Shown: positions 1 to 64,000 of the stretch, one piece after another
Layout: each line of letters opens with the position of its first letter
Numbering within the stretch: position 1 is the first letter of the stretch
NCBI GenBank assembly: GCA_937868095.1
Contig: CALMLO010000006.1
Span: forward strand, 1,791-65,790
From: an uncultured Phycisphaerales bacterium
GTDB taxonomy: Bacteria > Planctomycetota > Phycisphaerae > Sedimentisphaerales > Anaerohalosphaeraceae
DNA: 64,000 nucleotides
Direction of reading: 5' to 3'
The notes under the pieces: generated by a model
The model's database searches: none
What the model saw: only the letters and a program-made list of their open reading frames with translations
What the model was told of the DNA's origin: nothing
Program-made: the position numbers and the translations under genes

Positions 1-405
1 GAAGGAACTTCTCTTCCTGCCGGCCAGTGGTCTCATGTTGCGGTAACCATTACTGGCGATACAGGACGTTTGTATCGCAACGGTGAACTTATTGCAGTCA
101 ATACGGCCATGACCTTCAATCCAATCGAAGTCGGCGCCGTATTGAACTATCTTGGCAAAAGTCAATACACCGCCGATCCTGAATTTAACGGCTTGATTGA
201 TGATTTGAAAATCTGGAACTATGCCCTGACCACCTATGACATTGCCCAGGAGTATCTGGCGGTCGCAGGCGGCTCGGTATGTAACCGCGAAGAGCTGGAT
301 CTTGGAGAGTATGATGCGGACGGGGACTGCAGGATTACGCTGGCTGATTTTGCAAGTTTTGCTGCCAGGTGGCTGGAGGATGACCGCATCTATCCTGTTC
401 AGTAA
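1..405 (+). CDS. 3' end of a secreted LamG/concanavalin-like (Laminin_G_3 type) protein with a dockerin-like tail; the 5' end lies outside the window
   Basis: Frame 1 is open from nt 1 to the TAA at 403-405. The translation (GQWSHVAVTITGDTGRLYRNGEL..YLGKSQYTADPEFNGLIDDLKIWNYAL) parallels the C-terminal strands of the LamG modules in the two giant genes downstream. It then ends in YDADGDCRITLADFASFAARWL, an EF-hand/dockerin-like repeat. Confidence 0.8.
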   Translation, partial: EGTSLPAGQWSHVAVTITGDTGRLYRNGELIAVNTAMTFNPIEVGAVLNYLGKSQYTADPEFNGLIDDLKIWNYALTTYDIAQEYLAVAGGSVCNREELDLGEYDADGDCRITLADFASFAARWLEDDRIYPVQ

Positions 406-531
406 GGCAAACATGCCCAGCAGTGGAAAGAAAGCCGGAAGTCTCGGCTGGTTGTTGAGAACCAGACCTTCAAGGTTGGTTTCGGGTTTGAACAAAGTTT
501 TGGATATTTTGCTGAGTTGATTTTTGGTTGG

Positions 532-568
532 CCGCCCCGGCAGGGGCAATCCTGCCGGGGCGGTTTTT
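532..568 (+). terminator. rho-independent terminator
   Basis: Perfect 13-bp stem CCGCCCCGGCAGG (532-544) / CCTGCCGGGGCGG (551-563) with a 6-nt loop, followed by TTTTT (564-568). It lies about 125 nt after the stop at 405. Confidence 0.8.
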
Positions 569-783
569 CCTGTTTTCCCTGACAAGCAGGGGCAAAGGGA
601 CTTTTCGACAGTTGTTTTTGTTCAGCCGAAATAGGGAGTGAAAACGCGGCTTTCAGACCGAAGAAATCGTGGCGGTTAATTCAGGCGGCAGAACGAGAAA
701 ATGCAGAAAAGCGTTGAGAAAAAACAAAATATTGTGCAGGAAGCCGGCTCATGACCGGAAATTGAATGCAGCACCGGGGGGTT

Positions 784-3700
784 ATGAAGAAAAGAATCAG
801 CCAATTCCAGAAATTCTCGGTTGTCTTTCTCTGTATCGTTTTTTGGGGCGTCGGCGGCGTGCATGCCTGGCAGTCAGATAACGGCGACGGAACGTTTACC
901 AATCCGGTGCTTTATGCCGACTATCCCGATCCGGACATTATCCGGGTGGGTGAGGATTTCTACATGGTCTCCACGACCTTTGTGGATTCGCCGGGGATTA
1001 CCGTACTGCATTCGCAGGATTTGGTGAACTGGGAGATACTCTCCCATGCTGCCGAGTTGGTTGACGGCCCGGATTCCTGCAGTATGATAGGCGGCACGGC
1101 CTATCGCGGAGGGTTTTGGGCCTCCAGCATTCGCTATCACGGCGGAACATTTTATATTGCAGTGCAGCCAACCTTTGCCAATGGCCGAATTTACTATGCC
1201 GCCAACCCGGCCGGCCCGTGGAATTATTACCAGCTGGCTCGAAATATCTATGATCCCGGCTTATTTTTCGATACGGACGGAACAGGATATATTATCTGCG
1301 GGCATGGTCCCCAGTCGGTCATGACACTCAATTCCACCTATTCTGCCATCGTATCCCAGGCAGATAACGTAATCGACAGTGGCGGAGAGGGCTCGCACGT
1401 TGTTAAACGCGGCAATTACTATTACCTGTTTAATGCAAACCCAGGTGTGTGGCCGTTTCAGCTGCGATGCTCGAGGGCGACTAATATTTTTGGCCCTTGG
1501 GAAACGGGCCATATTTGTCTGACCGCTGTCACGGGCGGCCACCAGGGGGCAATTGTAGATATCGACGACAATGACAACTGGTTCGGCTTCGTTCACCAGG
1601 ACAGCGGCGCTGTCGGCCGAATGCCCCGGCTTGGTCCGGTATTCTGGGAAAATGACTGGCCGGTTTTCGGTACGCCGAACAATCGCGATGTGCTCGCAAG
1701 TACGTACACCAAACCTATCCAGGGCAAACCGGTTCTTCAGCCGCCGACCTCAGATGACTTCATCTCCTCGACGCTTGGCCTCCAATGGCAGTGGAATCAT
1801 AACCCCGACAATACGCGCTGGTCGCTGACGGAGCGGCCGGGCTTTCTTCGGCTTCGCCCCACGCAGGCAGACAGTTTCTGGACAGCCCGCAACACGCTCA
1901 CCCAAAAAGCTCAGGGTCCGCAGAGTCACGCTATTGTAAAATTAGATATCAGCCAGTTGCAGGACGGTGATAGGGCGGGCTTTGGCACACTGGGCAAGGT
2001 GAACGGATATATCTATGTTGCCGATTCGGATGGCAAGAAGACCCTCGGAATGGTGGTGGATAACAGGGGTGTCGGAACCTATACCTACGCCTCCAATGTG
2101 CCTTTTTCTGGAACAACGCTCTACCTACGAACAGATTTAGATTTTCAAACGAACCAAGGGAACTGCTCCTATAGTGTGGATGGCACCAACTGGACGTCGC
2201 TGGGCGGATATTTCCCGCTGGAGTTTGATATTGTTTACGGCACTTTCCAGGGGGAAAAGTATGCTGTTTTCTGCTTCAACCCCTATACCGCCTCCAGCCC
2301 GGGCTATGTAGATGTCGATTCCTTTACCTTCGGCACCACCGCCAATCCCGTCAATAGGCAGCGCGGACGTCCCATCCTCAATTCGGCAGGAACCACGTTT
2401 GCGGCCGACAACGGCAATCGGCTCCGCGGGCCGTTTGCATCTACGGAATGGGGAAATCCCCCTTCGCTGAGCACAATTGAATCAATTAAAAATCTGGGCT
2501 GCAATGCGATTCATTTGTATGGTGAATGTTTTGATATGAATTATCCTGCCCAGGGCAGCACGGCTCCCGGCTATGCGGTCAGCCGCATCGACCAGATGGT
2601 GGATATGACGCGGCAGGCCGGTCTCTACCTCATCATTACAATCGGCAATGGTGCCAACAATGGAAATTTCAATTATGATTATGTTATGGATTTCTGGAGA
2701 TTCTATGCTCCTCGCTACAAGGACCAGCCCCATGTGATTTATGAAATCCAGAACGAGCCGCATGCCTGGTCGGCGCCCTATCCCCAAGCCGCCCTGGATA
2801 TGGAAGCCGATGCTTATACACTGATTCGCTCGCTGGCACCGGATACACCGATTCTGCTGTTCTCGTTTGCTGTTTTGGGCAGCGGTTCCCTTGCTGTCGC
2901 CGATATCCAGGCAGTTTCTGCAGCAGCGTCGGTTGACTGGAGCAAGGCCGCTGTGGCTTTTCACGGCTATGCAGGCCATCAAGCAACCGCAGCGTCGCTG
3001 GAGACCATTTTGAACGCTGGCTATCCCTGTTTTATGACAGAATTTACGGCTCCCAGATGGGGCAGCACCATCGATTGCCTTGATGCAGAACTTACGGCCG
3101 AACTGGAACGTCTCGAAGTGTCCTGGCTGACTTTTCAGCATATTCCCCCCAATTTCATCGGCAGTGCGGTTACAGACCCTGCCGCCTTCTGCGACATCGT
3201 CAACAATGCAGGTCTGTCATGGCTGCCCGACTATGGTACCTGGCCTGTGCTTCGTGGTATTTACAGCAGCGACAGCCGGCCGTGGACGACGACGGGTCTA
3301 AGCGGCACCCTTCGCATTCAGGCAGAGGATTTTGATACAGGTGGCCAAGGCGTTGCCTATAGTGATGCAGATGCCGCCAATCAAGGAGGGCAGTATCGGC
3401 TTAATGAGGGTGTGGATATTGAGATCACATCAGACAGCGGAGGCGGTTATAATGTGGGCTGGATTGATGATGGAGAATGGCTGGAATATACAATTTTTGT
3501 GAAGGAACCTGGCTTCTATACTCTCGATTTACGTGTGGCCGGCCCGAATGACGGCTGCACCGTGCAGGTGTTCTGCGGCGGCAGAGACAAAACAGGACAG
3601 TGGTCTGTGCCGAACACCGGCGGATGGCAGAGCTGGACGACAATATCTAGGAGCGTGTTTCTCGAATACGGCCGGCAGAAAATGCGGTTGGAGATGCCTG

Positions 3701-6291
3701 CCGGCTGGTTTAATCTGAACTGGATTCAGCTTACGCCTGCTGCTGCCGGCACCATTGCCAACGGCACATACAAATTCCTGAACCGCAACAGCGCAATGGC
3801 CGCAGAGGCGGACACGGTCAGTTCCAAAGTTGTGCAGAATCCCTACTCGGGCACATCTGTCCAGAAGTGGACTGTCCAGCATCGCGGCGCAGGCCAATAC
3901 AGTATTGTTTCTGCCGCCAACGGCTCCAGCTGGAGCACATTCTATGATCGCAACGGAGAACCCCTCACGCTGGCTGGTTGGGGGTACGATGGCAGCAAAG
4001 ACCGTCGTTTCCTCATCATCCCGACCGATAACGGCTACTGCCGCTTTGCAGTGGCTGACGGCGGATTGTGTATCGAAATCGCCGGGGCCTCTTTGGCCGC
4101 TGGCGCTGCCGCCCAGCAGTATGAATATACAGGCGGCAGTCATCAGCAGTGGGGTATTTTAGTGCCGTCTGCTCCGGCGTTTCCTGCCGGCTTGAATGCG
4201 AGATGGCTCTCTTCCAGCCGGATTCAGTTGACGTGGACGGCCTCGGATGGCGCGATAAGTTATAACATCAAACGCTCCGCCGTCAGCGGCGGTCCCTATA
4301 CAACCATCGCCGAAAATATAACGGCAACCTCGTATAGTGATACCGACGTCGCCGCAGGCACAAGATACTATTATGTGGTAAGCGCAAATACCGCTGCCGG
4401 CGAGAGTCTCATCAGCAATGAAGCATCTCCTCCCAATCTGCACGCCTATTGGAAGTTTGACGAAACCAGCGGAACCGCCGCATCCGACGCTTCCGGAAAC
4501 GGCTGGACGGCCGCGCTGGTCAATGGTGCATTCTGGAGTGCAGGAAAGTTCGGCAATGCCGTAGCTTTGGACGGTACGAACGATTATGTCAGTTTGCCGG
4601 CAGGCATTGTGGAAGGTCTGACAGATTTTACCATTTCTGCCTGGGTTTACCTGGATGCCGTCAGCACATGGTCGCGCATATTCGACTTTGGAACCGGTAC
4701 GTCGGTGAATATGTTTCTGACTCCGCGCAGCGGCTCAGGAACGGTACGTTTTGCCGTCACAACCAGCGGAGCCGGCGGAGAGCAGCAAATCAACGGCAGT
4801 GCTGCACTTCCAGCGGGCGTCTGGACGCATATAGCCGTCACATTGGCAGGCGGTACCGGCATTCTTTACATCAATGGCGAGGAGGCTGGGCGCAGCAGTT
4901 CGATGACGCTTACCCCCAGCTCGCTTGGCAGAACCACCCAAAACTATATCGGCAGGTCTCAATACTCAGCCGATGCCTACCTGAAGGGCTGTGTGGACGA
5001 GTTTCGCATCTACGCCGATGCCTTAAGCGCAGCCGAAGTAGCAGCGTTGTATGCCGAACAGATTCCGGTTATCCCGCCTCCGCCCACGGGCTTGACCGCC
5101 GTAGCGGTATCCAGCAGCCAAATCGACCTGACCTGGACGCCTTCTGCCGGTGCAGCCGGCTATAACATCAAACGTTCCACTGTCAGCGGAGGCCCCTATA
5201 CACTTATTGCCGCAAATGTGACAACTCCCACTTTCAGTGATGTAGGACTGTCGGAAGTGACGACTTACTATTACGTAGTCAGCGCTGTCAACAGTGCAGG
5301 GGAAAGTGCCGACTCTGCACAAGCCGAGGCGGCAACACTGGATTCAGCCCCTGCAGCTCCTTCCGGTCTTACAGCAGCAGCGGGTAATGGCTTCGTACGA
5401 TTGGCCTGGGCTGCCAACACGGAAAGTGATTTAGCGGGCTATCATGTATATCGTTCCATGACCTCAACGGGTGACTTTGTTCAACTGAACAGCACTTTGC
5501 TAAGTGCACCAGAATATTTGGATACCGAGGTTTCCAATTATATCACTTATTTCTATGCGGTTTCTGCTGTGGACAGGCATGGGAATGAAAGTTCTTATTC
5601 AGAAGTGGTAAAGGCCATGCCCTATGACGACGGCCTTGTCATTCTCAGTGCCGTTGATTTCGAAAGCGGATTTGGAGACTGGGTGAACATTACCGACGAA
5701 GATACCCATGATTGGATTCGCCATTCCGGCACGACTCTGACTCCCAATACCGGTCCCAACGGCGGAGCCAACGGGAGCACTTGGTATATTTACCTGGAGA
5801 CTTCTCCGGGGTATGCCAACCAGGCCGGCAACACGGCCATTTTGGAAAGTCCCCTGATTTATGGTTCTGAGCGTGTACTCATATTTTCCTATCATATGTA
5901 TGGGATTGAGATTGGCACGCTGGCTGTAGATATCTACGATGGCACCTGGCATTACGGCATCTGGAGCCGAAGCGGCCAGCAGCACAATTCTATCAATGAA
6001 GAATATACGCAGGCCTTTGTGGATCTGAGGGGTTATACCGGTCCGATTCGCATTCGCTTTCGCGCGGTGGCGGCGGGGGGGCCCCGCGGGGATATAGCGA
6101 TTGATGAGATTGCGGTTTTAGGCCGCCGGCTTTATGGAGATATGAATGACGATTCGATTGTGGACATCGATGATTTGATGGAATTTGCGGCCCTCTGGCT
6201 CCAGAACAACTGCACCTTTGACCTGAACGGCGACTGCCGGATTGACCTGTACGAATTTGCCGAGTTTGCCGCAAACTGGATGGCCGATTGA
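784..6291 (+). CDS. giant secreted multimodular glycoside hydrolase: GH43 + GH5 catalytic modules, CBM6-like, ricin-B-like, FN3, LamG, 2x FN3, MAM-like, double dockerin-like tail
   Basis: ORF 766-6291, with the start moved to ATG 784 (MKKRISQF plus a hydrophobic signal peptide and a G-rich RBS). Motifs in order: NPVLYADYPDPDIIRVGEDFYMVSTT (GH43 plus beta-sandwich); IYEIQNEPH and CFMTEF (GH5-type catalytic Glu contexts, ~2340-3140); RIQAEDFD..GWIDDGEWLEY (CBM6-like, ~3310-3735); QKW/QQW repeats (ricin-B, ~3765-4160). These are followed by FN3 (SYNIKRS..YYYVVSA), LamG (~4440-5060), MAM-like DFESGFGDW..GDIAIDEI (~5650-6110) and the dockerin-like tail at 6133-6282. Confidence 0.9.
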   Translation: MKKRISQFQKFSVVFLCIVFWGVGGVHAWQSDNGDGTFTNPVLYADYPDPDIIRVGEDFYMVSTTFVDSPGITVLHSQDLVNWEILSHAAELVDGPDSCSMIGGTAYRGGFWASSIRYHGGTFYIAVQPTFANGRIYYAANPAGPWNYYQLARNIYDPGLFFDTDGTGYIICGHGPQSVMTLNSTYSAIVSQADNVIDSGGEGSHVVKRGNYYYLFNANPGVWPFQLRCSRATNIFGPWETGHICLTAVTGGHQGAIVDIDDNDNWFGFVHQDSGAVGRMPRLGPVFWENDWPVFGTPNNRDVLASTYTKPIQGKPVLQPPTSDDFISSTLGLQWQWNHNPDNTRWSLTERPGFLRLRPTQADSFWTARNTLTQKAQGPQSHAIVKLDISQLQDGDRAGFGTLGKVNGYIYVADSDGKKTLGMVVDNRGVGTYTYASNVPFSGTTLYLRTDLDFQTNQGNCSYSVDGTNWTSLGGYFPLEFDIVYGTFQGEKYAVFCFNPYTASSPGYVDVDSFTFGTTANPVNRQRGRPILNSAGTTFAADNGNRLRGPFASTEWGNPPSLSTIESIKNLGCNAIHLYGECFDMNYPAQGSTAPGYAVSRIDQMVDMTRQAGLYLIITIGNGANNGNFNYDYVMDFWRFYAPRYKDQPHVIYEIQNEPHAWSAPYPQAALDMEADAYTLIRSLAPDTPILLFSFAVLGSGSLAVADIQAVSAAASVDWSKAAVAFHGYAGHQATAASLETILNAGYPCFMTEFTAPRWGSTIDCLDAELTAELERLEVSWLTFQHIPPNFIGSAVTDPAAFCDIVNNAGLSWLPDYGTWPVLRGIYSSDSRPWTTTGLSGTLRIQAEDFDTGGQGVAYSDADAANQGGQYRLNEGVDIEITSDSGGGYNVGWIDDGEWLEYTIFVKEPGFYTLDLRVAGPNDGCTVQVFCGGRDKTGQWSVPNTGGWQSWTTISRSVFLEYGRQKMRLEMPAGWFNLNWIQLTPAAAGTIANGTYKFLNRNSAMAAEADTVSSKVVQNPYSGTSVQKWTVQHRGAGQYSIVSAANGSSWSTFYDRNGEPLTLAGWGYDGSKDRRFLIIPTDNGYCRFAVADGGLCIEIAGASLAAGAAAQQYEYTGGSHQQWGILVPSAPAFPAGLNARWLSSSRIQLTWTASDGAISYNIKRSAVSGGPYTTIAENITATSYSDTDVAAGTRYYYVVSANTAAGESLISNEASPPNLHAYWKFDETSGTAASDASGNGWTAALVNGAFWSAGKFGNAVALDGTNDYVSLPAGIVEGLTDFTISAWVYLDAVSTWSRIFDFGTGTSVNMFLTPRSGSGTVRFAVTTSGAGGEQQINGSAALPAGVWTHIAVTLAGGTGILYINGEEAGRSSSMTLTPSSLGRTTQNYIGRSQYSADAYLKGCVDEFRIYADALSAAEVAALYAEQIPVIPPPPTGLTAVAVSSSQIDLTWTPSAGAAGYNIKRSTVSGGPYTLIAANVTTPTFSDVGLSEVTTYYYVVSAVNSAGESADSAQAEAATLDSAPAAPSGLTAAAGNGFVRLAWAANTESDLAGYHVYRSMTSTGDFVQLNSTLLSAPEYLDTEVSNYITYFYAVSAVDRHGNESSYSEVVKAMPYDDGLVILSAVDFESGFGDWVNITDEDTHDWIRHSGTTLTPNTGPNGGANGSTWYIYLETSPGYANQAGNTAILESPLIYGSERVLIFSYHMYGIEIGTLAVDIYDGTWHYGIWSRSGQQHNSINEEYTQAFVDLRGYTGPIRIRFRAVAAGGPRGDIAIDEIAVLGRRLYGDMNDDSIVDIDDLMEFAALWLQNNCTFDLNGDCRIDLYEFAEFAANWMAD
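5655..6279 (+). repeat. copy 1 of a 625-bp near-identical coding repeat (MAM-like module + dockerin-like tail)
   Basis: Base-by-base comparison with 10525-11149 (constant offset 4870) gives 8 mismatches, at 5976, 6009, 6021, 6066, 6112, 6126, 6179 and 6217. The first 321 nt are identical. Confidence 0.95.
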
Positions 6292-6337
6292 GATTAGAGA
6301 ACAAACAGAGGAACTCTTCTTGGCACGGGGGACTGTT

Positions 6338-9300
6338 ATGAAACAACTGTTTATGAACACTCTGGATGGAACAATCTGCAGAAACATCTTGACGACAATC
6401 CTCCTTGGACTTGCCGTCTGTTCAGCTTGGGCCGATTATCCGATTATGTCGCAGCACTACGCTGCCGACCCGACGGCGATTGAATGGAACGGGCGATTGT
6501 ACGTCTATTGCTCCAACGATGAAGAAAACGGCGAAGGAACCGGCTATATTATGGATTCCATCGTCTGCTTTTCGACGGACGATTTAAAGAACTGGACCGA
6601 TCACGGTGTCGTGTTTGATGCGGACGAACTGTCCTCATGGTATTCCGGAACGGCTTGGGCGCCCTGCATTGTCCGCAACAATGACCAATTTTATCTGTAT
6701 TTCGGAGATGCCTACTGGGGTATCGGCGTCGTTGTGAGCAATGACCCGACCGGCCCCTTTACCGCTCCCAAGAATGCCCTGGTGGTCAAGCGTTCCACCC
6801 TGCCGGGGGGAACCCCCGGGGCAGACAGCACGTGGCTGTTCGACCCGTGCGTTTTTGTGGATGATGACGGCACACCGTATCTGTATTTCGGTGGCGGAGG
6901 GCTTAACCAGGGACGCGTCATCCAATTAGACAGAAATATGATTGACACCGTGGGCTCTGCGATGACGATTGAATCGTCGGAGTTTTTTGAAGCATCTCTT
7001 ATGCATAAATACAACGGCACCTATTATTATTCTTATGCCGATAATTATGAAGATTCGACCCCTTCTTCTCTGATTGTGTATCACACCGCCCCCAGCCCGA
7101 CCGGCCCGTTTACTTATCAGGGGGTGGCTGTGTACCAGCCGCCGGTGAACTACGGCAATAACAATCACCATACGTTTTTTACCTTTCAGGGGCAATGGTA
7201 CTGCGTCTATCACAACCGCTATCAGGCAACAATAGACGGCGTTTCCACCACCGAGCACCGCAACATCTGTCTGGACCGGCTGTATTACAATCCCGATGGG
7301 ACTATCCAGCCGCTTATTCATACACAGGATGGACTGCCTCAACTGAAGTATCTGAATCCGTTTGTTCGTGTAGAAGGAGAAACGCTGGCCCAGCAAAGCG
7401 GTATTCGAACCCAGGTCTGCTCTGAAGGTGGAATGAATGTCACTGCCGTTGACAACGGAGACTGGATATGTCTTCGCGGCGTAGATTTTGGCAGCGGTGC
7501 CGGCAGTTTTCTGGCCCGCACAGCTTCGACGAAGAATGGAGTGGGTATCGAACTGCGGCTGGATTCCTTGACCGGCACTCTCATCGGCACCTGTTCCGTT
7601 CCCAAGACCGGCGGACCGCAAACCTGGACAACGACCTGCTGCAATGTCAGCGGCGCTTCCGGCGTCCATGATTTGTATCTGAAGTTTGTCGGGCCAGCGG
7701 AGGAAGACCTGCTGAACCTGAATTGGTGGCAGTTCCAAGCGGAACCTCTCACAATGACTTCCGTCACGCTCGACCCCTCTGTTTTCTATCAGACGATCGA
7801 AGGTCTGGGCGGAGCGATTTGCTTTTACAACGGCTGGGTCACGGCCCATCCCTACAAATCGGAAATCTATAACCATGCCTTCTCAGGGCTGAATCTTTCT
7901 TTGTTGCGCATCGGCAACTGGTGGCGAGGAGTGGATGGTCAGGACACAGCCACCTACGAAATTGCGGCAGCCGCCAATCAGCGGTTAGGCCATCCTGTCC
8001 CTGTCTGTATCAGTTCCTGGTCTCCGCCGGCTTATCTGAAAAGCAATGGCCAGACTGGCGGTGGCGGAACGCTCATTCAAATCAACGGTCAGTACGACTA
8101 TGCGGGCTTTGCCGACTACTGGTACAACTCCCTCCAGGATTATATCGCTCACGGCATCAATCCTGCCTGGATTACTATCCAGAACGAGCCGGACTGGACG
8201 GCCGATTACGATTCCTGTCGTTTTGATCCGACAGAAGCAACGTACGCCAGTTATGCCCTCGCCCAGGATGCGGTTTATAATCGACTTCAAAGTATGGCCT
8301 CCCCTCCCAAATTATTGAGCCCCGACTGTGTGGGGCTTTACGGTAACGCCGCCGGTCTTCGGAATTATTTGGCCCAATTGAATCCCAACACTTTTTATGG
8401 GATTGCCCACCACCTTTACGGCGGCAGTACGGACGGAACCCCGGATGGATACAACTCGGCCTTTACAACGGTTTTAAACACCCGAAATACTCAATTTCCG
8501 GGCAAACCCATCTTTATGACAGAATACGGCGACATCAAAGGAATGATCCCTTGTGCCAATCTGATTCACAACTGCCTGGTCGTTGAACAGGCCAGCGGCT
8601 ACAGCCACTGGAGTCTGATTTGGCCGGGCGACATCGGTCTGGTGGAAATCGAATTTCCCTGGGGCCGCTATGGGGCAGGCGGGGAATGGACAAATCCGAA
8701 AGGGTACTGGCTGAATCCGTCTTATTGGTCAATGAAGCATTATTCTTATTATGTCCAGCCCGGCTTCAGACGCACCAAAGCCCTGTCCGGCCACTCAGAC
8801 GTTCTGGCTTCTGCGTTTCTTTCCCCTGACGGCAAGCGGCTCATCGTTGTTCTTATCAACCGTCTGGAATCGGATACGGCCTATGTAACGCTGAATGTCG
8901 GTTCTTTTGCTTATGATTCTTCGAGTGTCTTTCAGACCGCCGGCGAGCAGTACTTCCAGTCGCTGGGCCCCCTCGCCGGTTCACAGCTGGCTCTGCCGCC
9001 GCTATCTTTGACCACCATTGTGCTGGATTGTTACGGGCCGGCGGCTCCGACGGGACTGGCAGCAACGGTTATCATCGATTCTCAAATTAATCTGACCTGG
9101 GCCGCCTCCCCCGGCGCACTCAGCTATAACATCAAGCGTTCGACGGTCAGCGGCGGACCCTATACCGCCATTTCCTCCAACATCACAGGAACAAGCTTTA
9201 GTGATACAACGATAAGCCCGGAGACAACCTATTATTATGTCGTCAGTGCCAATACGCTCAGCGGTGAAAGTGCCAACAGTGCAGAGGCGAGCCCCTCGCG

Positions 9301-11170
9301 AGTGCGGACCTACCTGAAATTCGACGAAACCAGCGGGACCACAGCCGCCGACGCCACCGGCGGTGGCCGAAATGGGACCCTTGTTAACGGCCCGATATGG
9401 ACAAGCGGGAAGTACGGCAATGCTGTTTCGCTGGACGGTTCAGACGACTATGTGAGTCTGCCGGCAGGCGTTGTCAACGGTCTGACCGATTGTACCCTCT
9501 CTGCCTGGGTGTATTTGAATACTATCAGTACGTGGTCTCGCATCTTTGACTTTGGTACCGGTACAGCCGTCAATATGTTTTTGACGCCCCGCAGCGTCGG
9601 TACGAGCGGGGTCGTGAGATTCGCCATTACAACCTCCGGAGCCGGAGGCGAGCAGCACATCAACGGTATATCGGCTTTGCCTGCCCGCACATGGACACAC
9701 GTCGCTGTTACCCTCAGTGGTAACACAGGGATTCTGTACGTCAACGGCCTCGAAGTCGGACGCAATACTTCGATGACGCTCAATCCCTCTTCATTAGGGA
9801 ATACAACCCAGAATTATATCGGCCGCTCTCAATACTCGGCTGATGCACATCTGAACGGATGCGTCGATGAATTTCGCATCTATTCGACAGCCCTCAGCGC
9901 CGTTGAAATCGTCCGGCTGTATGAAGAGCAGATTCCGCTGGTGGTTCCTTCCGCACCGACTGGCCTGACGGCGGTGGCCGTATCCGGAAGCCGCATCGAC
10001 CTGAGCTGGAACGCCTCTGACAATGCCGTCCACTATGACATCAAACGCTCCCTTGTCAGCGGGGGGCCATACACGACCATCACCAGCGTTTCCGGAACTG
10101 CTTACAGTGATAGAGGGCTGGCTGAACAGACCGCATACTATTACGTTGTCAGCGCGGTCAACAGCGTCGGCAGCAGTGCCGCCTCCCCTCAAGCCCACAC
10201 GGTAACGCTTGCCGAGCCCCCTGCCGCACCAACGGGTCTTGCTGCTGTGGATGCCGGCGGCTCGATCCTGCTGAATTGGAATGCCAACATGGAAAGCGAC
10301 CTGGCGGGATATCATGTTTACCGCTCGACAACTTCCGGCAGCGGATATACCCGATTGAACACATCTTTGCTGAGCAGTCCGACCTTTACAGACGGCAGCA
10401 TTTCCTATTATACAATCTATTATTATGCGGTCACAGCCGTCGATGCTGACGGTTATGAAAGCACCTATTCCCTGGAAGCATCTGTGATGCCGACCGATCC
10501 GCACGCGGTTATCCTGGCCGCCGCTGATTTCGAAAGCGGATTTGGAGACTGGGTGAACATTACCGACGAAGATACCCATGATTGGATTCGCCATTCCGGC
10601 ACGACTCTGACTCCCAATACCGGTCCCAACGGCGGAGCCAACGGGAGCACTTGGTATATTTACCTGGAGACTTCTCCGGGGTATGCCAACCAGGCCGGCA
10701 ACACGGCCATTTTGGAAAGTCCCCTGATTTATGGTTCTGAGCGTGTACTCATATTTTCCTATCATATGTATGGGATTGAGATTGGCACGCTGGCTGTAGA
10801 TATCTACGATGGCACCTGGCATTACGGCATCTGGAGCCGAAGCGGTCAGCAGCACAATTCTATCAATGAAGAATATACTCAGGCCTTTGTAGATCTGAGG
10901 GGTTATACCGGTCCGATTCGCATTCGCTTTCGCGCAGTGGCGGCGGGGGGGCCCCGCGGGGATATAGCGATTGATGAGATTACGGTTTTAGGCCGACGGC
11001 TTTATGGAGATATGAATGACGATTCGATTGTGGACATCGATGATTTGAGGGAATTTGCGGCCCTCTGGCTCCAGAACAACTGCACCGTTGACCTGAACGG
11101 CGACTGCCGGATTGACCTGTACGAATTTGCCGAGTTTGCCGCAAACTGGCTCTTGAATGATTCCAACTAA
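6338..11170 (+). CDS. giant secreted multimodular glycoside hydrolase: GH43 (arabinofuranohydrolase-like) + CBM6-like + GH30, then FN3, LamG, 2x FN3, MAM-like, double dockerin-like tail
   Basis: ORF 6242-11170, with the start moved to ATG 6338 (MKQLFMNTLDG.. plus a signal peptide); this also removes the overlap with the upstream gene. Motifs: YAADPTAIEWNGRLYVYCSNDEE..WAPCIVRNNDQFYLYFG (GH43); RVEGETLAQQSG..DNGDWICLRGVDFG (CBM6-like); WSPPAYLKSNG..ITIQNEPDW..IFMTEYGD (GH30). The C-terminal cassette has the same module order as in 784-6291. Confidence 0.9.
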   Translation: MKQLFMNTLDGTICRNILTTILLGLAVCSAWADYPIMSQHYAADPTAIEWNGRLYVYCSNDEENGEGTGYIMDSIVCFSTDDLKNWTDHGVVFDADELSSWYSGTAWAPCIVRNNDQFYLYFGDAYWGIGVVVSNDPTGPFTAPKNALVVKRSTLPGGTPGADSTWLFDPCVFVDDDGTPYLYFGGGGLNQGRVIQLDRNMIDTVGSAMTIESSEFFEASLMHKYNGTYYYSYADNYEDSTPSSLIVYHTAPSPTGPFTYQGVAVYQPPVNYGNNNHHTFFTFQGQWYCVYHNRYQATIDGVSTTEHRNICLDRLYYNPDGTIQPLIHTQDGLPQLKYLNPFVRVEGETLAQQSGIRTQVCSEGGMNVTAVDNGDWICLRGVDFGSGAGSFLARTASTKNGVGIELRLDSLTGTLIGTCSVPKTGGPQTWTTTCCNVSGASGVHDLYLKFVGPAEEDLLNLNWWQFQAEPLTMTSVTLDPSVFYQTIEGLGGAICFYNGWVTAHPYKSEIYNHAFSGLNLSLLRIGNWWRGVDGQDTATYEIAAAANQRLGHPVPVCISSWSPPAYLKSNGQTGGGGTLIQINGQYDYAGFADYWYNSLQDYIAHGINPAWITIQNEPDWTADYDSCRFDPTEATYASYALAQDAVYNRLQSMASPPKLLSPDCVGLYGNAAGLRNYLAQLNPNTFYGIAHHLYGGSTDGTPDGYNSAFTTVLNTRNTQFPGKPIFMTEYGDIKGMIPCANLIHNCLVVEQASGYSHWSLIWPGDIGLVEIEFPWGRYGAGGEWTNPKGYWLNPSYWSMKHYSYYVQPGFRRTKALSGHSDVLASAFLSPDGKRLIVVLINRLESDTAYVTLNVGSFAYDSSSVFQTAGEQYFQSLGPLAGSQLALPPLSLTTIVLDCYGPAAPTGLAATVIIDSQINLTWAASPGALSYNIKRSTVSGGPYTAISSNITGTSFSDTTISPETTYYYVVSANTLSGESANSAEASPSRVRTYLKFDETSGTTAADATGGGRNGTLVNGPIWTSGKYGNAVSLDGSDDYVSLPAGVVNGLTDCTLSAWVYLNTISTWSRIFDFGTGTAVNMFLTPRSVGTSGVVRFAITTSGAGGEQHINGISALPARTWTHVAVTLSGNTGILYVNGLEVGRNTSMTLNPSSLGNTTQNYIGRSQYSADAHLNGCVDEFRIYSTALSAVEIVRLYEEQIPLVVPSAPTGLTAVAVSGSRIDLSWNASDNAVHYDIKRSLVSGGPYTTITSVSGTAYSDRGLAEQTAYYYVVSAVNSVGSSAASPQAHTVTLAEPPAAPTGLAAVDAGGSILLNWNANMESDLAGYHVYRSTTSGSGYTRLNTSLLSSPTFTDGSISYYTIYYYAVTAVDADGYESTYSLEASVMPTDPHAVILAAADFESGFGDWVNITDEDTHDWIRHSGTTLTPNTGPNGGANGSTWYIYLETSPGYANQAGNTAILESPLIYGSERVLIFSYHMYGIEIGTLAVDIYDGTWHYGIWSRSGQQHNSINEEYTQAFVDLRGYTGPIRIRFRAVAAGGPRGDIAIDEITVLGRRLYGDMNDDSIVDIDDLREFAALWLQNNCTVDLNGDCRIDLYEFAEFAANWLLNDSN
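10525..11149 (+). repeat. copy 2 of the 625-bp near-identical coding repeat
   Basis: See 5655-6279. Identity falls sharply upstream of 10525 (ATCCTGGCCGCCGC versus ATTCTCAGTGCCGT) and downstream of 11149. Confidence 0.95.
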
Positions 11171-11272
11171 CCATTCGAATACGGCAGAGCCGCCGGAGAA
11201 ATGATTGCTCAATCCTCGCTCCGGCGGTATCTTGGGAACAAAAGAACGGTTTCTGAAACAGTGGAGGTTTCT

Positions 11273-13924
11273 ATGAAAAGGACGCAGCACACCCTTGCCG
11301 CCGGTTTTTTGTTTTTGTTTCTGGTCTTGAACATCGTCGCCGGCCAATCTGGCGGCATTGCCCCGATTGCTTTTGAACAATTCGAATACAGCGGGCAGGA
11401 TATTTACTCTCCATCTTCGCTGGAAGCAGGCCATTACCGGAATCCGATTCTGGCCGGCTTTCACCCTGACCCGAGTATCTGCCGAGTCGGCAATGACTAC
11501 TACCTGATTACTTCGACATTCGAATATTTCCCCGGTCTTCCCATCTTTCACAGTACCGACCTGGTCAACTGGAAGCAAATCGGCCACGTCATCCATCGTC
11601 CCGAACAACTGAACTATACCTCTCGTCGAACCAGCGGCGGTCTGTTTGCTCCCGCTATCACGTACCATAACGGCCTGTTCTACGTCGTCTGCACAATGGT
11701 TGATAATGTGGGCAATTTCGTCGTTACTGCCGAAAACCCTGCCGGCCCCTGGTCTGACCCTGTACGTCTGGATTTCAGCGGCATCGACCCGTCCATCTTC
11801 TTTGATGACGACGGCCGCGCATGGATTGTCAACAACGATGCCCCGCAGGGGCCGCCGCTCTACGACGGCCACCGAGCCATCTGGCTTCAGGAATTCGACT
11901 GGAAGAATCTCAAGATGGTTGGCCCGCGCAAAATGCTCATTGACGGCGGTGTGGACATCTCTCAAAAACCTATCTGGATTGAAGGTCCGCATCTTTACAA
12001 ACGCAAAAACTGGTACTACCTTTGCTGTGCTGAGGGAGGCACCGGCCCGGCACACTCTCAAGTCATCTTCCGAAGCCGCAGCGTGGACGGCCCTTATACC
12101 CCCTGGGATAAAAATCCCATTCTCACCCAGCGCAATTTAGACCCCGAAGTCCTCGGCGCTGTCACCTGCACGGGCCATGCCGACCTCGAAATCGGCCCTG
12201 ACGGCAACTGGTGGGCCGTCTTTTTGGCCGTTCGCCCTTATCAGAAGGGTCTGTCTCCGATGGGCCGGGAGACCTTTCTGCTGCCGGTAACATGGACTGA
12301 GGATGACTGGCCCATTATTCTTCCTCCAGGTCAGCGTGTCCCCCTGATTGCCAAGGCCCCCAAAGGGACTGTGGTTCGTTCCTCCGGCTTGACGCCGCTC
12401 AACGGCAGTTTTACCTGGCGTGACGACTTTAGGGACGAGACCCTTTCGCTGGAATGGCTTATGCTCCGCCAGCCCAAGGAAACCTGGCATCAAATTGATT
12501 CTGCCGCCGGCAAGCTTCTTCTGACTCCGCGAGCCGAATCTCTCTCCGGCACCGGCAATCCGACTTTTCTGGGGCGACGTGTCCGGCATCCGGTTTACAG
12601 CGTTTCCGTTATTGTCGAAATCCCCAAGCAGGACAACGTCTCGGCAGGGCTGGCGCTGTTTATGAATGAACGCCATCACTATTTTTTGGCCGTTCGCTGC
12701 ATCGCGGGCAAACCTTGTATTTATGTCGAATGTGTCAAACGAGGCCGAACAAGCGAGTTGGCCGCCGTCTCTCTGCCCGCAGCTGAACGCGTTCAGCTGC
12801 GGATGGATGTGGACAAGGCCGTCGGCTCGTTCGGCTATCAGCTGCCAGGACAGCAGCAGCAGATCCTGCTGGACAAGGCCGATACGTCGATGATTTCCTT
12901 TTCCGTCCCCGACGCTCTTTTCCTTGGCGCCACGGTTGGGCCGCACGTCCGGATTGACGAGCCCATCGTATCGTCGGACACTGCAAAAAAAGAAATCCAG
13001 TTTAAATCCGATGGGAATCCGGTTTTTCGGAACGCCTTTACGGCAGATCCGGCGCCCCTTGTGGATGGCGATACGCTGTATGTCTATGTGGGGCACGATG
13101 AAGCCAAAGGGGACGAATTGTTCAATATGAAGGAGTGGCTCTGCTATTCCACGAACGATATGAAACACTGGACAGCCCATGGGCCGGTCTTCAGACCTAC
13201 AGACTTCGCATGGGCAGTAGGCGACGCCTGGGCTTCTCAGGTTGTCAAAAAGGACGGTAAATATTACTTCTATGCGACGGTTCAGCACGGACCGCCTCAT
13301 GTCGGAAAAGCGATTGGGGTGGCGGTCTCGGACAACCCAACCGGCCCTTTTGTTGATGCTCGCGGAACAGCCCTGATTTACGACAAGATGACACCCAATT
13401 CTAAGAGACCTTGGGAAGATATTGACCCCACCGTTTGGATTGAGGAGGACGGAACGGCTTGGATGAGCTGGGGCAACGGCGATTGCTATCTGGCCAAGCT
13501 TAAGCCGAATATGATTGAGCTGGACGGCCCGATTCAGAAGATTGATCTGCCGCACTATTGTGAAGGGCCGTGGCTTTATAAACGTGGACAGATTTATTAC
13601 CTGATCTATGCGGCCATTCTTCCAGGGGTAATCCCGGAACAGATTGCTTATGCGACTGCGGAAACCATCACCGGCCCTTGGACATACCGCGGCATCCTGA
13701 CAGGCCCGGCCAAGAACAGTTTTACGATTCATCCGGCTGTGATCGAGTTCAAAGGGCAGGGGTATTTTTTCTACCACAATGCCGCACTCACGCTCAATGG
13801 ACAGACGGGGGCCACCGGTCGGCGCAGCGTTTGTATTGAATACCTTTTTTACAACCCGGATGGAACAATCAAGCCGATTCAGCAATCCGAAAAAGGAGTT
13901 GCTGTGGCCCCGGACATTCCGTAG
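11273..13924 (+). CDS. secreted protein with two GH43 modules (beta-xylosidase/alpha-L-arabinofuranosidase type with beta-sandwich, plus a second GH43)
   Basis: ORF 11201-13924, with the start at ATG 11273 (GTGGAGG RBS, MKRTQHTLAAGFLFLFLVL signal). Motifs: YRNPILAGFHPDPSICRVGNDYYLITSTFEYFPGLPIFHSTDLVNW (classic XynB-type GH43), and in the second module FTADPAPLVDGDTLYVYVGHDEA..WLCYSTNDMKHW..DAWASQVVKKDGKYYFY. Confidence 0.9.
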   Translation: MKRTQHTLAAGFLFLFLVLNIVAGQSGGIAPIAFEQFEYSGQDIYSPSSLEAGHYRNPILAGFHPDPSICRVGNDYYLITSTFEYFPGLPIFHSTDLVNWKQIGHVIHRPEQLNYTSRRTSGGLFAPAITYHNGLFYVVCTMVDNVGNFVVTAENPAGPWSDPVRLDFSGIDPSIFFDDDGRAWIVNNDAPQGPPLYDGHRAIWLQEFDWKNLKMVGPRKMLIDGGVDISQKPIWIEGPHLYKRKNWYYLCCAEGGTGPAHSQVIFRSRSVDGPYTPWDKNPILTQRNLDPEVLGAVTCTGHADLEIGPDGNWWAVFLAVRPYQKGLSPMGRETFLLPVTWTEDDWPIILPPGQRVPLIAKAPKGTVVRSSGLTPLNGSFTWRDDFRDETLSLEWLMLRQPKETWHQIDSAAGKLLLTPRAESLSGTGNPTFLGRRVRHPVYSVSVIVEIPKQDNVSAGLALFMNERHHYFLAVRCIAGKPCIYVECVKRGRTSELAAVSLPAAERVQLRMDVDKAVGSFGYQLPGQQQQILLDKADTSMISFSVPDALFLGATVGPHVRIDEPIVSSDTAKKEIQFKSDGNPVFRNAFTADPAPLVDGDTLYVYVGHDEAKGDELFNMKEWLCYSTNDMKHWTAHGPVFRPTDFAWAVGDAWASQVVKKDGKYYFYATVQHGPPHVGKAIGVAVSDNPTGPFVDARGTALIYDKMTPNSKRPWEDIDPTVWIEEDGTAWMSWGNGDCYLAKLKPNMIELDGPIQKIDLPHYCEGPWLYKRGQIYYLIYAAILPGVIPEQIAYATAETITGPWTYRGILTGPAKNSFTIHPAVIEFKGQGYFFYHNAALTLNGQTGATGRRSVCIEYLFYNPDGTIKPIQQSEKGVAVAPDIP

Positions 13925-13985
13925 AATAAATAAACCGAAACAGTCCGAAACATCTTTTTTCTGCGATAGGATTTTGGGAGGTGCT

Positions 13986-15554
13986 ATGAAAAAGAGTCTG
14001 CTGAATTGGCGGGTGGGGATATCTGCCGTTGTTTTTTTCTCCGGACTTCTCCATGCCAAACCGGCACAGAATCCGGTGATCTGGGCGGATGTGCCGGATG
14101 TGGCCGTCATCCGCGTCCAGGACACCTATTGGATGAGCAGCACCACAATGCATATGAGCCCGGGGCTGCCCATTATGAAATCCAAAAACCTGGTCAACTG
14201 GACGCTGGTCGGCTATGCCTACGACCGGCTGGTTGAAAATGATGCAATGAACCTGGAAAACGGCAAAAACGCCTACGGCGCCGGCTCTTGGGCCAGTTCT
14301 CTGCGCTGTCATAACGGAACTTACTACGCCTCGACCTTCTCGAGCACCAGCGGAAAAACCCATATTTACATCACGCAGGACATCGAAAAAGGACCCTGGA
14401 AAGAAATCTCCTGGGCTCCGTCTCTGCACGACCACTCCCTCTTTTTTGATGATGATGAACGCGTCTATATGGTTTATGGTGTCGGTGATATTCGGCTGGT
14501 GGAACTGGAACCGGACCTGTCCGGCATAAAAAAAGACGGCTTCCACGATATCATCATTAAAAACGCCAGTGCCGTGGCCGGCCCGAATATCGGCCTGCCC
14601 GCCGAGGGCTCGCAGATGCTCAAAGTCAACGGCAAATACTATTTGATGAACATCACCTGGCCCCGCGGTGGTATGCGCACGCAAATAATTCACCGCGCCG
14701 ACAAGATCACCGGCCCGTATGAAGGCAGAGTCATCCTTCAGGACAGGGGAATTGCTCAGGGCTGTCTGATTGACACCCCCGATGGCAAATGGTACGCCGC
14801 CCTCTTTCAGGATAATGGAGCTGTCGGGCGAACTCCCTGGCTGGTGCCCGTCCAATGGAAAGACGGCTGGCCTGTCCTCGGTATCGATGGCAGGGCCCCC
14901 GATGTTCTCGACATCGAAGATACCGAAGAAGGATTGTCCAATATCGTCTGTTCGGATGAATTTGACCGCCGCCCCGGCCGGCCCCTTCCCTTGGCCTGGC
15001 AGTGGAATCACAATCCGGACCATCGCTTCTGGTCGGTCGGCGTCCGAGAAGGTCACCTTCGCCTGACCACCGGACGCGTGGACCGCGATGTTCTTCAGGT
15101 TCGCAATATGCTCACCCAGCGAACCTTCGGTCCAGTCTGTTCAGCGACTGTCAAAATCGAAACGGCCGGCATGAAAGACGGCGATTGTGCCGGCATGATT
15201 GCGCTTCAGAAAAAGTACGGCTTCGTCGGCGTAAAGGCCGAAGGACAGCAAAAGTCTATTGTGATGGTCAGCGCTCAATCCGACAGCCCCCAAACCGTCG
15301 AAACCATCCCACTGCAGCAGGACATTGTCTATCTGCGCATCGACTGTGATTTCCGCAGCCGCACGGACAAGGCCTATTTCTATTACAGTCTGGACGGCAC
15401 CTCCTGGACTCGAATCGGCTCCGTTCTTCAGATGGCCTACACGCTGCCGCATTTTATGGGCTACCGATTCGGTCTGTTTAACTGGGCGTCCCAGACCTCC
15501 GGCGGTTTTGTTGACTTCGATTATTTCCGCATCAGCCCCCAAATCCGTGAATAA
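13986..15554 (+). CDS. secreted GH43 glycoside hydrolase with C-terminal beta-sandwich
   Basis: ORF 13779-15554, with the start at ATG 13986 (GGAGG RBS 7 nt upstream, MKKSLLNWRVGISAVVFFSGLLHA signal). Motifs: NPVIWADVPDVAVIRVQDTYWMSSTTMHMSPGLPIMKSKNLVNW and LAWQWNHNPDHRFWS. Confidence 0.9.
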   Translation: MKKSLLNWRVGISAVVFFSGLLHAKPAQNPVIWADVPDVAVIRVQDTYWMSSTTMHMSPGLPIMKSKNLVNWTLVGYAYDRLVENDAMNLENGKNAYGAGSWASSLRCHNGTYYASTFSSTSGKTHIYITQDIEKGPWKEISWAPSLHDHSLFFDDDERVYMVYGVGDIRLVELEPDLSGIKKDGFHDIIIKNASAVAGPNIGLPAEGSQMLKVNGKYYLMNITWPRGGMRTQIIHRADKITGPYEGRVILQDRGIAQGCLIDTPDGKWYAALFQDNGAVGRTPWLVPVQWKDGWPVLGIDGRAPDVLDIEDTEEGLSNIVCSDEFDRRPGRPLPLAWQWNHNPDHRFWSVGVREGHLRLTTGRVDRDVLQVRNMLTQRTFGPVCSATVKIETAGMKDGDCAGMIALQKKYGFVGVKAEGQQKSIVMVSAQSDSPQTVETIPLQQDIVYLRIDCDFRSRTDKAYFYYSLDGTSWTRIGSVLQMAYTLPHFMGYRFGLFNWASQTSGGFVDFDYFRISPQIRE

Positions 15555-15567
15555 TAATATCTGTTGA

Positions 15568-17640
<2,073 letters not shown>

Positions 17641-17667
17641 CCCTTCTGCTTGACAGGAGATTGAAAG

Positions 17668-19995
17668 ATGCCTCTTCAACGATCAAACCGGTTTGCCGAT
17701 ATTCTTGCAGTCGCCGTCCTTTGTCTGCCCGTCTTCTCCTGGGCAGACAGTCAGGATTCGCTGGTGCTCTGGTATACCGAGCCTGCTCGGCAGTGGGTCG
17801 AAGCCCTGCCGATTGGAAACGGACGGCTGGGCGCGATGGTCTTCGGCGGGATTGATCAGGAACGCCTTCAACTGAATGAAGAAACCCTGTGGGCCGGCGG
17901 GCCCTATGATTCGGCCAATCCCAAAGGAAGAGAAACTCTGCCGGAAATACGAAAACTAATCTTCGAGGGCAGCTATAAGCAGGCCGCCGAACTTGCCTCC
18001 CAAACGATGATGGCCAACCCCCTGGGACAAATGCCGTATCAGACAGTCGGGGATTTGCTGCTGTCCTTCGACACGATTGACAAGGTGGAAAACTACCGGA
18101 GAGACCTGAATCTTGATACAGCATTAGCATCCGTTTCTTATACGGCAGGGGGTACTGCCTATCAGCGCGAGGTCTTTTCTACCCCTGTGGCTCAGGTGAT
18201 TGTCATGCGGTTGACAGCCGATAAACCCGGCAAAATTTCCTTCACAGCAAGTCTGAAGACGCCTCAGCAGGCCCAGATAGAAAACGAAAACTCCAATACG
18301 TTGGTTATGCGAGGCGTCAATGGAGAATCCCAGGGAATCAAGGGGGCATTGAAATTTACACTTCGTGTGCGGTTTTTCAATCAGGGTGGAAAGCTCATTT
18401 CCGACAACAATACCATTTCCGCTGTTAATGCCGACAGCGTTACTGTGCTGATTGCCGCAGCAACCAGTTATAAAAACTATGCCGATCTCAGCGGTGACCC
18501 GGAAACGATTACGAAAGAGCAGATCGAGAAGGCATCCCGAAAATCGTGGGAGGCCCTCCGCAATGACCATATTCAGGAGTACCAGCGGCTGTTCCGCCGG
18601 GTTCAGCTGGATTTGGGTTCTACGAATGAAATCGCCAACCCTACCGACCGTCGGATTGAAAAATCCGATCTGCTTAACGATCCGCAATTGGCGGCACTTT
18701 ACTTTCAGTTTGGCCGCTATCTGCTGATTTCCTGTTCACGCCCCGGCTGCCAGCCGGCAAATCTCCAGGGCATTTGGAATGAAAGCATGAATCCGCCATG
18801 GGGCAGCAAATATACCATCAATATTAATACGGAGATGAATTACTGGCCTGCCGAGCCGGCAAACCTCTCCGAGTGTGCACAACCCCTCTTTGCAATGATA
18901 AAAGACCTGAGCAGGACCGGGATTCGAACGGCCCAGGTTACCTGGGGCGCAGAGGGCTGGGTGGCTCATCACAATACCGATCTTTGGCGGGCATCCGCCC
19001 CTATTGATGGTGTCTTCTGGGGGCTGTGGCCGACGGGCGGCGCCTGGCTCTGCAAGCACCTATGGGATCACTATGAATACACGTTCGATCAGGACTTCCT
19101 GAGGGAATATTATCCTGTTATGAAGGAATCAGCCCGGTTTTTCCTGGATACACTGGTTGAAGAACCAAAATGGAAATGGCTGGTAACCTGCCCCTCCCTT
19201 TCCCCGGAAAATGGCCACCCCGGCGGTGCGAGCATCTGCGCCGGCCCCACCATGGATATGCAGATTCTCCGTGATTTATTTTCTAATTGCATCGCTGCAT
19301 CTGAAATCCTCGGTGTGGATTCAGACTTCCGGACGCAGCTGGCGGCCGTGAAAGACCGCTTAGCCCCCAACCAAATCGGTGCTGCCGGTCAGCTTCAGGA
19401 ATGGCTGGAAGACTGGGATTTGCAAGCTCCGGATATCCACCACCGGCATGTATCGCATCTGTATGGCTTATACCCCAGCAGCCAGATTAATATTTACGAA
19501 ACCCCTCAGTTAGCTCAGGCAGCCCGAAAGTCGCTGGAAATTCGCGGCGATGAGGCCACCGGCTGGGGGCTTGGCTGGCGTCTTTGCCTCTGGGCACGGC
19601 TTCACGACGGCGAACATGCCTACACAATTCTTCAGATGCTTTTACGTCCCAGCCGGACCTATCCCAATATGTTTGATGCCCATCCGCCGTTTCAGATTGA
19701 CGGCAACTTCGGCGGCACAGCCGGCATTTGCGAGATGCTCCTTCAAAGCCGCCTTGTCGGTGATAGATGGGAGATGGAACCCTTGCCTGCTTTGCCGAAA
19801 GCTTGGCCGGACGGCTCCGTCAAAGGCCTTTCTGCCAGGGGCGGCTTTATAGTGGATCTCCAGTGGCAGGCAGGCAGACTGAAAACCGCAGCTGTTCATT
19901 CAATCCATGGGCATCCTTGCCAACTGCGTTACGACGGGACAGTTCATAAACTGAATATAAACAAAGCCCAGACCTTTATGTGGAATCCTTCCTAA
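17668..19995 (+). CDS. GH95 alpha-L-fucosidase-type glycoside hydrolase
   Basis: AGGAGA RBS and a signal peptide. The N-terminus LWYTEPARQWVEALPIGNGRLGAMVFGG..ERLQLNEETLWAGGP is the characteristic GH95 N-terminal signature. Size is 775 aa. Confidence 0.85.
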   Translation: MPLQRSNRFADILAVAVLCLPVFSWADSQDSLVLWYTEPARQWVEALPIGNGRLGAMVFGGIDQERLQLNEETLWAGGPYDSANPKGRETLPEIRKLIFEGSYKQAAELASQTMMANPLGQMPYQTVGDLLLSFDTIDKVENYRRDLNLDTALASVSYTAGGTAYQREVFSTPVAQVIVMRLTADKPGKISFTASLKTPQQAQIENENSNTLVMRGVNGESQGIKGALKFTLRVRFFNQGGKLISDNNTISAVNADSVTVLIAAATSYKNYADLSGDPETITKEQIEKASRKSWEALRNDHIQEYQRLFRRVQLDLGSTNEIANPTDRRIEKSDLLNDPQLAALYFQFGRYLLISCSRPGCQPANLQGIWNESMNPPWGSKYTININTEMNYWPAEPANLSECAQPLFAMIKDLSRTGIRTAQVTWGAEGWVAHHNTDLWRASAPIDGVFWGLWPTGGAWLCKHLWDHYEYTFDQDFLREYYPVMKESARFFLDTLVEEPKWKWLVTCPSLSPENGHPGGASICAGPTMDMQILRDLFSNCIAASEILGVDSDFRTQLAAVKDRLAPNQIGAAGQLQEWLEDWDLQAPDIHHRHVSHLYGLYPSSQINIYETPQLAQAARKSLEIRGDEATGWGLGWRLCLWARLHDGEHAYTILQMLLRPSRTYPNMFDAHPPFQIDGNFGGTAGICEMLLQSRLVGDRWEMEPLPALPKAWPDGSVKGLSARGGFIVDLQWQAGRLKTAAVHSIHGHPCQLRYDGTVHKLNINKAQTFMWNPS

Positions 19996-20254
19996 CCCGC
20001 CGGTTGGACGGGTACTCAGCACAGCAAGTCCGCATAAAAAAATACAGCCGTTGCGGGATTCTTCGCCCAACGCTCTATCTGCGCTTCCTCTGCCTCCTCA
20101 AAGACAGCCCCGCAGCAGCTACCGCATTTCTGCCATAGCCGGCCAACCGTCTTGTTTTAGAATAGGACGGCCCAAATATTTTTGCCTTTTTATACCAAAT
20201 CCTTGGATTGGGGATATAGACTAAGGGAAGGACAGCAATGTTAAGGGATAGACA

Positions 20255-20788
20255 GTGTCCGGAAACGACGACAGAGTGGAAATTTTTTTGAATTTGTATT
20301 CGTCTTACCAGCCGCGGATATATGGATATATTATGTCCGCTATCGGGGATTGGAACCAAGCGGATGATATTCTTCAGGAAACCATGAGTGTTTTGTGGAA
20401 CAAATTTGATCAGTATGTCATCGGTACTGACTTTCTCTCTTGGGCGTTAAAGGTTGCCCATTTTCAGATTTTATGCCATATCAAAAAACAGAAAATTCAG
20501 AATAAATATTTCAGCCGGCAAACGATAGAAAACATCAGCGAGATAGCGGTTTCCTTGTCAACAGATACAGAAGAACCCCTCAAGGCCCTTCGCAAGTGCG
20601 TCAAAAATCTGCCTGAACGAAGTCAGCACCTGCTTGCCCTGCGTTATGAAGATAACACCACCATTCAGAAGATAGCCCGTCGGCTCCAGCAAAGTGTTCA
20701 TACCCTTTATAAAGAATACCAGAAAATCCATTATCAGCTTTTTCAGTGCATCCGCAGGCAGTTGGAGTGGAACCGAGCTGAACGATGA
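20255..20788 (+). CDS. ECF-type RNA polymerase sigma factor (sigma A of this window)
   Basis: GTG start. Region 2 is ADDILQETMSVLWNKFDQY and region 4 is LPERSQHLLALRYEDNTTIQKIARRL. The stop overlaps the anti-sigma start (ATGA at 20785-20788). From memory it resembles the Rhodopirellula/Verrucomicrobium ECF family; this needs an HMM check. Confidence 0.85.
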   Translation: MSGNDDRVEIFLNLYSSYQPRIYGYIMSAIGDWNQADDILQETMSVLWNKFDQYVIGTDFLSWALKVAHFQILCHIKKQKIQNKYFSRQTIENISEIAVSLSTDTEEPLKALRKCVKNLPERSQHLLALRYEDNTTIQKIARRLQQSVHTLYKEYQKIHYQLFQCIRRQLEWNRAER

Positions 20789-22602
20789 ATGCTGACCAGA
20801 TAAACAGAATGTTTCAGTTATTTGAGGCCGTTCGAGAGGGAATCGTCTCAGAAGAGCAGCTGGCCGAACTGGATCAAATCCTTGCCGAAAACAAAGAGGC
20901 CTGCCATTATTATCTTGAATACTTCAATATGTGTGTTCTTCTCAAAAGCGGCAAAGCTTTCGACCAGACCTTTTCCGCTATACCGGAGATGAATGATTCT
21001 CTTCGTGACATGGGTTTTTGGCAGGCGATGGCCAGAGAAGAGCAGACGGCCCCCGGAATGGAGATTCCCGCTGTCCCCGAAGAGGTTTCCCAAGAGAAGA
21101 TCCTGACGGCAATCAGAACCCCTCAGCCCAAAGTCAGCAAACTCTCTCTTTTTTCCCTGTTTCTGTCCTCTGCTGTCCTGATTTTCATGATTGTATATGC
21201 TCATCTTGTTTCTCTGAAACGGGGGATTGAGGTAGCCACGCTGGCCGACAGTATCGATGCCGTCTGGGATAGGCCGGCCTCGTCTATGCAGGCGGGAAGC
21301 AGACTAACGACAGATCACACTCGTTATCTCCTCCGGGCCGGCCTGGCGAAGTTGTTGTTTGATAACAGTGTGGAGGTATTGATTGAGGCGCCGTCTCAAT
21401 TCAGATTGTTGTCGCAGGACAAGGTTGAATTAGTCTATGGACGAATTTACGCCAAAGTCCCGCCCCAGGCCGTTGGATTTACGATAGATACCTTATCCGC
21501 TCAGATTGTGGATTGGGGCACGGAGTTCGGTGTGGAAGTAGATTACAAAGGAGACACATCCCTTCATGTAATGAAAGGCAAAACTTTGCTGGTTGTGGGG
21601 AATCAATCGAAACAGTCCGCTCTCCCAATCGAAGCCGGCACTGCCAAAAAAGTCTCCGCAACCACCAACACCGTATCCGATGTGCCCTGCGATCATGATC
21701 GGTTCATTCGGGATCTCGATTCCTCAAACAACTTTGTTTGGCGCGGCGAAGTAAAGCGTTGGGATGGTTATGTCAACTGGACCGCGGAGTCCGGGAATTG
21801 GGCCGATGGAGCCAATTGGGATACGGGAATCAAACCGGACGGCTCACGGTGTGTGCGGCTTCGAAAAGGGCCGACCTCTGTTTGTACGTTGAATACAGTC
21901 GAAAAGCCGATTAGTTCCGTCCTGATTGTTTCAAACGGCCAGACGCTTACTATCGAAGAAGGGGGCTATATGGGCTGCGGCTGGTCTCGTTTTGGAGGGT
22001 CCACTGTTTATATGCGCGGCAATGGAACCTGGCTGCTCAATAATGACGATTTATACATTGGGTACCCCGAAAAGGGGGCCGGTGAGTGCGTCTGGACAAT
22101 GTATGATCACAGCAAGATTGAAATTAACGATGACCAGGATGACGGCGAGGTTTTGTACATTTCTCAGGACAATGCAAAAGGAACCCTGAGACTGGTTGGT
22201 TCGAATGTGAGCATCCGCTGCGATCAGCTGTACGTGGGATACCCAAGAAATCCGGGATTTTCACCCGTTGCAGTGCTTGAATATGTGATGGACGCCAACG
22301 GCGCCGGCATCATTCGGGTTGGATATCGAGTCTATCTGGCCGAAGAAACTGCATCATCTTATCTTCTGCTTCGTGCCCCGGAACCTCTTCCTAAAAAAGA
22401 TATTGTCCTGATCGAGATTCTCGGGAATGAAAAAAAGATTCGAGGAAAAGGAGCGTTCACCGCAATGAACGGAGGACCTGCTGCCGAAGGGACTCCTGTT
22501 CAGTTAGGCGGCAACTTGTACACCCTTACCTACCGATATGAAGCCAATGGAGATGGATATCTGAATGATATTGCTTTGGTCTTTCAAACGGATTCGCCTT
22601 AG
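20785..22602 (+). CDS. FecR-like transmembrane anti-sigma factor with an unassigned ~287-aa C-terminal module
   Basis: Translationally coupled to the sigma gene. It has an N-terminal helical anti-sigma segment, one TM helix (LSLFSLFLSSAVLIFMIVYAHLV) and a FecR core (GFTIDTLSAQIVDWGTEFGVEVDYKGDTSLHVMKGKTLL). The C-terminal extension is homologous to the next two proteins. Confidence 0.85.
   Translation: MNADQINRMFQLFEAVREGIVSEEQLAELDQILAENKEACHYYLEYFNMCVLLKSGKAFDQTFSAIPEMNDSLRDMGFWQAMAREEQTAPGMEIPAVPEEVSQEKILTAIRTPQPKVSKLSLFSLFLSSAVLIFMIVYAHLVSLKRGIEVATLADSIDAVWDRPASSMQAGSRLTTDHTRYLLRAGLAKLLFDNSVEVLIEAPSQFRLLSQDKVELVYGRIYAKVPPQAVGFTIDTLSAQIVDWGTEFGVEVDYKGDTSLHVMKGKTLLVVGNQSKQSALPIEAGTAKKVSATTNTVSDVPCDHDRFIRDLDSSNNFVWRGEVKRWDGYVNWTAESGNWADGANWDTGIKPDGSRCVRLRKGPTSVCTLNTVEKPISSVLIVSNGQTLTIEEGGYMGCGWSRFGGSTVYMRGNGTWLLNNDDLYIGYPEKGAGECVWTMYDHSKIEINDDQDDGEVLYISQDNAKGTLRLVGSNVSIRCDQLYVGYPRNPGFSPVAVLEYVMDANGAGIIRVGYRVYLAEETASSYLLLRAPEPLPKKDIVLIEILGNEKKIRGKGAFTAMNGGPAAEGTPVQLGGNLYTLTYRYEANGDGYLNDIALVFQTDSP
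21739..22599 (+). other. shared unassigned module, copy 1 (C-terminus of the anti-sigma)
   Basis: Aligns colinearly with 22887-23699 and 24749-25561. Shared strings include NGQT.xIExGG, LNNDDLYxG, GTLRxVGS, STLEY, LPxKDIVLI, GKGxFxxMNGGPAxEG, LGGNLYxLxY and NDIAxV. Confidence 0.75.
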
Positions 22603-22826
22603 GACCGAAGGTATCTCTTTAGGGGTCGGTCTGAAGAGCGGATGAAATAAAAATGGTGTTTTTGGGAGGATGAGCGGGATGAGAAGAACTTTTTAAGGAG
22701 AGGGTTTTGCTTTCTGTTCACAGGGCGGACAACGCCGACTTGGCTTGAAATGGCCGATTGATTCCCCTCTATTGCAGGAGTCATCAAAGTAAATTCTAAT
22801 CAACTTAATCGGAAAGGGCGTAATTT

Positions 22827-24500
22827 ATGAAAAAGACAAGTCTCATTTTATTGTTCTTCCTTCTTTTAGCCGGTGTGCTGATTGCAGATTTTGAATGGAA
22901 TGTCGAATCCGGTACTTGGAATGAACCATCCAACTGGAAGGGCGGCGTGAAACCCAACGGTACCGCCAATATCAATCTCCGATACAGTCCCGCCTCTGTG
23001 TGCATTCTGAATACAGATGAAGGATTGTTTCCAAACCGCCTGATGATTCAGAACGGTCAGACCTGGAATATTGAAAACGGAGGTCGTGCCGGTTTTACCT
23101 GGGCCAGAATTGGTTATGGCGCCAACGCAGCTGTTAATATGACAGGGAATGCTGTCTATGTACTGAACAATGATGATTTGTATATCGGCGAACTGAACGG
23201 CAATGCCGTCTGGACAATGTATGATACCAGTTCAATTGTCTTGGCGGATCCTTCACGAAATGATGACAACGTGTATGTCGGCAAGGACGGCATGGGAACC
23301 TTGCGGATTGTCGGCTCTAAGGTGACAATCGCTCCCGCTCGAATTGACTTCGGGTGGATTCGAACCACCGATGCCAAACCCGTAAGCACGCTGGAGTATA
23401 TTATGGATGCGGATGGCGCCAGCACGATTGTGACGCAGCGCATCAACAGACTTGGAGATCCAGGGAGCACCAATCATCTGGTACTCAGTACTACAGCACC
23501 TCTTCCGGAAAAGGATATTGTGCTCATCATGGCAACCGGTGGATACAGCACCGGCGGCAAAGGCGTGTTTGATACGATGAACGGCGGACCAGCCGGGGAG
23601 GGTGCTCAAATTGTACTTGGCGGAAACCTATATGCTCTGAGTTATAAATATGATGCCAATCATGACAGCCAAAATAATGATATTGCTCTGGTTTTCATCC
23701 GCTCTGCGAAACACATGGCCTCCAGCCCCATCCCGCCCCATGGAGCAGTACTGACCTCAAGTCCTGTGGAGCTGAGCTGGACGCTTCCTGATCCCAACGA
23801 CGGTGTCAGCAGCATTACCTGTTATGTCTGTTTGGGTATGGAACTGCCGGATCCGAATAGGACGAACATGGACTGTGTGATGCTGCCGCCCAATGTATCA
23901 ACTGTGGCCGTTGATTCGGCCAATTTCCACCGATACGGTATCCAGCCCCTGCCGGATTCCAACGATTTTTACTGGATTGTTGATTGCTTCGATTCCAGCC
24001 CGGCAGTCAGCCCTGAGGAGGGGAAAGGCATAGTGTGGAAATTTACGACGGATTACAATAATGCTCCGTCTGTCGATGCCGGTCCTGACCAGGTGGCTTG
24101 GCTGGGCAAAAGCGGCACCTCCGGCCAGGAAGTGATTACATTAGCGGGCACCTATTCGGATGACGAAAAACCAAATCCTCCAGGCACGTGCACGCTCCAG
24201 TGGACGCAGGTGAGCGGCCCGGCCGACGCAGCAATTGTACCGGATAATGACAAAACGGCCGCAGTGACTATTACCACCGCCGGCGTATATCAGTTTATGC
24301 TTACTGCCGACGACGGCGAAAAACAAGGCAGCGATACGGTTCAGGTAATTGTGGGCTCTGACTCCTGCCACGCTTCGTATCTGAATGGGACAAACTATAA
24401 CTCGAAGGATTTCAATCTTGATTGTACTGTCGATCTGATAGACTTCGCTGATTTTGCGGCAGACTGGCTCGCCTGCACAAACACCTTCGAAGGATGTTAG
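22827..24500 (+). CDS. secreted non-catalytic protein: shared module + FN3-like + PKD/Ig-like + dockerin-like tail
   Basis: Signal peptide MKKTSLILLFFLLLAGVLIA, then the N-terminal module homologous to the anti-sigma C-terminus. It continues with an FN3-like segment (VELSWTLP..FYWIVDC..VWKFTT), a PKD-like segment (PSVDAGPDQVAW..QWTQVSGP) and the tail DFNLDCTVDLIDFADFAADWL. Confidence 0.85.
   Translation: MKKTSLILLFFLLLAGVLIADFEWNVESGTWNEPSNWKGGVKPNGTANINLRYSPASVCILNTDEGLFPNRLMIQNGQTWNIENGGRAGFTWARIGYGANAAVNMTGNAVYVLNNDDLYIGELNGNAVWTMYDTSSIVLADPSRNDDNVYVGKDGMGTLRIVGSKVTIAPARIDFGWIRTTDAKPVSTLEYIMDADGASTIVTQRINRLGDPGSTNHLVLSTTAPLPEKDIVLIMATGGYSTGGKGVFDTMNGGPAGEGAQIVLGGNLYALSYKYDANHDSQNNDIALVFIRSAKHMASSPIPPHGAVLTSSPVELSWTLPDPNDGVSSITCYVCLGMELPDPNRTNMDCVMLPPNVSTVAVDSANFHRYGIQPLPDSNDFYWIVDCFDSSPAVSPEEGKGIVWKFTTDYNNAPSVDAGPDQVAWLGKSGTSGQEVITLAGTYSDDEKPNPPGTCTLQWTQVSGPADAAIVPDNDKTAAVTITTAGVYQFMLTADDGEKQGSDTVQVIVGSDSCHASYLNGTNYNSKDFNLDCTVDLIDFADFAADWLACTNTFEGC
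22887..23699 (+). other. shared unassigned module, copy 2 (N-terminus of a secreted protein)
   Basis: See 21739-22599. Confidence 0.75.
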
Positions 24501-24539
24501 GAAATGAAGTCCAAAGAAGGGGACAAAGGATTGGCGTAT

Positions 24540-24578
24540 AATTCGGGTCTGCCTCTTGTTCTGAGGCAGACCCGAATT
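24540..24578 (+). terminator. strong stem-loop between the two paralogues (terminator or processing/attenuation site)
   Basis: Perfect 16-bp stem AATTCGGGTCTGCCTC (24540-24555) / GAGGCAGACCCGAATT (24563-24578) with a 7-nt loop. Only a weak U-tract (GCTTTC) follows. Confidence 0.5.
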
Positions 24579-24664
24579 GCTTTCATCCTCGAAAAGAACA
24601 TTACTTTTGTTTCACTATTCAACTCCCGAAAAACTGATAAAGCGAGATTGCAGAGGAAAAGAGA

Positions 24665-26977
24665 ATGAAATGGAACAGGCGGCAAATCACGTTTTTTCTG
24701 ACGGCAATACCGGCATGGTTTTCTTTTTTTATCTGCCCTGCCAGCGCAGATACCAGCTGGAATGCAGAAGCCGGCTATTGGGCAGACGACGCAAACTGGA
24801 CAGACCTCAAGCCGGATGGCGAGGATGCCTATATCTATCTCCGCTTCAGCAGTACGTCTGTATGCACCCTGGATACCTTTGAAGGGTTGTTTTCATCTCG
24901 CCTGATTATGCAGAACGGCCAGACGCTGCGCATTGAAGAAGGCGGATACGTCGGTGCAAAGTGGGCACGCCTTGGACGAGGAAGTTCCTCCTATGTCATT
25001 CTCAGCGGCAGCGGCACCTATGTGCTCAATGATGATGATTTGTATTGCGGTCTGGAGGGTGGGCATTGCGAATGGAGAATGTTTGGCACCGCCGCCCTGC
25101 TCCTCAGCGAAGAGGACGGAGACGATGGGGAAGAAGTGTATTTTGGATATAATGGCGGAAGCGCATTGCTTCAGCTGAACGGCTCTGAAGTTACGGTGCA
25201 AGTCGATCAGATTCATTTCAGCAGCAGGGCGGATATGGGGACTCCCTCTTCGACGCTTGAGTTCGTTTTAGATGAAGGGGGAGCGGCACGGATTGTGAGC
25301 AAACGGATTTATCTTGGCGAGAACGGCACATCGCATCTTGTAATTACCGACCCAGGGGTGACCCTCGGGGCAGGAGATATTGTCCTGCTGGAAGCGGCCG
25401 GAAGTGCCGGAATCGGCGGCAAAGGGGTGTTCGATACCCTTAACGGCGGGCCGGCCGACGAGGGCACATATATCACGCTGGGCGGCAATCTTTATGTGCT
25501 CACCTATGCCTATGCGGCCTCCGGAGATTCAATTCAAAATGATATAGCCATGGTTTACCAGGCGGCCCCCTATGCTTTGTATAAAGCCCATTCGCCGATG
25601 CCGGAAGACGGCAGCTGCGTGATTGACAGTCCGACCGTCCTGAAATGGACCAATCCGAAACCGGCAGGGGGAGTGCCGACCTGTACGGTGTATTTGGGGA
25701 CAGTTTCCGACCGGGCGGCTATGGCTCGGGTGACCCTTGAGCCGGCGGCCTCGTCGGTTCAGCTCAACGCAGCCAACTTCCCGACCTATGGCGCCCAGCC
25801 CCTGGCCGATGGGACTACCTATTATTGGATTGTGGATTGTGCCTATGCCGATCCCGCTTTGCCGCCTGAGGCCGGACAAGGCGATGTATGGACATTTCAA
25901 ACATTGCTGTCGCTGCCCAAACAGGATGGATTTGGCGGTCAAGCCGTCGGCGGGGCAGGCGGAGCAGTGGTGACAGTCAGCGATTTCAACACTTTCAAGT
26001 ATTTCGCCACGTCCGAAAACCCCTATATCATTCGCGTTTCAGGTACGATTGATTTCGGATACGGCGTCAAAGTCCAGCCCAAATCCAATAAGACAATCGA
26101 GGGCGCAGACCCCCGCGCCGTGATTATAGGCAATATCGACTTAAGCGGAAGTCAAAACTGCAATAATGTCATCATTCGGAACTTGAACATTACCAATCCC
26201 TATCGGGATCCTGTTACAGATGACGGCTCCGATGGGATTACCGTCTGGGGCGCAACCAATGTGCTTATCACACACTGTACCATCTATGACTGCGGCGATG
26301 GACTCTGCGATATCACGCGGTCCTCAGACAATGTCACGGTGTCGTGGTGTAAATTTTACTACACCGACCCGTCGGATTCCCACCGATTCACCATGATATC
26401 CGGCAACGACCCCTCTTGCCGTCCCCACATCACATTGCATCACAACTGGTGGGCTCAGAACTGCGACCAGCGCATGCCGTCGGGAAGCTGGAGCACCGTC
26501 CACATGTATAACAACTACTTTACCTGCACTGGTAACTACTATTGCTCCAATGTTCGTGACGGCGGTGAGATGTTGAGTGAAAGCAATTATTACCTCAACG
26601 TCAGCAATCCCGTTACCGTGAGCTTGCCTCCCGCATCAGGACAACCCGCCGGCCGTATCAAGACAAGGGACAATGCCTATGTTTCCTGTACCGGGACCAT
26701 TTACCCCGGCCGAGACACGGTATTTACGCCAAGTTACGCCTATACCATCGATGCAGTGGCTGATGTGCCTGCGATTGTTTCCGCCGGCGCCGGCAACCGG
26801 CTTTATGGCGATTTCAATGGGGATGGGAGGGTGGATGCAGAGGATTTGTATTTGTTTTCAGAGTTCTGGCTGGATGACAGCAATCGGGCCGCATTTTATC
26901 AGGATCTCAATGGGGACGGCCGGGTTAACTTCTATGAGTTTGTTTCCTTTGCCGGACATTGGCTTCAGACCTATTGA
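24665..26977 (+). CDS. secreted PL1-family pectate lyase with N-terminal shared module, FN3-like module and double dockerin-like tail
   Basis: Signal peptide, then the shared module and an FN3-like segment (VLKWTNP..TYYWIVDC..VWTFQT). PL1 motifs: KSNKTIEG..VIIRNLNI..DGITVWGATNVLITHCTIYDCGDGLCDIT..VTVSWCKF..ITLHHNWW..DQRMPS..VHMYNNYF. Tail: GDFNGDGRVDAEDL..DLNGDGRVNFYEFVSFAGHWL. Confidence 0.85.
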   Translation: MKWNRRQITFFLTAIPAWFSFFICPASADTSWNAEAGYWADDANWTDLKPDGEDAYIYLRFSSTSVCTLDTFEGLFSSRLIMQNGQTLRIEEGGYVGAKWARLGRGSSSYVILSGSGTYVLNDDDLYCGLEGGHCEWRMFGTAALLLSEEDGDDGEEVYFGYNGGSALLQLNGSEVTVQVDQIHFSSRADMGTPSSTLEFVLDEGGAARIVSKRIYLGENGTSHLVITDPGVTLGAGDIVLLEAAGSAGIGGKGVFDTLNGGPADEGTYITLGGNLYVLTYAYAASGDSIQNDIAMVYQAAPYALYKAHSPMPEDGSCVIDSPTVLKWTNPKPAGGVPTCTVYLGTVSDRAAMARVTLEPAASSVQLNAANFPTYGAQPLADGTTYYWIVDCAYADPALPPEAGQGDVWTFQTLLSLPKQDGFGGQAVGGAGGAVVTVSDFNTFKYFATSENPYIIRVSGTIDFGYGVKVQPKSNKTIEGADPRAVIIGNIDLSGSQNCNNVIIRNLNITNPYRDPVTDDGSDGITVWGATNVLITHCTIYDCGDGLCDITRSSDNVTVSWCKFYYTDPSDSHRFTMISGNDPSCRPHITLHHNWWAQNCDQRMPSGSWSTVHMYNNYFTCTGNYYCSNVRDGGEMLSESNYYLNVSNPVTVSLPPASGQPAGRIKTRDNAYVSCTGTIYPGRDTVFTPSYAYTIDAVADVPAIVSAGAGNRLYGDFNGDGRVDAEDLYLFSEFWLDDSNRAAFYQDLNGDGRVNFYEFVSFAGHWLQTY
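24749..25561 (+). other. shared unassigned module, copy 3 (N-terminus of the pectate lyase)
   Basis: See 21739-22599. Confidence 0.75.
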
Positions 26978-27133
26978 CCAATGACAAACAGAGGCCTCCT
27001 GCGGGATCCCTCCATGCGTAGTGAGCCGCAGCGCAAAACCCTTGCCGACTGCCGGCCTGTCGGGTAGGATAGCACCAAACAAACGCCTTGGTTGTGGTTT
27101 GTATGGATTTTATTGAGACTCGAAGGATTGCGC

Positions 27134-27625
27134 ATGAGCCGGGAAGACTCTGTTTCTGTCGATGAACGCTATATGCGAATGGCCATTGACCAGGCCTATA
27201 TTGCGGAAGAAAACGGCGATGTTCCAATCGGTTGTGTTATTGTGCATGAAGACCGTGTGATTGCCCGCGCCTATAATCAGCGGGAACAGCTCAACGACCC
27301 CACGGCCCACGCCGAAATTATTGCTTTGACTCAGGCGGCCGAATCCCTCGGCAGCTGGCGTCTGGGCGGCTGCACAATGTATGTGACGCTGGAACCCTGT
27401 CCGATGTGTGCGGGGGCACTGGTTCTGGCACGGCTGGATCGGCTGGTGTATGGAACTGATGATCCCAAAATGGGGGCTGTCCGCAGTTTGTACAATATTG
27501 TTCAGGACCCTCGCTTGAATCACCGCCTTGAAGTTACCAGCGGCGTCCTGGCCGACGACTGCCGAGCCCAACTGAAGGCCTTTTTTCAGCGTCGGCGAAA
27601 TGAATCCAAAAACGGCCTCCAATAA
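27134..27625 (+). CDS. tadA: tRNA-specific adenosine deaminase
   Basis: Motifs [36 protein letters not shown] (H-A-E and PC-x-x-C zinc motifs of CDA-fold TadA). The start is at ATG 27134 within ORF 27092-27625. Confidence 0.9.
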
Positions 27626-27716
27626 CCCTGGCTTTTTCCGCTGCAAATCTTATTAGGCCATTTTATACATCCGCGAAATATCTGCTTTTATTGGCCAAAC
27701 AAGGGACATCTTCTGT

Positions 27717-27735
27717 CCGAAAATATTATTTTCGG
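27717..27735 (+). promoter_or_regulatory. perfect 9-1-9 palindrome upstream of the second ECF sigma gene (candidate operator or small hairpin)
   Basis: CCGAAAATA-T-TATTTTCGG lies 104 nt upstream of ATG 27839 and directly abuts the TTCTGTCC octamer at 27711-27718. Confidence 0.35.
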
Positions 27736-27838
27736 GCAAGTTTTGTTGAAGATTTTGGAAAAATAAAGGGAAAAACAAGGTCCTTTTGACAAGTACTTTA
27801 TAGAGGATGAATAAAAATAAATCGAACAGGGTTCACAG

Positions 27839-28381
27839 ATGTGGGCGAATTCAGATAAAAATCAGCTCGATAGAACCAAATCCTTCATGCGGCTGGTATT
27901 TGCAAACGAAAGGCGAATTTATGCCTATATATATCTTTTAATCCCCATTCAATCAGAAGCAGAAGACATTTTCCAGGACACATTGTCTGTAATGTGGAGC
28001 AAGTATGACCAGTTCGAGCGGGAACGGGATTTTGGAGCGTGGGGAATCGGAATTGCTTCCAATCTGATAAAAAATTACCGAAGGAAAAGGAAAAACCAAT
28101 CTTTTTTTCTTGAAGAGGACCTTGAGAACCTTTTGGAAAAAGAGGCCCGGCAATCCATAAAATCTCTGGATGCCCGTATCGAGGCCTTACGTCAGTGTCT
28201 TTCTCATCTCGATCCGCTTGACCGGAAAATCATCCATATGAGGTATGAAGAGGATATTGCGGTAAAAGCAATTGCTGAAAAGATTCGCACCACAATCAAG
28301 GCAATTTATGTGAAATTGGCCCGTTCCCACGACCAGCTGCTTCGCTGCATTCGAAGAACGTTAGCCGAACAAGGAAACTGA
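27839..28381 (+). CDS. ECF-type RNA polymerase sigma factor (sigma B of this window)
   Basis: Aligns along its whole length with 20255-20788 (RIYAYIY..AEDIFQDTLSVMWSKYDQF..LDPLDRKIIHMRYEEDIAVKAIAEKI). Confidence 0.85.
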   Translation: MWANSDKNQLDRTKSFMRLVFANERRIYAYIYLLIPIQSEAEDIFQDTLSVMWSKYDQFERERDFGAWGIGIASNLIKNYRRKRKNQSFFLEEDLENLLEKEARQSIKSLDARIEALRQCLSHLDPLDRKIIHMRYEEDIAVKAIAEKIRTTIKAIYVKLARSHDQLLRCIRRTLAEQGN

Positions 28382-28383
28382 GC

Positions 28384-30069
28384 ATGGACGACCGGAAGAA
28401 ATCTCAATGGTTATGTGAGCGAATCCTTCAATTTCGGGACGGCCAACTTCCCGAGGACGAGTCCGCCGACCTGAAAGCCGTATTGCGCAATGATCCCCAG
28501 GCAAGGCGGTATTACATTGAAATTGTTGTTATGCATGCGATTTTCCAGGGTCGTAAATCCCCTCTTGTGAAGACGAATGTTTATCTGCCTTCAGAAGAAG
28601 TGATGGATAATGAATTGTGGGAAGCATTGGCGAAGGAAGAGAATTCAGCAGAGCCGATAGAAGTGATCAGACAGCAATCGGAATCGGAAAAAGCCGCATC
28701 TGCCGTTGTCACCGTTCGGGAAACCCGCGTAAAAAATACGCCGAGCAAAACACCGCTTTATGTTCTTTTGGCCTCTGCTGCGGCCATCTTTTTTGTCATA
28801 CTTTCCATCCGTTATTCTCCCTTTAAATCCGGCACGGCAGTGGCTGTTTTATCAGACAGTTTAGAGGCTGTCTGGAGTGATTCCGTCCTCCGAGAGAAAG
28901 GGGCTCCTCTTTTAACAGGGTCCAAACCCTATATCCTTCAGCAGGGATATGCTCAGCTTGTGTTTAACAATCATGCCCAGGTGACCATTCAGGCGCCGGC
29001 ATCGTTTCGCCTGCTTGATGAGGACGTGCTCAAACTGAATTTCGGACAGGTTTACGCCATCGTTCCGCCTTCTGCCTATGGATTTCAGATTTGCACCAAA
29101 GAATCAAAAATTATTGATTTAGGCACAGAATTTGGGATTGAACAGACTCTCAGCGGCGATACGGAAATTCATGTCCTCCGAGGAAAAGTGGTCCTGGTTT
29201 CAAAAGCAAAAGAACGCAAGATCAATTTGAATCTTTCGGCAGGGAACGCCTGCAAACTGATTGCCGCCACTGGACAAACACAGCAGATTGAGTGCCGCGA
29301 AGGCAGATTTGTAAGACATATCAATTCAGATTTTCGATGGGCCTGGAAGGGACAGCCGCTTGACTTAGCGGATTTGGCGGGCGGCGGCAGCGGCTTCGGA
29401 GGCGGAGACAGCCGGAAAGGCATCGATTTGTCAACCGGCAGAATGCAGCCCCGCGCAAACCAGGGATATGATAAGCCGGCGGCGGCTGGATTTCGACCGG
29501 TTCAGGATTTGCCCTTCATAGACGGAGTTTTTGTCCCGAACGGCGAGTTCGGCCCCGCAATAGTCAGCTCACAGGGGCATCAGTTTGACTTTCCCAAAAC
29601 CAGTGGGGCCTATTGGTCTGATATTACCCCCAATCCGTACATCGCCAAAAAGAATCCCCAGACAAATGAAATCGAGTATGTCTCCACGCTGCTGGAAGTG
29701 GAGGGCAAGCCGGACGAACCCATTCCGCCTCGGCTTCTGGTGCATCCGAATGCCGGCATTACATTTGATCTGGACAAAATCCGGCAGGCATACCCATTCT
29801 TTGAACTGAAATCTTTCCGGGCTGTTTGCGGCCTGCCGCAGATCTTGGATTTTCGAAAACGGTCGGAATTCTGGGTGCTGCTGGATGGACAATGTGTTTT
29901 CCACTGCCAGTCCGATTATCAAAATCTCAGCAGCAGAAAAGTCGAAATTCCAATCGAGCCGCATGCTCGATTCTTGACCTTAGCCGCCACCGACGGCGGA
30001 GATGGAACACATTACGACTGGTGCGTGTTTGCCCAGCCGGTTTTATTGCTTGAAAGAAGTTCCTTGTAA
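28384..30069 (+). CDS. FecR-like transmembrane anti-sigma factor with a C-terminal NPCBM-like module
   Basis: There is a 2-nt gap after the sigma gene. It has one TM helix (LYVLLASAAAIFFVILSI) and a FecR core (GFQICTKESKIIDLGTEFGIEQTLSGDTEIHVLRGKVVLV). The C-terminus HPNAGITFDLDKI..FWVLLDGQCVF..RFLTLAATDGGDGTHYDWCVFAQPVLL follows the NPCBM-type pattern; this is by eye and not verified. Confidence 0.8.
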   Translation: MDDRKKSQWLCERILQFRDGQLPEDESADLKAVLRNDPQARRYYIEIVVMHAIFQGRKSPLVKTNVYLPSEEVMDNELWEALAKEENSAEPIEVIRQQSESEKAASAVVTVRETRVKNTPSKTPLYVLLASAAAIFFVILSIRYSPFKSGTAVAVLSDSLEAVWSDSVLREKGAPLLTGSKPYILQQGYAQLVFNNHAQVTIQAPASFRLLDEDVLKLNFGQVYAIVPPSAYGFQICTKESKIIDLGTEFGIEQTLSGDTEIHVLRGKVVLVSKAKERKINLNLSAGNACKLIAATGQTQQIECREGRFVRHINSDFRWAWKGQPLDLADLAGGGSGFGGGDSRKGIDLSTGRMQPRANQGYDKPAAAGFRPVQDLPFIDGVFVPNGEFGPAIVSSQGHQFDFPKTSGAYWSDITPNPYIAKKNPQTNEIEYVSTLLEVEGKPDEPIPPRLLVHPNAGITFDLDKIRQAYPFFELKSFRAVCGLPQILDFRKRSEFWVLLDGQCVFHCQSDYQNLSSRKVEIPIEPHARFLTLAATDGGDGTHYDWCVFAQPVLLLERSSL

Positions 30070-30098
30070 ACATTTACTTTTTTCGGGAGGATTTTAAG

Positions 30099-32111
30099 AT
30101 GAAAAGAATAGTTCTGTTTTTAATGGGAAGTGCTGTTTTGGCCTCATGTGCCTATGCGGCCTTGTTTGAAGATTTTGAGAACTACAAATTGGGCCTTGTG
30201 GGAGATGTGACAAAGGGCAAGTGGGTAGGGACTGACGCAGTAATTGTAATGAACAATCTCAATAAAGCGTTAGATGCCTCCGACGCGGTGCCTGTCTATG
30301 CTTCATTGGGGAGTTTTTCTATTCCGGATTCAGATACGCAGACAACGGTCTTCTTCCGCTTTTATGTGGCCACCGGCAGTGAAAACTCTCCAATCGGAGT
30401 TGCCGATGAGGGAGATACAAGTCCGGACAGCTATGGGGATATGGACGCTTATGTCCAATGCATCAGCGGCAATCTGACCGCTCGAAATGGTTCAAGCAGT
30501 CCAACCATCATTTCGAAAATCAGCCCCGGCTGGTACAATGTTTGGCTGGTGATTAACAACAATGCCAACATTTATGATGTTTATGTGAATCAGGGCACCG
30601 CTGATGCAGCGGAAGCAGACAAGAAGGCGACGAACTTTGCCTTCCGCACGCCTTCGACAACCTCCATCGTATCATTTGCGAATGTATATGGCTCCGGTCA
30701 TTTATTTGACGACATCTATATTACACCCGGCCTGAGTCTGGTCAATCCGCCAAGACAGGTACCTCCGACCCCCGCTGCCATTGAAGGATTTTTTATGACA
30801 AATGGGTCTGGTCTGGAGTATTCAACAGTGATCAATGGCCATTTTACTCTTCCGGGTTCTTCCAGCACGGGCACGATAGGCGTTCCGGGTTGGTACAGCA
30901 ATCAGACGGTTTGGAGCTCAGACAGCGGTACACGCAGCGGCGACAGCTCGGATGGTGATGGTTGGCATTTCAGCGAAAAAGTCACGGATGGGCCGATTTG
31001 GAATGTGACCCAGACCAAAATGGTGCCGGGACAAAGTTATACCTTTTTTGCCGATGCGCACGGACGATGGGATTGCAACAGGGCCTATCTGTCTGTAGTT
31101 ATTGGCGAAGATCCCAACACTGGCTTAGGGGATCCGAATCTCTCCTTGGCCACCGCAGAACATGTGATTGGCGGCAATGGGATTTGGTATCACGATCTTT
31201 TTGTAAGTTATACCGCAACGCAGGCAGATGCCGGCAAGTGCATCGGCCTCAAACTGGAAGGAGGCAGTACTACCAAGATCGACAACAGCTGGATTCGGTA
31301 TGACAATATTCGATTGTATGATGGATTGGCTGTAGTGAAACATGGCCCTCTCAATCCAGTACCGGCAGACAGCAGTTGGGATCTCGCTCCAGGGGCGTTT
31401 GTCCTGTCGTGGACGCCAAGCAATGATCCGAACTGTACCGGTCAGCGGCTGTATTATTACATCGGGACCGGAGGAATGTTTAATCTTTCTGCTTATAATG
31501 CCGTCAGTCCTGTTTCTTTATCTCCATCAGCGGATTTCTACAACATCGGCACACTCGCTTTTGATCAATATGTCCTCTGGCGCGTGGATACAGTAATCGA
31601 TGGAGCCGCATATACGGGCCCGACGTGGTTTTTCGTAACGCAGACGGCGGACTTCCCTCCTATTGTCGATGCGGGCTACAGCTGCATTACTTGGCTGGCC
31701 AATCTTCCGCAAACTCTCGCCGGCACCGTCGATGACCTCGGCGAGGGAGATGTCGCTGATGCCGATGTGGTTTGGTCGATTGCCTCCGCTCCATCAGGAG
31801 CAAATGCCAGTGTTGTCAAAACATCGACCAATCCGTTCCAGCCGACTGCGGTTTTTACAACGGATACAGCGGGAACCTATACAATTCAGCTGACTGCCTC
31901 CGATACAGGAGGTTCCCAGGGCTCCCAGACTTCGTTTGACACTTTGACAGTCCGCGTAGCCGCAGATGCCTGTGCCGCTCAGCAGATGGTTCAGGCGGGC
32001 TACAAGGCGGCTGATTATGATCGGAATTGTGTGGTGGACCTGGCGGATCTGTCTGCCTTTGCCGGCCAGTGGCTGGATGATATCCGCTTGACGGAAGCCG
32101 TTCCGTATTAA
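30099..32111 (+). CDS. secreted non-catalytic multimodular protein (jelly-roll modules, FN3-like, PKD/Ig-like, dockerin-like tail), paralogue 1
   Basis: GGGAGG RBS and a signal peptide. From about nt 30785 it is colinear with the next gene ([56 protein letters not shown]..). Tail: [21 protein letters not shown]. Confidence 0.85.
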   Translation: MKRIVLFLMGSAVLASCAYAALFEDFENYKLGLVGDVTKGKWVGTDAVIVMNNLNKALDASDAVPVYASLGSFSIPDSDTQTTVFFRFYVATGSENSPIGVADEGDTSPDSYGDMDAYVQCISGNLTARNGSSSPTIISKISPGWYNVWLVINNNANIYDVYVNQGTADAAEADKKATNFAFRTPSTTSIVSFANVYGSGHLFDDIYITPGLSLVNPPRQVPPTPAAIEGFFMTNGSGLEYSTVINGHFTLPGSSSTGTIGVPGWYSNQTVWSSDSGTRSGDSSDGDGWHFSEKVTDGPIWNVTQTKMVPGQSYTFFADAHGRWDCNRAYLSVVIGEDPNTGLGDPNLSLATAEHVIGGNGIWYHDLFVSYTATQADAGKCIGLKLEGGSTTKIDNSWIRYDNIRLYDGLAVVKHGPLNPVPADSSWDLAPGAFVLSWTPSNDPNCTGQRLYYYIGTGGMFNLSAYNAVSPVSLSPSADFYNIGTLAFDQYVLWRVDTVIDGAAYTGPTWFFVTQTADFPPIVDAGYSCITWLANLPQTLAGTVDDLGEGDVADADVVWSIASAPSGANASVVKTSTNPFQPTAVFTTDTAGTYTIQLTASDTGGSQGSQTSFDTLTVRVAADACAAQQMVQAGYKAADYDRNCVVDLADLSAFAGQWLDDIRLTEAVPY

Positions 32112-32259
32112 CTCTTTGGATAGTTTGAATGAACAAGAGTTTTCCCCTTCTGTTCCGGGGTCGGGCATATACCCGGCCCTGGAACGGGAAAACAAAGAAA
32201 GCCGGCAGAGATGATTTGCTGGATGAAACCGTGCGAAAGATTTTCAGAAAGGTAGATTT

Positions 32260-34371
32260 ATGAAAAGGGTTTTGCTGGTTCTTGCGCTTATGTTTAGTAC
32301 GGGGGCGGCGGTTGCCGACTTTACCGCAAATGACAATCCGCTGCACTTGTGGAATCTGAACGGCAGCGGTACGGACAATGGTTCGGGCCTGATTGATATC
32401 GTTACCCTGGCCAATGGAGCACGATATGACCGCTGGATGAATGGGATAGATTTCTCGGCGGATGTCACGGCCTATGCGGCCCCTGAACCGGCCAACCTCC
32501 CGATGTCTGTCCTTCTCGGAGGGGGGGCTTTTACGATTGAGGCGATTGTTTGCCCGGCCTTGACACCGGGAGCTGAGTCAAGCCACATGGAAATTGTCTC
32601 CGCAGAAGATGGTTCTACCCGCGCTTTTCAGTTTCGAATTAATGACGGCGGAACAACTCTTCGTTTTCAAACGCTTACCAGCGGCTTCACGACAACCGTT
32701 GCTTATGATGTTCCTATCACCTATGAAGCGGGAAAATGGTACCACGCGGCTGTAACGTACAGCGGGGTACCGAATGTGGCTGGCAATCTGAAAATATACT
32801 GGACGCCGCTGGGAGAAGCATCTCTGATTGAAGTAACGGCGGCCTCTCCCCAAACCATGACCGGAACAATTAACCCCGACCGTTATGCCGAATTTTGTAT
32901 TGGGAACGAACTGCGGGCCAGCCCCGGCGAAAACTGGGAAGGCGTAATCGATGCCGTGCGCATCACCGAAGCCGAACGCTCTCCGGCGGCCATGCTCGCA
33001 TCGATTGTTCCCCCGCTGACACCTCCGGCGGAAACCCCCATTACCGGCATGTTCTTCGAAAACGGCACCGGGGAAGAATATACAACAGTGATCAACGGCA
33101 ACTTTACCCTCCCGGGCACCGCCAGCAAAGGCACGACAGGTGTGCCGGGTTGGTACGGCAGCCAGACGGCTTGGAGTTCAGACACCGGTACGCGCAGCGG
33201 TGACAGCTCGGATGGCGATAATTGGAACTTCAGCGAAAAAATTGCCGATGGGCCGATTTGGAATGTTACACAAACTCGAATGGTGGAAGGCCGCAGTTAT
33301 ACCTTCCTGGCCGACGTGCAGGGACGCTGGGACTGCAACAGGGTCACAATGTCGGTCATTGCAGGGGAAGATCCGAACACCGGTCTGGGGGACCCCAATA
33401 TTCCTCTTGCAAGTGTTACCCATGTGATCGGCGGCAACGGAGTTTGGTATCACGATCTCTTTGTGAGTTATACAGCAACAGAAGCGGATGCCGGCAAATT
33501 CATTGGGGTCAAGTTTGAAGGAGGCAGTACCACCAATGTGAATAACAGCTGGATTCGGTATGACAATGTCCGAATGGTGGATGGTTCTATTACTATCAAG
33601 CATGGACCGCTCGATCCGATTCCGGCGGATGAAGCAGTCGAGGTGGCTCCTGGCTCTTTTTCGCTCCATTGGACACCGAGCAATGACCCGAATAAGGTCG
33701 CTCAGAATTTGTATTATTATATTGGAACGGGCAAATCGTTCGACATTGCTGCCTATAGGGCGGTTAGTCCGGTTCCCCTCTCTGCCTCGGCGAATTCCTG
33801 CAGCATTGGCACTGTCGGTTACGATCAATATGTCCTCTGGCGTGTGGATACGGTAATTGATGGGGCCGCTTATACCGGTCCGACGTGGTATTTTATGATG
33901 CAGACAACGGACTTTCCGCCGACGGTGGATGCGGGCTACAGCTACATTACATGGCTGGGCAATCTGCCGCAGCTGCTGGCCGGAACGGTGGACGATGGCG
34001 GTGAAGGCGATGTAGCCGATGCCGATGTCGTTTGGTCGATTATCTCCGGCCCTTCGGGAGCAGCCGCCACTGTTGTCAAAACCTCGACCGATCCGCTCCA
34101 GCCGACCGCGATGTTTACAACGGACAAAGCCGGCGACTATGTGATTGAGCTGACAGCCGCCGATACCAACGGTTCACAGGGCGTCCAGTCGGCTTCGGAC
34201 AGATTGACGGTCCGCGTAGCCGCCGACGCCTGTGCTGCCCAGCAGATGGTTCAGGCGGGCTACAATGCGGCTGATTATGATCGGAATTGTGTGGTGGATC
34301 TGGCGGATTTGTCCGCCTTTGCCCGCCAGTGGCTGGACGATATCCGATTAAGTTCCTCGGTTCCTTATTAA
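32260..34371 (+). CDS. secreted non-catalytic multimodular protein with LamG-like N-terminus, paralogue 2
   Basis: Signal peptide [19 protein letters not shown]. The N-terminal LamG-like module (..[26 protein letters not shown]) is unrelated to the N-terminus of paralogue 1. The remainder is homologous to 30099-32111 and has the same dockerin-like tail. Confidence 0.85.
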
Positions 34372-34415
34372 AAGACATGGCAAGCCGGAAAAAAGACAAA
34401 TGTCAATATCCTATA

Positions 34416-34455
34416 GACAGGGCAGGACTTCTGCAGGAAGAACTCCTGTCCTGTC
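34416..34455 (+). other. extended imperfect stem-loop between paralogue 2 and the prepilin-like gene
   Basis: GACAGGGCAGGA..CTTC-TGCAG-GAAG..TCCTGTCCTGTC forms about 16 bp with one 3-nt bulge and one G-U pair. No U-tract follows. Confidence 0.3.
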
Positions 34456-34481
34456 CCGATGTGTTTCGAAAAGGAGAAACC

Positions 34482-35297
34482 ATGACTCGGAAATGTCTAT
34501 TGCGGTCGAAAGGATTCACATTAATTGAGCTTCTGGTTGTGATTGCAATTATCGCCTTGCTTTTGGCGGTACTTATTCCCTCGTTGCGAAAAGCCAGAGA
34601 AAGCGCCAAGTCCTTGACCTGTCGGAGCAATCTGAAGCAAATGACGTTGGCCTTCAGCGTTTACAGCCAGGAAAATGACGGCCGGATGTTTTCTTTGGCT
34701 TATGGAGCCGATTACTGGTTCCGGAAGATTGCACCTTTTCTGGGGGACGCCTATTTTCAGCAGAACCCCACCGTGGACTATACAGGAGTCATGCAGGTGA
34801 GCATTTGTCCTTCTACGAAGATTCAGACCTCCAGAGAAAATGGAACCTACAATACCACCTGGCATTATCAGGACGGCATTGGTAGCTACGGCATCAACTG
34901 CTGGCTTCTCTCGGACGTCCCGGATTCAAGCGGAAAAACCTGGTATGAAAAGTGGGGCGGGGGCATCGGCCAGACAACCGGCCGTTATTTCGAACGCTAT
35001 TCGATTGCCCGTTCTGATGCCGGCCTGCTGGCAGACGCCTTTCGCATGGATGTCTGGCCGATGCCGGATCAGGAAATCCAGCTTCGCTTATCTACCAGCA
35101 AAAGCGAATTAAAGGAGCCAGGTGGATTGCCTCACAACCCCAACTATTTCATGAGACGCTATATGGCGGACCGCCATGGCATGGCCGTCAATGTCGGCTT
35201 TGTAGGGGGTTATGTGGAAAAAGTTAATTTGGTGGATCTCGGCTTGATTAGTTGGAGCAAACGCTCTTTTCCCCGCCCGGATTTAATTATTCCGTAA
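34482..35297 (+). CDS. prepilin-type N-terminal cleavage/methylation protein with a DUF1559-like C-terminus
   Basis: AAGGAG RBS at 34471-34476. The N-terminus is [26 protein letters not shown] and the C-terminal motif is [20 protein letters not shown]. The start was chosen inside ORF 34287-35297. Confidence 0.85.
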
Positions 35298-35318
35298 CCC
35301 TTTTCGCTCACCGTTCGA

Positions 35319-35354
35319 AAGCCGTCTCTGATTCGAGGCGGCTTTTTTCTTTTC
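35319..35354 (+). terminator. rho-independent terminator
   Basis: 10-bp stem AAGCCGTCTC / GAGGCGGCTT (one G-U pair) with a 6-nt loop, then TTTTTTCTTTTC. Confidence 0.7.
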
Positions 35355-35378
35355 AAATTGAGCCGGCTGTGATATAGT
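35350..35378 (+). promoter_or_regulatory. candidate sigma70-type promoter for tRNA-Ser
   Basis: TTTTCA (35350-35355), 17-nt spacer, then TGATATAGT (extended -10, hexamer at 35373-35378). It lies 40 nt upstream of the tRNA. Confidence 0.35.
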
Positions 35379-35418
35379 CAAAGTCGTCACAAGAAGACCT
35401 TGTCTGTCTTGTATGTCT

Positions 35419-35506
35419 GGAGAGGTGTCGGAGTGGCTGATCGAGCAGCCTTGGAAAGGCTGTGTAGGGCTTGTCTCTACCGCGGGTTCGAATCCCGCCC
35501 TCTCCG
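35419..35506 (+). tRNA. tRNA-Ser (anticodon GGA)
   Basis: Manual fold: acceptor GGAGAGG/CCTCTCC, 3-bp D stem, anticodon stem CAGCC/GGCTG with loop TTGGAAA, long variable arm (GTAGGG..CTCTAC), T arm GCGGG-TTCGAAT-CCCGC and discriminator G. CCA is not encoded. Confidence 0.9.
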
Positions 35507-35609
35507 GTTTTGATTCTAAGTTCTTTGATATTCGGCATTTATTTTTCATTTCCCTTCGGTTTGTTTGTTCAGAAACCCCCGTATTTCGCCGGCAAAAAGG
35601 AGTTTGGCC

Positions 35610-36530
35610 ATGAGAATGGTTACGATTGTTTTTTTGACAGCCCTGTCCGTTGTACTGCCGATTTTGATTTGGGCTCAGCCTGCCCGCCAGCTGGGGCTTC
35701 CTGCACCGGGTCCTGTTTATCGCAATTTGGCCTATATTCCAGATGGCCATGAACGTCACAAACTTGACCTGTACCTGCCGGCGAAAGGAGAAAGTTTTCC
35801 GCTGATTGTCTATGTTCACGGCGGTGCCTTCAAAGCCGGCAGCAAGGAAATGGGAGTGCCCCTCGATTTGCTCTCCGAAGGATATGCGGTGGCTTCGATT
35901 AACTATCGTCTCAGCCGGCATGCGAAGTTTCCCGCACAAATTGAGGATTGCAAAGCGGCGGTCCGCTGGCTGCGCCGCCACGCCGACAAGTACGGAATTG
36001 ATCCGAATCATTTTGCCTCCCTCGGATATTCAGCAGGGGGGTATTTGGCTGTAATGCTGGGGGTTACCGGCGATATAAAAGATTTTGACGTCGGTGAAAA
36101 TCTGGACCAATCCAGTGCTGTGCAGGCCGTTGTAGATTTCTTCGGCCCGACCGATTTTCTCCAAATGGATGCCCATCGCCTCCCTGGCGGGATGGTTCAT
36201 GATGCGGAAGACTCGCCGGAGTCTGAACTGTTTGGCGGCCCAATTCAGCAGAATAAGGAAAAGGTCAGCAAGGCCAATCCAATCAACTATATTTCGCCGG
36301 CCGATCCTCCCTTTCTAATTTTTCACGGTGATGCAGACCCCCTCGTGCCGCATCACCAGAGTGTCCTGCTGGAGGAAGCCCTCAAGAAGGCGGGGGTACC
36401 GGTTCTCTTTTACACCGTCAAAGGTGCCGGCCATGGAGACTTTAAGGACCCAAATGTCCCTCAATTGACCAGGAACTTTTTGAAAAAGTATCTCAAATCC
36501 TATTCTCCGACCCCTGATAAACTGCCATGA
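35610..36530 (+). CDS. secreted alpha/beta-hydrolase esterase (HGG / G-x-S-x-G type, CE10/BD-FAE-like)
   Basis: AAAGGAG RBS and a signal peptide. Motifs VYVHGGAFKAGSK and LGYSAGGYLA, with acid and His contexts HGDADPLVP and GAGHGDF. The stop overlaps the next start (ATGA). Confidence 0.8.
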   Translation: MRMVTIVFLTALSVVLPILIWAQPARQLGLPAPGPVYRNLAYIPDGHERHKLDLYLPAKGESFPLIVYVHGGAFKAGSKEMGVPLDLLSEGYAVASINYRLSRHAKFPAQIEDCKAAVRWLRRHADKYGIDPNHFASLGYSAGGYLAVMLGVTGDIKDFDVGENLDQSSAVQAVVDFFGPTDFLQMDAHRLPGGMVHDAEDSPESELFGGPIQQNKEKVSKANPINYISPADPPFLIFHGDADPLVPHHQSVLLEEALKKAGVPVLFYTVKGAGHGDFKDPNVPQLTRNFLKKYLKSYSPTPDKLP

Positions 36531-39388
36531 GATTGAAAAGTTCTGTTCTATTCTGGAAAAACGGTTGCGAAAGAGCCGGATTTTTGAAATATTTGTACTG
36601 GTTTTCCGGTGTATTTTGTCTGGCTGTAATGGGCTGCCATTCCGGCTCTTCAGGCGGAGAGGCGGCGAGAGAAAGCGGGCTTTCTGTCCATTCCCTTCGA
36701 TGTGAATATTTGGACAATCCGTTGGGGCTGGATACTCAGGTGCCTCGGCTCAGCTGGGTGATTCATTCCGGCAAAAACGGCATCCGACAGTCTGCTTATC
36801 AAATTCTTGCTGCCTCTTGCCAGGAGAAACTCGATCGAGGTATAGGGGATCTTTGGGATAGCGGAAAAGTCCTTTCCGAACAGTCTGTTCATGTTAACTA
36901 TTCCGGCAATCCCCTGCGTTCGGGACAGGAATGTTTCTGGAAAGTTCGAATCTGGGACCAAAACGGGCGCAGGTCGGATTGGAGCGAGTCTGCTTACTGG
37001 ATGACGGGCCTTTTAGAGCCGGATGGCTGGAAGGCCCGATGGATTCAGATTCCTTCGCCTGCTGAAACCGCTGGCAGCCGGCAGCAGATTCAGGCCCTTT
37101 ATCCGCTGCCGATCTTTCGAAAAACCTTCTCCGTCAAATCTGACATTCAAAAGGCGTTTGTTTTTGTCTGCGGTCTGGGACATTATGAGTTATACTTGAA
37201 TGGCGGGAAGGTTGGCGACCATTTTCTTGACCCTCCATGGACTGTCTATGAAAAGACTGTCTACTATAACACCTTTGATATTACTGATTCTCTTCGGCAG
37301 GGCACTAATGCACTCGGGATGATGCTCGGCAAGGGCTTTTACAACACGCACGGCGACCGCCGCGTTCACGGTGTAAAGGTCTATCGACCGCTGAAACTTA
37401 TTCTGCAAGCCCATATCCTTTATAAAGATGGTTCCGAGCAAATCGTTGTCTCTGATGCCTCCTGGAAATGGACCAGGGGTCCCATCACCCACTGCGCTAT
37501 CCTTGGGGGAAGCAGTTATGATGCCCGCCTGCTTCCTTCCGGCTGGGCGGAGCCGGCGTTCGACGATACCCAGTGGCTGCCTGTAGAGGAAACGGTCGGC
37601 CCCGGCGGTCTCTTGAAAGGCATGCCGGCTCCTCCCATGAAAACCTTTTTGGTTTTCAAACCGCGAAGGATCGATGAACCGGAGCCGGGGTATTTCGTTT
37701 ATGATTTTGGCCAAAATGCCTCTTTTATTCCTAAAATTGTCCTTGCCGGTCCTGCCGGCTGTTCCGTCCGGCTGACGCCCGCTGAACAGCGCCGCGGCCA
37801 GACAGACAATGCCAACAATGGTAAAGGACGCGTCAATCAAGCCGGTATTGGTGCCGGCAACTATTGGGAATACACACTCCGCGGAGAGGGGCTTGAAACC
37901 TGGTCGCCTGCTTTTACCTATACAGGGTTTCAATATCTTGAGGTGAGCGGTGCTGTGCCCGAAGACCGTCCAAACCCGCAGCATCTTCCGGTAATCAAAG
38001 AGCTTCTGGCTGTTCAGGTCCGAAATGCCCCCTCTGCAGCGGGTACCTTTGCTTGTTCCAATCCCCTTTTTAATGAGATCAATCAACTTATTGATTGGTC
38101 GGTTCAAAGCAATATGGCTCATGTTTTGACCGATTGTCCCCATCGGGAAAAACTCGGCTGGCTTGAGCAGAGTTATCTGATGGGTCCGTCTATTCTCTGG
38201 AATTACGATGCGGCCGCCTTTTTTACAAAGATTATATGTGATATTCGCGACTCTCAGGATCCCAGCGGTCAGATTTTCACTGTTGCTCCCAACTACCCCT
38301 CTTTTGAGGGGGGCTTCCGCTACAGTCCGGAGTGGGGTGCCGCCGGAGTGTTTCTCCCCTGGCTGGTCTACCAATGGTATGGAGATATCCGGGTTCTGGA
38401 GGAAAACTACGATATGATGAAACGCTATGTCGATTGGATGCACTCCACCTCTGATGATCTGATTGCCGTCGCCGGTCTGGGGGATTGGTACGACTACGGC
38501 CACGGTCAATCCCTTGGGCCTTCGCGGTTTACTCCTAAGGCCCTCACTGCTGCGGCCACCTTCTTCGGCTGTACTCAAGTACTTGCCCGGACAGCCGCTC
38601 ATCTGGGCAAAATGGATGAGGCCCGCACCTATGGAGCTCTCTGTGCTAAAATTCAGGAGAGATTCAACCAAGAGTTCTTTGACGGCAGTGCGGTTTATCA
38701 AAACTTCGGCAGTCCGCAAACAGCCAATGCAATGGCTCTGGTCTTTTCCCTGCCTCCGCCGCAAACGCGACGGGCTGTCCTTCAGGCCATTCTTGATGAC
38801 CTGGAGAAACGCAATTGGCAGCAAACCGCCGGCGATATCGGTTTTCCTTATCTTGTAAAGGCCCTCAGCGATTTCGGCTGTTCGGATGTTCTCTGGCGCA
38901 TTACAAATCGAACCGAAGTCGGAAGCTACGGCGGTATTCTGAAACAGGGCTGGACGTGCCTGCCCGAGGCATGGGATGCTACGGTGACCTCTTCGATGAA
39001 TCATCTCATGCTCGGCCATATCCAGCAATGGTTTCAGCAAGATTTGGTTGGAATTCGTCCTCACCCTCAAGCCGCTGGTTTCAAGAAAATACTGGTTCGT
39101 CCGGAACCGGCAGGAGACTTAACTTGGTGCAGCGGTTCGCATCGGTCTTGCTACGGACTGATGGAAGTTTCTTGGTCCCGCAAGGCCGAAACCTTTCATC
39201 TTGAGATTTCAATCCCATGCAATACAACGGCAGAGGTATATTTGCCGGCAGATTCCCTCGAAAGTGTTTATCTGAACGGTCGGAAATTTTCCAATTCTCA
39301 ATACGCTGTTTTCAGGGAGTTGAAAGACGGCAGGGCGGTTTTTACCCTTCTGTCGGGACACTATACGTTCGGTTCCCGGCTGCCCTGA
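36527..39388 (+). CDS. GH78 alpha-L-rhamnosidase (probable lipoprotein)
   Basis: LRCEYLDNPLGLDTQVPRLSWV and FWKVRIWD are typical bacterial GH78 N-terminal motifs. Size is 953 aa, with the lipobox-like LAVMGC. Confidence 0.85.
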   Translation: MRLKSSVLFWKNGCERAGFLKYLYWFSGVFCLAVMGCHSGSSGGEAARESGLSVHSLRCEYLDNPLGLDTQVPRLSWVIHSGKNGIRQSAYQILAASCQEKLDRGIGDLWDSGKVLSEQSVHVNYSGNPLRSGQECFWKVRIWDQNGRRSDWSESAYWMTGLLEPDGWKARWIQIPSPAETAGSRQQIQALYPLPIFRKTFSVKSDIQKAFVFVCGLGHYELYLNGGKVGDHFLDPPWTVYEKTVYYNTFDITDSLRQGTNALGMMLGKGFYNTHGDRRVHGVKVYRPLKLILQAHILYKDGSEQIVVSDASWKWTRGPITHCAILGGSSYDARLLPSGWAEPAFDDTQWLPVEETVGPGGLLKGMPAPPMKTFLVFKPRRIDEPEPGYFVYDFGQNASFIPKIVLAGPAGCSVRLTPAEQRRGQTDNANNGKGRVNQAGIGAGNYWEYTLRGEGLETWSPAFTYTGFQYLEVSGAVPEDRPNPQHLPVIKELLAVQVRNAPSAAGTFACSNPLFNEINQLIDWSVQSNMAHVLTDCPHREKLGWLEQSYLMGPSILWNYDAAAFFTKIICDIRDSQDPSGQIFTVAPNYPSFEGGFRYSPEWGAAGVFLPWLVYQWYGDIRVLEENYDMMKRYVDWMHSTSDDLIAVAGLGDWYDYGHGQSLGPSRFTPKALTAAATFFGCTQVLARTAAHLGKMDEARTYGALCAKIQERFNQEFFDGSAVYQNFGSPQTANAMALVFSLPPPQTRRAVLQAILDDLEKRNWQQTAGDIGFPYLVKALSDFGCSDVLWRITNRTEVGSYGGILKQGWTCLPEAWDATVTSSMNHLMLGHIQQWFQQDLVGIRPHPQAAGFKKILVRPEPAGDLTWCSGSHRSCYGLMEVSWSRKAETFHLEISIPCNTTAEVYLPADSLESVYLNGRKFSNSQYAVFRELKDGRAVFTLLSGHYTFGSRLP

Positions 39389-39401
39389 ACTTCCTTGCTG
39401 T

Positions 39402-40043
39402 TCAGCGAAGCAGCAAGGGCTGTTTCTGCCGAAGCCATTGCGGCAGCTGCTCGCGGCGGACCTCTTTCCAGAGTCCCTGTTTGCTTTGCCTCGCCTCATC
39501 CATCAGTTTTTCATAGCGGGCTAACTGCGAATGCTCAAACCGCAGGTCTGCATATCCGCAGCCGTTTTTGATAATCTCTTCATTCAGAATCCGCCCATCG
39601 TCCATCTGAACATACGCCAGCAGCCTGCCGTACAAATCCCGCTGGTCCCCGATATGGTCCAGCAAAAGCATCACCTGGCCGCCTTCGATGAGTTCCTTGG
39701 TGTAAGCCGTCGCTTCAGGTCCAAAATACATTATCCCTGTTCTCGGATGTTTGGTTTCAGGTGTATCGACACCCAGTAAGCGTACTCGAACAAGTTCGCC
39801 TTCCTTCGTGCGGATGTCGAAGGTATCACCGTCAATAACTTCCGCTACGGCAAATCGCTGTTTATGATATTGGCGCTGTTCGGGACTGTAGAAAAAGGTC
39901 TGTTCGAGAGCCGACCGAAACCGCTCTCCCATCCGGTGATCCAGTACCCCCAGCAGAACAGGAACAACAAGAAAACACAGAATCAGCAGCCCATTTCGTC
40001 TGCGCCGGCTCATCGCATAGCGAATGCTTTTACGTCTGCCCAT
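39402..40043 (-). CDS. membrane-anchored staphylococcal-nuclease (SNase/thermonuclease)-like protein
   Basis: N-terminal TM helix, then VIDGDTFDIR..VRLLGVDTPETKHP..FGPEATAYTKEL..DRYGRLLAYV (SNase catalytic Arg/Glu/Arg contexts). Confidence 0.8.
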   Translation of the reverse strand: MGRRKSIRYAMSRRRRNGLLILCFLVVPVLLGVLDHRMGERFRSALEQTFFYSPEQRQYHKQRFAVAEVIDGDTFDIRTKEGELVRVRLLGVDTPETKHPRTGIMYFGPEATAYTKELIEGGQVMLLLDHIGDQRDLYGRLLAYVQMDDGRILNEEIIKNGCGYADLRFEHSQLARYEKLMDEARQSKQGLWKEVRREQLPQWLRQKQPLLLR

Positions 40044-40127
40044 TCCATTCCTTCCAGATGAACACCCGCTTCAGCCGACTGATATTACCGAAAAGAACCA
40101 AAGACGGCTATGGTTTCCTGGTGTTGA

Positions 40128-40168
40128 CAAACAAAAAAGTCTCTGCAAGTTTTTCCCTTGCAGAGACT
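40128..40168 (-). terminator. rho-independent terminator of tRNA-Asp
   Basis: Perfect 12-bp stem (plus strand AGTCTCTGCAAG 40138-40149 / CTTGCAGAGACT 40157-40168). On the minus strand it is followed by TTTTTGTTTG, and it begins 6 nt after the tRNA 3' end. Confidence 0.85.
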
Positions 40169-40174
40169 ATGACA

Positions 40175-40248
40175 CGAGGCCGAAGGGGCTCGAACCCTCA
40201 ACCTTCGGATCGACAGTCCGATGCTCTAACCAATTGAGCTACGGCCCC
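40175..40248 (-). tRNA. tRNA-Asp (anticodon GTC)
   Basis: The reverse complement is GGGGCCGTAGCTCAATTGGTTAGAGCATCGGACTGTCGATCCGAAGGTTGAGGGTTCGAGCCCCTTCGGCCTCG. It folds as a cloverleaf with anticodon stem TCGGA/TCCGA and loop CTGTCGA. CCA is not encoded. Confidence 0.85.
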
Positions 40249-40262
40249 AGGTTTAGACCCCT

Positions 40263-40289
40263 ATTATAGCAAAAATCTCTCTTTGTCAA
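40263..40289 (-). promoter_or_regulatory. sigma70-type promoter for tRNA-Asp
   Basis: The minus strand reads TTGACA-15 nt-TATAAT, with TG giving an extended -10 (TGCTATAAT). The -10 ends 14 nt before the tRNA 5' end. The spacer is short, at 15 nt. Confidence 0.55.
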
Positions 40290-40435
40290 TTGTTTTTGCG
40301 GATGAAAGATAAGATTTTTCATCCCGCATAACAGATAGACCTTGTCCAGATATGTCCCCTTGGGTTCACTTGCAGAAAACAAGTGATTCTGCTATGATGC
40401 CTCAAAATAAAATACAAAAAGCAAGGAGTAAACAA

Positions 40436-40993
40436 ATGGCCAAAACAGCACTTGTACCCATTGCAGACGGAATCGAGGAACTTGAAGCAGTAACAATAAT
40501 CGATGTACTCCGCAGAGGAGGGGTCCAGGTCACCGTTGCTTCGGTCCAAACCCTCCAGATTACTGCCTCCCGTTCTGTGAAGTTGCTGGCGGATTGTCTT
40601 ATAACCGATTGTCTGTCCAAAACCTTTGATTTGATTGCCTTGCCCGGCGGCCTGCCCGGTGCCGAACATTTGCGGGACTGCACGGCTCTTGCTGAAATGC
40701 TCAAAAAACAGAAAGTCGAGGGCCGATGGTTTGCTGCCGTTTGTGCATCGCCGGCCGTGGTATTGGCCTCCCACGGTTTGCTCAGCGACCGCCAGGCGAC
40801 CTGCTACCCCTCCATGCAGGAAAAGATTCCTCATTATAACCCGTTGCGGGTTGTAGTGGACAAAAACTGCATTACCAGCCAGGGCCCCGGCACAGCGTTA
40901 CCCTTTGCCCTTGAACTGCTTTCTTGCTTGCAGAGCTCGTCGGTAGCGGCAAAAGTGGCCTCTGCCATGCTTGTGGACTGGAAGCCCGTTTGA
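40436..40993 (+). CDS. DJ-1/PfpI (YajL/ThiJ) family protein
   Basis: AAGGAG RBS at 40423-40428. Motifs LVPIADGIEELEAVTIIDVLRRGG and the nucleophile-elbow context AAVCASPAVVLASHGLL. Confidence 0.85.
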   Translation: MAKTALVPIADGIEELEAVTIIDVLRRGGVQVTVASVQTLQITASRSVKLLADCLITDCLSKTFDLIALPGGLPGAEHLRDCTALAEMLKKQKVEGRWFAAVCASPAVVLASHGLLSDRQATCYPSMQEKIPHYNPLRVVVDKNCITSQGPGTALPFALELLSCLQSSSVAAKVASAMLVDWKPV

Positions 40994-41008
40994 AAGGCAC
41001 TTTACCCT

Positions 41009-41482
41009 CTAAAGAGCGAGAATATAGTAAAAGGCATTTCCATTCTGGCGAAAAATGCCTGTGGATAAATTGCCGTCATCAATTTTGGCGTCAATCTCTT
41101 CCATAAAGCCGGCATCTCGCGTCATATCCGAACCATCGAAACTGACACCGATGCAGGAGGTAAATCCGCTGGCGGTTTGGTCGGCTGTCTGCCAATAGCC
41201 GCCGATAGGGGTTTTTTTAATCCATTTCTTGGCTTCAATATATTCATCCCAGCCGGCGGGAATCTGGCCGGGGTCGGCACTTTCCAGGTATTCTCCTGTC
41301 TTAAACCGGTAATACTCTGCTGCCGACACAAATGTTCTCAAGCACGACACAAACGAGTTCTGCCGGGCCTCTGTGCTGGCGTTGTTGACGGAAATAATCA
41401 CCACCGCTGCCAGCAGCCCCAGAATCAAAACCACAATCAGAACTTCGACCAGGGTAAAACCGTCTCTGAATCGGGAGTTCAT
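41009..41482 (-). CDS. type II secretion/type IV pilin-like pseudopilin
   Basis: N-terminus RDGFTLVEVLIVVLILGLLAAVVI (prepilin cleavage/methylation motif). GGAGAG RBS, with the start at 41482 inside ORF 41009-41524. Confidence 0.8.
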   Translation of the reverse strand: MNSRFRDGFTLVEVLIVVLILGLLAAVVIISVNNASTEARQNSFVSCLRTFVSAAEYYRFKTGEYLESADPGQIPAGWDEYIEAKKWIKKTPIGGYWQTADQTASGFTSCIGVSFDGSDMTRDAGFMEEIDAKIDDGNLSTGIFRQNGNAFYYILAL

Positions 41483-41592
41483 AGGCGTCTCTCCAAATTC
41501 AAATTTTTCCGTTTTGGGACACAATCCTGTTTAAATAATAAAAAAAGATAGGCCGCTTTCCAAATCGGGCAGGTTTTAATATCGCTTCTGTC

Positions 41593-44472
41593 TCATAATA
41601 ACCCATCTGCTGAGGTTTCATTCAGCCGAATGACCTGCCGTTTCCCATCATATTGAACAATCCTGTCCGGCAGGGGGGTGATTTCGATTCCTGTGCCGTG
41701 ATTTTCTCGGACGATAATCAGCTGGAAGGTTCGCCTTTCAAGCATCCCCTCAAACGACCCCTTCCGATTTTCGATGGTCAGCGTTCCTGCGGAGTCGTTC
41801 CAGACAAACTCTATTTCAGCGTAGGCGCCTTTTTCATAGTTATAATTATCATTTTCATCTTCATAGAGCACAAAATGCCCGTCCGCACCGGGATAAATCC
41901 GGATTTCGAGCGGCTCAGCCGGTTTTTCCGCCGCATACTGCACAAATGGGCCCATCGGCACAATCGAACCGGCTCGTGCATAAAGAGGAATCCGTTCAAG
42001 CGGCGCATTGGCATCAATTATCTGACCGCCCTGGAAAGGTTTTCCGGTCCAGAAATCGACCCAGGTTGTCCCTGCCGGCAGATAAACAGCCCGCGTTTGC
42101 TTTCGCGGCTCTGTTTCCTTCTCCCGCTGGTGAATAGCAGGCGTTTTCCAGAACACCTGCGCCCGAAAAGCCCCAAGAACAGAATTAGAAGTCTCGAAAG
42201 CAAAATCATACTCCCGCCCGGCCTCCAACTCAACCGGTATAGTGTAAAACTCAACCGAGTGATAATTGCACGGCACCTCTTGCTCATCCAAAAACAGCCG
42301 TTTAGGCCCAAAACTTTTCATGTGAAATCGATGAAGTCCGCTTTGCGTTGGAACCAATTTGCCTTCCCATCGCATCGAAAACGTTTCATCATCAATAAAA
42401 TCCGGCCAGCCCGTGTACCAGAACAGATTGATAGTCGGCTCAATCTGTTCTCGGCAGACCTTCTGGAAATCAGCATCGCTGTAATAGGTTGCTTTCAGTC
42501 CTTGTTTTCCGTCCGGTGTGCGGAAATGTTCCGGGCCAATCAGCACGCTGTCCTCCGGCGGACGGTGCAGCATATACTCCGTTACCGGACAGACCAGCAG
42601 CGCCGGCCCAAACAGAAACTCATCATCAATCGAATAGGTTTTCCGGTCCCCGGCAAAATCCATCGGAAGCCCGCGCATCAGCGTATAGCCGTCGCGGGCA
42701 ATTCGCCAGGCCGATGAGTAAATATAAGGCAGCAGCCGATAACGAAGCTGATCAAACCGGAGCAGGATGGGAGAAAAATCACCGAATTCCCAGATTTCCC
42801 GAGGTGTTTCTGAACCGTGAGCGCGAAAAATCGGACAGAAGGCGCCAAACTGAAACATCCGTGTGTACAATTCCTGATAAGCCGGGTCTTTACCCCCGTT
42901 AGAAAAGACCCCTCCATAACTGCCGATTACAAATCCTCCGATATCGAATGTCCAGTAGGGAACCCCGGCCATGCAGTGATTCAGACCTGCCGAAATCTGC
43001 TTGCGGTAAATGTCCCAGCTGGCGCCGATGTCGCCCGACCAGGTTGTCGCTGCATTTCGCTGCTGGCCTGCGAATGTGGAACGAGTCAGAATATAGACCC
43101 GTTTTTGCTCGCTTTCCTTCCTTTGGTTCTGATAAATGGAATCCGTCATCACAAGGGAATAGGGATTGAGATAATGGGCAAAAGACCCCTTGCTGTTCTT
43201 TCCAATATAGTTCAGCCATGCCTCCGTACCTTCTTTCGTCAAGGCATTAATCACATCCGGTTCCGTCGAATCAATCCACCATCCGTCCAGTCCTTTGGAG
43301 TAAAGTCCCTCTTTCAGATATTTCCAGTAAATCGCATTGGCCTGCGGATTGTAGGCATCATAATACTTAAATCCGGCCCACCCGAACGGCGGATAAAGAA
43401 AGCCGTGTTGGTCCATTTCCTTAAAAATAGGGGTATCCGGCCCCAGCCCAGGCCAGATGGAAATGATCAAATGAATGTTCATCTGATGAAGCCGCTCGAC
43501 CATCTCTTTTGGATTCGGATAGCGGCTTTCGTCGAAGAACATCCCGCTCCAGTTATTGTTGCCGCCCCAGTAGTTCCAGTCCTGAATAAGATTGTCGATG
43601 GGGATTTGCCTCCTTCGATATTCGTCGGCGATGGCCAGCAGTTCCTGGCGGCTTTTATAGTGTTCCCTGCTTTGCCAGTATCCGTAGGCCCACTTGCCGT
43701 ACATCGGAGCAGGCCCGCTCAGATGCCGATAGCCCGCAATGACCTCATCGATGGTACGGCCGGCAATAAAGTAATAATCCACCTGTTCGCCCGCCTTCGA
43801 CCACAAGGACATCCCATCGGGCTTGTCGGTAAAGATGGTTTTGGAGTAGTTATCCCAAAGGATGCCATAGCCGGCTGTCGAAACCAGAAACGGGATAGCC
43901 GCCTCTGTATTCGACTGCACCAGCGTAACCGTTCGTCCCCGATAATTCATATATCCTTCCTGATGCTGACCCAGCCCGTACAACCCTTCCTCCGGCTGGA
44001 GACAGAACCGCTGCTCAATGCTGAACAAGCCGCTTTCGTAAGGAATCTCCGCAGGGGAAAGAACAGGGGGGCCCTGTTCCTTTAAAATCGTTTGCCCGGC
44101 GGCATTTTGGTATTCGAGCGTTCCATCCTTTTTCGATAGCCGAACCGTAATTTTCGAGGTACTTATCACAAATTGAAAAGCATCTTCCGCAAAGGACAGG
44201 TTTATCCTTTCCGGCTTCGGTGCCGTTATAATCAGACTGTCTTTGTCGGCAGTTCCTTCCGCTGTCCATTTGACCACCCGGACCTGATTATCCGCATAAA
44301 ATTGGACACGGGTAAAGGATTGACCGTCAGTCCATTCAACCCCATCCCCAAAAACGTTGACTTCGCTCGCGGAGGGCAAAGGAGTCATGGGCTTCCCGCA
44401 GGAGCAAAACAGAATGCCTGTTAAAAGAGATGCCGTAACAACAAGAGCGTTTTTAAGAAAATATCCCTTCAT
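41593..44472 (-). CDS. GH31 glycoside hydrolase (alpha-xylosidase/alpha-glucosidase type) with an inserted PA14 module
   Basis: GH31 motifs: IPIDNLIQDWNYW, GLDGWWIDSTEPD, LTRSTFAGQQR, TWSGDI. The PA14-like insert is LKATYYSDADFQ..FSMRWEGKLVPTQSGLHRFHMKSFGPKRLFLDEQEV. The start is at 44472 (MKGYFLKNALVV.., lipoprotein-like signal). Confidence 0.85.
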   Translation of the reverse strand: MKGYFLKNALVVTASLLTGILFCSCGKPMTPLPSASEVNVFGDGVEWTDGQSFTRVQFYADNQVRVVKWTAEGTADKDSLIITAPKPERINLSFAEDAFQFVISTSKITVRLSKKDGTLEYQNAAGQTILKEQGPPVLSPAEIPYESGLFSIEQRFCLQPEEGLYGLGQHQEGYMNYRGRTVTLVQSNTEAAIPFLVSTAGYGILWDNYSKTIFTDKPDGMSLWSKAGEQVDYYFIAGRTIDEVIAGYRHLSGPAPMYGKWAYGYWQSREHYKSRQELLAIADEYRRRQIPIDNLIQDWNYWGGNNNWSGMFFDESRYPNPKEMVERLHQMNIHLIISIWPGLGPDTPIFKEMDQHGFLYPPFGWAGFKYYDAYNPQANAIYWKYLKEGLYSKGLDGWWIDSTEPDVINALTKEGTEAWLNYIGKNSKGSFAHYLNPYSLVMTDSIYQNQRKESEQKRVYILTRSTFAGQQRNAATTWSGDIGASWDIYRKQISAGLNHCMAGVPYWTFDIGGFVIGSYGGVFSNGGKDPAYQELYTRMFQFGAFCPIFRAHGSETPREIWEFGDFSPILLRFDQLRYRLLPYIYSSAWRIARDGYTLMRGLPMDFAGDRKTYSIDDEFLFGPALLVCPVTEYMLHRPPEDSVLIGPEHFRTPDGKQGLKATYYSDADFQKVCREQIEPTINLFWYTGWPDFIDDETFSMRWEGKLVPTQSGLHRFHMKSFGPKRLFLDEQEVPCNYHSVEFYTIPVELEAGREYDFAFETSNSVLGAFRAQVFWKTPAIHQREKETEPRKQTRAVYLPAGTTWVDFWTGKPFQGGQIIDANAPLERIPLYARAGSIVPMGPFVQYAAEKPAEPLEIRIYPGADGHFVLYEDENDNYNYEKGAYAEIEFVWNDSAGTLTIENRKGSFEGMLERRTFQLIIVRENHGTGIEITPLPDRIVQYDGKRQVIRLNETSADGLL

Positions 44473-44609
44473 TGTTTCCCCCTTTTTTAGATTGCCTATT
44501 TTAACTATATCTTTTTGGGTTTGACGTTTCTGACACAATAATCTGCTTTTTTATTCACAGCCGCCGCGACCGTGTGTATAATAATACATAAAGCAAAGGA
44601 AGCAAACCG

Positions 44610-45179
44610 ATGGAATTGGCAAAAAAAACCATTTGGATTGTAGTTTTTTTGTTTGCCGTTTCCTGCAGGCCTAATGAACAAGCCCCATACCCTTCCGAGC
44701 AAGGAGGTCAAACAATGTCGTTCAAACTAACCAGCCCTGCTTTTGCTGATGGTCAGATGATTCCCTCCAAATACACAGCCGACGGAGATAATGTTTCCCC
44801 GCCGCTGGCGTGGGAGGGGCTGCCGCCAGGCACTCAAAGTCTCGCCCTGATCTGTGATGATCCGGATGCCCCGGTGGGAACCTGGGTTCACTGGCTCATG
44901 TGGAACATTCCGGCAACCCCGCCCTCCCTGCGGGAGAATGTGCCTCCGCAAAAGCAGCTCCCAAACGGCTCACGCCAGGGGGTAAATGATTTTGGGCGAA
45001 TTGGTTATGGAGGGCCGGCACCGCCCAGCGGAACCCACCGCTATTATTTCAGACTCTATGCGCTGGATACAATGCTCGATTTGCCGGCGGGTGCATCGCG
45101 AGGGCAGCTCGAAAAAGCCATGAAAGGACATATTCTCGGCCAGACGCAGCTGATGGGCAAATATTCCCGGCAGCGATGA
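44610..45179 (+). CDS. PEBP/YbhB/YbcL family protein (Raf-kinase-inhibitor-like), probably a lipoprotein
   Basis: Motifs DGDNVSPPLAW..LICDDPDAP..WVHWLMWNIP..GYGGPAPPSGTHRYYFRLYALD. The long form adds a signal peptide with lipobox FAVSC. An alternative start at ATG 44715 has a strong AAGGAGG RBS, so the start is uncertain. Confidence 0.8.
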   Translation: MELAKKTIWIVVFLFAVSCRPNEQAPYPSEQGGQTMSFKLTSPAFADGQMIPSKYTADGDNVSPPLAWEGLPPGTQSLALICDDPDAPVGTWVHWLMWNIPATPPSLRENVPPQKQLPNGSRQGVNDFGRIGYGGPAPPSGTHRYYFRLYALDTMLDLPAGASRGQLEKAMKGHILGQTQLMGKYSRQR

Positions 45180-45193
45180 GACGAACTGTTTTG

Positions 45194-46072
45194 TTAAACG
45201 CTTCGAATCCGCTGAACCGCAACGCCGGTATAAACGGACAGAATTATCAAATAGTCCAAATCCATCAGACTGTAATGAGAGTGTTTTGTCGAGTTTTCAA
45301 GATAGAAAATCCCAAAGCAGCTTTTTTGATAGAGTACCGGTGCAATCAGAACCGAACGGATTCCTCGATTGATAACCGAACGCGGAAGCTGATGAATCAG
45401 CAGATATTGCTGTTTCTGGAGGGCCTCTTCTAGACTGTTCGGTACAGCCAACTCGACCCGCTGGACGTTTACAGTGGTTACGTTGCGTCCTCCCTCGACC
45501 TCCATTGGGCCGCTTTCCTCACGCCGCAGAGAAATCCACACGTGGAGGGCGGTAAACTGCCGAAACAAAATCTCCTGCAGGACTTTATAAAGATTGCTTA
45601 GCGAATGCTCGCGGCAAATCTGATCAATCGCATCGGCCAGCTGTTTAATCCTTTTGGTCGGAAAACGAATCGGAGGTGCATCCGCCGCCTCCAGATTCCG
45701 CTCGACGGTATGCAGTTCTTTGCGGACTTGGACGCCTACCAGCGTTTCGTCTTTTTCACTGACCAGCGAGTTGGTCTCTGGGTCTTCTTCAAGTTGAACC
45801 CGGATCTGAAAATCGGCAATTTGAATTACATCGCCGCTTTTGATTTCCGCCTTATGGATGGCAGCTTGATTGAGAAAGGTCTTGTTGGCTGAACCGAGGT
45901 CTTCTAAAATCCAGGTCCCGTCTTTGGTGGTGTAGAAAACCGCATGCTGGCGGGATACGGCCGGGTCCAGCAGATATACCTGGCTTCCTTTCTGCCTGCC
46001 GACATAAATAGGCCCGCGGTCAAATCTCAGTTCGTTGACGCTGCTTCCGCTTAGACTAACGAACAGTTTCAT
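45194..46072 (-). CDS. FHA domain protein with a C-terminal GAF-like domain
   Basis: FHA motifs: IYVGRQKGSQVYLLDPAVSRQHAVFYT..WILEDLGSANKTFLN. The C-terminal half has a GAF-like pattern (IRSVLIAPVLYQKSCFGIFYLEN). Confidence 0.75.
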   Translation of the reverse strand: MKLFVSLSGSSVNELRFDRGPIYVGRQKGSQVYLLDPAVSRQHAVFYTTKDGTWILEDLGSANKTFLNQAAIHKAEIKSGDVIQIADFQIRVQLEEDPETNSLVSEKDETLVGVQVRKELHTVERNLEAADAPPIRFPTKRIKQLADAIDQICREHSLSNLYKVLQEILFRQFTALHVWISLRREESGPMEVEGGRNVTTVNVQRVELAVPNSLEEALQKQQYLLIHQLPRSVINRGIRSVLIAPVLYQKSCFGIFYLENSTKHSHYSLMDLDYLIILSVYTGVAVQRIRSV

Positions 46073-46159
46073 AACCGCTGCTCCTTGCCCGATTCCCCTT
46101 TATTATAGCAGCAGCTTCAAGTCCAGTCAATGCGTCCTTCGCATCTTTCGCATTTTCTA

Positions 46160-46187
46160 TTGTCAAAGATTTCAAAATGGCTACAAT
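46160..46187 (+). promoter_or_regulatory. candidate sigma70-type promoter for rsmD
   Basis: TTGTCA (46160-46165), 16-nt spacer, TACAAT (46182-46187). It lies 52 nt upstream of ATG 46239. Confidence 0.35.
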
Positions 46188-46238
46188 AAAAACCTGTTTA
46201 GGAAAATCAAAAATGGAAATCCTTCGCCGAGGTGGCGG

Positions 46239-46874
46239 ATGAGGATTATAGCTGGTTCACGACGCGGAATGCGGCTCTTTTCTCCGATAGGGCGAGAGAC
46301 CCGGCCCATTACCGATCGTGTCAAAGAGTCGGTCTTCAACATTATGATGAAGTGGGATCTGCCCGCCGATGCCGTTGTGGCAGACTTATTCTGCGGCACC
46401 GGTTCCCTGGGGCTGGAGGCACTCAGCAGAGGGGCCAAATGGGTAACATTTGTCGAGCAGAATCGCAAAACTGTAGAGATTCTGGATAGAAATATAACAA
46501 AAGCCGGCTTTCTCCAGTCCTCTCGTACGATTTGCTATAATGCCTTTAAGATAGGGGCGGCCGTTCAGGAAGAGATGTATGACTTGGTCTTTGTGGACCC
46601 TCCCTACGAGATGAGCCGAAACTGTGATATAGCCACTGATATTTATATGCTGATGAAGAAAATTAACCTTCAGGTCAAGGAAGGGGGCATGGTTCTCCTT
46701 CGCACCCATCTGCGTTCCCTCGTTCTTGACCTGTATGGCCGGCTGGAAAGAATTGACAAACGCGAATGGGGCGATATGAAGGTTTCCTTCTTCAAAAAGC
46801 AATCTCAAGAGAAACTCCTCGAAGATCTCGACAAACTCGTCGAATCGGATAAATTGATTCAAGACAGTTTATAG
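46239..46874 (+). CDS. rsmD: 16S rRNA (guanine966-N2)-methyltransferase
   Basis: Motifs MRIIAGSRRGMRL..TRPITDRVKESVFN..DLFCGTGSLGLEALSRGA..VFVDPPY (SAM and DPPY motifs). The start was chosen inside ORF 46035-46874. Confidence 0.85.
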   Translation: MRIIAGSRRGMRLFSPIGRETRPITDRVKESVFNIMMKWDLPADAVVADLFCGTGSLGLEALSRGAKWVTFVEQNRKTVEILDRNITKAGFLQSSRTICYNAFKIGAAVQEEMYDLVFVDPPYEMSRNCDIATDIYMLMKKINLQVKEGGMVLLRTHLRSLVLDLYGRLERIDKREWGDMKVSFFKKQSQEKLLEDLDKLVESDKLIQDSL

Positions 46875-46885
46875 GATTACGATAT

Positions 46886-47233
46886 ATGAGGATATTATTA
46901 GTCGAAAGCCATGAAACCTTTGCTCATGTGGTTGTTGGTGCCTTCCTGAAAGAACACGAAGTGGTGATTTGCTCCTTGGTTACGGATGCCCAGCATGAGT
47001 TTGACATAGGCGGCTTCGACGTAGTGATGGTCGATTACGATTTGGCCGACTCCAAAGGAACCGAGTTAGTTAAATATATCCGCAGATCAGGATATGATAT
47101 CCCCATTATCGGCATCTCAGCAAAAGATGAGGCCAATGAGCTGCTTTTGACGGCCGGCGCCAGTGATGTCTGCAATAAGATGGATTTCGATCGCATTGGA
47201 GATGTACTGGCCAAACTCGGCTTGAAGTTATAA
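46886..47233 (+). CDS. single-domain response-regulator receiver protein (CheY-like)
   Basis: MRILLVESHE..FDVVMVDYDLADSKG..IPIIGISAK fits a receiver fold with the phospho-acceptor Asp and conserved Lys. The N-terminal acidic pair is degenerate (ES instead of DD). Confidence 0.7.
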   Translation: MRILLVESHETFAHVVVGAFLKEHEVVICSLVTDAQHEFDIGGFDVVMVDYDLADSKGTELVKYIRRSGYDIPIIGISAKDEANELLLTAGASDVCNKMDFDRIGDVLAKLGLKL

Positions 47234-47422
47234 AAAGTCCGGACCGGCGATGGGTCGAACCGGCCCGGACCGGGCGAAACGAGGCCGCAAGAGAAGAGAG
47301 TTTGGACTTTTTTATCTTAATATAAGACCTGTAAACTCTTCTATTCCGTTCTAAAAACCCCCAATTTCGACCGCTGAATAAATAATAGAAAATGTGGGAA
47401 GGACGGGCAAACGGAAGAGCGG

Positions 47423-48274
47423 CTATTCTTCCGGATTTTGCAGCAATTCTTCGGTGGGTTCAGGTTGCTTTTCAGACGCCGGCTTTGGTTTCCGCAAAGC
47501 CCCTTTCGGCTGAGGGCAGCTTCGCAGAAGTCCCTTAATATGACCGATGGTCAGTTCTTTATACCCCCCAAGCGGAATGCCCTTGATGCTCAGATTACCC
47601 AACTTTGTCCGTTTCAGTGATTTTACTTTAAACCCCAACTTGGCGAAGGAGCGTCTGATTTGCCGATTTAATCCCTGTTTAATCGTGATTTCCAGAGAAG
47701 TCTGAAGATTCGTACGCCGCAAAACCTTCACACCAGCCCCGGCTGTTTTCCCCTCAGAAAGCCATATCCCCTTTTTTAGTTTCTCGATATGCTGGCTCTC
47801 CATTCTCCCGTTCACCTCGACCTCGTACGTCTTGGGAACCTTAAAACTTGGATGGGTAATTTGGTGAACCAGCTCCGTATCATTGGTCAGCAGCAGCGCC
47901 CCGGTAGTATCAGCATCCAGCCGGCCTGCGCAGACAATCCGTTTATTGCAGGGAATCAAATCTACCGCCTGTCGTCGCCCCAGCGGGTCATAACTGGTGC
48001 AAATTACATTTTTGGGTTTGTTCAGCAGAAAATAGCACTTTTCGGGCTGTCGAATCCGCTCTCCGTGGACTCGAATATCATCCTTTTCAGGGTCAGCAAA
48101 TGCCGGCAGTTGGTTGACCACCTCCCCATTGACCGTCACAGCCCCTTCAAGAATCAACGCCTCGCATTTTCGACGCGAATCAATTCCGGCAGCCGCTAAA
48201 ATGCGCTGAAGCCGCTGCTGCCCCGATTTGGGAGAATCCGGCTCTTGTGGAGACATATCTTTTTTCTTTCTCAT
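47423..48274 (-). CDS. rluB: pseudouridine synthase, RsuA/RluB family (S4 domain + catalytic domain)
   Basis: S4-like N-terminus (RLQRILAAAGIDSRRKCEALILEGAVTVNGE), catalytic motif AGRLDADTTGALLLTND and a basic C-terminal tail. ATG 48274 was chosen over the TTG at 48286. Confidence 0.8.
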   Translation of the reverse strand: MRKKKDMSPQEPDSPKSGQQRLQRILAAAGIDSRRKCEALILEGAVTVNGEVVNQLPAFADPEKDDIRVHGERIRQPEKCYFLLNKPKNVICTSYDPLGRRQAVDLIPCNKRIVCAGRLDADTTGALLLTNDTELVHQITHPSFKVPKTYEVEVNGRMESQHIEKLKKGIWLSEGKTAGAGVKVLRRTNLQTSLEITIKQGLNRQIRRSFAKLGFKVKSLKRTKLGNLSIKGIPLGGYKELTIGHIKGLLRSCPQPKGALRKPKPASEKQPEPTEELLQNPEE

Positions 48275-48460
48275 AAGAGAGGACAATATACCACATCAGA
48301 TGCCGCCGTTCAAGAGAAGGTTTTCTTGTGAAAACCTCCCTCTTTTACCCCTTTTTTGTTGACACATCAGGGGTTGGCGGTGATATTATCGTCTTTACGA
48401 TTCTTTTCCCCCAGTTGGGCGGTGAGGTGATAACGAACGTTTGAGTAAGGAGTTATAAGC

Positions 48461-49891
48461 ATGGCTGTACGAGCCGGACAGAGTAATGCGATGAAAATCG
48501 CCCTCGTAACCTTTGTTATTCTTTTTCTCATCGCGGCTGCTTTGGCTGTTATCTTTTACCTCCAGGTGGAAGAATACAGGGGGGCTGAAGTAGCTGCCCG
48601 AGCGGATTTAGCGAAGTTTGCTGCCCCGGCTGAACAGACTGCCATTACTCGAATTGTCGGCAAGCCGGAAGCCGGCAAGAGTTATCTGGGAACGTTGAAT
48701 GGCCTCTTCAATCAGCTTGTACGGATTATTCTCGGCGTCGAACCTGACGAAAATACGCCTGCAACAGTCAAAGTCAACACCATTGCTTTGGCTGTTAACG
48801 AATTGCAGGAAACACTCGGCCCCGATCTGAATCCCGCCTACGGCCCCAATGGGATTGCTCTGATTCAGACCATCGCCGAACTCAAAAAGACCCTCGATTT
48901 GGCGCGTCAGGAAAAGGAGACCCTCAATCAGCAGTACCAGCAGCTCCATACCGACTTTACACTGGCTGCCCAGCAAGCCCTTATCCGTGAAGAAAAACTC
49001 CGCCAGGAAGCGCTTCTGTACCAGCAGAATGCCAATGAAATCCAGGCCCGATATGATCAGCTCAAAAAAGAGATGGAGATGTCTGCCGACCAGCAGCTTC
49101 AGACCCTCCGGAACCGTCTCGAGGAAGAGCAGGCCAAACTTCGTCAAAAACAGCTGGAACTGGTTGAAACCCAGGAAAAACTTGCTCAGACCGAAGCAGC
49201 CCTCCGGGAAGCCATGAAAAAGATTGAAGGCATCAAACCCAAGCCCAATGTAGCGGCCGCGGCCTTTAAGCCCGATGCCAAAATCCTGCAAATTGACTTC
49301 CAAAAAGGAGTCCTTTACCTCAATGTAGGGATGGAGGACCACGTCTATCGAGGTCTGACCTTTGCTGTGTATGACCGCAATGCACCGCTGCCCGACGACG
49401 GCAAGGGCAAGGCCGAAATTGAAGTTTTCCAGGTCAGCCAGAATGTCTGCGCTGCCCGGATTCTCACTTCCAGCGTTAAGAATCCTATCGTTCTTGACGA
49501 CATTGTCGCCAACCTGATCTGGGACCCAAAAACCAGCAATCACTTTTATGTAGCCGGCGAGTTTGACCTCAATGGCGACGGTTTTCCCGAAGACGATGGG
49601 GCCGAGCGGATTCGGGATATGATTCTCCGCTGGGGCGGCACCATGGATGAAGAGATTACCGTGAATACCGATTTTATCATTATGGGAGATCCGCCGCGAC
49701 GCCTTCTGCCTCCCTCTCAGGCCGAGATCGACAGGAATCCAACTGCTCAGCAGCGATATGAGGAATCGTTAGCCCGAGCTGCCCAGTACGATGCACTCGT
49801 GCAGAAGGCGGAGGTTCTTTCTATTCCCATCTTCAACCTCAAGCAGTTCTATTATCTGCTGGGCTATGAAACGCTGGCGTCCAGGAATTAA
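48461..49891 (+). CDS. membrane-anchored coiled-coil protein of unknown function with a possible BRCT-like C-terminus
   Basis: It has an N-terminal TM helix (IALVTFVILFLIAAALAVIFYL) and about 200 aa of heptad-like Q/E/K/L-rich sequence. The C-terminus is FYVAGEFD..IRDMILRWGGTMDEEITVNTDFIIMG..VLSIPIFNLKQFYYLLG. Confidence 0.7.
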   Translation: MAVRAGQSNAMKIALVTFVILFLIAAALAVIFYLQVEEYRGAEVAARADLAKFAAPAEQTAITRIVGKPEAGKSYLGTLNGLFNQLVRIILGVEPDENTPATVKVNTIALAVNELQETLGPDLNPAYGPNGIALIQTIAELKKTLDLARQEKETLNQQYQQLHTDFTLAAQQALIREEKLRQEALLYQQNANEIQARYDQLKKEMEMSADQQLQTLRNRLEEEQAKLRQKQLELVETQEKLAQTEAALREAMKKIEGIKPKPNVAAAAFKPDAKILQIDFQKGVLYLNVGMEDHVYRGLTFAVYDRNAPLPDDGKGKAEIEVFQVSQNVCAARILTSSVKNPIVLDDIVANLIWDPKTSNHFYVAGEFDLNGDGFPEDDGAERIRDMILRWGGTMDEEITVNTDFIIMGDPPRRLLPPSQAEIDRNPTAQQRYEESLARAAQYDALVQKAEVLSIPIFNLKQFYYLLGYETLASRN

Positions 49892-49911
49892 AATTGTTAC
49901 CAGGTCTTTTC

Positions 49912-49941
49912 AAAGGCGGCTTTTTCAGCCGCCTTTTTTTT
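49912..49941 (+). terminator. rho-independent terminator (its 3' arm overlaps the stop region of the convergent nnrE)
   Basis: Perfect 10-bp stem AAAGGCGGCT / AGCCGCCTTT with a 5-nt loop, followed by a T run extending to 49941. Confidence 0.8.
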
Positions 49942-50653
49942 GCTGTGCCTTCCAGAAGGCCGGTGAGATGCCGATAGAGGCAGCATAAACAGTTCCGGTT
50001 GCCTCTCGGCTCTCTGGGCAGCGGACAAAACCCTGTTTTAAGGCCGCGAAGGTCACTGTGACGGCTGCCTGAATACACACCGGCAGGGGAACACCCTCGT
50101 CGCAATCCAGACCTGACGGAATATCGACTGCCAAAATGGGCTTTTCTGCTGCATTGATCGCACAGATGAGTTCAGCTGTCTCCTCGTTCAGCATTCCTTC
50201 CAGGCCTGTCCCAAGCAGTGCATCCACAATCCAGTCCGCCTCCTTCGTGAGTTTCCGCACCGTTGTGAACACGCAATCGCCGGTGTTGAGCGTTGATACA
50301 TCCAGACCCATTGCCTCGGCAATGGCCAAATGCAGCCGCGCGTCTGCCCCTATCCGTTCTCGGCGTCCGCACAAAACAATAGCAGGCCGCAGCCCTGCAT
50401 TGGCCAGATGGCGGGCAATGACAAAACCGTCTCCTCCGTTATTGCCGGACCCGCAGAAAAGCACCACCTTAGCGGAGGAAGGATTCTTCATCTGCTCAAG
50501 AAGACACTCTGCCCCGCCCCGGCCGGCATTTTCCATCAGGACGGCTCCTGGAATGTGCATTTGCTCGACAGCCCATTTGTCAAAGGCCCGCACTTCCTGC
50601 CGGCTCATCACCCCCAACTGGTTTGTGTTGGTTCCATCCCATAAATGAATCAT
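49925..50653 (-). CDS. nnrE: NAD(P)H-hydrate epimerase (YjeF N-terminal domain only)
   Basis: Motifs LMENAGRGGAE..VVLFCGSGNNGGDGFVIARHLANAG..AVDIPSGLDCD. Confidence 0.8.
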   Translation of the reverse strand: MIHLWDGTNTNQLGVMSRQEVRAFDKWAVEQMHIPGAVLMENAGRGGAECLLEQMKNPSSAKVVLFCGSGNNGGDGFVIARHLANAGLRPAIVLCGRRERIGADARLHLAIAEAMGLDVSTLNTGDCVFTTVRKLTKEADWIVDALLGTGLEGMLNEETAELICAINAAEKPILAVDIPSGLDCDEGVPLPVCIQAAVTVTFAALKQGFVRCPESREATGTVYAASIGISPAFWKAQQKKGG

Positions 50654-50811
50654 ACCCTCATTATACCTTCTCGGGCTGGCGGTTCAACTATTGGAAAGGG
50701 CGTTTCTTGCGGCCCGAACTCTTGCCGGCTGTTTGGAAAACCATCCTCTCCAAGACCGGAAAAATAAAAATCTGCTCTGAAAACTCTTTGCGAAAAAAGA
50801 GTTAAAAACGG

Positions 50812-50840
50812 TTGATAACTCGCATTCCTTCTGGTATAAT
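50812..50840 (+). promoter_or_regulatory. near-consensus sigma70 promoter for rpsO
   Basis: TTGATA (50812-50817), exactly 17-nt spacer, TATAAT (50835-50840). It lies about 100 nt upstream of ATG 50941. Confidence 0.7.
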
Positions 50841-50940
50841 TACCGCTTCAGAATGGGAAAAAATGAATGTAAGATATGTAAAAGAAAAGACTTAAGGAGC
50901 CATTGGGGCTCTGAAATGGTGTGGAAAGGCAAAGGAAAAG

Positions 50941-51207
50941 ATGTTGACAAAGGAAATGAAGGGAAAAATCATTGCCGATTATAAGACCAATGAGAAAGAC
51001 ACCGGTTCGCCGGAAGTGCAGATTGCCATTTTAACTGGCCGGATTAACGAACTGACTGAGCATCTCAAAACTCACCCCAAAGATCACTCCTCCCGTCGAG
51101 GACTGTTGAAAATGGTAGGGACTCGCTCGTCCCTGCTCAAATATATCCGGAACAAGGATATCACTCGCTATCGTAATATCATTTCCCGGTTGGGTCTGCG
51201 GAAGTAG
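50941..51207 (+). CDS. rpsO: 30S ribosomal protein S15
   Basis: 88 aa with [45 protein letters not shown]. It sits in the conserved rpsO-pnp arrangement. Confidence 0.97.
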
Positions 51208-51228
51208 CCGACCTAAGGTTGTTCTTTG

Positions 51229-51253
51229 GAAACCGCAACGGGTTTGTTTTTTT
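51229..51253 (+). terminator. possible weak terminator/attenuator between rpsO and pnp
   Basis: GAAACCG-CAA-CGGGTTT forms a stem with one bulge, followed by GTTTTTTT. Confidence 0.45.
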
Positions 51254-51308
51254 GGAAAATCGACTTTGTAGATAGACAAAAAGGAAGTTATTCAATAGGA
51301 AAAATCGA

Positions 51309-53450
51309 ATGTTTTCAATCCATAGAGTAGAAAAAGAAATCGGCGGCAAGGTACTTTCGCTCGAAACAGGCCGAATTGCCCGTCAGGCACATGGAGCTGT
51401 CGTAGCGCAAATCGGAGAGACGATGGTCCTCGCTACCGTCGTATCATCACCCCAAACGGCGGAGGATATTGACTATTTTCCGTTAAGTGTTGAATATAGA
51501 GAAAAATACAGTGCTGCCGGACGTTTCCCTGGCGGCTTTCTCAAACGGGAAGGACGACCCTCGACAAAAGAAATCTTGACCGCACGAATGATTGACCGTC
51601 CTCTTCGCCCCCTTTTCCCCGACGGCTATTTTGATGAAGTTCAGGTTTTTGCCAGCGTCCTCAGTGCCGATCCGCTTTATGACCCCGATGTCCTGGCGAT
51701 GATTGCCTCCAGCGCGGCTCTGGCCATCAGCAAGATTCCTTTTCTGGGGCCGCTGGGAGCATGCCGCCTAAGCAGGATAGAAGGCAAGCATGTCTTTTTC
51801 CCAACCTATGAGGAGCAGGACAAAAGCGATTTTAATCTCATCCTCGCCGGCCGCCGCGAAGCGGTCAATATGATTGAAGTAGATGCCAAACAAATTCCCG
51901 AAAAGGAAGCAGCCGACGCCATTGCCCATGCACACCAGGTTGTCTGTCAGGTATGCGATTTAATTGATGAACTGGTGGCTCGATGCGGCCAGCAAAAGGA
52001 AGGGGCCGTAGCAGAACTGAATCCTCAGCTGATTCAGGAAATTACGCAGCGTACCGCCGACGATTATCGTCGTGCTTATCAGATTCAGCCAAAGGGGGAG
52101 CGGATTGAGGCCTTAAACAAAATCGCCGAACAAATTATTGCAGAGTATGCAGCACCAGAGACGGGGGCACCGCGTGCATCGCTTCGGGATATTGTGCGGA
52201 TTTTGGACAAAGTGCAGCGGACGGTGGTTCGCAAACTGCTGCTGGAGGGCAAACGCCCTGATGGACGCGGCTTTACAGACATTCGTCCGATTTCTTGTGA
52301 AGTGGGGCTTTTGCCTCGCTCCCATGGCTCCGCGCTGTTTACCCGCGGCGAAACGCAGGCACTGGTAACCTGCACTCTGGGGACAGGCCGCGACGAGCAG
52401 ACTGTTGACGGCCTGACGGAAGAGTATGCCCAGAGTTTCATGCTCCACTATAACTTCCCGCCGTTTTGCGTAGGGGAGGTCCGGCCGGTCCGAGGACCCA
52501 GCCGTCGAGAAATCGGCCACGGAGCCCTGGCCGAAAAAGCCCTCGAACAGGTCAAACCCACCGAAGAAGAATTCCCTTATACAATCAAAATTGTTTCGGA
52601 TATTACCGAATCCAACGGCTCCAGTTCCATGGCTTCCGTCTGCGGCGGAACTCTCGCCCTCATGGATGCAGGAGTCCCCATTAAAAAACCGGTGGCGGGA
52701 ATTTCCATCGGCTTGGTGTCAGAGGGTTCTCGCTATGAACTGCTGACGGATATTATTGGCGATGAAGACCATTACGGCGATATGGATTTCAAAATTGCCG
52801 GAACCGATACAGGCATTACGGCAATTCAGTTGGATATCAAGGCCGAAGGGCTTTCGCATGAGATCATGGTGGAGGCGATGGAACGCGCCCGTCGGGCCCG
52901 CCTCCAAATTCTTGAGATTATGAAGAAGACGATCGAGAAACCTCGTCCGTCTTTAAGCCCGTATGCCCCCAAGATTATCACAATCAAAATCGATCCGGAG
53001 TATATCGGCAAGGTAATCGGCCCCTCCGGAAAGATGGTCAAGAGCATCCAGGAGCAGACTGGCTCGCTGATTGAAATCGAAGAAGACGGAACAATTTCGA
53101 TTAGTTGCGTCGGCGGAAACGGCCACTTGGTCGCACGCGATATTATCGAAGCCATGACAACGCCGCCGCAGGTGGGACGCGTTTACCGGAATGCCAAAGT
53201 CGTAGCAGCAAAAGATTTTGGCGTCTTTGTCGAAATTACCCCAGGCGTAGAAGGTTTGTGTCATATCAGCGAACTGTCCGACGGCTATGTCAAGAACGTG
53301 CAGGATGTATGCAAAGTCGGCGATACCATCGACGTGAAACTGATTTCGATTGACGAGCAGGGACGCTTTAAATTGAGCCGGAAAGCCGCTCTTCTCGAGA
53401 CCGAAAAAAACGAAAAAAGTAAGGCGAGTCAAGTCCAGCAGGACTCGTAA
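51309..53450 (+). CDS. pnp: polyribonucleotide nucleotidyltransferase (PNPase)
   Basis: 713 aa with two RNase PH-like domains (FPLSVEYREKYSAAGRFPGGFLKREGRPS; DGRGFTDIRPISCEVGLLPRSHGSALFTRGETQ) and KH plus S1 domains (GKVIGPSGKMVKSIQE; GVFVEITPGVEGLCHISEL). Confidence 0.97.
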   Translation: MFSIHRVEKEIGGKVLSLETGRIARQAHGAVVAQIGETMVLATVVSSPQTAEDIDYFPLSVEYREKYSAAGRFPGGFLKREGRPSTKEILTARMIDRPLRPLFPDGYFDEVQVFASVLSADPLYDPDVLAMIASSAALAISKIPFLGPLGACRLSRIEGKHVFFPTYEEQDKSDFNLILAGRREAVNMIEVDAKQIPEKEAADAIAHAHQVVCQVCDLIDELVARCGQQKEGAVAELNPQLIQEITQRTADDYRRAYQIQPKGERIEALNKIAEQIIAEYAAPETGAPRASLRDIVRILDKVQRTVVRKLLLEGKRPDGRGFTDIRPISCEVGLLPRSHGSALFTRGETQALVTCTLGTGRDEQTVDGLTEEYAQSFMLHYNFPPFCVGEVRPVRGPSRREIGHGALAEKALEQVKPTEEEFPYTIKIVSDITESNGSSSMASVCGGTLALMDAGVPIKKPVAGISIGLVSEGSRYELLTDIIGDEDHYGDMDFKIAGTDTGITAIQLDIKAEGLSHEIMVEAMERARRARLQILEIMKKTIEKPRPSLSPYAPKIITIKIDPEYIGKVIGPSGKMVKSIQEQTGSLIEIEEDGTISISCVGGNGHLVARDIIEAMTTPPQVGRVYRNAKVVAAKDFGVFVEITPGVEGLCHISELSDGYVKNVQDVCKVGDTIDVKLISIDEQGRFKLSRKAALLETEKNEKSKASQVQQDS

Positions 53451-53818
53451 GGTCATTCTCGAAAGAGACTTGCCGGCAGGGCGGCTGAAGCATCCAACCT
53501 CGTTCCATTCACGGAATGAATGGACAAAGGATGACTGAAAAAGTCCGAAAGGTTGATGATGCGCGGGAGTTGGCATGTGTTTCTGTCCGGACAGACAGGG
53601 CGGTTTGTCCGGTAAATAGGAATGAACCAGAAAGGGCAGGGGACATCTGCTTCACGCCAATTTGTTAAGCAAGCATGAATTGAATCCCCTGAGTGTTCAC
53701 ATCAAAAGCGTCTGGCTGATCAGGGAAGGCCTTTTGCCAAAGAAAACAGCTCGGCAGACAGCAAGAACATTCAGGGCTGAAATCCGAAAAATAATGATAA
53801 CTTCTATCTTGATACGCG

Positions 53819-55285
53819 ATGGCTGCAAAACCGATTATCTTAGTTGCTGATGAAGAACGTCAGCATGCGGACTTGCTGGAAAAGTTGTTTTCCGATTCGA
53901 TTCAGATTATCTGGGCGCCGACCACTCGGCAGGCCCTGGAGTCCCTCCAGCAGGAAGAACCCTGTCTGATGATTTGCGATGTAAATCTGAATGACGGCGC
54001 CGATGGATTTGTTTTGCTGGAAGCAGTCAAACAGCGTCGGGCCGGCATTCCCGTTGTAATTACATCCTCCTCCCCTTCGATTGAAATCTGCAAACAGGCA
54101 ATCCGGCGGGGGGCCTGGGATTTTTTGGTCAAGCCGGTAGAACCCGAGCGGCTGCGCAGTCTCGTGGAACAGGCGGTGCCCGCAGCCAAACAGACCCGGG
54201 CAGTGGATGATTTTGTTTTCAAAGGAGTTTACAGCCGCAGCCCCCTGATGCAAAGTGTTTACCGAATTCTCCGTCGCGTTGCCCCCACCGATTTAAGCGT
54301 GCTGATTGAGGGCGAATCGGGTACCGGCAAAGAACTGACCGCCCGCGCTATTCACGACAACTCACGCCGGCAGAAAGGTCCTTTCTGCCCGATTAATTGT
54401 GCAGGACTGGCAGAGACGCTTCTCGAAAGTGAACTGTTCGGCCATGTAAAGGGGGCCTTCACCGGCGCAACCAGCGATCGAAAAGGGCTTTTTCAACTGG
54501 CGGACGGCGGCACACTCTTTTTGGACGAGATTGGAGATATGCCCCTTCCCATGCAGGCCAAACTCCTGCGGGTTCTCGAGGATGGCATCGTTCGTCCGGT
54601 CGGGGCAACCCGGTCAGTTGTGGTGGATGTACGCGTCATCAGCGCGACCAATTGCAATTTGGCAGCGCTGGTGGAAGAAAAAAAGTTTCGGCAGGATTTG
54701 TATTTCCGAATCAAGGAAGCAGCGGTCACCCTGCCTCCCTTGCGAAAACGGCCGCAGGATATTCCTGAACTGTTTGGATATTTTCTCAAAGAGGCCTGCG
54801 AAGAAACCGGACGGGATATTCATCTGATAACTGAACCGGCGATGCGTACTCTCATGAGCTACTCGTGGCCCGGAAACATTCGTCAGTTGCGAAATGTCAT
54901 CCGCACAATGGTGGTGATGTGCGACAAAGATATTCTGGATTTGCGGGATTTGCCCCCGGAAATCTCATGCCTGAAACAGTTGGGAGCACCTGACCAGAGC
55001 AGCCGCCCGCCAATCCTCACATCCGCATCCGTTGACAGCGCTCCCTCAGGATTCGACGTCCCGGCAGGCGAACCCATCGATTTGAATGCTTTCACGGCAC
55101 AGCCGGCCGAAACAGAATCCGATTCTTTGCTGAATAAAATGGCAGGAAAATCACTCGAAGAAGTCGAACGGGAACACATCCGCCGAACCCTTGAGATGAC
55201 CGGTCATAATCGTGCCGAGGCCGCCCGCATCCTGAAAATCGGCGAGCGGACGCTGTATCGGAAAATCAAAGAATACAGTTTATAG
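53819..55285 (+). CDS. sigma-54-dependent response regulator (NtrC family: receiver + AAA+ + Fis-type HTH)
   Basis: Receiver [12 protein letters not shown]..; AAA+ motifs [19 protein letters not shown] and [12 protein letters not shown]; C-terminal [25 protein letters not shown]. Confidence 0.9.
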
Positions 55286-56299
55286 GTCTCGCTCTACCGC
55301 TTGGGCAACTTTTCTAAGTTTCTGCATCAATTGCTGAAGGATGTCCGGCGTGATCGACTGGGCGCCGTCCGAAACGGCATGAACAGGATCGGGATGGCAC
55401 TCAATAATCAAACCATCGGCACCGGCGGCAATCGCAGCCAGGCACATCGAAGGCACCATATAGGCATGACCAGTGCCGTGGGAAGGGTCAATAATGACGG
55501 GCAAATGGGTGCGCTCCCGCAATGCAGGGATGGCAGCCAGCGACAGGGTATTGCGGACATGGTTTTCAAAAGTACGGATGCCGCGCTCGCAAAGGATAAC
55601 GTTCGGATTGCCTGCATTGATAATATATTCCGCCGCCAGAAGGAACTCGTCCAGCGTAGCACTCATTCCCCGTTTGAGTAAAACCGGTTTTTCGATTTGT
55701 CCCACGGCTTCCAGCAGAGGAAAATGCTGCATATTCCGAGCGCCGATTTGAAGCACATCCGCAAAAGCGAGCACTTCATCGAGCTGCTCAAGACCGGTAA
55801 CCTCCGTCACAACCGCCAGCCCTGTCTCCTCGCGCGCCTCCGCGAGAAGTTCAAGCCCCTTTTTGCCGAGTCCTTGATAACTGTAAGGGCTGGTGCGGGG
55901 TTTGAAAGCCCCGCCTCGAAGGCCGATACAGCCGGCATCCGCCGCTTGACGGGCGGTCTGAAGAATTTGCTCACGGCTTTCAACCGCACACGGCCCGGCA
56001 ATGACCCCGATTTTGGTCCCCCCCAGCGGAAACCGTTTCGGGCCGATGACAATGACGCTCTTTTCCTTTTTGAACTCGAGCGAAGCCATTTTATAAGGAG
56101 CCAGAATCGGCACAATTTTTTCAACCATCGGTGCATTTTCAATGGCCCCTTTGTCCACCGCCCGTTTATCGCCCAGACAGGCAATAACGGTACGATCAGT
56201 CCCATAGATGATATGGTCCTTCAGCCCATACTCCCGAACAAGATCAACAACATGCTGAATATGGGCCTCCGTGGCCCCCGGCTTCATTACGACGATCAT
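55280..56299 (-). CDS. 3-deoxy-7-phosphoheptulonate (DAHP) synthase, type I-beta, with an N-terminal ferredoxin-like regulatory domain
   Basis: N-terminus [21 protein letters not shown], then [58 protein letters not shown]. Confidence 0.85.
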
Positions 56300-56436
56300 A
56301 AGTCTCTTCCTAATGATATCTTTTGAATGCTAAACAATACTTTATCGACAATCGACGCGATTTTCAAGAGAATAGACTTTTTGGAAAGATTTGACCCCGA
56401 CGGATTTGACAGGTAGAATGCAGCCCAGGCATAACT

Positions 56437-57093
56437 ATGGAACCGACAAAGATACTTCTTTTAGCAGATTTGCACGGACGGGCGGATGGGCTGGAGTCCA
56501 TTGCCGGCGGGTGGGATGTTGTTGTTCTTGCCGGAGATATTACCAATTACAGCGAGGCGGATAAGGCCAAAAAGATACTGGATATACTGGAAAAGAAATG
56601 CCCTTATATCTTTGGGGTCCCCGGCAATTGTGATTCTCCTCGAGTGAAAGAAATTCTTGAAGAACGCGGTTTTTTGCTGAACGGCCGCATTCAAGAAGTC
56701 AAGGGGCTGAAGTTTTTAGGGGTTGGAGGCACGGAGCCGGCTGTATTAAATCATCCGAAAGTAATAGCCAATTCAAACTTTCTTAAGCTTTTTGAGCAGG
56801 GTAAACCCGCCTTAAAAGCCGCAAACTCAATAGTCCTGGTAACCCATCAGCCGCCTTTTGAAACAGCCGTTGATAAATTTACTGAGGGGAAGCATACCGG
56901 CAGTTTGGCCCTGCGCCGCTTTATTGAGGAAGCTCAGCCGATTCTGGCTGTTTCTGGCCACATGCATCAGGCCAGAGGAATAGATAAAATAGGAAAAACT
57001 CACCTTGTAAATCCGGGACCTTTCCTTGATGGATTTTATGCGATTGCTCACCTTGCGGGCAATTCCATAAAAATAGATTTATTATCTATATAA
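56437..57093 (+). CDS. metallophosphoesterase family protein
   Basis: Motifs ILLLADLHGR, VVLAGDITN, GNCD, LVTHQPP, SGHMH (calcineurin-like phosphoesterase motifs). Confidence 0.75.
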   Translation: MEPTKILLLADLHGRADGLESIAGGWDVVVLAGDITNYSEADKAKKILDILEKKCPYIFGVPGNCDSPRVKEILEERGFLLNGRIQEVKGLKFLGVGGTEPAVLNHPKVIANSNFLKLFEQGKPALKAANSIVLVTHQPPFETAVDKFTEGKHTGSLALRRFIEEAQPILAVSGHMHQARGIDKIGKTHLVNPGPFLDGFYAIAHLAGNSIKIDLLSI

Positions 57094-57172
57094 AGTCTGG
57101 ATTATTCTTGGTTGGTCAACACATGAAATTTTTGGAAAGTGAGGATTTATATAAGAACAAAAACTAAATAGG

Positions 57173-57195
57173 AACTTATACTATTTAATTAAGTT
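57173..57195 (+). promoter_or_regulatory. AT-rich inverted repeat abutting the Fur-family gene start (candidate Fur/PerR box)
   Basis: AACTTA-TACTATTTAAT-TAAGTT. The outer 6-nt arms are perfectly complementary and the core TTATACTATTTAATTAA loosely resembles 7-1-7 Fur/PerR boxes. It ends 1 nt before ATG 57196. Confidence 0.3.
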
Positions 57196-57684
57196 ATGAA
57201 AGAAGCAGAAATGGTTTTCGAGCAAACCAATAATCAGGAAGAAAGATTAGCCCAATTCGAAAACCTGTGCAGAGAAAAGGGTTTGAGGATTACCCCTCAG
57301 CGGATTGCGGTTTTCAAGGCATTGCTTGAATCCAAATCGCATCCGACGGCTGAAGAAGTCTATCGTCAGGTAAAAAAACAGATGAGCAATATTTCGTTAG
57401 ATACCGTCAATCGGACCCTGAATACGCTGCTTCAGATTGGAGCCGCCTTTCTGGTGGAGGGCACCGGCCAGCCCAAGCGCTATGACAGCGGGCAGGAAAT
57501 ACATCATCATTTTCGATGTTTAGACTGCGGCGCTGTTATTGATTTTGACTATGACCGCCAGCTCGAAATCCCCCACCATCTGACGGAAAACTTTACCATC
57601 GTGCGAAAAACTGTCTATTTAGAAGGTTTTTGCAAGCAGTGTTCAGAGAAAAGAAAGAAACAATCGGAAGAAAGGAGAAACTGA
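57196..57684 (+). CDS. Fur-family metalloregulator (PerR-like, judged from gene context)
   Basis: Motifs ITPQRIAVFKALLESKSHPTAEEVY (winged helix) and HHHFRCLDCGAVIDF..GFCKQC (two C-x-x-C zinc pairs). A rubrerythrin gene follows immediately. Confidence 0.85.
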   Translation: MKEAEMVFEQTNNQEERLAQFENLCREKGLRITPQRIAVFKALLESKSHPTAEEVYRQVKKQMSNISLDTVNRTLNTLLQIGAAFLVEGTGQPKRYDSGQEIHHHFRCLDCGAVIDFDYDRQLEIPHHLTENFTIVRKTVYLEGFCKQCSEKRKKQSEERRN

Positions 57685-57686
57685 CA

Positions 57687-58259
57687 ATGTCTGTAAAGGG
57701 AACACAAACAGAAAAAAACTTATTAATAGCTTTTTCCGGCGAGTCTCAGGCAAGGAATCGTTATACCTATTTTGCCAGTCAGGCCAAAAAAGACGGTTTT
57801 GAGCAAATCGCCGCCATTTTTCTCGAAACAGCGGATCAGGAAAAAGAGCATGCCAAACGGCTTTTCAAATTTCTCGAGGGTGGTGACCTTGAAATTACGG
57901 CCGCTTTTCCGGCTGGCGTGATTGGGACCACCGAACAGAATCTCGTCCACGCTGCCAAAGGTGAAGATTATGAGACAACCGAAATGTATCCGACTTTTGC
58001 GAAGGTCGCAGACAAAGAAGGGTTCAAGGAAATAGCCGGCGTGTTTCGAAAAATAGCCGTAGCCGAGGCTAGACATCGCGACCGTTACTTGGCTTTACTG
58101 GCGAATGTCAAAGAGGGCAAGGTGTTTAAACGTTCTAAACCTCAGCGATGGGTTTGCAGAAATTGCGGATATGTCCACGAGGGACTGGAGGCACCGGGTA
58201 TGTGTCCTTCCTGTGCCCATCCGCAGGCCTTTTTTGAACTGGAAGCAGTGAATTACTAA
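57687..58259 (+). CDS. rbr: rubrerythrin
   Basis: AAAGGAG RBS. Motifs GTQTEKNLLIAFSGESQARNRYTYFA..EKEHAKRLF..ETTEMYPTFA..EARHRDRY, plus a C-terminal rubredoxin-like segment WVCRNCGY..MCPSCAHP. Confidence 0.92.
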   Translation: MSVKGTQTEKNLLIAFSGESQARNRYTYFASQAKKDGFEQIAAIFLETADQEKEHAKRLFKFLEGGDLEITAAFPAGVIGTTEQNLVHAAKGEDYETTEMYPTFAKVADKEGFKEIAGVFRKIAVAEARHRDRYLALLANVKEGKVFKRSKPQRWVCRNCGYVHEGLEAPGMCPSCAHPQAFFELEAVNY

Positions 58260-58421
58260 TTGAATCGCTTACCGACCCGGAGGGGACGGTTTCACTTTCA
58301 GGGAAGCGCCGGACGGTTCTGAAAACCGACCGGACTTCCTTGAAATAGCAACAGGAATCAAATGAAACGAATTCATACTTCCTGCCTTTTGACAGATTGC
58401 GGAAAAGAAAGGGGCTGAACA

Positions 58422-58937
58422 ATGAACGAACGGAAAGGACTGATTACCTTCCAGGGCAAACCGCTCACGCTGGTTGGCCGCGAACTCAAGGTTGGAGACT
58501 CTCTTCCGGATGTTGCCTTGACGGCTCCAGACTTGTCATCTCTGAAGATTTCTTCGTTTCGCGGCAAAACACTGATTATTTCTACAGTGCCTTCCATCGA
58601 TACGGAGGTGTGCGATCTGCAAACCCGCCGCTTTAACGAAGAAGCTCGAAAAATCGGTCCGGATGCAGCAATCCTGACGGTGAGTATGGATTTGCCCTTT
58701 GCCCAGACGCGATGGTGCCAGGCCGCCGCCGCTGACCGTATCCGAATCGCTTCGGACTATAAAGAAGCGGCCTTTGCAAAAGCCGCAGGGCTGCTGATAA
58801 AAGAACTGCATTTGCTTGCAAGGTCAGTTATAATGGCTGACAAAAATGGAAAAGTTGTCTATATTCAGCTGGTACCCGAGGTGGCATCCGAGCCGGATTA
58901 CGAAGATGTCTTAAAAGCCCTGGCGAGGGTGTTGTAA
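58422..58937 (+). CDS. tpx: thiol peroxidase (atypical 2-Cys peroxiredoxin)
   Basis: Motifs VPSIDTEVCDLQTRRFNEEA..SMDLPFAQTRWC..EPDYEDVLKAL. It closely parallels E. coli Tpx motifs. Confidence 0.9.
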   Translation: MNERKGLITFQGKPLTLVGRELKVGDSLPDVALTAPDLSSLKISSFRGKTLIISTVPSIDTEVCDLQTRRFNEEARKIGPDAAILTVSMDLPFAQTRWCQAAAADRIRIASDYKEAAFAKAAGLLIKELHLLARSVIMADKNGKVVYIQLVPEVASEPDYEDVLKALARVL

Positions 58938-58969
58938 GAAGGGTGATTAGATTTTTAAGGAGTATAACC

Positions 58970-60157
58970 ATGAGGACGCTTGCAGAACGTGTTTATGAAG
59001 TCGGGGTTCAGCACTGGGACCGGCGCCTCTTTGATGAACTGATCCCGCTGCCGGATGGGACCAGTTACAATGCCTACCTCATTAAAGGCAGCCGAAAAAC
59101 AGCACTGCTGGATGCAGTGGACCCTGCTAAAGCCGCTGAATTGATTGACCATTTGGTTCAGGCCGGAGTTGATAAACTCGATTATATTATCAGTCATCAC
59201 GCCGAACAGGACCATTCCGGCAGCATCCCGGATGTGCTTCTGATGTATCCCGATGCCAAAGTTGTGACAAATCCCAAATGCAAAGGGATGCTGATGGACC
59301 ACCTCCGGCTGGAAGAAGAGCAGCTTCTGCTCATCGAAGACGGCCAGGAACTTTCACTGGGTGACAAAACCCTTCGGTTTCTTTATACCCCATGGGTTCA
59401 TTGGCCCGAAACAATGTGCACCTGGCTGCCGGAAGACCGCATTCTGTTCAGTTGCGACTTTTTCGGCTCCCACCGCGCATCCAGCCGGTTGTATGTGGAA
59501 GATGAGCCGGCGGTTTACGAGTCGGCCAAACGCTACTATGCCGAAATTATGATGCCGTTTCGCTCGGCTATTCGGGGCAATCTGAAAAAACTCGAAGGGC
59601 TTGACATTCGCCTCATCGCCCCCAGCCATGGGCCGGTCTATCCCAAGCCCTCCTTTATTTTGGATGCCTATAAAGACTGGGTCAGTGATGAGGTGAAAAA
59701 TGAAGTTGTAATTGCTTATGTTTCTATGCATGACAGCACACGCCGCATGGTGGAGTATTTTACAGAGGCACTGGCCCAGCGGGATATCGGCGTATATCCA
59801 TTCAATTTAATCGGCGGGGATATCGGCAGACTTGCGATTTCCCTCGTAGATGCCGCAACCGTTATTCTTGCTTCGCCGACCGTGCTGACAGGGCCTCATC
59901 CAAACGCGGCCTATGCTGCAATGCTTATCAACGCATTGCGTCCCAAGACGCGTTTTCTCGGCTTGCTCGGTTCCTACGGCTGGGGCGGCAAAATGCCCGA
60001 ACAATTGACCGCTCTTTTGAGCGGGCTGAAGGCCGAGATGCTTCCGCCCGTCATAGCCAAGGGCTATCCGACCGAAGCCGTTTTCAACGGTCTCGATGAA
60101 TTGGCCCAGATGATTTTGAATCGCCATCGGGAAGCCGGCCTGTTGGGCCCTCAATAA
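58970..60157 (+). CDS. fprA: flavodiiron protein (FprA / rubredoxin:oxygen oxidoreductase type)
   Basis: AAGGAG RBS. Metallo-beta-lactamase-like diiron motif ISHHAEQDHSGS, and a C-terminal flavodoxin-like domain (VVIAYVSMHDSTRRM). Confidence 0.88.
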   Translation: MRTLAERVYEVGVQHWDRRLFDELIPLPDGTSYNAYLIKGSRKTALLDAVDPAKAAELIDHLVQAGVDKLDYIISHHAEQDHSGSIPDVLLMYPDAKVVTNPKCKGMLMDHLRLEEEQLLLIEDGQELSLGDKTLRFLYTPWVHWPETMCTWLPEDRILFSCDFFGSHRASSRLYVEDEPAVYESAKRYYAEIMMPFRSAIRGNLKKLEGLDIRLIAPSHGPVYPKPSFILDAYKDWVSDEVKNEVVIAYVSMHDSTRRMVEYFTEALAQRDIGVYPFNLIGGDIGRLAISLVDAATVILASPTVLTGPHPNAAYAAMLINALRPKTRFLGLLGSYGWGGKMPEQLTALLSGLKAEMLPPVIAKGYPTEAVFNGLDELAQMILNRHREAGLLGPQ

Positions 60158-60186
60158 CATCACTCGACTATAGAAAGGGGAAAGAA

Positions 60187-60687
60187 ATGATTTCAAAGGT
60201 GATAGAAAAGGCATTCAATGAACAGCTGGGTGCGGAAACATACTCAGCATATCTGTATTGGTCCATGTCGGCGGCTCTGGAAGATATGCAGCTGCCGGGT
60301 TTTGCTCAATGGATGCGTGCACAGGCCGCAGAGGAGATGACCCACGCCGCCAAGTTTTATCATCATCTTGCAGAGCGAGGCGGCCGAATCCGCTTAGGGG
60401 AGGTGGCCGCTCCGCTGGCGGACTGGGAATCCCTCCAGAAAATGTTTGAAGATGTCCTCAAACATGAACGGCATGTGACCGCCTTGATTCATAATTTGGT
60501 CGAACTGGCGGCCAAAGAAAAGGATTATGCCGCCGCCGTGTTCCTCCAGTGGTTTGTCAGCGAACAGGTGGAGGAAGAGGCAGGCGTAGAATTGATTTTA
60601 GCTAAACTCAAAATGATTGCCGACGGCAAGAGCGGGTTGTACATGCTGGATAAGGAAATGGGACAACGGCCGATACAAGGAGACTGA
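60187..60687 (+). CDS. ftn: non-haem ferritin
   Basis: Motifs FNEQLGAETYSAYLYWSMSAA..FAQWMRAQAAEEMTHAAKFYHHL..HERHVTALI..FLQWFVSEQVEEE. Confidence 0.9.
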   Translation: MISKVIEKAFNEQLGAETYSAYLYWSMSAALEDMQLPGFAQWMRAQAAEEMTHAAKFYHHLAERGGRIRLGEVAAPLADWESLQKMFEDVLKHERHVTALIHNLVELAAKEKDYAAAVFLQWFVSEQVEEEAGVELILAKLKMIADGKSGLYMLDKEMGQRPIQGD

Positions 60688-60689
60688 CA

Positions 60690-61178
60690 ATGGCGATTAC
60701 CTTCAATGCAGATGAAATTTTTGAAATCGCAGAACGAATTGAGCAGAATGCAGCCCGATTTTATCGGGAAGCAGCCGGCAAAGCTGCCTCAGCGGCTTTG
60801 AAGAAAATGCTCCTCGACCTGGCTATGATGGAAGAGGGACACGAGAAAACGTTTGCCTTGATGCGAAAGGATTTGACCGATTCAGAAAAAGAATCGACTG
60901 TTTATGACCCGGATGGGCAAGCAGCGCAATATTTAAGAACTATGGCTGACTTTTACGGCACAGAAGGCAAAGCCGGCCCAATGGAAAATTTAACCGGCAG
61001 AGAGTCGATGGAAGAACTGCTGAAAATCGCCATCAATGCCGAGAAAGACTCCATTGCTTTTTATGTCGGTATCAAAGGGCTGGTTCCTTCCAAAAAGGGC
61101 AAAGACAAAGTGGAAAAAATCATTGCAGAAGAGATGTCCCATGTCGTAGCCTTGGGTGCCAAACTCCAGTCCTTGTAA
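60690..61178 (+). CDS. ferritin-like diiron four-helix-bundle protein (rubrerythrin family without a rubredoxin domain)
   Basis: Two E-x-x-H motifs (MMEEGHEKTF; AEEMSHVVAL) and the AINAEKDSIAFY pattern. Confidence 0.7.
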   Translation: MAITFNADEIFEIAERIEQNAARFYREAAGKAASAALKKMLLDLAMMEEGHEKTFALMRKDLTDSEKESTVYDPDGQAAQYLRTMADFYGTEGKAGPMENLTGRESMEELLKIAINAEKDSIAFYVGIKGLVPSKKGKDKVEKIIAEEMSHVVALGAKLQSL

Positions 61179-61330
61179 GAAGACCCTCGAACAAGCATGA
61201 TTTTCAGCAAGGAGGTCTTCGGAGAACTTGGGCGGAATTTCTTCAATCCGGCCAGGACCGAATGCTGTTTTGTTTATAACGGTTTTCTTGCGGTGATGAT
61301 TTTTATCGGATTTACAGGGGCGACGTCCCG

Positions 61331-62344
61331 ATGACTTTCGAATCTTGTCAGATTACGATAAACAACTCCCGCAAACAGATGGTTCGGGGCGGCAAGTCGC
61401 TTCTGGCGACCTTGCACGAACAGAAAATCTTTATTCCGACGGCATGCGGAGGACGCGCCGTATGCGGCCTATGCAAAGTAAAAGTTCTCAAAGGCGGCGG
61501 ACCGCTTACGTCCCCCGAAAAACCCCTCCTCACGCAGCAGGAACAGGCAAACGGATTTCGTCTGGCTTGTCAGGTGAAGGTCCAGGGTGATTTGGAGATT
61601 GAGATTCCCGACGACTTGTTTCGGATTCGCCGCTATCGGGCCCGCTGCAGCAAAATTGAGGATTTGACCGATGACATGAAGCGGTTCACCTTTGAACTGG
61701 AAAACCCCAAGACCATCGACTTTACAGCGGGCCAGTATATCCAGCTCCGCTGTCCGCCTTATAACGGCAGCCGAGAAGGAGTAACACGGTCCTATTCTAT
61801 CGCTTCGAACCCGCAGGAAAACCATCATATTGATTTAATCATCCGCCGCATGCCCCACGGAATTTGTACAACCTGGTGTTTTGAGCATCTCAAAGTGAAG
61901 GATGCTGTTTATTTTACCGGGCCGTATGGGGATTTCCATCTGCGACCTGCGGATGCTCCGAAAATTTTTATCGCCGGCGGAAGCGGTATCGCACCATTTG
62001 TTTCGATTCTTTGGCAGATGAAGAATAACGCGGACAAACGGAAAGCGGTTTTCTTCTTCGGCTGCAATCGGATAGAAGATTTGTGCTTGCTGGACGAAAT
62101 GAAGCGGTTTGAGCAGGAATTGGCCGATTTTCACTTTGTGCCGGTGGTTGCTTCCCCTTCGCCCGAAAGCGGCTGGAAAGGCCAGACCGGACTGGTTACC
62201 GAAGCCGTGCAGCGAAGTTTCCAAACCCTTCGCGGCTGGGAAGGGTACCTGTGCGGCGGGCCGGGCATGATTGAGGCGGCAGTTCGAGTTTTGGCCGAAC
62301 TCGGAATCCCGCAGGAGAACATTTATTATGACAAGTTTGCATAA
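61331..62344 (+). CDS. soluble 2Fe-2S ferredoxin + FAD/NAD(P)-binding (FNR/NqrF-type) oxidoreductase
   Basis: Cluster motif ACGGRAVCGLCKV, FAD motif RSYSIAS, NAD motif IAGGSGIAPF, C-terminal YYDKFA. It lacks the N-terminal TM helix of true NqrF. Confidence 0.8.
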   Translation: MTFESCQITINNSRKQMVRGGKSLLATLHEQKIFIPTACGGRAVCGLCKVKVLKGGGPLTSPEKPLLTQQEQANGFRLACQVKVQGDLEIEIPDDLFRIRRYRARCSKIEDLTDDMKRFTFELENPKTIDFTAGQYIQLRCPPYNGSREGVTRSYSIASNPQENHHIDLIIRRMPHGICTTWCFEHLKVKDAVYFTGPYGDFHLRPADAPKIFIAGGSGIAPFVSILWQMKNNADKRKAVFFFGCNRIEDLCLLDEMKRFEQELADFHFVPVVASPSPESGWKGQTGLVTEAVQRSFQTLRGWEGYLCGGPGMIEAAVRVLAELGIPQENIYYDKFA

Positions 62345-62809
62345 ATGGGGCCTCGTATGAAGCGTTCGCCTTCAGAAATCAAACTGGAACAAATGCTCCG
62401 CAGCTCCAAACTTGTGGCCGGCGGTTTTATGGGTAATGATCCCCGCACGCCTGAAGAAATCATCCGGGACGATGCTGCCGCCCTCCAGCGTTTGGGCAGG
62501 ACAGCCGCCGAAATAGCCCAGCGAATGCGGACGTTGACAAATACCGCACGCGCTGCTTTGGGAAACTGGGTGGAAGCAGAAGGAAAATACCGCCTTCGGA
62601 GCGAAGAGTGGAAGGGGATGCTGATTTGCCCCTGGCCGCATCCGGGACGATTTGAAAAGCGGCTTACTGCCTGCCGGCGGCTGGATACGGGCGAAGAAAT
62701 TGTATGGTCGGATTTGAATATTCATTTGATTGAGGCCCATGGATTTTTTGAAGGAAAGGGCTCTCCTTTCCGACTGGAGCCCGAAACGCTGGTGCGTATC
62801 CTTTTTTAA
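62345..62809 (+). CDS. hypothetical protein, no family recognised
   Basis: ORF of 154 aa that starts right after the stop of the reductase gene (TAA-ATG); an alternative ATG is at 62357. I found no motif I can name. Confidence 0.55.
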   Translation: MGPRMKRSPSEIKLEQMLRSSKLVAGGFMGNDPRTPEEIIRDDAAALQRLGRTAAEIAQRMRTLTNTARAALGNWVEAEGKYRLRSEEWKGMLICPWPHPGRFEKRLTACRRLDTGEEIVWSDLNIHLIEAHGFFEGKGSPFRLEPETLVRILF

Positions 62810-62866
62810 CAGGCCGGTTTGAACAAAAAATCACAAGTAAACGTTGAATAAGAAAGGATGATGACG

Positions 62867-63028
62867 ATGAAGAAGTATCGATGCCTGATGTGCGGCTATA
62901 TCTATGACCCGAAAAAAGGAGACCCCGAAAGCGGCATCCAGCCGGGCACGGCCTTTGAGGATTTGCCCGAAGATTGGGTCTGTCCGGAGTGCGGCGCCGG
63001 CAAAGAGGAGTTCGAAGAAGTCTCCTGA
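62867..63028 (+). CDS. rub: rubredoxin (53 aa; absent from the supplied ORF track)
   Basis: Manual translation: [53 protein letters not shown]. It has two C-x-x-C-G knuckles, the YDP and DW signatures, an AAAGGA RBS 9 nt upstream and a terminator downstream. In-frame ATGs at 62858 and 62861 are possible alternative starts. Confidence 0.92.
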
Positions 63029-63046
63029 GCCGGCATAGATTTCCAA

Positions 63047-63083
63047 AAGCCCTGCGGAGCAGCCCGCAGGGCTTCGCCTTTTT
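63047..63083 (+). terminator. rho-independent terminator after rubredoxin
   Basis: 11-bp stem AAGCCCTGCGG / CCGCAGGGCTT with a 6-nt loop, then CGCCTTTTT. Confidence 0.8.
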
Positions 63084-63107
63084 AAGGCAGAGAAAGAACC
63101 CGTAAAG

Positions 63108-64000
63108 ATGGAAAAAATTTATCCGACTCTCGAGAAACCCGGCCCGCTGTTCTGTGTGGAGTCACCCGCCGGCCCCGCCTCCTTTGTCGTTTTTGGAGCA
63201 TCCGGAGATTTGGCCCACCGCAAACTCTACCCCAGTCTGTTTGAACTCTTTTGCGGCGACCTGCTCAGCCGCCGTTTCTATCTGCTTGGCTGCGGAAGAA
63301 CCCCGCTGTCTGATGAGCAGTTTCGGGCCGGCATTGAACAAGCCCTGCAAACAGAGTCGGACGTCAAAAAAACCCAGCAAAAAAAGGCCTTTCTCGAGCG
63401 CTGCTTCTATACAGCCGGCGATTATCAGTCGGATCAATTGTATGAAGACCTCCGCCTTCGTTTAAGCCGTCTTGACGAGCAGTTTGATATTGATGGGGTG
63501 CGCCTTTTTTACATGGCGGTGCCGCCCGCCGTAGTAGGAACGATTGCAGAACGCCTGGCGGAGCATAAACTTACTTGTCCGGCCGTCTCCGGCCGTTTGC
63601 AGGATGTCCGCCTTGTCCTCGAAAAGCCCTTTGGAACCGATACCGCCTCCGCCCGGGAACTGGATAGGGTGTTGCACCGCTGTTTTCAGGAATCCAAAAT
63701 CTACCGCCTTGACCACTATCTCGGCAAGGATACGGTACAGAATATCCTCGTATTTCGCTTTGCAAACAGTCTTTTTGAGCCGATTTGGAATCGCAACTAC
63801 ATTGACCATATTCAAATCACACTTGCCGAATCGCTGGGCGTCGAGCATCGAGGCGGCTATTATGACCAGACAGGAGCCCTGCGGGATATGTTTCAGAACC
63901 ACATGCTCCAGATGCTCTCGCTGGTAGCGATGGAGCCCCCCAGTTCCCTCGATGCCGAGCCGCTCCGGGACGAAAAGGCCAAGGTTCTCCGCTCAATTGC
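63108..64000 (+). CDS. zwf: glucose-6-phosphate 1-dehydrogenase, 5' part (runs off the window; absent from the ORF track)
   Basis: Manual translation from ATG 63108 gives [20 protein letters not shown] (NADP motif), EKPFG, the [11 protein letters not shown] active-site signature and MFQNHMLQ. The frame is open to nt 64000. Confidence 0.9.

Follow-up and report, generated by a model that had tools for sequence, protein, structure and literature searches.

A FecR-type anti-sigma factor from a pectin-degrading Phycisphaerae bacterium carries the same predicted beta-solenoid module as the secreted proteins encoded beside it

Pairs of ECF sigma factors and FecR-type anti-sigma factors are among the commonest transmembrane signalling devices of bacteria. 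The stretch of DNA analysed here (the window, 64 kb) comes from a pectin-degrading, Anaerohalosphaeraceae-like member of the Phycisphaerae, and carries such a pair directly upstream of genes for two exoproteins, A and B; the four open reading frames, all on the forward strand, are present as described in an earlier sequence-only reading of the window. The surrounding genes are those of pectin and hemicellulose breakdown, encoding PL1, GH43 (four), GH95, GH78 and GH31 enzymes and esterases. The ECF sigma factor (20255..20788) has 177 residues if read from the GTG at 20255, or 151 from the ATG at 20333 at which public assemblies start it. It contains Sigma70_r2 and r4_2 domains and belongs by TIGR02989 (129.5 bits, cut-off 124.55) to the Rhodopirellula/Verrucomicrobium ECF family. 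The adjacent, co-oriented anti-sigma gene overlaps the sigma stop codon in the tetranucleotide ATGA (20785-20788). A Pfam scan of all open reading frames of at least 150 aa in the window revealed no TonB-dependent receptor, as had been noted earlier.

The anti-sigma factor (605 aa, 20785..22602) is made up of a cytoplasmic N-terminus, a single predicted transmembrane helix (aa ~120-142, 21142..21210; LSLFSLFLSSAVLIFMIVYAHLV, a hydrophobic stretch read from the translation), a periplasmic FecR (CJM-type) domain (aa 188-266, 21346..21582; PF04773, 28.1 bits against a cut-off of 24) and, in the position of the sensor, a C-terminal module predicted to be a beta-solenoid (aa ~330-601, 21772..22587). 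FecR is its only Pfam domain: there is no match to RsgI_N, and neither Pfam nor NCBIfam detects an STN/FecR_C subdomain at the C-terminus, where residues 330-601 are occupied by the module. The dipeptide Gly245-Thr246 (21517-21522) stands where FecR and FoxR cleave themselves, and the motif is conserved in paralogues and orthologues, DWGTEFGV here corresponding to DLGTEFG both in a second anti-sigma factor of the window and in the orthologue from the related locus L001. FecR cleaves itself at Gly-Thr (PMC8144685), and the window's anti-sigma factor may do likewise. A further orthologue, from locus L005, is 47% identical to it; identities among the three range from 47 to 58%.

Exoprotein A (557 aa, 22827..24500) consists of a signal peptide (aa 1-20), the module (aa 21-292, 22887-23702), a domain of ~110 aa, a K319L-like PKD domain (aa 434-509) and a dockerin-like tail, with no recognised catalytic domain; it has orthologues in loci L001, L002 and L004, as well as P0003. 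Exoprotein B (770 aa, 24665..26977) likewise begins with a signal peptide (aa 1-28), the module (aa 29-300, 24749-25564) and a domain of ~110 aa, followed by a PL1 pectate lyase (aa 473-643; PF00544, 67.7 bits against 24) and a type I dockerin (aa 714-756; PF00404, Dockerin_1, 33.4 bits against 22.9). The lyase and dockerin of B had been correctly recognised from the letters alone, but the dockerin-like character then ascribed to both tails is less clear for A, whose tail gives no Dockerin_1 match (Pfam, E≤0.1) and shows one Cys-flanked EF-hand-like repeat and weak similarity to the tail of B (E=0.025). A and B are 45% identical over 404 aa, the alignment extending so far because the ~110-aa domain after the module is common to both. 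Between their genes lies a perfect 17-bp hairpin (24539..24579), identified by RNA folding as a candidate terminator or attenuator (−31.5 kcal/mol, z=−9.5, a stability reached by none of 200 shuffles); a simple terminator scan missed it because it has no clean T-run. A search for an ECF-type promoter motif common to the genes scored no better than shuffles.

The sensor of the anti-sigma factor and the N-terminal modules of A and B are paralogues. In BLASTP comparisons with composition-adjusted statistics, residues 332-600 of the anti-sigma factor align with residues 24-290 of A at 46% identity and with eight gapped positions (E=1e-70), and residues 330-601 align with residues 30-299 of B, also at 46% identity (E=2e-64). 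The colinear similarity reported by the sequence-only reading is therefore real: its blocks (21739-22599, 22887-23699 and 24749-25561) agree with these alignments to within a few codons, and the motif strings that it listed are visible in the alignment, although its estimate that two residues in five are conserved was slightly low. A hidden Markov model of the module covers residues 330-603 of the anti-sigma factor (E=5e-125) and finds only three copies in the 64 kb, those of the anti-sigma factor, A and B. With 70% amino-acid identity as against 49% identity at third codon positions, the similarity between modules is kept at the level of the protein, and the modules are under purifying selection.

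A second ECF sigma factor (27839-28381) and FecR anti-sigma factor (28384-30069) lie further along the same strand (27839..30069) and provide a comparator, since this second anti-sigma factor ends in an NPCBM/NEW2 domain that has no paralogue among the downstream proteins. The two anti-sigma factors are 34% identical over aa 17-322 and unrelated beyond, which sets the boundary of a clean domain swap at aa ~322-330. FecR+NPCBM proteins of ~550 aa make up nearly all the closest relatives of the N-terminal half; one is FecR+LamG. Judged by sequence, the window's anti-sigma factor belongs to a FecR family of the Phycisphaerae that usually ends in NPCBM/NEW2, and has had this domain swapped. That its sisters bear a carbohydrate-binding-type domain at the sensor position makes direct sensing of a glycan, as in RsgI, plausible.

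The module itself has no Pfam or NCBIfam model, in keeping with the earlier failure to assign it to a named family, and matches no CBM family. Its beta-helix-like appearance is supported by a confident AF2 model of the anti-sigma copy (pLDDT 83, pTM 0.85), which is all-beta and solenoid-like; the best Foldseek matches, to the autotransporter beta-helices IcsA, Hap and Ag43, are non-significant (E 0.03-0.08, TM ~0.3). Against the TIGR04393 repeat model (cut-off 23 bits) the anti-sigma module scores 12.6 (E=0.11), protein A 13.4, and the distant P0134, a divergent anti-sigma factor named 'T5SS/PEP-CTERM-associated repeat protein' by JGI, 22.7. An exhaustive profile search returned 672 representative proteins, which sets a lower limit to the size of the family. 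Most consist of a signal peptide, the module and a PEP-CTERM anchor; in some the module is N-terminal to an enzyme, and very few are anti-sigma fusions. A PEP-CTERM end is present in ~110 of 152 members inspected, and was confirmed in sampled members by PF07589/TIGR02595; the three copies in the window lack this tag. The module does head A and B as had been proposed, but it is a feature mostly of PEP-CTERM surface proteins and is not specific to exoenzymes. Related loci add to the pectin and hemicellulose context, with PL1, GH43 and giant proteins of pectate-lyase type that the module heads. At L001, another PEP-CTERM protein duplicates one accessory domain of a neighbouring enzyme, so that the same module is found on surface anchor, enzyme and sensor, like CBM3 in Clostridium thermocellum.

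In nearly all members the module follows the signal peptide directly, and this, together with the prevalence of PEP-CTERM anchors, could mean that an export or anchoring machine (an exosortase, or one of T2SS type) recognises the module, with the anti-sigma copy as a decoy from which the cell reads how loaded or available that machine is. Module loci are repeatedly accompanied by DUF1559/N-methyl pseudopilin-like genes, which would fit such a role. However, the PEP-CTERM sorting signal is a C-terminal tag and not the passenger, the window contains no exosortase or secretin gene, and the module shows no likeness to TPS or other known secretion domains; we regard this explanation as very improbable.

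The pairing of sensor and neighbour recurs. Five loci with a module-bearing anti-sigma factor, drawn from two deep lineages, are readable (the window, L001, L005, L028 and L029), and in all five the module also occurs in the first or second gene downstream, whereas among 17 control FecR-type anti-sigma factors no C-terminal region has a counterpart in a neighbour. No TonB-dependent transducer was found in the other four loci either. The anti-sigma gene is followed by A and then B in the window, by a PEP-CTERM protein and then A in L001, and directly by a PL1 lyase in L005. The anti-sigma factors of L028 and L029 belong to a divergent lineage, 25% identical to that of the window; they are paired with a module-only PEP-CTERM protein, and these short contigs show no CAZyme. 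The association is one-way, from anti-sigma factor to neighbour: most module-bearing proteins are unpaired, and the module-bearing exoproteins of L002-L004 and L031 adjoin AraC/LacI-type regulators, with no ECF pair. In this respect the earlier reading needs correction, since most exoproteins with the module lie away from ECF/FecR pairs. The anti-sigma modules are polyphyletic and cluster with the subfamilies of their own neighbours, not with each other. Bootstrap values of 100% unite the L005 anti-sigma module with its PL1 neighbour and with A of the window, and support a clade holding the L028 anti-sigma factor and its PEP-CTERM neighbour; the module of B groups with the PEP-CTERM protein P0002 (88-91%). 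At L005 the anti-sigma module is 70% identical to that of its neighbour as against 52% to that of the orthologous anti-sigma factor in the window. Many non-cognate modules are at least as close to the window's own anti-sigma module as those of A and B are (46-47%).

Duplications of domains tend to be local, that being mechanistically the easiest route, and the sensor might have been copied from the gene next door only to sense something unrelated, or to serve as a bulky, protease-resistant cap, with A and B under other regulators. The null result of the promoter search, the hairpin that parts A from B, the homologous enzymes in L002-L004 beside regulators of other types and the many unpaired module proteins would all be in line with such a by-product. 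On the other hand, the adjacency has survived deep divergence and gene rearrangement among the window, L001 and L005, the second lineage shows the pairing with another subfamily of the module, purifying selection acts on the modules, and such sharing is absent from the 17 controls. An accident of duplication therefore seems to us unlikely.

The most likely reading, which we put forward tentatively, is that the protein is a TonB-independent FecR-type switch in which a copy of the module has replaced NPCBM/NEW2 and senses the glycan bound by the exoproteins, in the manner of RsgI. The module would be a glycan-binding, adhesin-type domain which, on A, B and the PEP-CTERM surface proteins, targets a pectic or matrix glycan, and the anti-sigma copy in the periplasm may bind that same glycan or imported fragments of it. 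Binding would then set off the FecR-type cascade of Gly-Thr self-cleavage, site-1 cleavage and RseP-type cleavage, and so free the ECF sigma factor to transcribe the adjoining exoprotein genes, A and B being its putative regulon. Such a scheme would place an RsgI-like sensor, that is, an accessory module of the enzymes, on a FecR chassis, and for sensors of this kind RsgI offers the precedent (PMC10328401, PMC6056542, PMC6852018). The genes of pectin and hemicellulose breakdown around the pair, here and in related loci, also favour this reading. The way in which anti-sigma modules track their neighbours' subfamilies is as expected if a sensor must match the specificity of its effector. Several observations count against glycan sensing: the lack of a CBM match, the non-significance of the adhesin fold matches, the CAZyme-free neighbours at L028 and L029, the null promoter search and the hairpin between A and B. 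In a diderm, moreover, the sensor is periplasmic, so that a polymeric ligand would need prior import or fragmentation. To our knowledge, what every characterised FecR-family regulator senses is a partner protein and not a small ligand, which also speaks against it.

A close rival is that the anti-sigma module binds the homologous N-terminal module of its neighbour, in the periplasm or anchored in the inner membrane, as PupR binds PupB. In the bound state the anti-sigma factor would be stabilised or shielded and the sigma factor off, while depletion of the partner, its export or its engagement with substrate would lead to proteolysis and turn the sigma factor on, the outcome being feedback control over the supply or display of the cell's own products. 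In the canonical FecR systems the regulator indeed pairs through its C-terminal domain with a homologous partner N-terminus and gains stability or protection from the partner (PMC7186176, PMC11637429); PupR has a C-terminal STN subdomain that is structurally homologous to the signalling domain at the N-terminus of PupB and binds it (PMC7186176). The module is, besides, the only feature common to all the paired neighbours (PL1 lyase, A and module-only PEP-CTERM proteins), and the clustering of anti-sigma modules by neighbour subfamily, above all at L005, is in keeping with partnership. Some of the best fold matches, such as Ag43, are autotransporter beta-helices that self-associate, and a duplicated self-associating domain would be an instant binding pair, which would explain its repeated recruitment; self-association of the present module is, however, supposed by analogy. 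The N- and C-terminal geometry is uninformative, given that almost every member has the module at its N-terminus and that an anti-sigma sensor always stands at the C-terminus. Against partner sensing, the sister NPCBM-type anti-sigma factors work without a paralogous partner, a polysaccharide locus needs a substrate-responsive regulator, which pure product feedback does not supply, and the window's anti-sigma module shows no special closeness to those of A and B. We consider partner sensing possible but somewhat doubtful. The same reserve applies to its broader form, in which the FecR anti-sigma factors of Planctomycetota might have re-invented cell-surface signalling without TonB, a homotypic beta-solenoid handshake replacing the ancestral STN-STN contact and monitoring periplasmic flux or surface display of products, and the partner's module having been copied onto the regulator on at least two or three occasions to create the pairing.

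The sequence-only reading had considered a circuit of this kind to be undescribed for ECF/FecR pairs. The STN homology of PupR and PupB is a partial precedent (PMC7186176), and the interpretation given in that reading is, as a whole, partly supported.

We know of no characterised ECF/FecR pair that does not depend on a TonB-dependent transducer. In the lineage described here the transducer-binding domain has been swapped, mostly for CBM-like domains and in this variant for the neighbour's module, and the pairing points to a TonB-independent coupling of gene control to secreted or surface proteins. If, as we prefer, the sensor binds the enzymes' glycan, the clostridial RsgI principle would extend to diderm PVC bacteria, and the family, with at least 672 representative proteins, would become a candidate for a novel type of carbohydrate-binding module. 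Binding to the module of the partner would instead amount to a novel form of feedback coupled to secretion or display, and would illustrate how sensor-ligand pairs can arise by domain duplication. Either way, a testable rule follows for the orphan anti-sigma signals of CAZyme-rich Phycisphaerae, namely to look for an adjoining paralogue.

Among known systems, the closest in sequence are the FecR+NPCBM/NEW2 or FecR+LamG anti-sigma factors of Anaerohalosphaeraceae and other Planctomycetota, known only at the level of annotation in the literature searched. Their N-terminal halves are 30-44% identical to the present one, and they likewise have a partner sigma factor of the TIGR02989 family and lie in CAZyme-rich loci, one example being 5 kb downstream in the window; they differ in ending in a CBM-like NPCBM fold for which the adjoining genes hold no paralogue (0 of 17 loci). 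FecI/FecR/FecA, PupI/PupR/PupB and FoxI/FoxR/FoxA resemble the present system in the overlap of the ECF sigma gene with the gene of a single-pass anti-sigma factor, in a periplasmic FecR (CJM) domain with Gly-Thr at the self-cleavage position, and in the homology between the anti-sigma C-terminal domain and the N-terminal domain of a Sec-exported partner (PMC7186176). Unlike them, the window has no STN/FecR_C domain, no TonB transducer within its 64 kb and no iron context, and what it pairs is a predicted beta-solenoid of ~275 aa, the candidate partners being soluble or anchored (a PL1 lyase, a non-catalytic protein and PEP-CTERM proteins). TIGR04393 repeat proteins and autotransporter passengers (IcsA, Ag43, pertactin) share the predicted all-beta solenoid, the weak repeat-model matches and the frequent fusion to PEP-CTERM anchors, but the module falls below the TIGR04393 cut-off, reaches a TM of only ~0.3 and is not attached to an autotransporter barrel. 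Dma proteins are likewise ECF anti-sigma factors that have an unusual C-terminal domain in place of a separate TonB-dependent transducer; theirs, however, is an outer-membrane beta-barrel of eight strands that follows a disordered linker, and they have neither a FecR domain nor paralogy to neighbouring secreted proteins. SigI/RsgI of Clostridium (Acetivibrio) thermocellum offers an analogy of design only: there too the sensor is homologous to accessory modules of secreted dockerin-bearing enzymes, and multiple paralogous pairs with different sensor modules coexist in one cell. The window's sigma factor, in contrast, is an ECF of the TIGR02989 family and not sigma-I, its chassis is FecR and not RsgI_N/SEAL, its envelope is diderm and its sensor hence periplasmic, its module is not a recognised CBM, and the sensor gene directly adjoins its paralogues.

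The gene set analysed here comprises four co-oriented genes on the forward strand. An ECF sigma factor (20255-20788), which passes the TIGR02989 model for the Rhodopirellula/Verrucomicrobium ECF family, is followed by a FecR anti-sigma of 605 aa (20785-22602; Pfam FecR at aa 188-266) whose start overlaps the sigma stop; then come exoprotein A (22827-24500, 557 aa), in which Pfam recognises only a K319L-type PKD domain, and exoprotein B (24665-26977, 770 aa), in which it recognises a PL1 domain at aa 473-643 and a type I dockerin at aa 714-756. The sigma start is ambiguous (20255-20335): the longest reading frame opens with GTG at 20255 and encodes 177 aa, and public assemblies use ATG at 20333, giving 151 aa; TIGR02989 matches the 177-aa protein from residue 11 onwards, which favours the upstream start. 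The coordinates, motifs and signal-peptide boundaries (D21 in A, D29 in B) of the sequence-only reading proved right, as did its assignment of B as a PL1 pectate lyase; it had also given both exoproteins dockerin-like tails, which holds for B, the tail of A going unrecognised by Pfam.

The C-terminal part of the anti-sigma is paralogous to the mature N-termini of A and B. In BLASTP with composition-adjusted statistics, anti-sigma residues 332-600 are 46% identical to residues 24-290 of A (E=1e-70), and residues 330-601 are 46% identical to residues 30-299 of B (E=2e-64). These significant scores, together with collinear conserved motifs in at least eight sequences, rule out a compositional artefact, and the paralogy first noticed by eye is thereby confirmed, and strengthened further by the recurrent pairing described below. 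In the 64-kb window a module HMM detects these three copies and no others. A and B are 45% identical to each other over 404 aa, the alignment extending so far because a domain of ~110 aa after the module is also common to both. This domain lies directly after the module (23703-24050 in A, 25565-25903 in B), bears the motifs LSWT.P.P and YYW.VDC and has no Pfam match; it also follows the module in proteins of the related loci L001, L002, L003 and L004 and in the homologous protein P0003.

The module itself has no model in Pfam or NCBIfam and no match there above threshold. At family level there is a single signal, below threshold, from TIGR04393, the T5SS/PEP-CTERM-associated repeat (12.6 bits for the window module and 22.7 bits for the distant member P0134, against a cut-off of 23), and the JGI name for P0134 is likewise T5SS/PEP-CTERM-associated repeat. 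AlphaFold2 gave a confident, all-beta model of anti-sigma aa 320-605 (pLDDT 83, pTM 0.85), with short strands at solenoid-like spacing. Foldseek with this model found no significant match in the PDB, nothing scoring below E=0.027; the top matches were the autotransporter passenger beta-helices of IcsA, Hap, Ag43 and pertactin (E 0.03-0.1, TM ~0.3), followed by further beta-helix proteins, pectate lyases among them. A profile search of PDB sequences returned nothing below E=0.1. These searches assign the module to no known family, and the earlier description of the module as beta-helix-like and unassigned stands, if weakly.

Five relatives of the module were recovered by word-indexed search among 5.8 billion proteins; when 1.84 billion cluster representatives were searched exhaustively with a profile, the yield was 672 at E<=1e-3, 174 at E<=1e-10 and 73 at E<=1e-30. 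Among 152 members whose architecture was inspected, ~110 consist of a signal peptide, the module and a PEP-CTERM anchor (300-360 aa), and ~25 are longer secreted proteins, with LamG, CBM9, or PKD and a dockerin-like tail, in which the module forms the mature N-terminus. The predominance of PEP-CTERM proteins indicates a fairly large uncharacterised surface-protein domain family, and the module is not a head particular to exoenzymes. That the module serves on the anti-sigma as a secretion or sorting decoy would be very improbable. Only three of the 152 (P0007, P0008 and P0134) have it C-terminal on an anti-sigma of ~600 aa, and a later large protein search added a single divergent fusion, P0183. 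Two giant module-headed proteins of 1325 and 1442 aa are encoded at L002:6060-10037(-) and L003:7935-12263; after the module they have dockerin-like repeats, a pectate-lyase-like region, PA14-like and Fn3-like parts and a CBM-like C-terminus.

The anti-sigma is a domain-swapped member of its own family. A second ECF sigma and FecR anti-sigma pair lies at 27839-30069, and its anti-sigma ends in a Pfam NPCBM/NEW2 domain; the two window anti-sigmas are 34% identical over residues 17-322 and unrelated beyond. Residues 1-319 of the first, used as query, retrieved 27 proteins, nearly all of ~550 aa, with precomputed matches to NPCBM (PF08305) in nine and to LamG in one. Where the usual members of the family carry a carbohydrate-binding-type domain, the first anti-sigma thus has the beta-solenoid module. 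Downstream of the second pair, 30099-32111 and 32260-34371 encode, in tandem, two secreted proteins that are paralogues of each other (73% identity over 459 aa), with PKD-like regions, dockerin-like tails and differing N-termini, the second having LamG; neither contains a paralogue of the NPCBM sensor.

Pairing of anti-sigma and neighbour was judged on the five loci with readable context, namely the window, L001, L005, L028 and L029, the context of the P0134-type fusion being read from its cluster member P0182. In the window, the module-bearing anti-sigma is followed by A and then B. At L001, from an Anaerohalosphaeraceae MAG, the order is sigma, anti-sigma (module 58% identical to that of the window anti-sigma), a small unrelated PEP-CTERM protein and an A-type exoprotein whose module matches that of the anti-sigma at 46% (E=9e-67). 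At L005, where the anti-sigma is P0007, with 47% identity to the window's, the sigma and anti-sigma genes precede one for a PL1-dockerin lyase; the lyase module and the L005 anti-sigma module share 70% identity. The anti-sigmas of L028 and L029 are only ~25% identical to the window's, and no enzyme genes are present at these two loci; the next gene encodes a 332-335-aa protein made of signal peptide, module and PEP-CTERM anchor, and the modules of this protein and of the anti-sigma before it share 32% identity (E=5e-31 and 4e-35). A module-bearing gene thus lies one or two positions downstream in all five module-bearing anti-sigma loci. The controls were 17 other FecR-type anti-sigmas whose C-terminal region could be evaluated, 16 of them found by scanning metagenomes and one belonging to the second pair in the window; another two loci were too truncated to be used. 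In none of the 17 is the C-terminal region common to any ORF on the same contig. A general rule for FecR-type anti-sigmas that the sensor matches the neighbour is therefore ruled out, and the rule is specific to the beta-solenoid fusions. No ECF pair lies beside the module-headed exoproteins of L002-L004 or the module PEP-CTERM protein of L031, which adjoin AraC/LacI-type regulators instead, so the association is one-way, from anti-sigma to module neighbour. The original interpretation is partly supported: a TonB transducer is indeed missing and the pairing recurs, but the module is no exoenzyme-specific head and most module-bearing exoproteins lie away from ECF/FecR pairs.

Neighbour-joining trees of the module (200 bootstraps) show the anti-sigma copies to be non-monophyletic. 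The window anti-sigma module pairs with that of L001 (bootstrap 94-98%); the L005 anti-sigma module clusters with its PL1 neighbour and the module of A (100%); and that of L028 falls in a separate clade with its PEP-CTERM neighbour, P0142, P0151, P0083 and P0135 (100%), its best BLAST partners across the whole family being that neighbour and the neighbour's orthologues. This grouping with neighbours implies that a neighbour's module was recruited onto anti-sigmas independently at least two to three times, or else long-term co-evolution. Recent gene conversion at L005 is ruled out by a third-position identity of 49% and a longest identical run of 17 nt; set against 70% identity in amino acids, these values mark the similarity as old and kept by protein-level selection. 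It is improbable that the arrangement is a by-product of local duplication devoid of functional coupling.

Established directly are that the modules are paralogous, that the domain was swapped, that the pairing recurs and that a TonB transducer is missing; what can be said of mechanism is inferred. It is tempting to suggest, though at somewhat less than even odds, that the anti-sigma module senses glycan in the manner of RsgI. The module would be a glycan-binding, adhesin-type domain, used alike on enzymes, PEP-CTERM surface proteins and sensor, so that the anti-sigma might detect the same glycan, or imported fragments of it, in the periplasm, and detection would release the sigma factor through the FecR proteolytic relay. 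The NPCBM and LamG domains at the module position of sister anti-sigmas point this way, as do the CAZyme-rich context and the general requirement of polysaccharide-type loci for a substrate-responsive regulator. L001 offers a parallel with another module: the intervening 224-aa PEP-CTERM protein (L001:8985-9659) matches, over its whole ectodomain, two internal domains of a downstream 940-aa dockerin-tailed protein (L001:12766-15588) at 59% and 44% identity (E=3e-64 and 1e-39), and so gives a second example of an exoenzyme's accessory module being duplicated on a small PEP-CTERM protein encoded nearby. Alternatively, and rather unlikely, the anti-sigma module might bind the module of its neighbour. 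In the PupR-PupB structure, the extreme C-terminal STN subdomain of the regulator is a structural homologue of the N-terminal signalling domain of the transducer, and it binds and is stabilised by that domain (PMC7186176); in the FoxR system the anti-sigma is shielded from proteolysis by the transducer (PMC11637429). Partner sensing would repeat the PupR-PupB logic with another domain, and the module is the sole feature common to all paired neighbours. Geometry fits glycan and partner sensing equally, because across nearly the whole family the module sits at the N-terminus, and an anti-sigma always has its sensor at the C-terminus.

A search for bipartite motifs (6-mer, N14-19, 5-mer; one mismatch allowed in each half) in eight upstream regions from the window, L001 and L005 gave no ECF-type promoter common to the sigma, A, B, PEP-CTERM and PL1 genes, the best motif occurring in six of eight regions and those of shuffled sets in five to seven. 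A sigma-70 and terminator scan added nothing useful. The A-B intergenic region contains a perfect 17-bp stem with a 7-nt loop (24539-24579; dG -31.5 kcal/mol, z=-9.5), missed by the consensus terminator scan because the U-tract after the stem is weak; it may serve in termination, in attenuation or in RNA stability.

Enzymes for plant polysaccharides are abundant in the window (four GH43 proteins, GH95, GH78, GH31, esterases and PL1), and neither a TonB-dependent receptor, as the sequence-only reading had stated, nor an exosortase was found among the scanned ORFs of at least 150 aa. Among genomes, the module loci have their closest relatives in MAGs of Anaerohalosphaeraceae, the source of the named anti-sigma homologues, of Sedimentisphaerales and of other Phycisphaerae; many ENA metagenome contigs carry the anti-sigma with an identical sequence and in identical gene order. 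At 766-11170 are encoded two very large secreted proteins (1841 and 1642 aa) that combine GH43 with GH5 or GH30-like domains, CBM6/35, ricin-B, LamG, Fn3 and a C-terminal MAM, an adhesion domain typical of eukaryotes and unusual in bacteria. DUF1559/N-terminal-methylation (pseudopilin-like) genes recur beside module-bearing genes and these sigma/anti-sigma loci, at 34287-35297 and 41009-41524(-) in the window and at L001:11820-12701, L004:5102-6091, L028:4067-5011, L029:3232-4218 and L031:8836-9579; at L028 and L029 they directly follow the paired PEP-CTERM gene and precede a conserved ORF of ~140 aa. A small iron and oxidative-stress cluster at the window end (57196-62809), unrelated to the present finding, encodes a Fur-family regulator, a peroxiredoxin, an ODP/metallo-beta-lactamase-fold protein, a ferritin-like protein and a ferredoxin-NAD(P) reductase-type protein.

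In the ECF reclassification papers, FecR-like anti-sigmas are described solely in company with TonB-dependent receptors or else as exceptions. Full-text searches of the literature yielded no description of a FecR-type anti-sigma sharing its sensor with adjacent exoproteins, as had been supposed for ECF/FecR pairs, nor of FecR+NPCBM anti-sigmas or of the module family. We regard the locus as a variant FecR-type switch whose novel sensor domain derives from the partner and was recruited repeatedly, and an uncharacterised PEP-CTERM-associated family of predicted beta-solenoids is also revealed. The evolutionary pattern is clear and, for a phylum that has received little study, yields a hypothesis on signalling that can be tested directly. 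Of the canonical FecR/PupR features, the window anti-sigma keeps sigma coupling, a single TM helix and the FecR/CJM domain, whose self-cleavage position as described in PMC8144685 corresponds to the Gly245-Thr246 motif, where cleavage is predicted. The STN/FecR_C subdomain and the TonB-dependent transducer were sought and are absent, so the system is not a full member of FecR cell-surface signalling; nor, with another sigma and another anti-sigma chassis, does it belong to RsgI/SigI, whose SigI factors have been reconstituted with promoter-reporter fusions in a heterologous host (PMC4711584). The Bacteroides Dma anti-sigmas are likewise transducer-free but structurally unrelated. In function the window system nevertheless appears to work like the FecR or the RsgI/SigI scheme.

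Follow-up and report, generated by a model that had tools for sequence, protein, structure and literature searches.

Cassette B lies on the plus strand of the window, by which we mean the whole stretch of 64,000 nucleotides from an uncultured Phycisphaerales bacterium that was analysed here. It comprises a 180-aa ECF sigma factor of the Rhodopirellula/Verrucomicrobium family (sigB, 27839..28381); a 561-aa single-pass FecR-type anti-sigma factor with a CBM51/NPCBM C-terminal domain (antiB, 28384..30069); the secreted, multi-domain protein B1 (670 aa, 30099..32111), in which no catalytic module was detected; its secreted paralogue B2 (703 aa, 32260..34371), with a Laminin_G_3 head; and a 271-aa pilin-like protein with a prepilin N-methylation motif and DUF1559 (34482..35297). 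ORF calling gives gaps of 2 nt between sigB and antiB, 29 nt between antiB and B1, and 148 nt between B1 and B2; the coordinates that an earlier sequence-only reading had assigned to these four genes were exact, as were its 2-nt and 29-nt gaps. That reading had placed the end of the cassette at 34371, which is wrong: the N_methyl/DUF1559 gene also belongs to the unit, as does the strong intrinsic terminator (35317..35346; a 12-pair stem with 6 GC pairs, then a T-run) that forms its right boundary, 3′ of which lies tRNA-Ser(GGA) (35418–35507). The left boundary is a terminator-like hairpin (27714..27738; an 11-pair stem followed by a T-rich tail), 3′ of a deaminase gene that ends at 27625 and whose orthologue matches Pfam dCMP_cyt_deam. 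The cassette's neighbours encode plant-cell-wall enzymes (PL1, GH43, GH95, a BD-FAE esterase and GH78), and the source organism occurs in sludge and digester communities. Sludge metatranscriptomes contain sparse cassette B transcripts, and the sigB/antiB and antiB/B1 junctions are each bridged by RNA contigs (the latter by contig 30051–30333), for which DNA carry-over is possible. Comparison of the regions 5′ of 83 sigma genes, and of the window's intergenic regions with one another, brought out no common ECF-type promoter motif; the assignment of B2 and the pilin-like gene to the regulon therefore rests on gene order, terminator position and conservation.

SigB matches TIGR02989 at 130.5 bits (cut-off 124.55), with Pfam matches to Sigma70_r2 (43.5 bits) and r4_2 (29.7 bits). 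AntiB, whose whole AF2 model has a pLDDT of 89.1, begins with a cytoplasmic helical sigma-binding (anti-sigma) domain (residues 1–95, 28384..28668; AF2 helices 4–18, 24–36, 38–56 and 76–88), with a weak profile match to the RsiW anti-sigma domain (E 0.054). This region diverges most among paralogues (22–24% identity), its identity rising and falling with that of the sigma factor. A transmembrane helix (residues 121–146, 28744..28821; AF2 helix 123–144; hydrophobic stretch PLYVLLASAAAIFFVILSI) precedes a periplasmic FecR β-domain (residues 151–325, 28834..29358; Pfam FecR at 187–269, 31.2 bits, cut-off 24), for which Foldseek returned the anti-sigma factor BDI_1681 (4m0h/4m0n) and the C-terminal cell-surface signalling domain of PupR (6ovk). 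Gly247 and Thr248 in its DLGTEFG motif (29122..29127) are invariant in 112 homologues. A Gly-Thr bond is the self-cleavage site of FecR and FoxR (PMC9249621), and by analogy Gly247-Thr248 may be the equivalent site.

The remainder of antiB (residues 326–561, 29359..30066) is a CBM51/NPCBM-like β-sandwich, a putative sensor. An NPCBM pattern had been suspected here by eye, and searches of HMM and structural databases agree: Pfam NPCBM matches residues 453–554 above the gathering score (28.0–29.8 bits, cut-off 23.9), spanning only profile positions 44–136 of 137; a profile of the antiB family matches 7js4 (E 3e-7) and 2vmh/2vmg (E 3e-4) in the PDB; and the top Foldseek matches of the AF2 model are the CBM51 structures 2vmg/2vmh/2vmi, together with the CBM51 domains of ZmpB and GH98 (for 2vmg against the sensor, E 3.4e-7, TM 0.65). 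Four hypervariable loops (353–369, 413–440, 485–495 and 508–520) are ~11% identical across paralogues versus 59–72% within orthologues, as would be expected of loops that determine specificity. The CBM51-like domain may bind a glycan.

The gene order of cassette B repeats that of cassette A on the same strand (20255–20788, 20785–22602, 22827–24500 and 24665–26977), as first noticed from the sequence. BLASTP aligns the two sigma factors over 165 aa (30% identity, E 4e-28) and the anti-sigma factors at 34% identity confined to the first ~312 aa (E 3e-55), with nothing alignable past residue ~324; a shared N-terminal part and unrelated C-termini had both been described, correctly, and the motifs listed with them (GTEFGxE...HVxxGKxxLV, HPNAGITFDL, FWVLLDGQCVF and RFLTLAATDGGDGTHYDWCVFAQPVLL) are all found in the translations. 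The C-terminal 459 aa of B1 and B2 are 73% identical, their N-termini being unrelated, and both align with the C-terminus of A1 at ~29–30% identity (E 1e-16 to 1e-18). Judged by these alignments, the similarities between the cassettes are far beyond chance. A2 carries Pfam Pectate_lyase_4 and Dockerin_1, and the antiA C-terminus is 46% identical to the heads of A1 and A2; similarly, locus L087 encodes a FecR+LamG anti-sigma factor and LamG outputs. RsgI sensors work on this principle too (PMC4711584, PMC6852018). No module of B1 or B2 shows detectable similarity to the cassette B sensor (hhalign probability 0.3%), so that the case for one module type doing both the sensing and the binding has to be carried over from cassette A and L087.

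Turning to the secreted proteins, the B1 head (residues 21–222, 30159..30764) is modelled by AF2 as an all-β sandwich (pLDDT ~65–77) without family; it gives no Pfam match at E ≤ 10, and its type is kept in P0122, P0126 and P0130. In B2 the corresponding position is occupied by Laminin_G_3 (residues 80–243, 32497–32988; Pfam 45.2 bits). The central module (B1 residues 224–411, 30768..31331; B2 33028–33591) is a remote HpiC1-like, CBM-type β-sandwich that has no direct Pfam match on B1 or B2. Its profile covers 635 proteins, in which it varies in position and copy number (up to five copies); seven of nine sampled members carry a Pfam HpiC1-like match, beside GH123, GDSL, LamG and PA14, and the PDB yields weak matches to Stig cyclases (E ~0.01). 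There follow an FN3-like module (B1 residues 414–520, 31338..31658; B2 33598–33918), an AF2 β-sandwich in B1 (pLDDT 80–88) with Foldseek matches to FN3 arrays and a conserved motif ending in WRVDT, and a PKD-like module (B1 residues 521–621, 31659..31961; AF2 pLDDT ~90), with only a weak Pfam PKD match in B1 (E 5e-4, 20.5 bits, below the cut-off of 23.5) and likewise in B2; the homologous region of A1 matches K319L-like_PKD at 39.1 bits. The tail (B1 residues 622–670, 31962..32108; B2 34222–34368) consists of one dockerin-like EF-hand loop and a helix, clamped in B1 by the invariant Cys625/Cys644. Assignment of the tails to the Pfam dockerin family was rejected: neither matches Dockerin_1 even at E ≤ 10, and each is a single Cys-clamped repeat, not a two-repeat module. 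The tail HMM also matches two-repeat modules on GH43 giants. The jelly-roll/LamG, FN3-like and PKD-like segments of the architecture first proposed are thus retained, and the label "dockerin-tagged" is not. Searches of Pfam, NCBIfam, PDB sequence profiles and Foldseek placed B1 and B2 in no catalytic or known enzyme family, in line with the earlier description; the Foldseek list is headed by arrays with adhesive or binding roles (MAM-Ig-FN, FN3, tandem CBM22 and the Epf adhesin), the AF2 model of B1 being only moderately confident (pLDDT 64.6). A scaffold function for the two proteins is conceivable. The pilin-like protein matches Pfam N_methyl (31.4 bits) and SBP_bac_10 (23.7 bits), and a similar gene lies 3′ of the cassette in L001, L003–L005, L086 and L088.

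ECF sigma/FecR-type anti-sigma pairs make up a very large paralogous family in anaerobic Phycisphaerae (Anaerohalosphaeraceae, Sedimentisphaerales), to which cassette B belongs. Most loci share the plan of ECF sigma factor, anti-sigma factor, FN3/PKD/tail proteins and a small pilin-like or PEP-CTERM protein, and the survey of relatives confirmed conservation of the gene order: sigma lies directly 5′ of anti-sigma in 81 of 87 loci and, among the 68 loci with enough downstream DNA for outputs to be counted, 60 encode at least one FN3/PKD/tail protein, 42 a small N_methyl or PEP-CTERM protein, and 22 a pilin-like gene. Two tandem paralogues, taken at first as a feature of the layout, are not fixed. 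Only 26 of the 68 loci have two or more FN3/PKD/tail proteins, and the B2 slot differs between strains: it is empty in a 64% relative and filled by two copies, with another type of head, in a ~98%-identical one, while the form in the window itself occurs in four metagenomes. The position among plant-cell-wall enzymes is kept, in order, in the window, L001 (64% antiB identity) and L086 (~98% nucleotide identity); GH2, GH88 and BNR genes lie 3′ of other cassettes, and many cassettes of other genomes adjoin no enzymes.

Three C-terminal types (CBM51, cassette-A type and LamG) occur on one N-terminal framework, so the proposed exchange of sensors within one sigma/anti-sigma family holds; NPCBM is not a special swap within it, FecR+NPCBM being the commonest sensor type found (at least 586 loci in Phycisphaerae genomes). 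Nor is the sensor swapped against fixed outputs, since sensor and outputs change together relative to sigma and sigma-binding domain. Where two loci resemble each other in the loops but not in the sigma-binding domain, their outputs are alike in 19 of 33 pairs, versus 1 of 11 in the reverse case; the pairs compared are not independent events, and plain physical linkage may partly explain the co-variation. In terms of sequence relatedness, sigma and the sigma-binding domain form a module separate from sensor and outputs.

With moderate confidence, we read cassette B as most likely an ECF switch that responds to periplasmic glycans and turns on lectin-like proteins of the cell surface, resembling SigI/RsgI in its working without belonging to that family; sigB and antiB would thereby regulate the cassette genes. 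At rest, sigB would be held by the cytoplasmic N-terminal domain of antiB. Binding of a periplasmic glycan fragment to the variable loops of the CBM51-like domain would expose the FecR part, which carries the invariant Gly247-Thr248 as a putative self-cleavage motif, to periplasmic and then intramembrane proteolysis, following the Prc/RseP logic of FecR, and the freed sigB would transcribe its own operon. The products would be lectin-like surface proteins, each with a variable jelly-roll head (a β-sandwich in B1, LamG in B2), a constant stalk of HpiC1-like CBM-type, FN3-like and PKD-like modules, and a single Ca-loop dockerin-like tail that probably serves attachment. Together with the co-produced pilin-like DUF1559 protein, they may capture the sensed polysaccharide for the neighbouring PL1, GH43, GH95, BD-FAE esterase and GH78 enzymes. 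We found no paper describing a FecR+CBM51 sigma-switch cassette; with hundreds of copies in related bacteria, such cassettes may be a main route of polysaccharide sensing.

Possibly, the CBM51-like domain instead binds B1, B2 or the pilin-like protein, as in FecA–FecR, and not a free glycan; the bound protein would then be the true receptor, relaying its ligand to the anti-sigma factor, and the downstream proteins would be inputs as well as outputs. FecR-type proteins normally use their C-terminal end to contact a receptor encoded alongside them (PMC9249621), PupR 6ovk is among the fold matches, and in cassette B the sensor bears no relation to the modules of the outputs. Downstream proteins also co-vary with the sensor loops, and one cassette with an antiB-like sensor and a sigma-binding domain only 20% identical retains both a near-orthologous pilin-like protein (E 1e-98) and B2-type heads. 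We nevertheless regard this alternative as unlikely: co-variation is obtainable from linkage alone, the domain has a carbohydrate-binding fold and its structurally solved relatives bind sugars, the window genes scanned yielded neither a TonB-dependent transducer nor a signalling domain, and the sensors of cassette A and L087 are paralogues of the output heads, for which recognition of a shared ligand is simpler.

Two further alternatives concern the outputs. B1 and B2 could be enzymes of an unrecognised family, with a glycanase, lyase or transglycosylase residing in the ConA-like/LamG head or the HpiC1-like module, making cassette B an ordinary regulator-plus-enzyme locus like cassette A, which has a pectate lyase at the equivalent position. 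ConA-like jelly rolls (Pfam name of PF13385) include glucanases, the closest solved sequence relatives of the central module are enzymes (Stig/HpiC1 cyclases, E ~0.01), and the B1 head has no assignable family; however, four kinds of search gave no catalytic family, adhesion and binding arrays top the Foldseek list, and the central module acts as an accessory, in variable positions and up to five copies beside the truly catalytic GH123 and GDSL, which makes this quite improbable. We give as little credence to surface remodelling for adhesion or floc formation in place of feeding, whereby the signal for the anti-sigma factor would be a glycan of the cell's own envelope or matrix and the genes switched on would encode adhesins or a pilus-associated surface layer. 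The sludge and digester habitat, the adhesin-like outputs, the PEP-CTERM or pilin-like proteins of many cassettes, which are typical of surface display, and the many cassettes elsewhere without adjoining enzymes would suit it. Against this, the cassettes of the window, L001 and L086 lie in conserved order among plant-cell-wall enzymes, GH2, GH88 and BNR genes follow others, and the known multi-copy sigma/anti-sigma sets that carry carbohydrate sensors serve nutrition (PMC4711584, PMC7671368).

Among known systems, the glycan-sensing switch proposed here resembles SigI/RsgI of Clostridium (Acetivibrio) thermocellum (PMC4711584, PMC6852018, PMC10328401) in its many paralogous sigma/anti-sigma pairs per genome, its single-pass anti-sigma factor with an outer C-terminal carbohydrate-binding module that differs between paralogues and is often of the same type as modules of the regulated proteins, its outputs with dockerin-type tails and, as proposed for cassette B, signalling by regulated proteolysis. 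It differs in that the sigma factor is ECF (TIGR02989), not sigma-I; antiB has a FecR core in place of the RsgI N-terminal and periplasmic domains and no Pfam RsgI domain; the outputs are non-catalytic and include a pilin-like protein; and the host is a diderm planctomycete, so that its sensor is exposed to the periplasm rather than to the medium. CBM51 is not known to be among the RsgI sensor types. With FecI/FecR/FecA signalling, including PupR and FoxR (PMC9249621, PMC11637429), cassette B shares adjoining genes for an ECF sigma factor and a FecR-domain anti-sigma factor, the sequence of N-terminal sigma-binding domain, one transmembrane helix and periplasmic FecR β-domain with a conserved Gly-Thr, and a fold similar to the PupR periplasmic domain; it has no TonB-dependent transducer or signalling-domain partner, a CBM51 fold replaces the receptor-contacting C-terminal subdomain, and its outputs are secreted lectin-like proteins rather than an iron transporter. 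Bacteroidetes PUL systems (ECF10/ECF240; PMC7826278, PMC7671368) likewise have many FecI/FecR-type pairs per genome, each tied to a glycan-related cluster and expanded by whole-cluster duplication, but sense through a SusC-like outer-membrane transporter, whereas cassette B has no transporter and fuses a carbohydrate-binding fold directly to the anti-sigma factor. The CBM51 (NPCBM/NEW2) domains of Clostridium perfringens GH95, GH98 and ZmpB (2vmg, 2vng, 7js4) share the antiB fold and the motifs HxN...FDL (a strand), F.V..DG and DGGD...D, but are appendages of secreted glycosidases or peptidases, while that of antiB forms the C-terminal end of a membrane-bound anti-sigma factor, preceded by ~125 extra conserved residues (326–450). 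Finally, RsiV, the anti-sigma-V factor that is a direct lysozyme receptor (PMC4183432), parallels the putative binding of an inducer by the extracytoplasmic domain of an ECF anti-sigma factor and the proposed regulated proteolysis that this would trigger, with another fold, another ligand class and a single system per genome in place of the large paralogous family to which cassette B belongs.

Cassette B comprises an ECF sigma factor gene (sigB, 27839-28381), an anti-sigma gene (antiB, 28384-30069) and two genes for secreted proteins (B1, 30099-32111; B2, 32260-34371), separated by 2, 29 and 148 nt, respectively. The four ORFs lie exactly where the sequence-only reading had placed them, in the order and at the spacing it described, and all the peptide motifs it quoted are found in the translations. 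The unit does not end with B2: a gene directly 3′ of B2 (34482-35297) was missed, encoding a 271-aa pilin-like protein with a prepilin N-methylation motif and DUF1559, and the unit runs on to a strong terminator 3′ of this gene (35317-35346). A tRNA-Ser(GGA) gene (35418-35507) separates that terminator from esterase and GH78 genes, while on the upstream side a terminator-like hairpin (27714-27738) closes a deaminase gene. Elsewhere in the window, a second, short prepilin-motif protein (171 aa; 41009-41524, minus strand) adjoins a GH31 enzyme with a PA14 insert (41593-44538, minus strand); no sigma/anti-sigma pair is present at this site (41009-44538, minus strand).

In sludge metatranscriptomes, RNA contigs bridge sigB and antiB (28359-28507) as well as antiB and B1 (30051-30333), and contig cover of B1, B2 and the pilin-like gene is sparse. 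The conserved 3′ arm of tRNA-Ser(GGA) accounts for the numerous loose ends and the very high depth that metagenomes show at 35475-35506. K-mer enrichment and bipartite pairs (5-mer with 4-mer), compared with shuffles, revealed no sigB-type promoter common to the sigma upstream region, the B1-B2 gap and the B2-pilin gap, nor any promoter shared by 83 sigma upstream regions; AT-richness alone emerged from both comparisons. The few 7-mers in common (GGATGAA, GGGAAAA(A)C) were not above chance, and a generic sigma-70 scan found fewer sites than in shuffles.

SigB matches Sigma70_r2 (43.5 bits) and r4_2 (29.7 bits) in Pfam and belongs to TIGR02989, the ECF sigma family of Rhodopirellula/Verrucomicrobium (130.5 bits; cut-off 124.55). 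Cassette A (20255-26977), on the same strand, encodes a sigma factor, sigA, that also exceeds the TIGR02989 cut-off in NCBIfam. The two cassettes had been described as sharing related sigma factors and a common N-terminal anti-sigma part with unrelated C-termini, and BLASTP bears this out: sigA and sigB are 30% identical over 165 aa (E 4e-28), whereas antiA and antiB, each with a FecR domain, are 34% identical over their first ~312 residues (E 3e-55), with nothing alignable past residue ~324. In antiB the FecR domain (PF04773) scores 31.2 bits in Pfam (cut-off 24), and its periplasmic placement after a single TM helix, in a gene that adjoins an ECF sigma gene across a 2-nt gap, identifies antiB as a FecR-type anti-sigma factor. 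An AF2 model built from a 112-sequence alignment (pLDDT 89.1) predicts an N-terminal helical bundle (residues 4-56 and 76-88), a disordered linker, a TM helix (123-144) and, in the periplasm, an all-beta part. In a Foldseek search of the PDB, the FecR part matched a Parabacteroides anti-sigma factor (4m0h) and the periplasmic signalling domain of PupR (6ovk); a direct sequence search with this part among solved structures gave nothing useful. The putative sigma-binding domain has a weak RsiW match (E 0.054). Within the motif DLGTEFG, residues G247-T248 are invariant in 112/112 homologues. FecR and FoxR undergo self-cleavage at a Gly-Thr bond ahead of Prc/RseP processing (PMC9249621), and G247-T248 may be the equivalent site.

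The C-terminus of antiB contains an NPCBM domain (PF08305, cut-off 23.9) at residues 453-554, scoring 28.0 bits when the whole protein is searched and 29.8 bits for residues 326-561 alone, with the match covering profile positions 44-136 of 137; PF08305 is also precomputed on most antiB homologues. By sequence alone, the antiB family profile found CBM51 chains in the PDB (7js4, E 3e-7; 2vmh/2vmg, E 3e-4). The three highest Foldseek ranks for the model are held by the CBM51 of a Clostridium perfringens GH95 enzyme (2vmg/2vmh/2vmi; E 3.4e-7, TM 0.65 on target), followed by the CBM51 modules of ZmpB and GH98. These structural ranks and profile matches show that the NPCBM assignment made from the sequence was correct. 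In antiB, CBM51 takes the place of the transducer-contacting subdomain of FecR-type anti-sigma factors. Solved CBM51 members bind galactose, GlcNAc or blood-group glycans. The notion that this sensor is a hidden paralogue of a B1 or B2 module, as is the case in cassette A, was rejected (hhalign probability 0.3%).

Turning to the outputs, B1 and B2 each carry an N-terminal signal peptide and are 73% identical over their last 459 residues, with unrelated N-termini (BLASTP). The B1 head (residues 21-222) has no Pfam match and is modelled by AF2 as a beta-sandwich, and the B2 head (80-243) belongs to Laminin_G_3 (PF13385, 45.2 bits; cut-off 27.6). Both proteins continue with a central module (B1 224-411; B2 257-444) that is putatively HpiC1-like, then FN3-like and PKD-like modules, the PKD match being weak in Pfam. 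A LASC motif at residues 14-17 of B1 is not kept in orthologues, so a lipoprotein reading of B1 was dropped. An exhaustive profile search retrieved 635 cluster representatives with the central module, which is present 1-5 times per protein, has no fixed position and occurs alongside GH123, GDSL lipase, LamG, PA14 and F5/8-C domains; because of this behaviour it resembles an accessory CBM-type module. HpiC1-like (PF22825) is present on 7/9 sampled matches and on the relatives P0130 and P0132, and gave no Pfam match at E<=10 directly on B1 or B2. One low-depth contig from a soil metagenome (run X10) joins 33569 to 33813 in B2, skipping 243 nt (81 codons) in frame around the boundary of the central and FN3-like modules; it has 12 mismatches and so may derive from a diverged paralogue instead of a deletion variant.

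The B1 tail is a single EF-hand-like dockerin repeat with D, D, N, D and D at its loop positions and an invariant Cys625/Cys644 clamp. The tails of B1, B2 and A1, the first secreted protein of cassette A (C-terminus ~29-30% identical to those of B1/B2; BLASTP), each comprise one loop-helix repeat with a Cys pair and not two tandem ~22-residue repeats, and Dockerin_1 (PF00404) has no match at E<=10 on any of the three isolated tails. A tail HMM cross-matches the two-repeat, Cys-containing versions that end two giant GH43 proteins of the window. On these grounds "dockerin-like" is fair wording and "dockerin" is unsupported; the latter was rejected as a family call, and "single dockerin-like repeat" was kept. 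Of the composition proposed from the sequence, the LamG (in B2), FN3-like and PKD-like modules stand; the tail is not a true dockerin. A single Cys-clamped dockerin-like repeat (EYDADGDCRITLADFASFAARWL) also ends ORF 70-405, whose listed start is at 70 but which is probably the last part of a gene starting before the window, so the tail is a general tag of the secreted proteins of this genome and not specific to the cassettes.

The two giant proteins are paralogous secreted enzymes of 1841 and 1642 aa (766-6291 and 6242-11170; ORFs overlapping by 50 nt) with GH43, CBM6/35, LamG, FN3 and MAM modules, to which one adds GH5 and a ricin-type lectin and the other GH30. Each closes with a two-repeat dockerin-like module containing a Cys pair; the two modules are almost identical, and neither has a Dockerin_1 match at E<=0.001. 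The second secreted protein of cassette A, A2, combines Pectate_lyase_4 with Dockerin_1 (33.4 bits) and is type I by the Pfam dockerin test. In three independent metatranscriptomes from sludge, no gene of the region is nearly as well represented as A1 (22827-24500), whose contig word depths are 27-35, 12 and 8-10 in the three runs against 0-4 for its neighbours. The antiA-A1 gap holds the starts of its contigs (near 22585-22618), and the end of one lies near 24529; this suggests a strong transcript of its own for A1.

The antiB family is large. At least 388 full-length homologues combine FecR and NPCBM, and species-representative genomes hold at least 586 FecR+NPCBM loci. The sequence-only reading had regarded the NPCBM sensor as a swapped-in variant; the domain was correctly named, but it is the commonest type found and no special form. 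Labels of the 80 loci listed are nearly all Phycisphaerae, Anaerohalosphaeraceae, Sedimentisphaerales or just Planctomycetota, with a few MAGs labelled Pirellulales and one Balneolaceae; a single chromosome supplies at least 8 of the best 80. Several such cassettes belong to a cultured Anaerohalosphaeraceae strain, U12dextr. When ORFs were called in 85 fetched loci and scanned with HMMs from the window's parts, an ECF sigma gene stood immediately upstream in 81/87 cases. Downstream DNA extends for 3 kb or more in 68 loci. Of these, 60 carry one or more co-directional genes whose product has the FN3-like/PKD/tail stalk, and 26 carry two or more; 42 encode a small protein (<=340 aa), pilin-like in 22 and PEP-CTERM in 31, and just 5 have an HpiC1-like module. 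By these counts, the layout is a widespread plan and the B1 family a rare output variant: the sigma/anti-sigma/secreted-protein arrangement recurs in relatives as had been supposed, and the pair of tandem paralogues is not a fixed part of it. In several genomes (L003, 4648-15930; L020; L062; L063), two FecR-NPCBM cassettes lie side by side or convergent within 10 kb, matching the A-B tandem of the window.

Three C-terminal types occur on one N-terminal anti-sigma framework (about 24-34% identity, GTEFG/GTDFS motif), in line with the earlier proposal that the sensor is exchanged within one sigma/anti-sigma family: the CBM51 of the antiB type, the cassette-A domain (antiA and a 559-aa anti-sigma factor in L062) and Laminin_G_3 (an anti-sigma factor in L087). 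The cassette-A domain has no Pfam match and no PDB sequence match, and a direct sequence search among solved structures gave nothing useful for it. The ~270 C-terminal residues of antiA share 46% identity with the N-terminal head of A1 and with that of A2, so in cassette A the sensor and the targeting module of the presumed target proteins are paralogues; in L087, a LamG sensor is followed by LamG proteins. Among paralogues, identity is ~22% in the sigma-binding domain, ~41% in FecR, ~48% in the CBM51 core and ~11% in four variable loops of the sensor (353-369, 413-440, 485-495 and 508-520). The same loops are 59-72% identical in the orthologues P0002-P0004, where they are as conserved as the core; the loops have thus diversified between paralogues and been kept within orthologues.

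Comparison of 79 cassettes in 3081 pairs, which are not independent events, indicated which parts travel together. Downstream proteins are similar in 1 of the 11 pairs whose sigma-binding domains are at least 40% and loops less than 20% identical, versus 19 of 33 pairs with the reverse pattern (sigma-binding domain <30%, loops >=35%), 0% of the 2577 pairs low in both and 96% of the 23 pairs high in both. Zero values dominate the global rank correlation between anti-sigma regions and downstream similarity, so that the discordant pairs alone are informative, and here too physical linkage adds to sensor-output co-variation, the sensor lying nearer the outputs. Sigma identity has a Spearman correlation of 0.42 with the sigma-binding domain, 0.02 with the sensor and -0.10 with the outputs. 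L021 and L042 share 23% identity in the sigma-binding domain, 92% in the loops and an output similarity of 0.96; for L021 and L076 the values are 73%, 2% and 0. The homologue P0005 has an antiB-like sensor on a sigma-binding domain just 20% identical, and its cassette still encodes B2-type heads and a pilin-like protein that is nearly orthologous (E 1e-98); P0006 shows the reverse, with different outputs. The pair analysis and these examples point to evolution in two blocks, one made of sigma and the sigma-binding domain and the other of sensor and outputs, which join inside the anti-sigma gene.

Closer relatives differ at the B2 position. L001 (64% antiB identity) lacks B2 and has no cassette A immediately upstream. 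L086, ~98% identical at the nucleotide level, has an A2 orthologue, the deaminase gene, sigB, antiB and B1 as in the window, and in place of B2 two tandem 721-aa paralogues (7001-11531 of L086), 99.4% identical to each other and with a different N-terminal head; relative to the window's B2, their 3′ part is ~98% identical, the middle 88% and the head unrelated. The arrangement seen in the window recurs in four metagenomes, which come from different studies. These differences make the B2 slot a hot spot where genes duplicate and heads are replaced. An 847-aa protein of L005 (11897-14440) carries a B1-type head (66-261) and a B2-type LamG head (268-490) in tandem, a hint that the two kinds of head may function jointly.

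The interpretation drawn from the sequence alone is largely right, if incomplete. We judge it slightly more probable than otherwise that cassette B is a periplasmic glycan-sensing ECF switch driving surface lectin-like proteins. A ligand would bind the loops of the CBM51-like domain, the FecR-type anti-sigma factor would be destabilised and then cleaved, sigB would be set free, and transcription of the operon would follow. Its products, surface lectin-like proteins with variable heads and the pilin-like protein, would capture polymer for nearby plant-cell-wall enzymes (GH43, GH5, GH30, GH95, PL1, esterases and GH78). Following FecA-FecR logic, the sensor could instead read a partner protein encoded in the cassette, which we consider unlikely; neither the genes of the two cassettes nor the other window genes scanned gave a TonB receptor, Plug or STN match. 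That B1 and B2 are cryptic enzymes seems to us very improbable, even though the central-module profile weakly matches Stig cyclase structures (E ~0.01): Pfam, NCBIfam, PDB profile and Foldseek searches found no catalytic family in either protein, consistent with the earlier statement that they contain no enzyme. We give equally little credence to a role of cassette B in adhesion or floc formation. The best Foldseek matches of B1 include the Epf adhesin beside MAM-Ig-FN, FN3 arrays and tandem CBM22; the family is small (12-13 proteins in a word-indexed search, even with a profile), so the B1 model is shallow (pLDDT 64.6, moderate) and this list indicative only.

Beyond the glycan-sensing switch itself, we raise, as a tentative and somewhat doubtful generalisation, that Phycisphaerae may own an equivalent of the PUL made from different parts: hundreds of private switches, in which a CBM fold on a FecR core would replace the TonB transducer, each driving matched swappable-head lectins and a pilin-like or PEP-CTERM anchor, with new specificities arising as the anti-sigma gene recombines and as genes in the B2 slot are duplicated and given other heads. 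The sensor fold may be CBM51, LamG or the cassette-A domain; recombination may transfer sensor and outputs together from one sigma/sigma-binding-domain chassis to another; and head replacement at the B2 slot may act even between ~98%-identical strains. Anaerobic Phycisphaerae are common polysaccharide degraders of digesters, sludge and sediments. The regulatory role of the antiB homologues is hidden in annotation because NCBI names them merely "NPCBM/NEW2 domain-containing protein". A FecR-type anti-sigma factor with a fused CBM51 sensor would signal without an outer-membrane transducer, and comparison can draw on 586 loci or more. The family offers many orthogonal sigma/anti-sigma pairs with natural ligand-binding domains, which could serve the search for new glycan specificities and synthetic sensors, and the two-block pattern and strain-variable head slot bear on the origin of new regulatory specificities.

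Our literature search found no paper on NPCBM-bearing anti-sigma factors or on such a cassette, and none on ECF systems of Sedimentisphaerales or Anaerohalosphaeraceae. By domain content antiB qualifies for FecR-type cell-surface signalling, but cassette B lacks the TonB-dependent transducer that is the defining partner of that class. Bacteroidetes PUL signalling likewise places a SusC-like transporter with a signalling domain beside the pair, whereas none is present in the window cassettes or annotated relatives. RsiV provides a precedent for an anti-sigma factor serving as a direct receptor (PMC4183432). In the way it works, cassette B resembles SigI/RsgI of Clostridium thermocellum, where the pairs are likewise numerous, the sensors of CBM type and the outputs of dockerin type (PMC4711584, PMC6852018, PMC10328401); a heterologous reporter has been used for the SigI factors (PMC4711584). 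In antiB, Pfam detects FecR and NPCBM alone and no RsgI N-terminal anti-sigma-I domain; cassette B is not a member of the SigI/RsgI system, since its sigma factor is of the ECF type and RsgI domains are absent.
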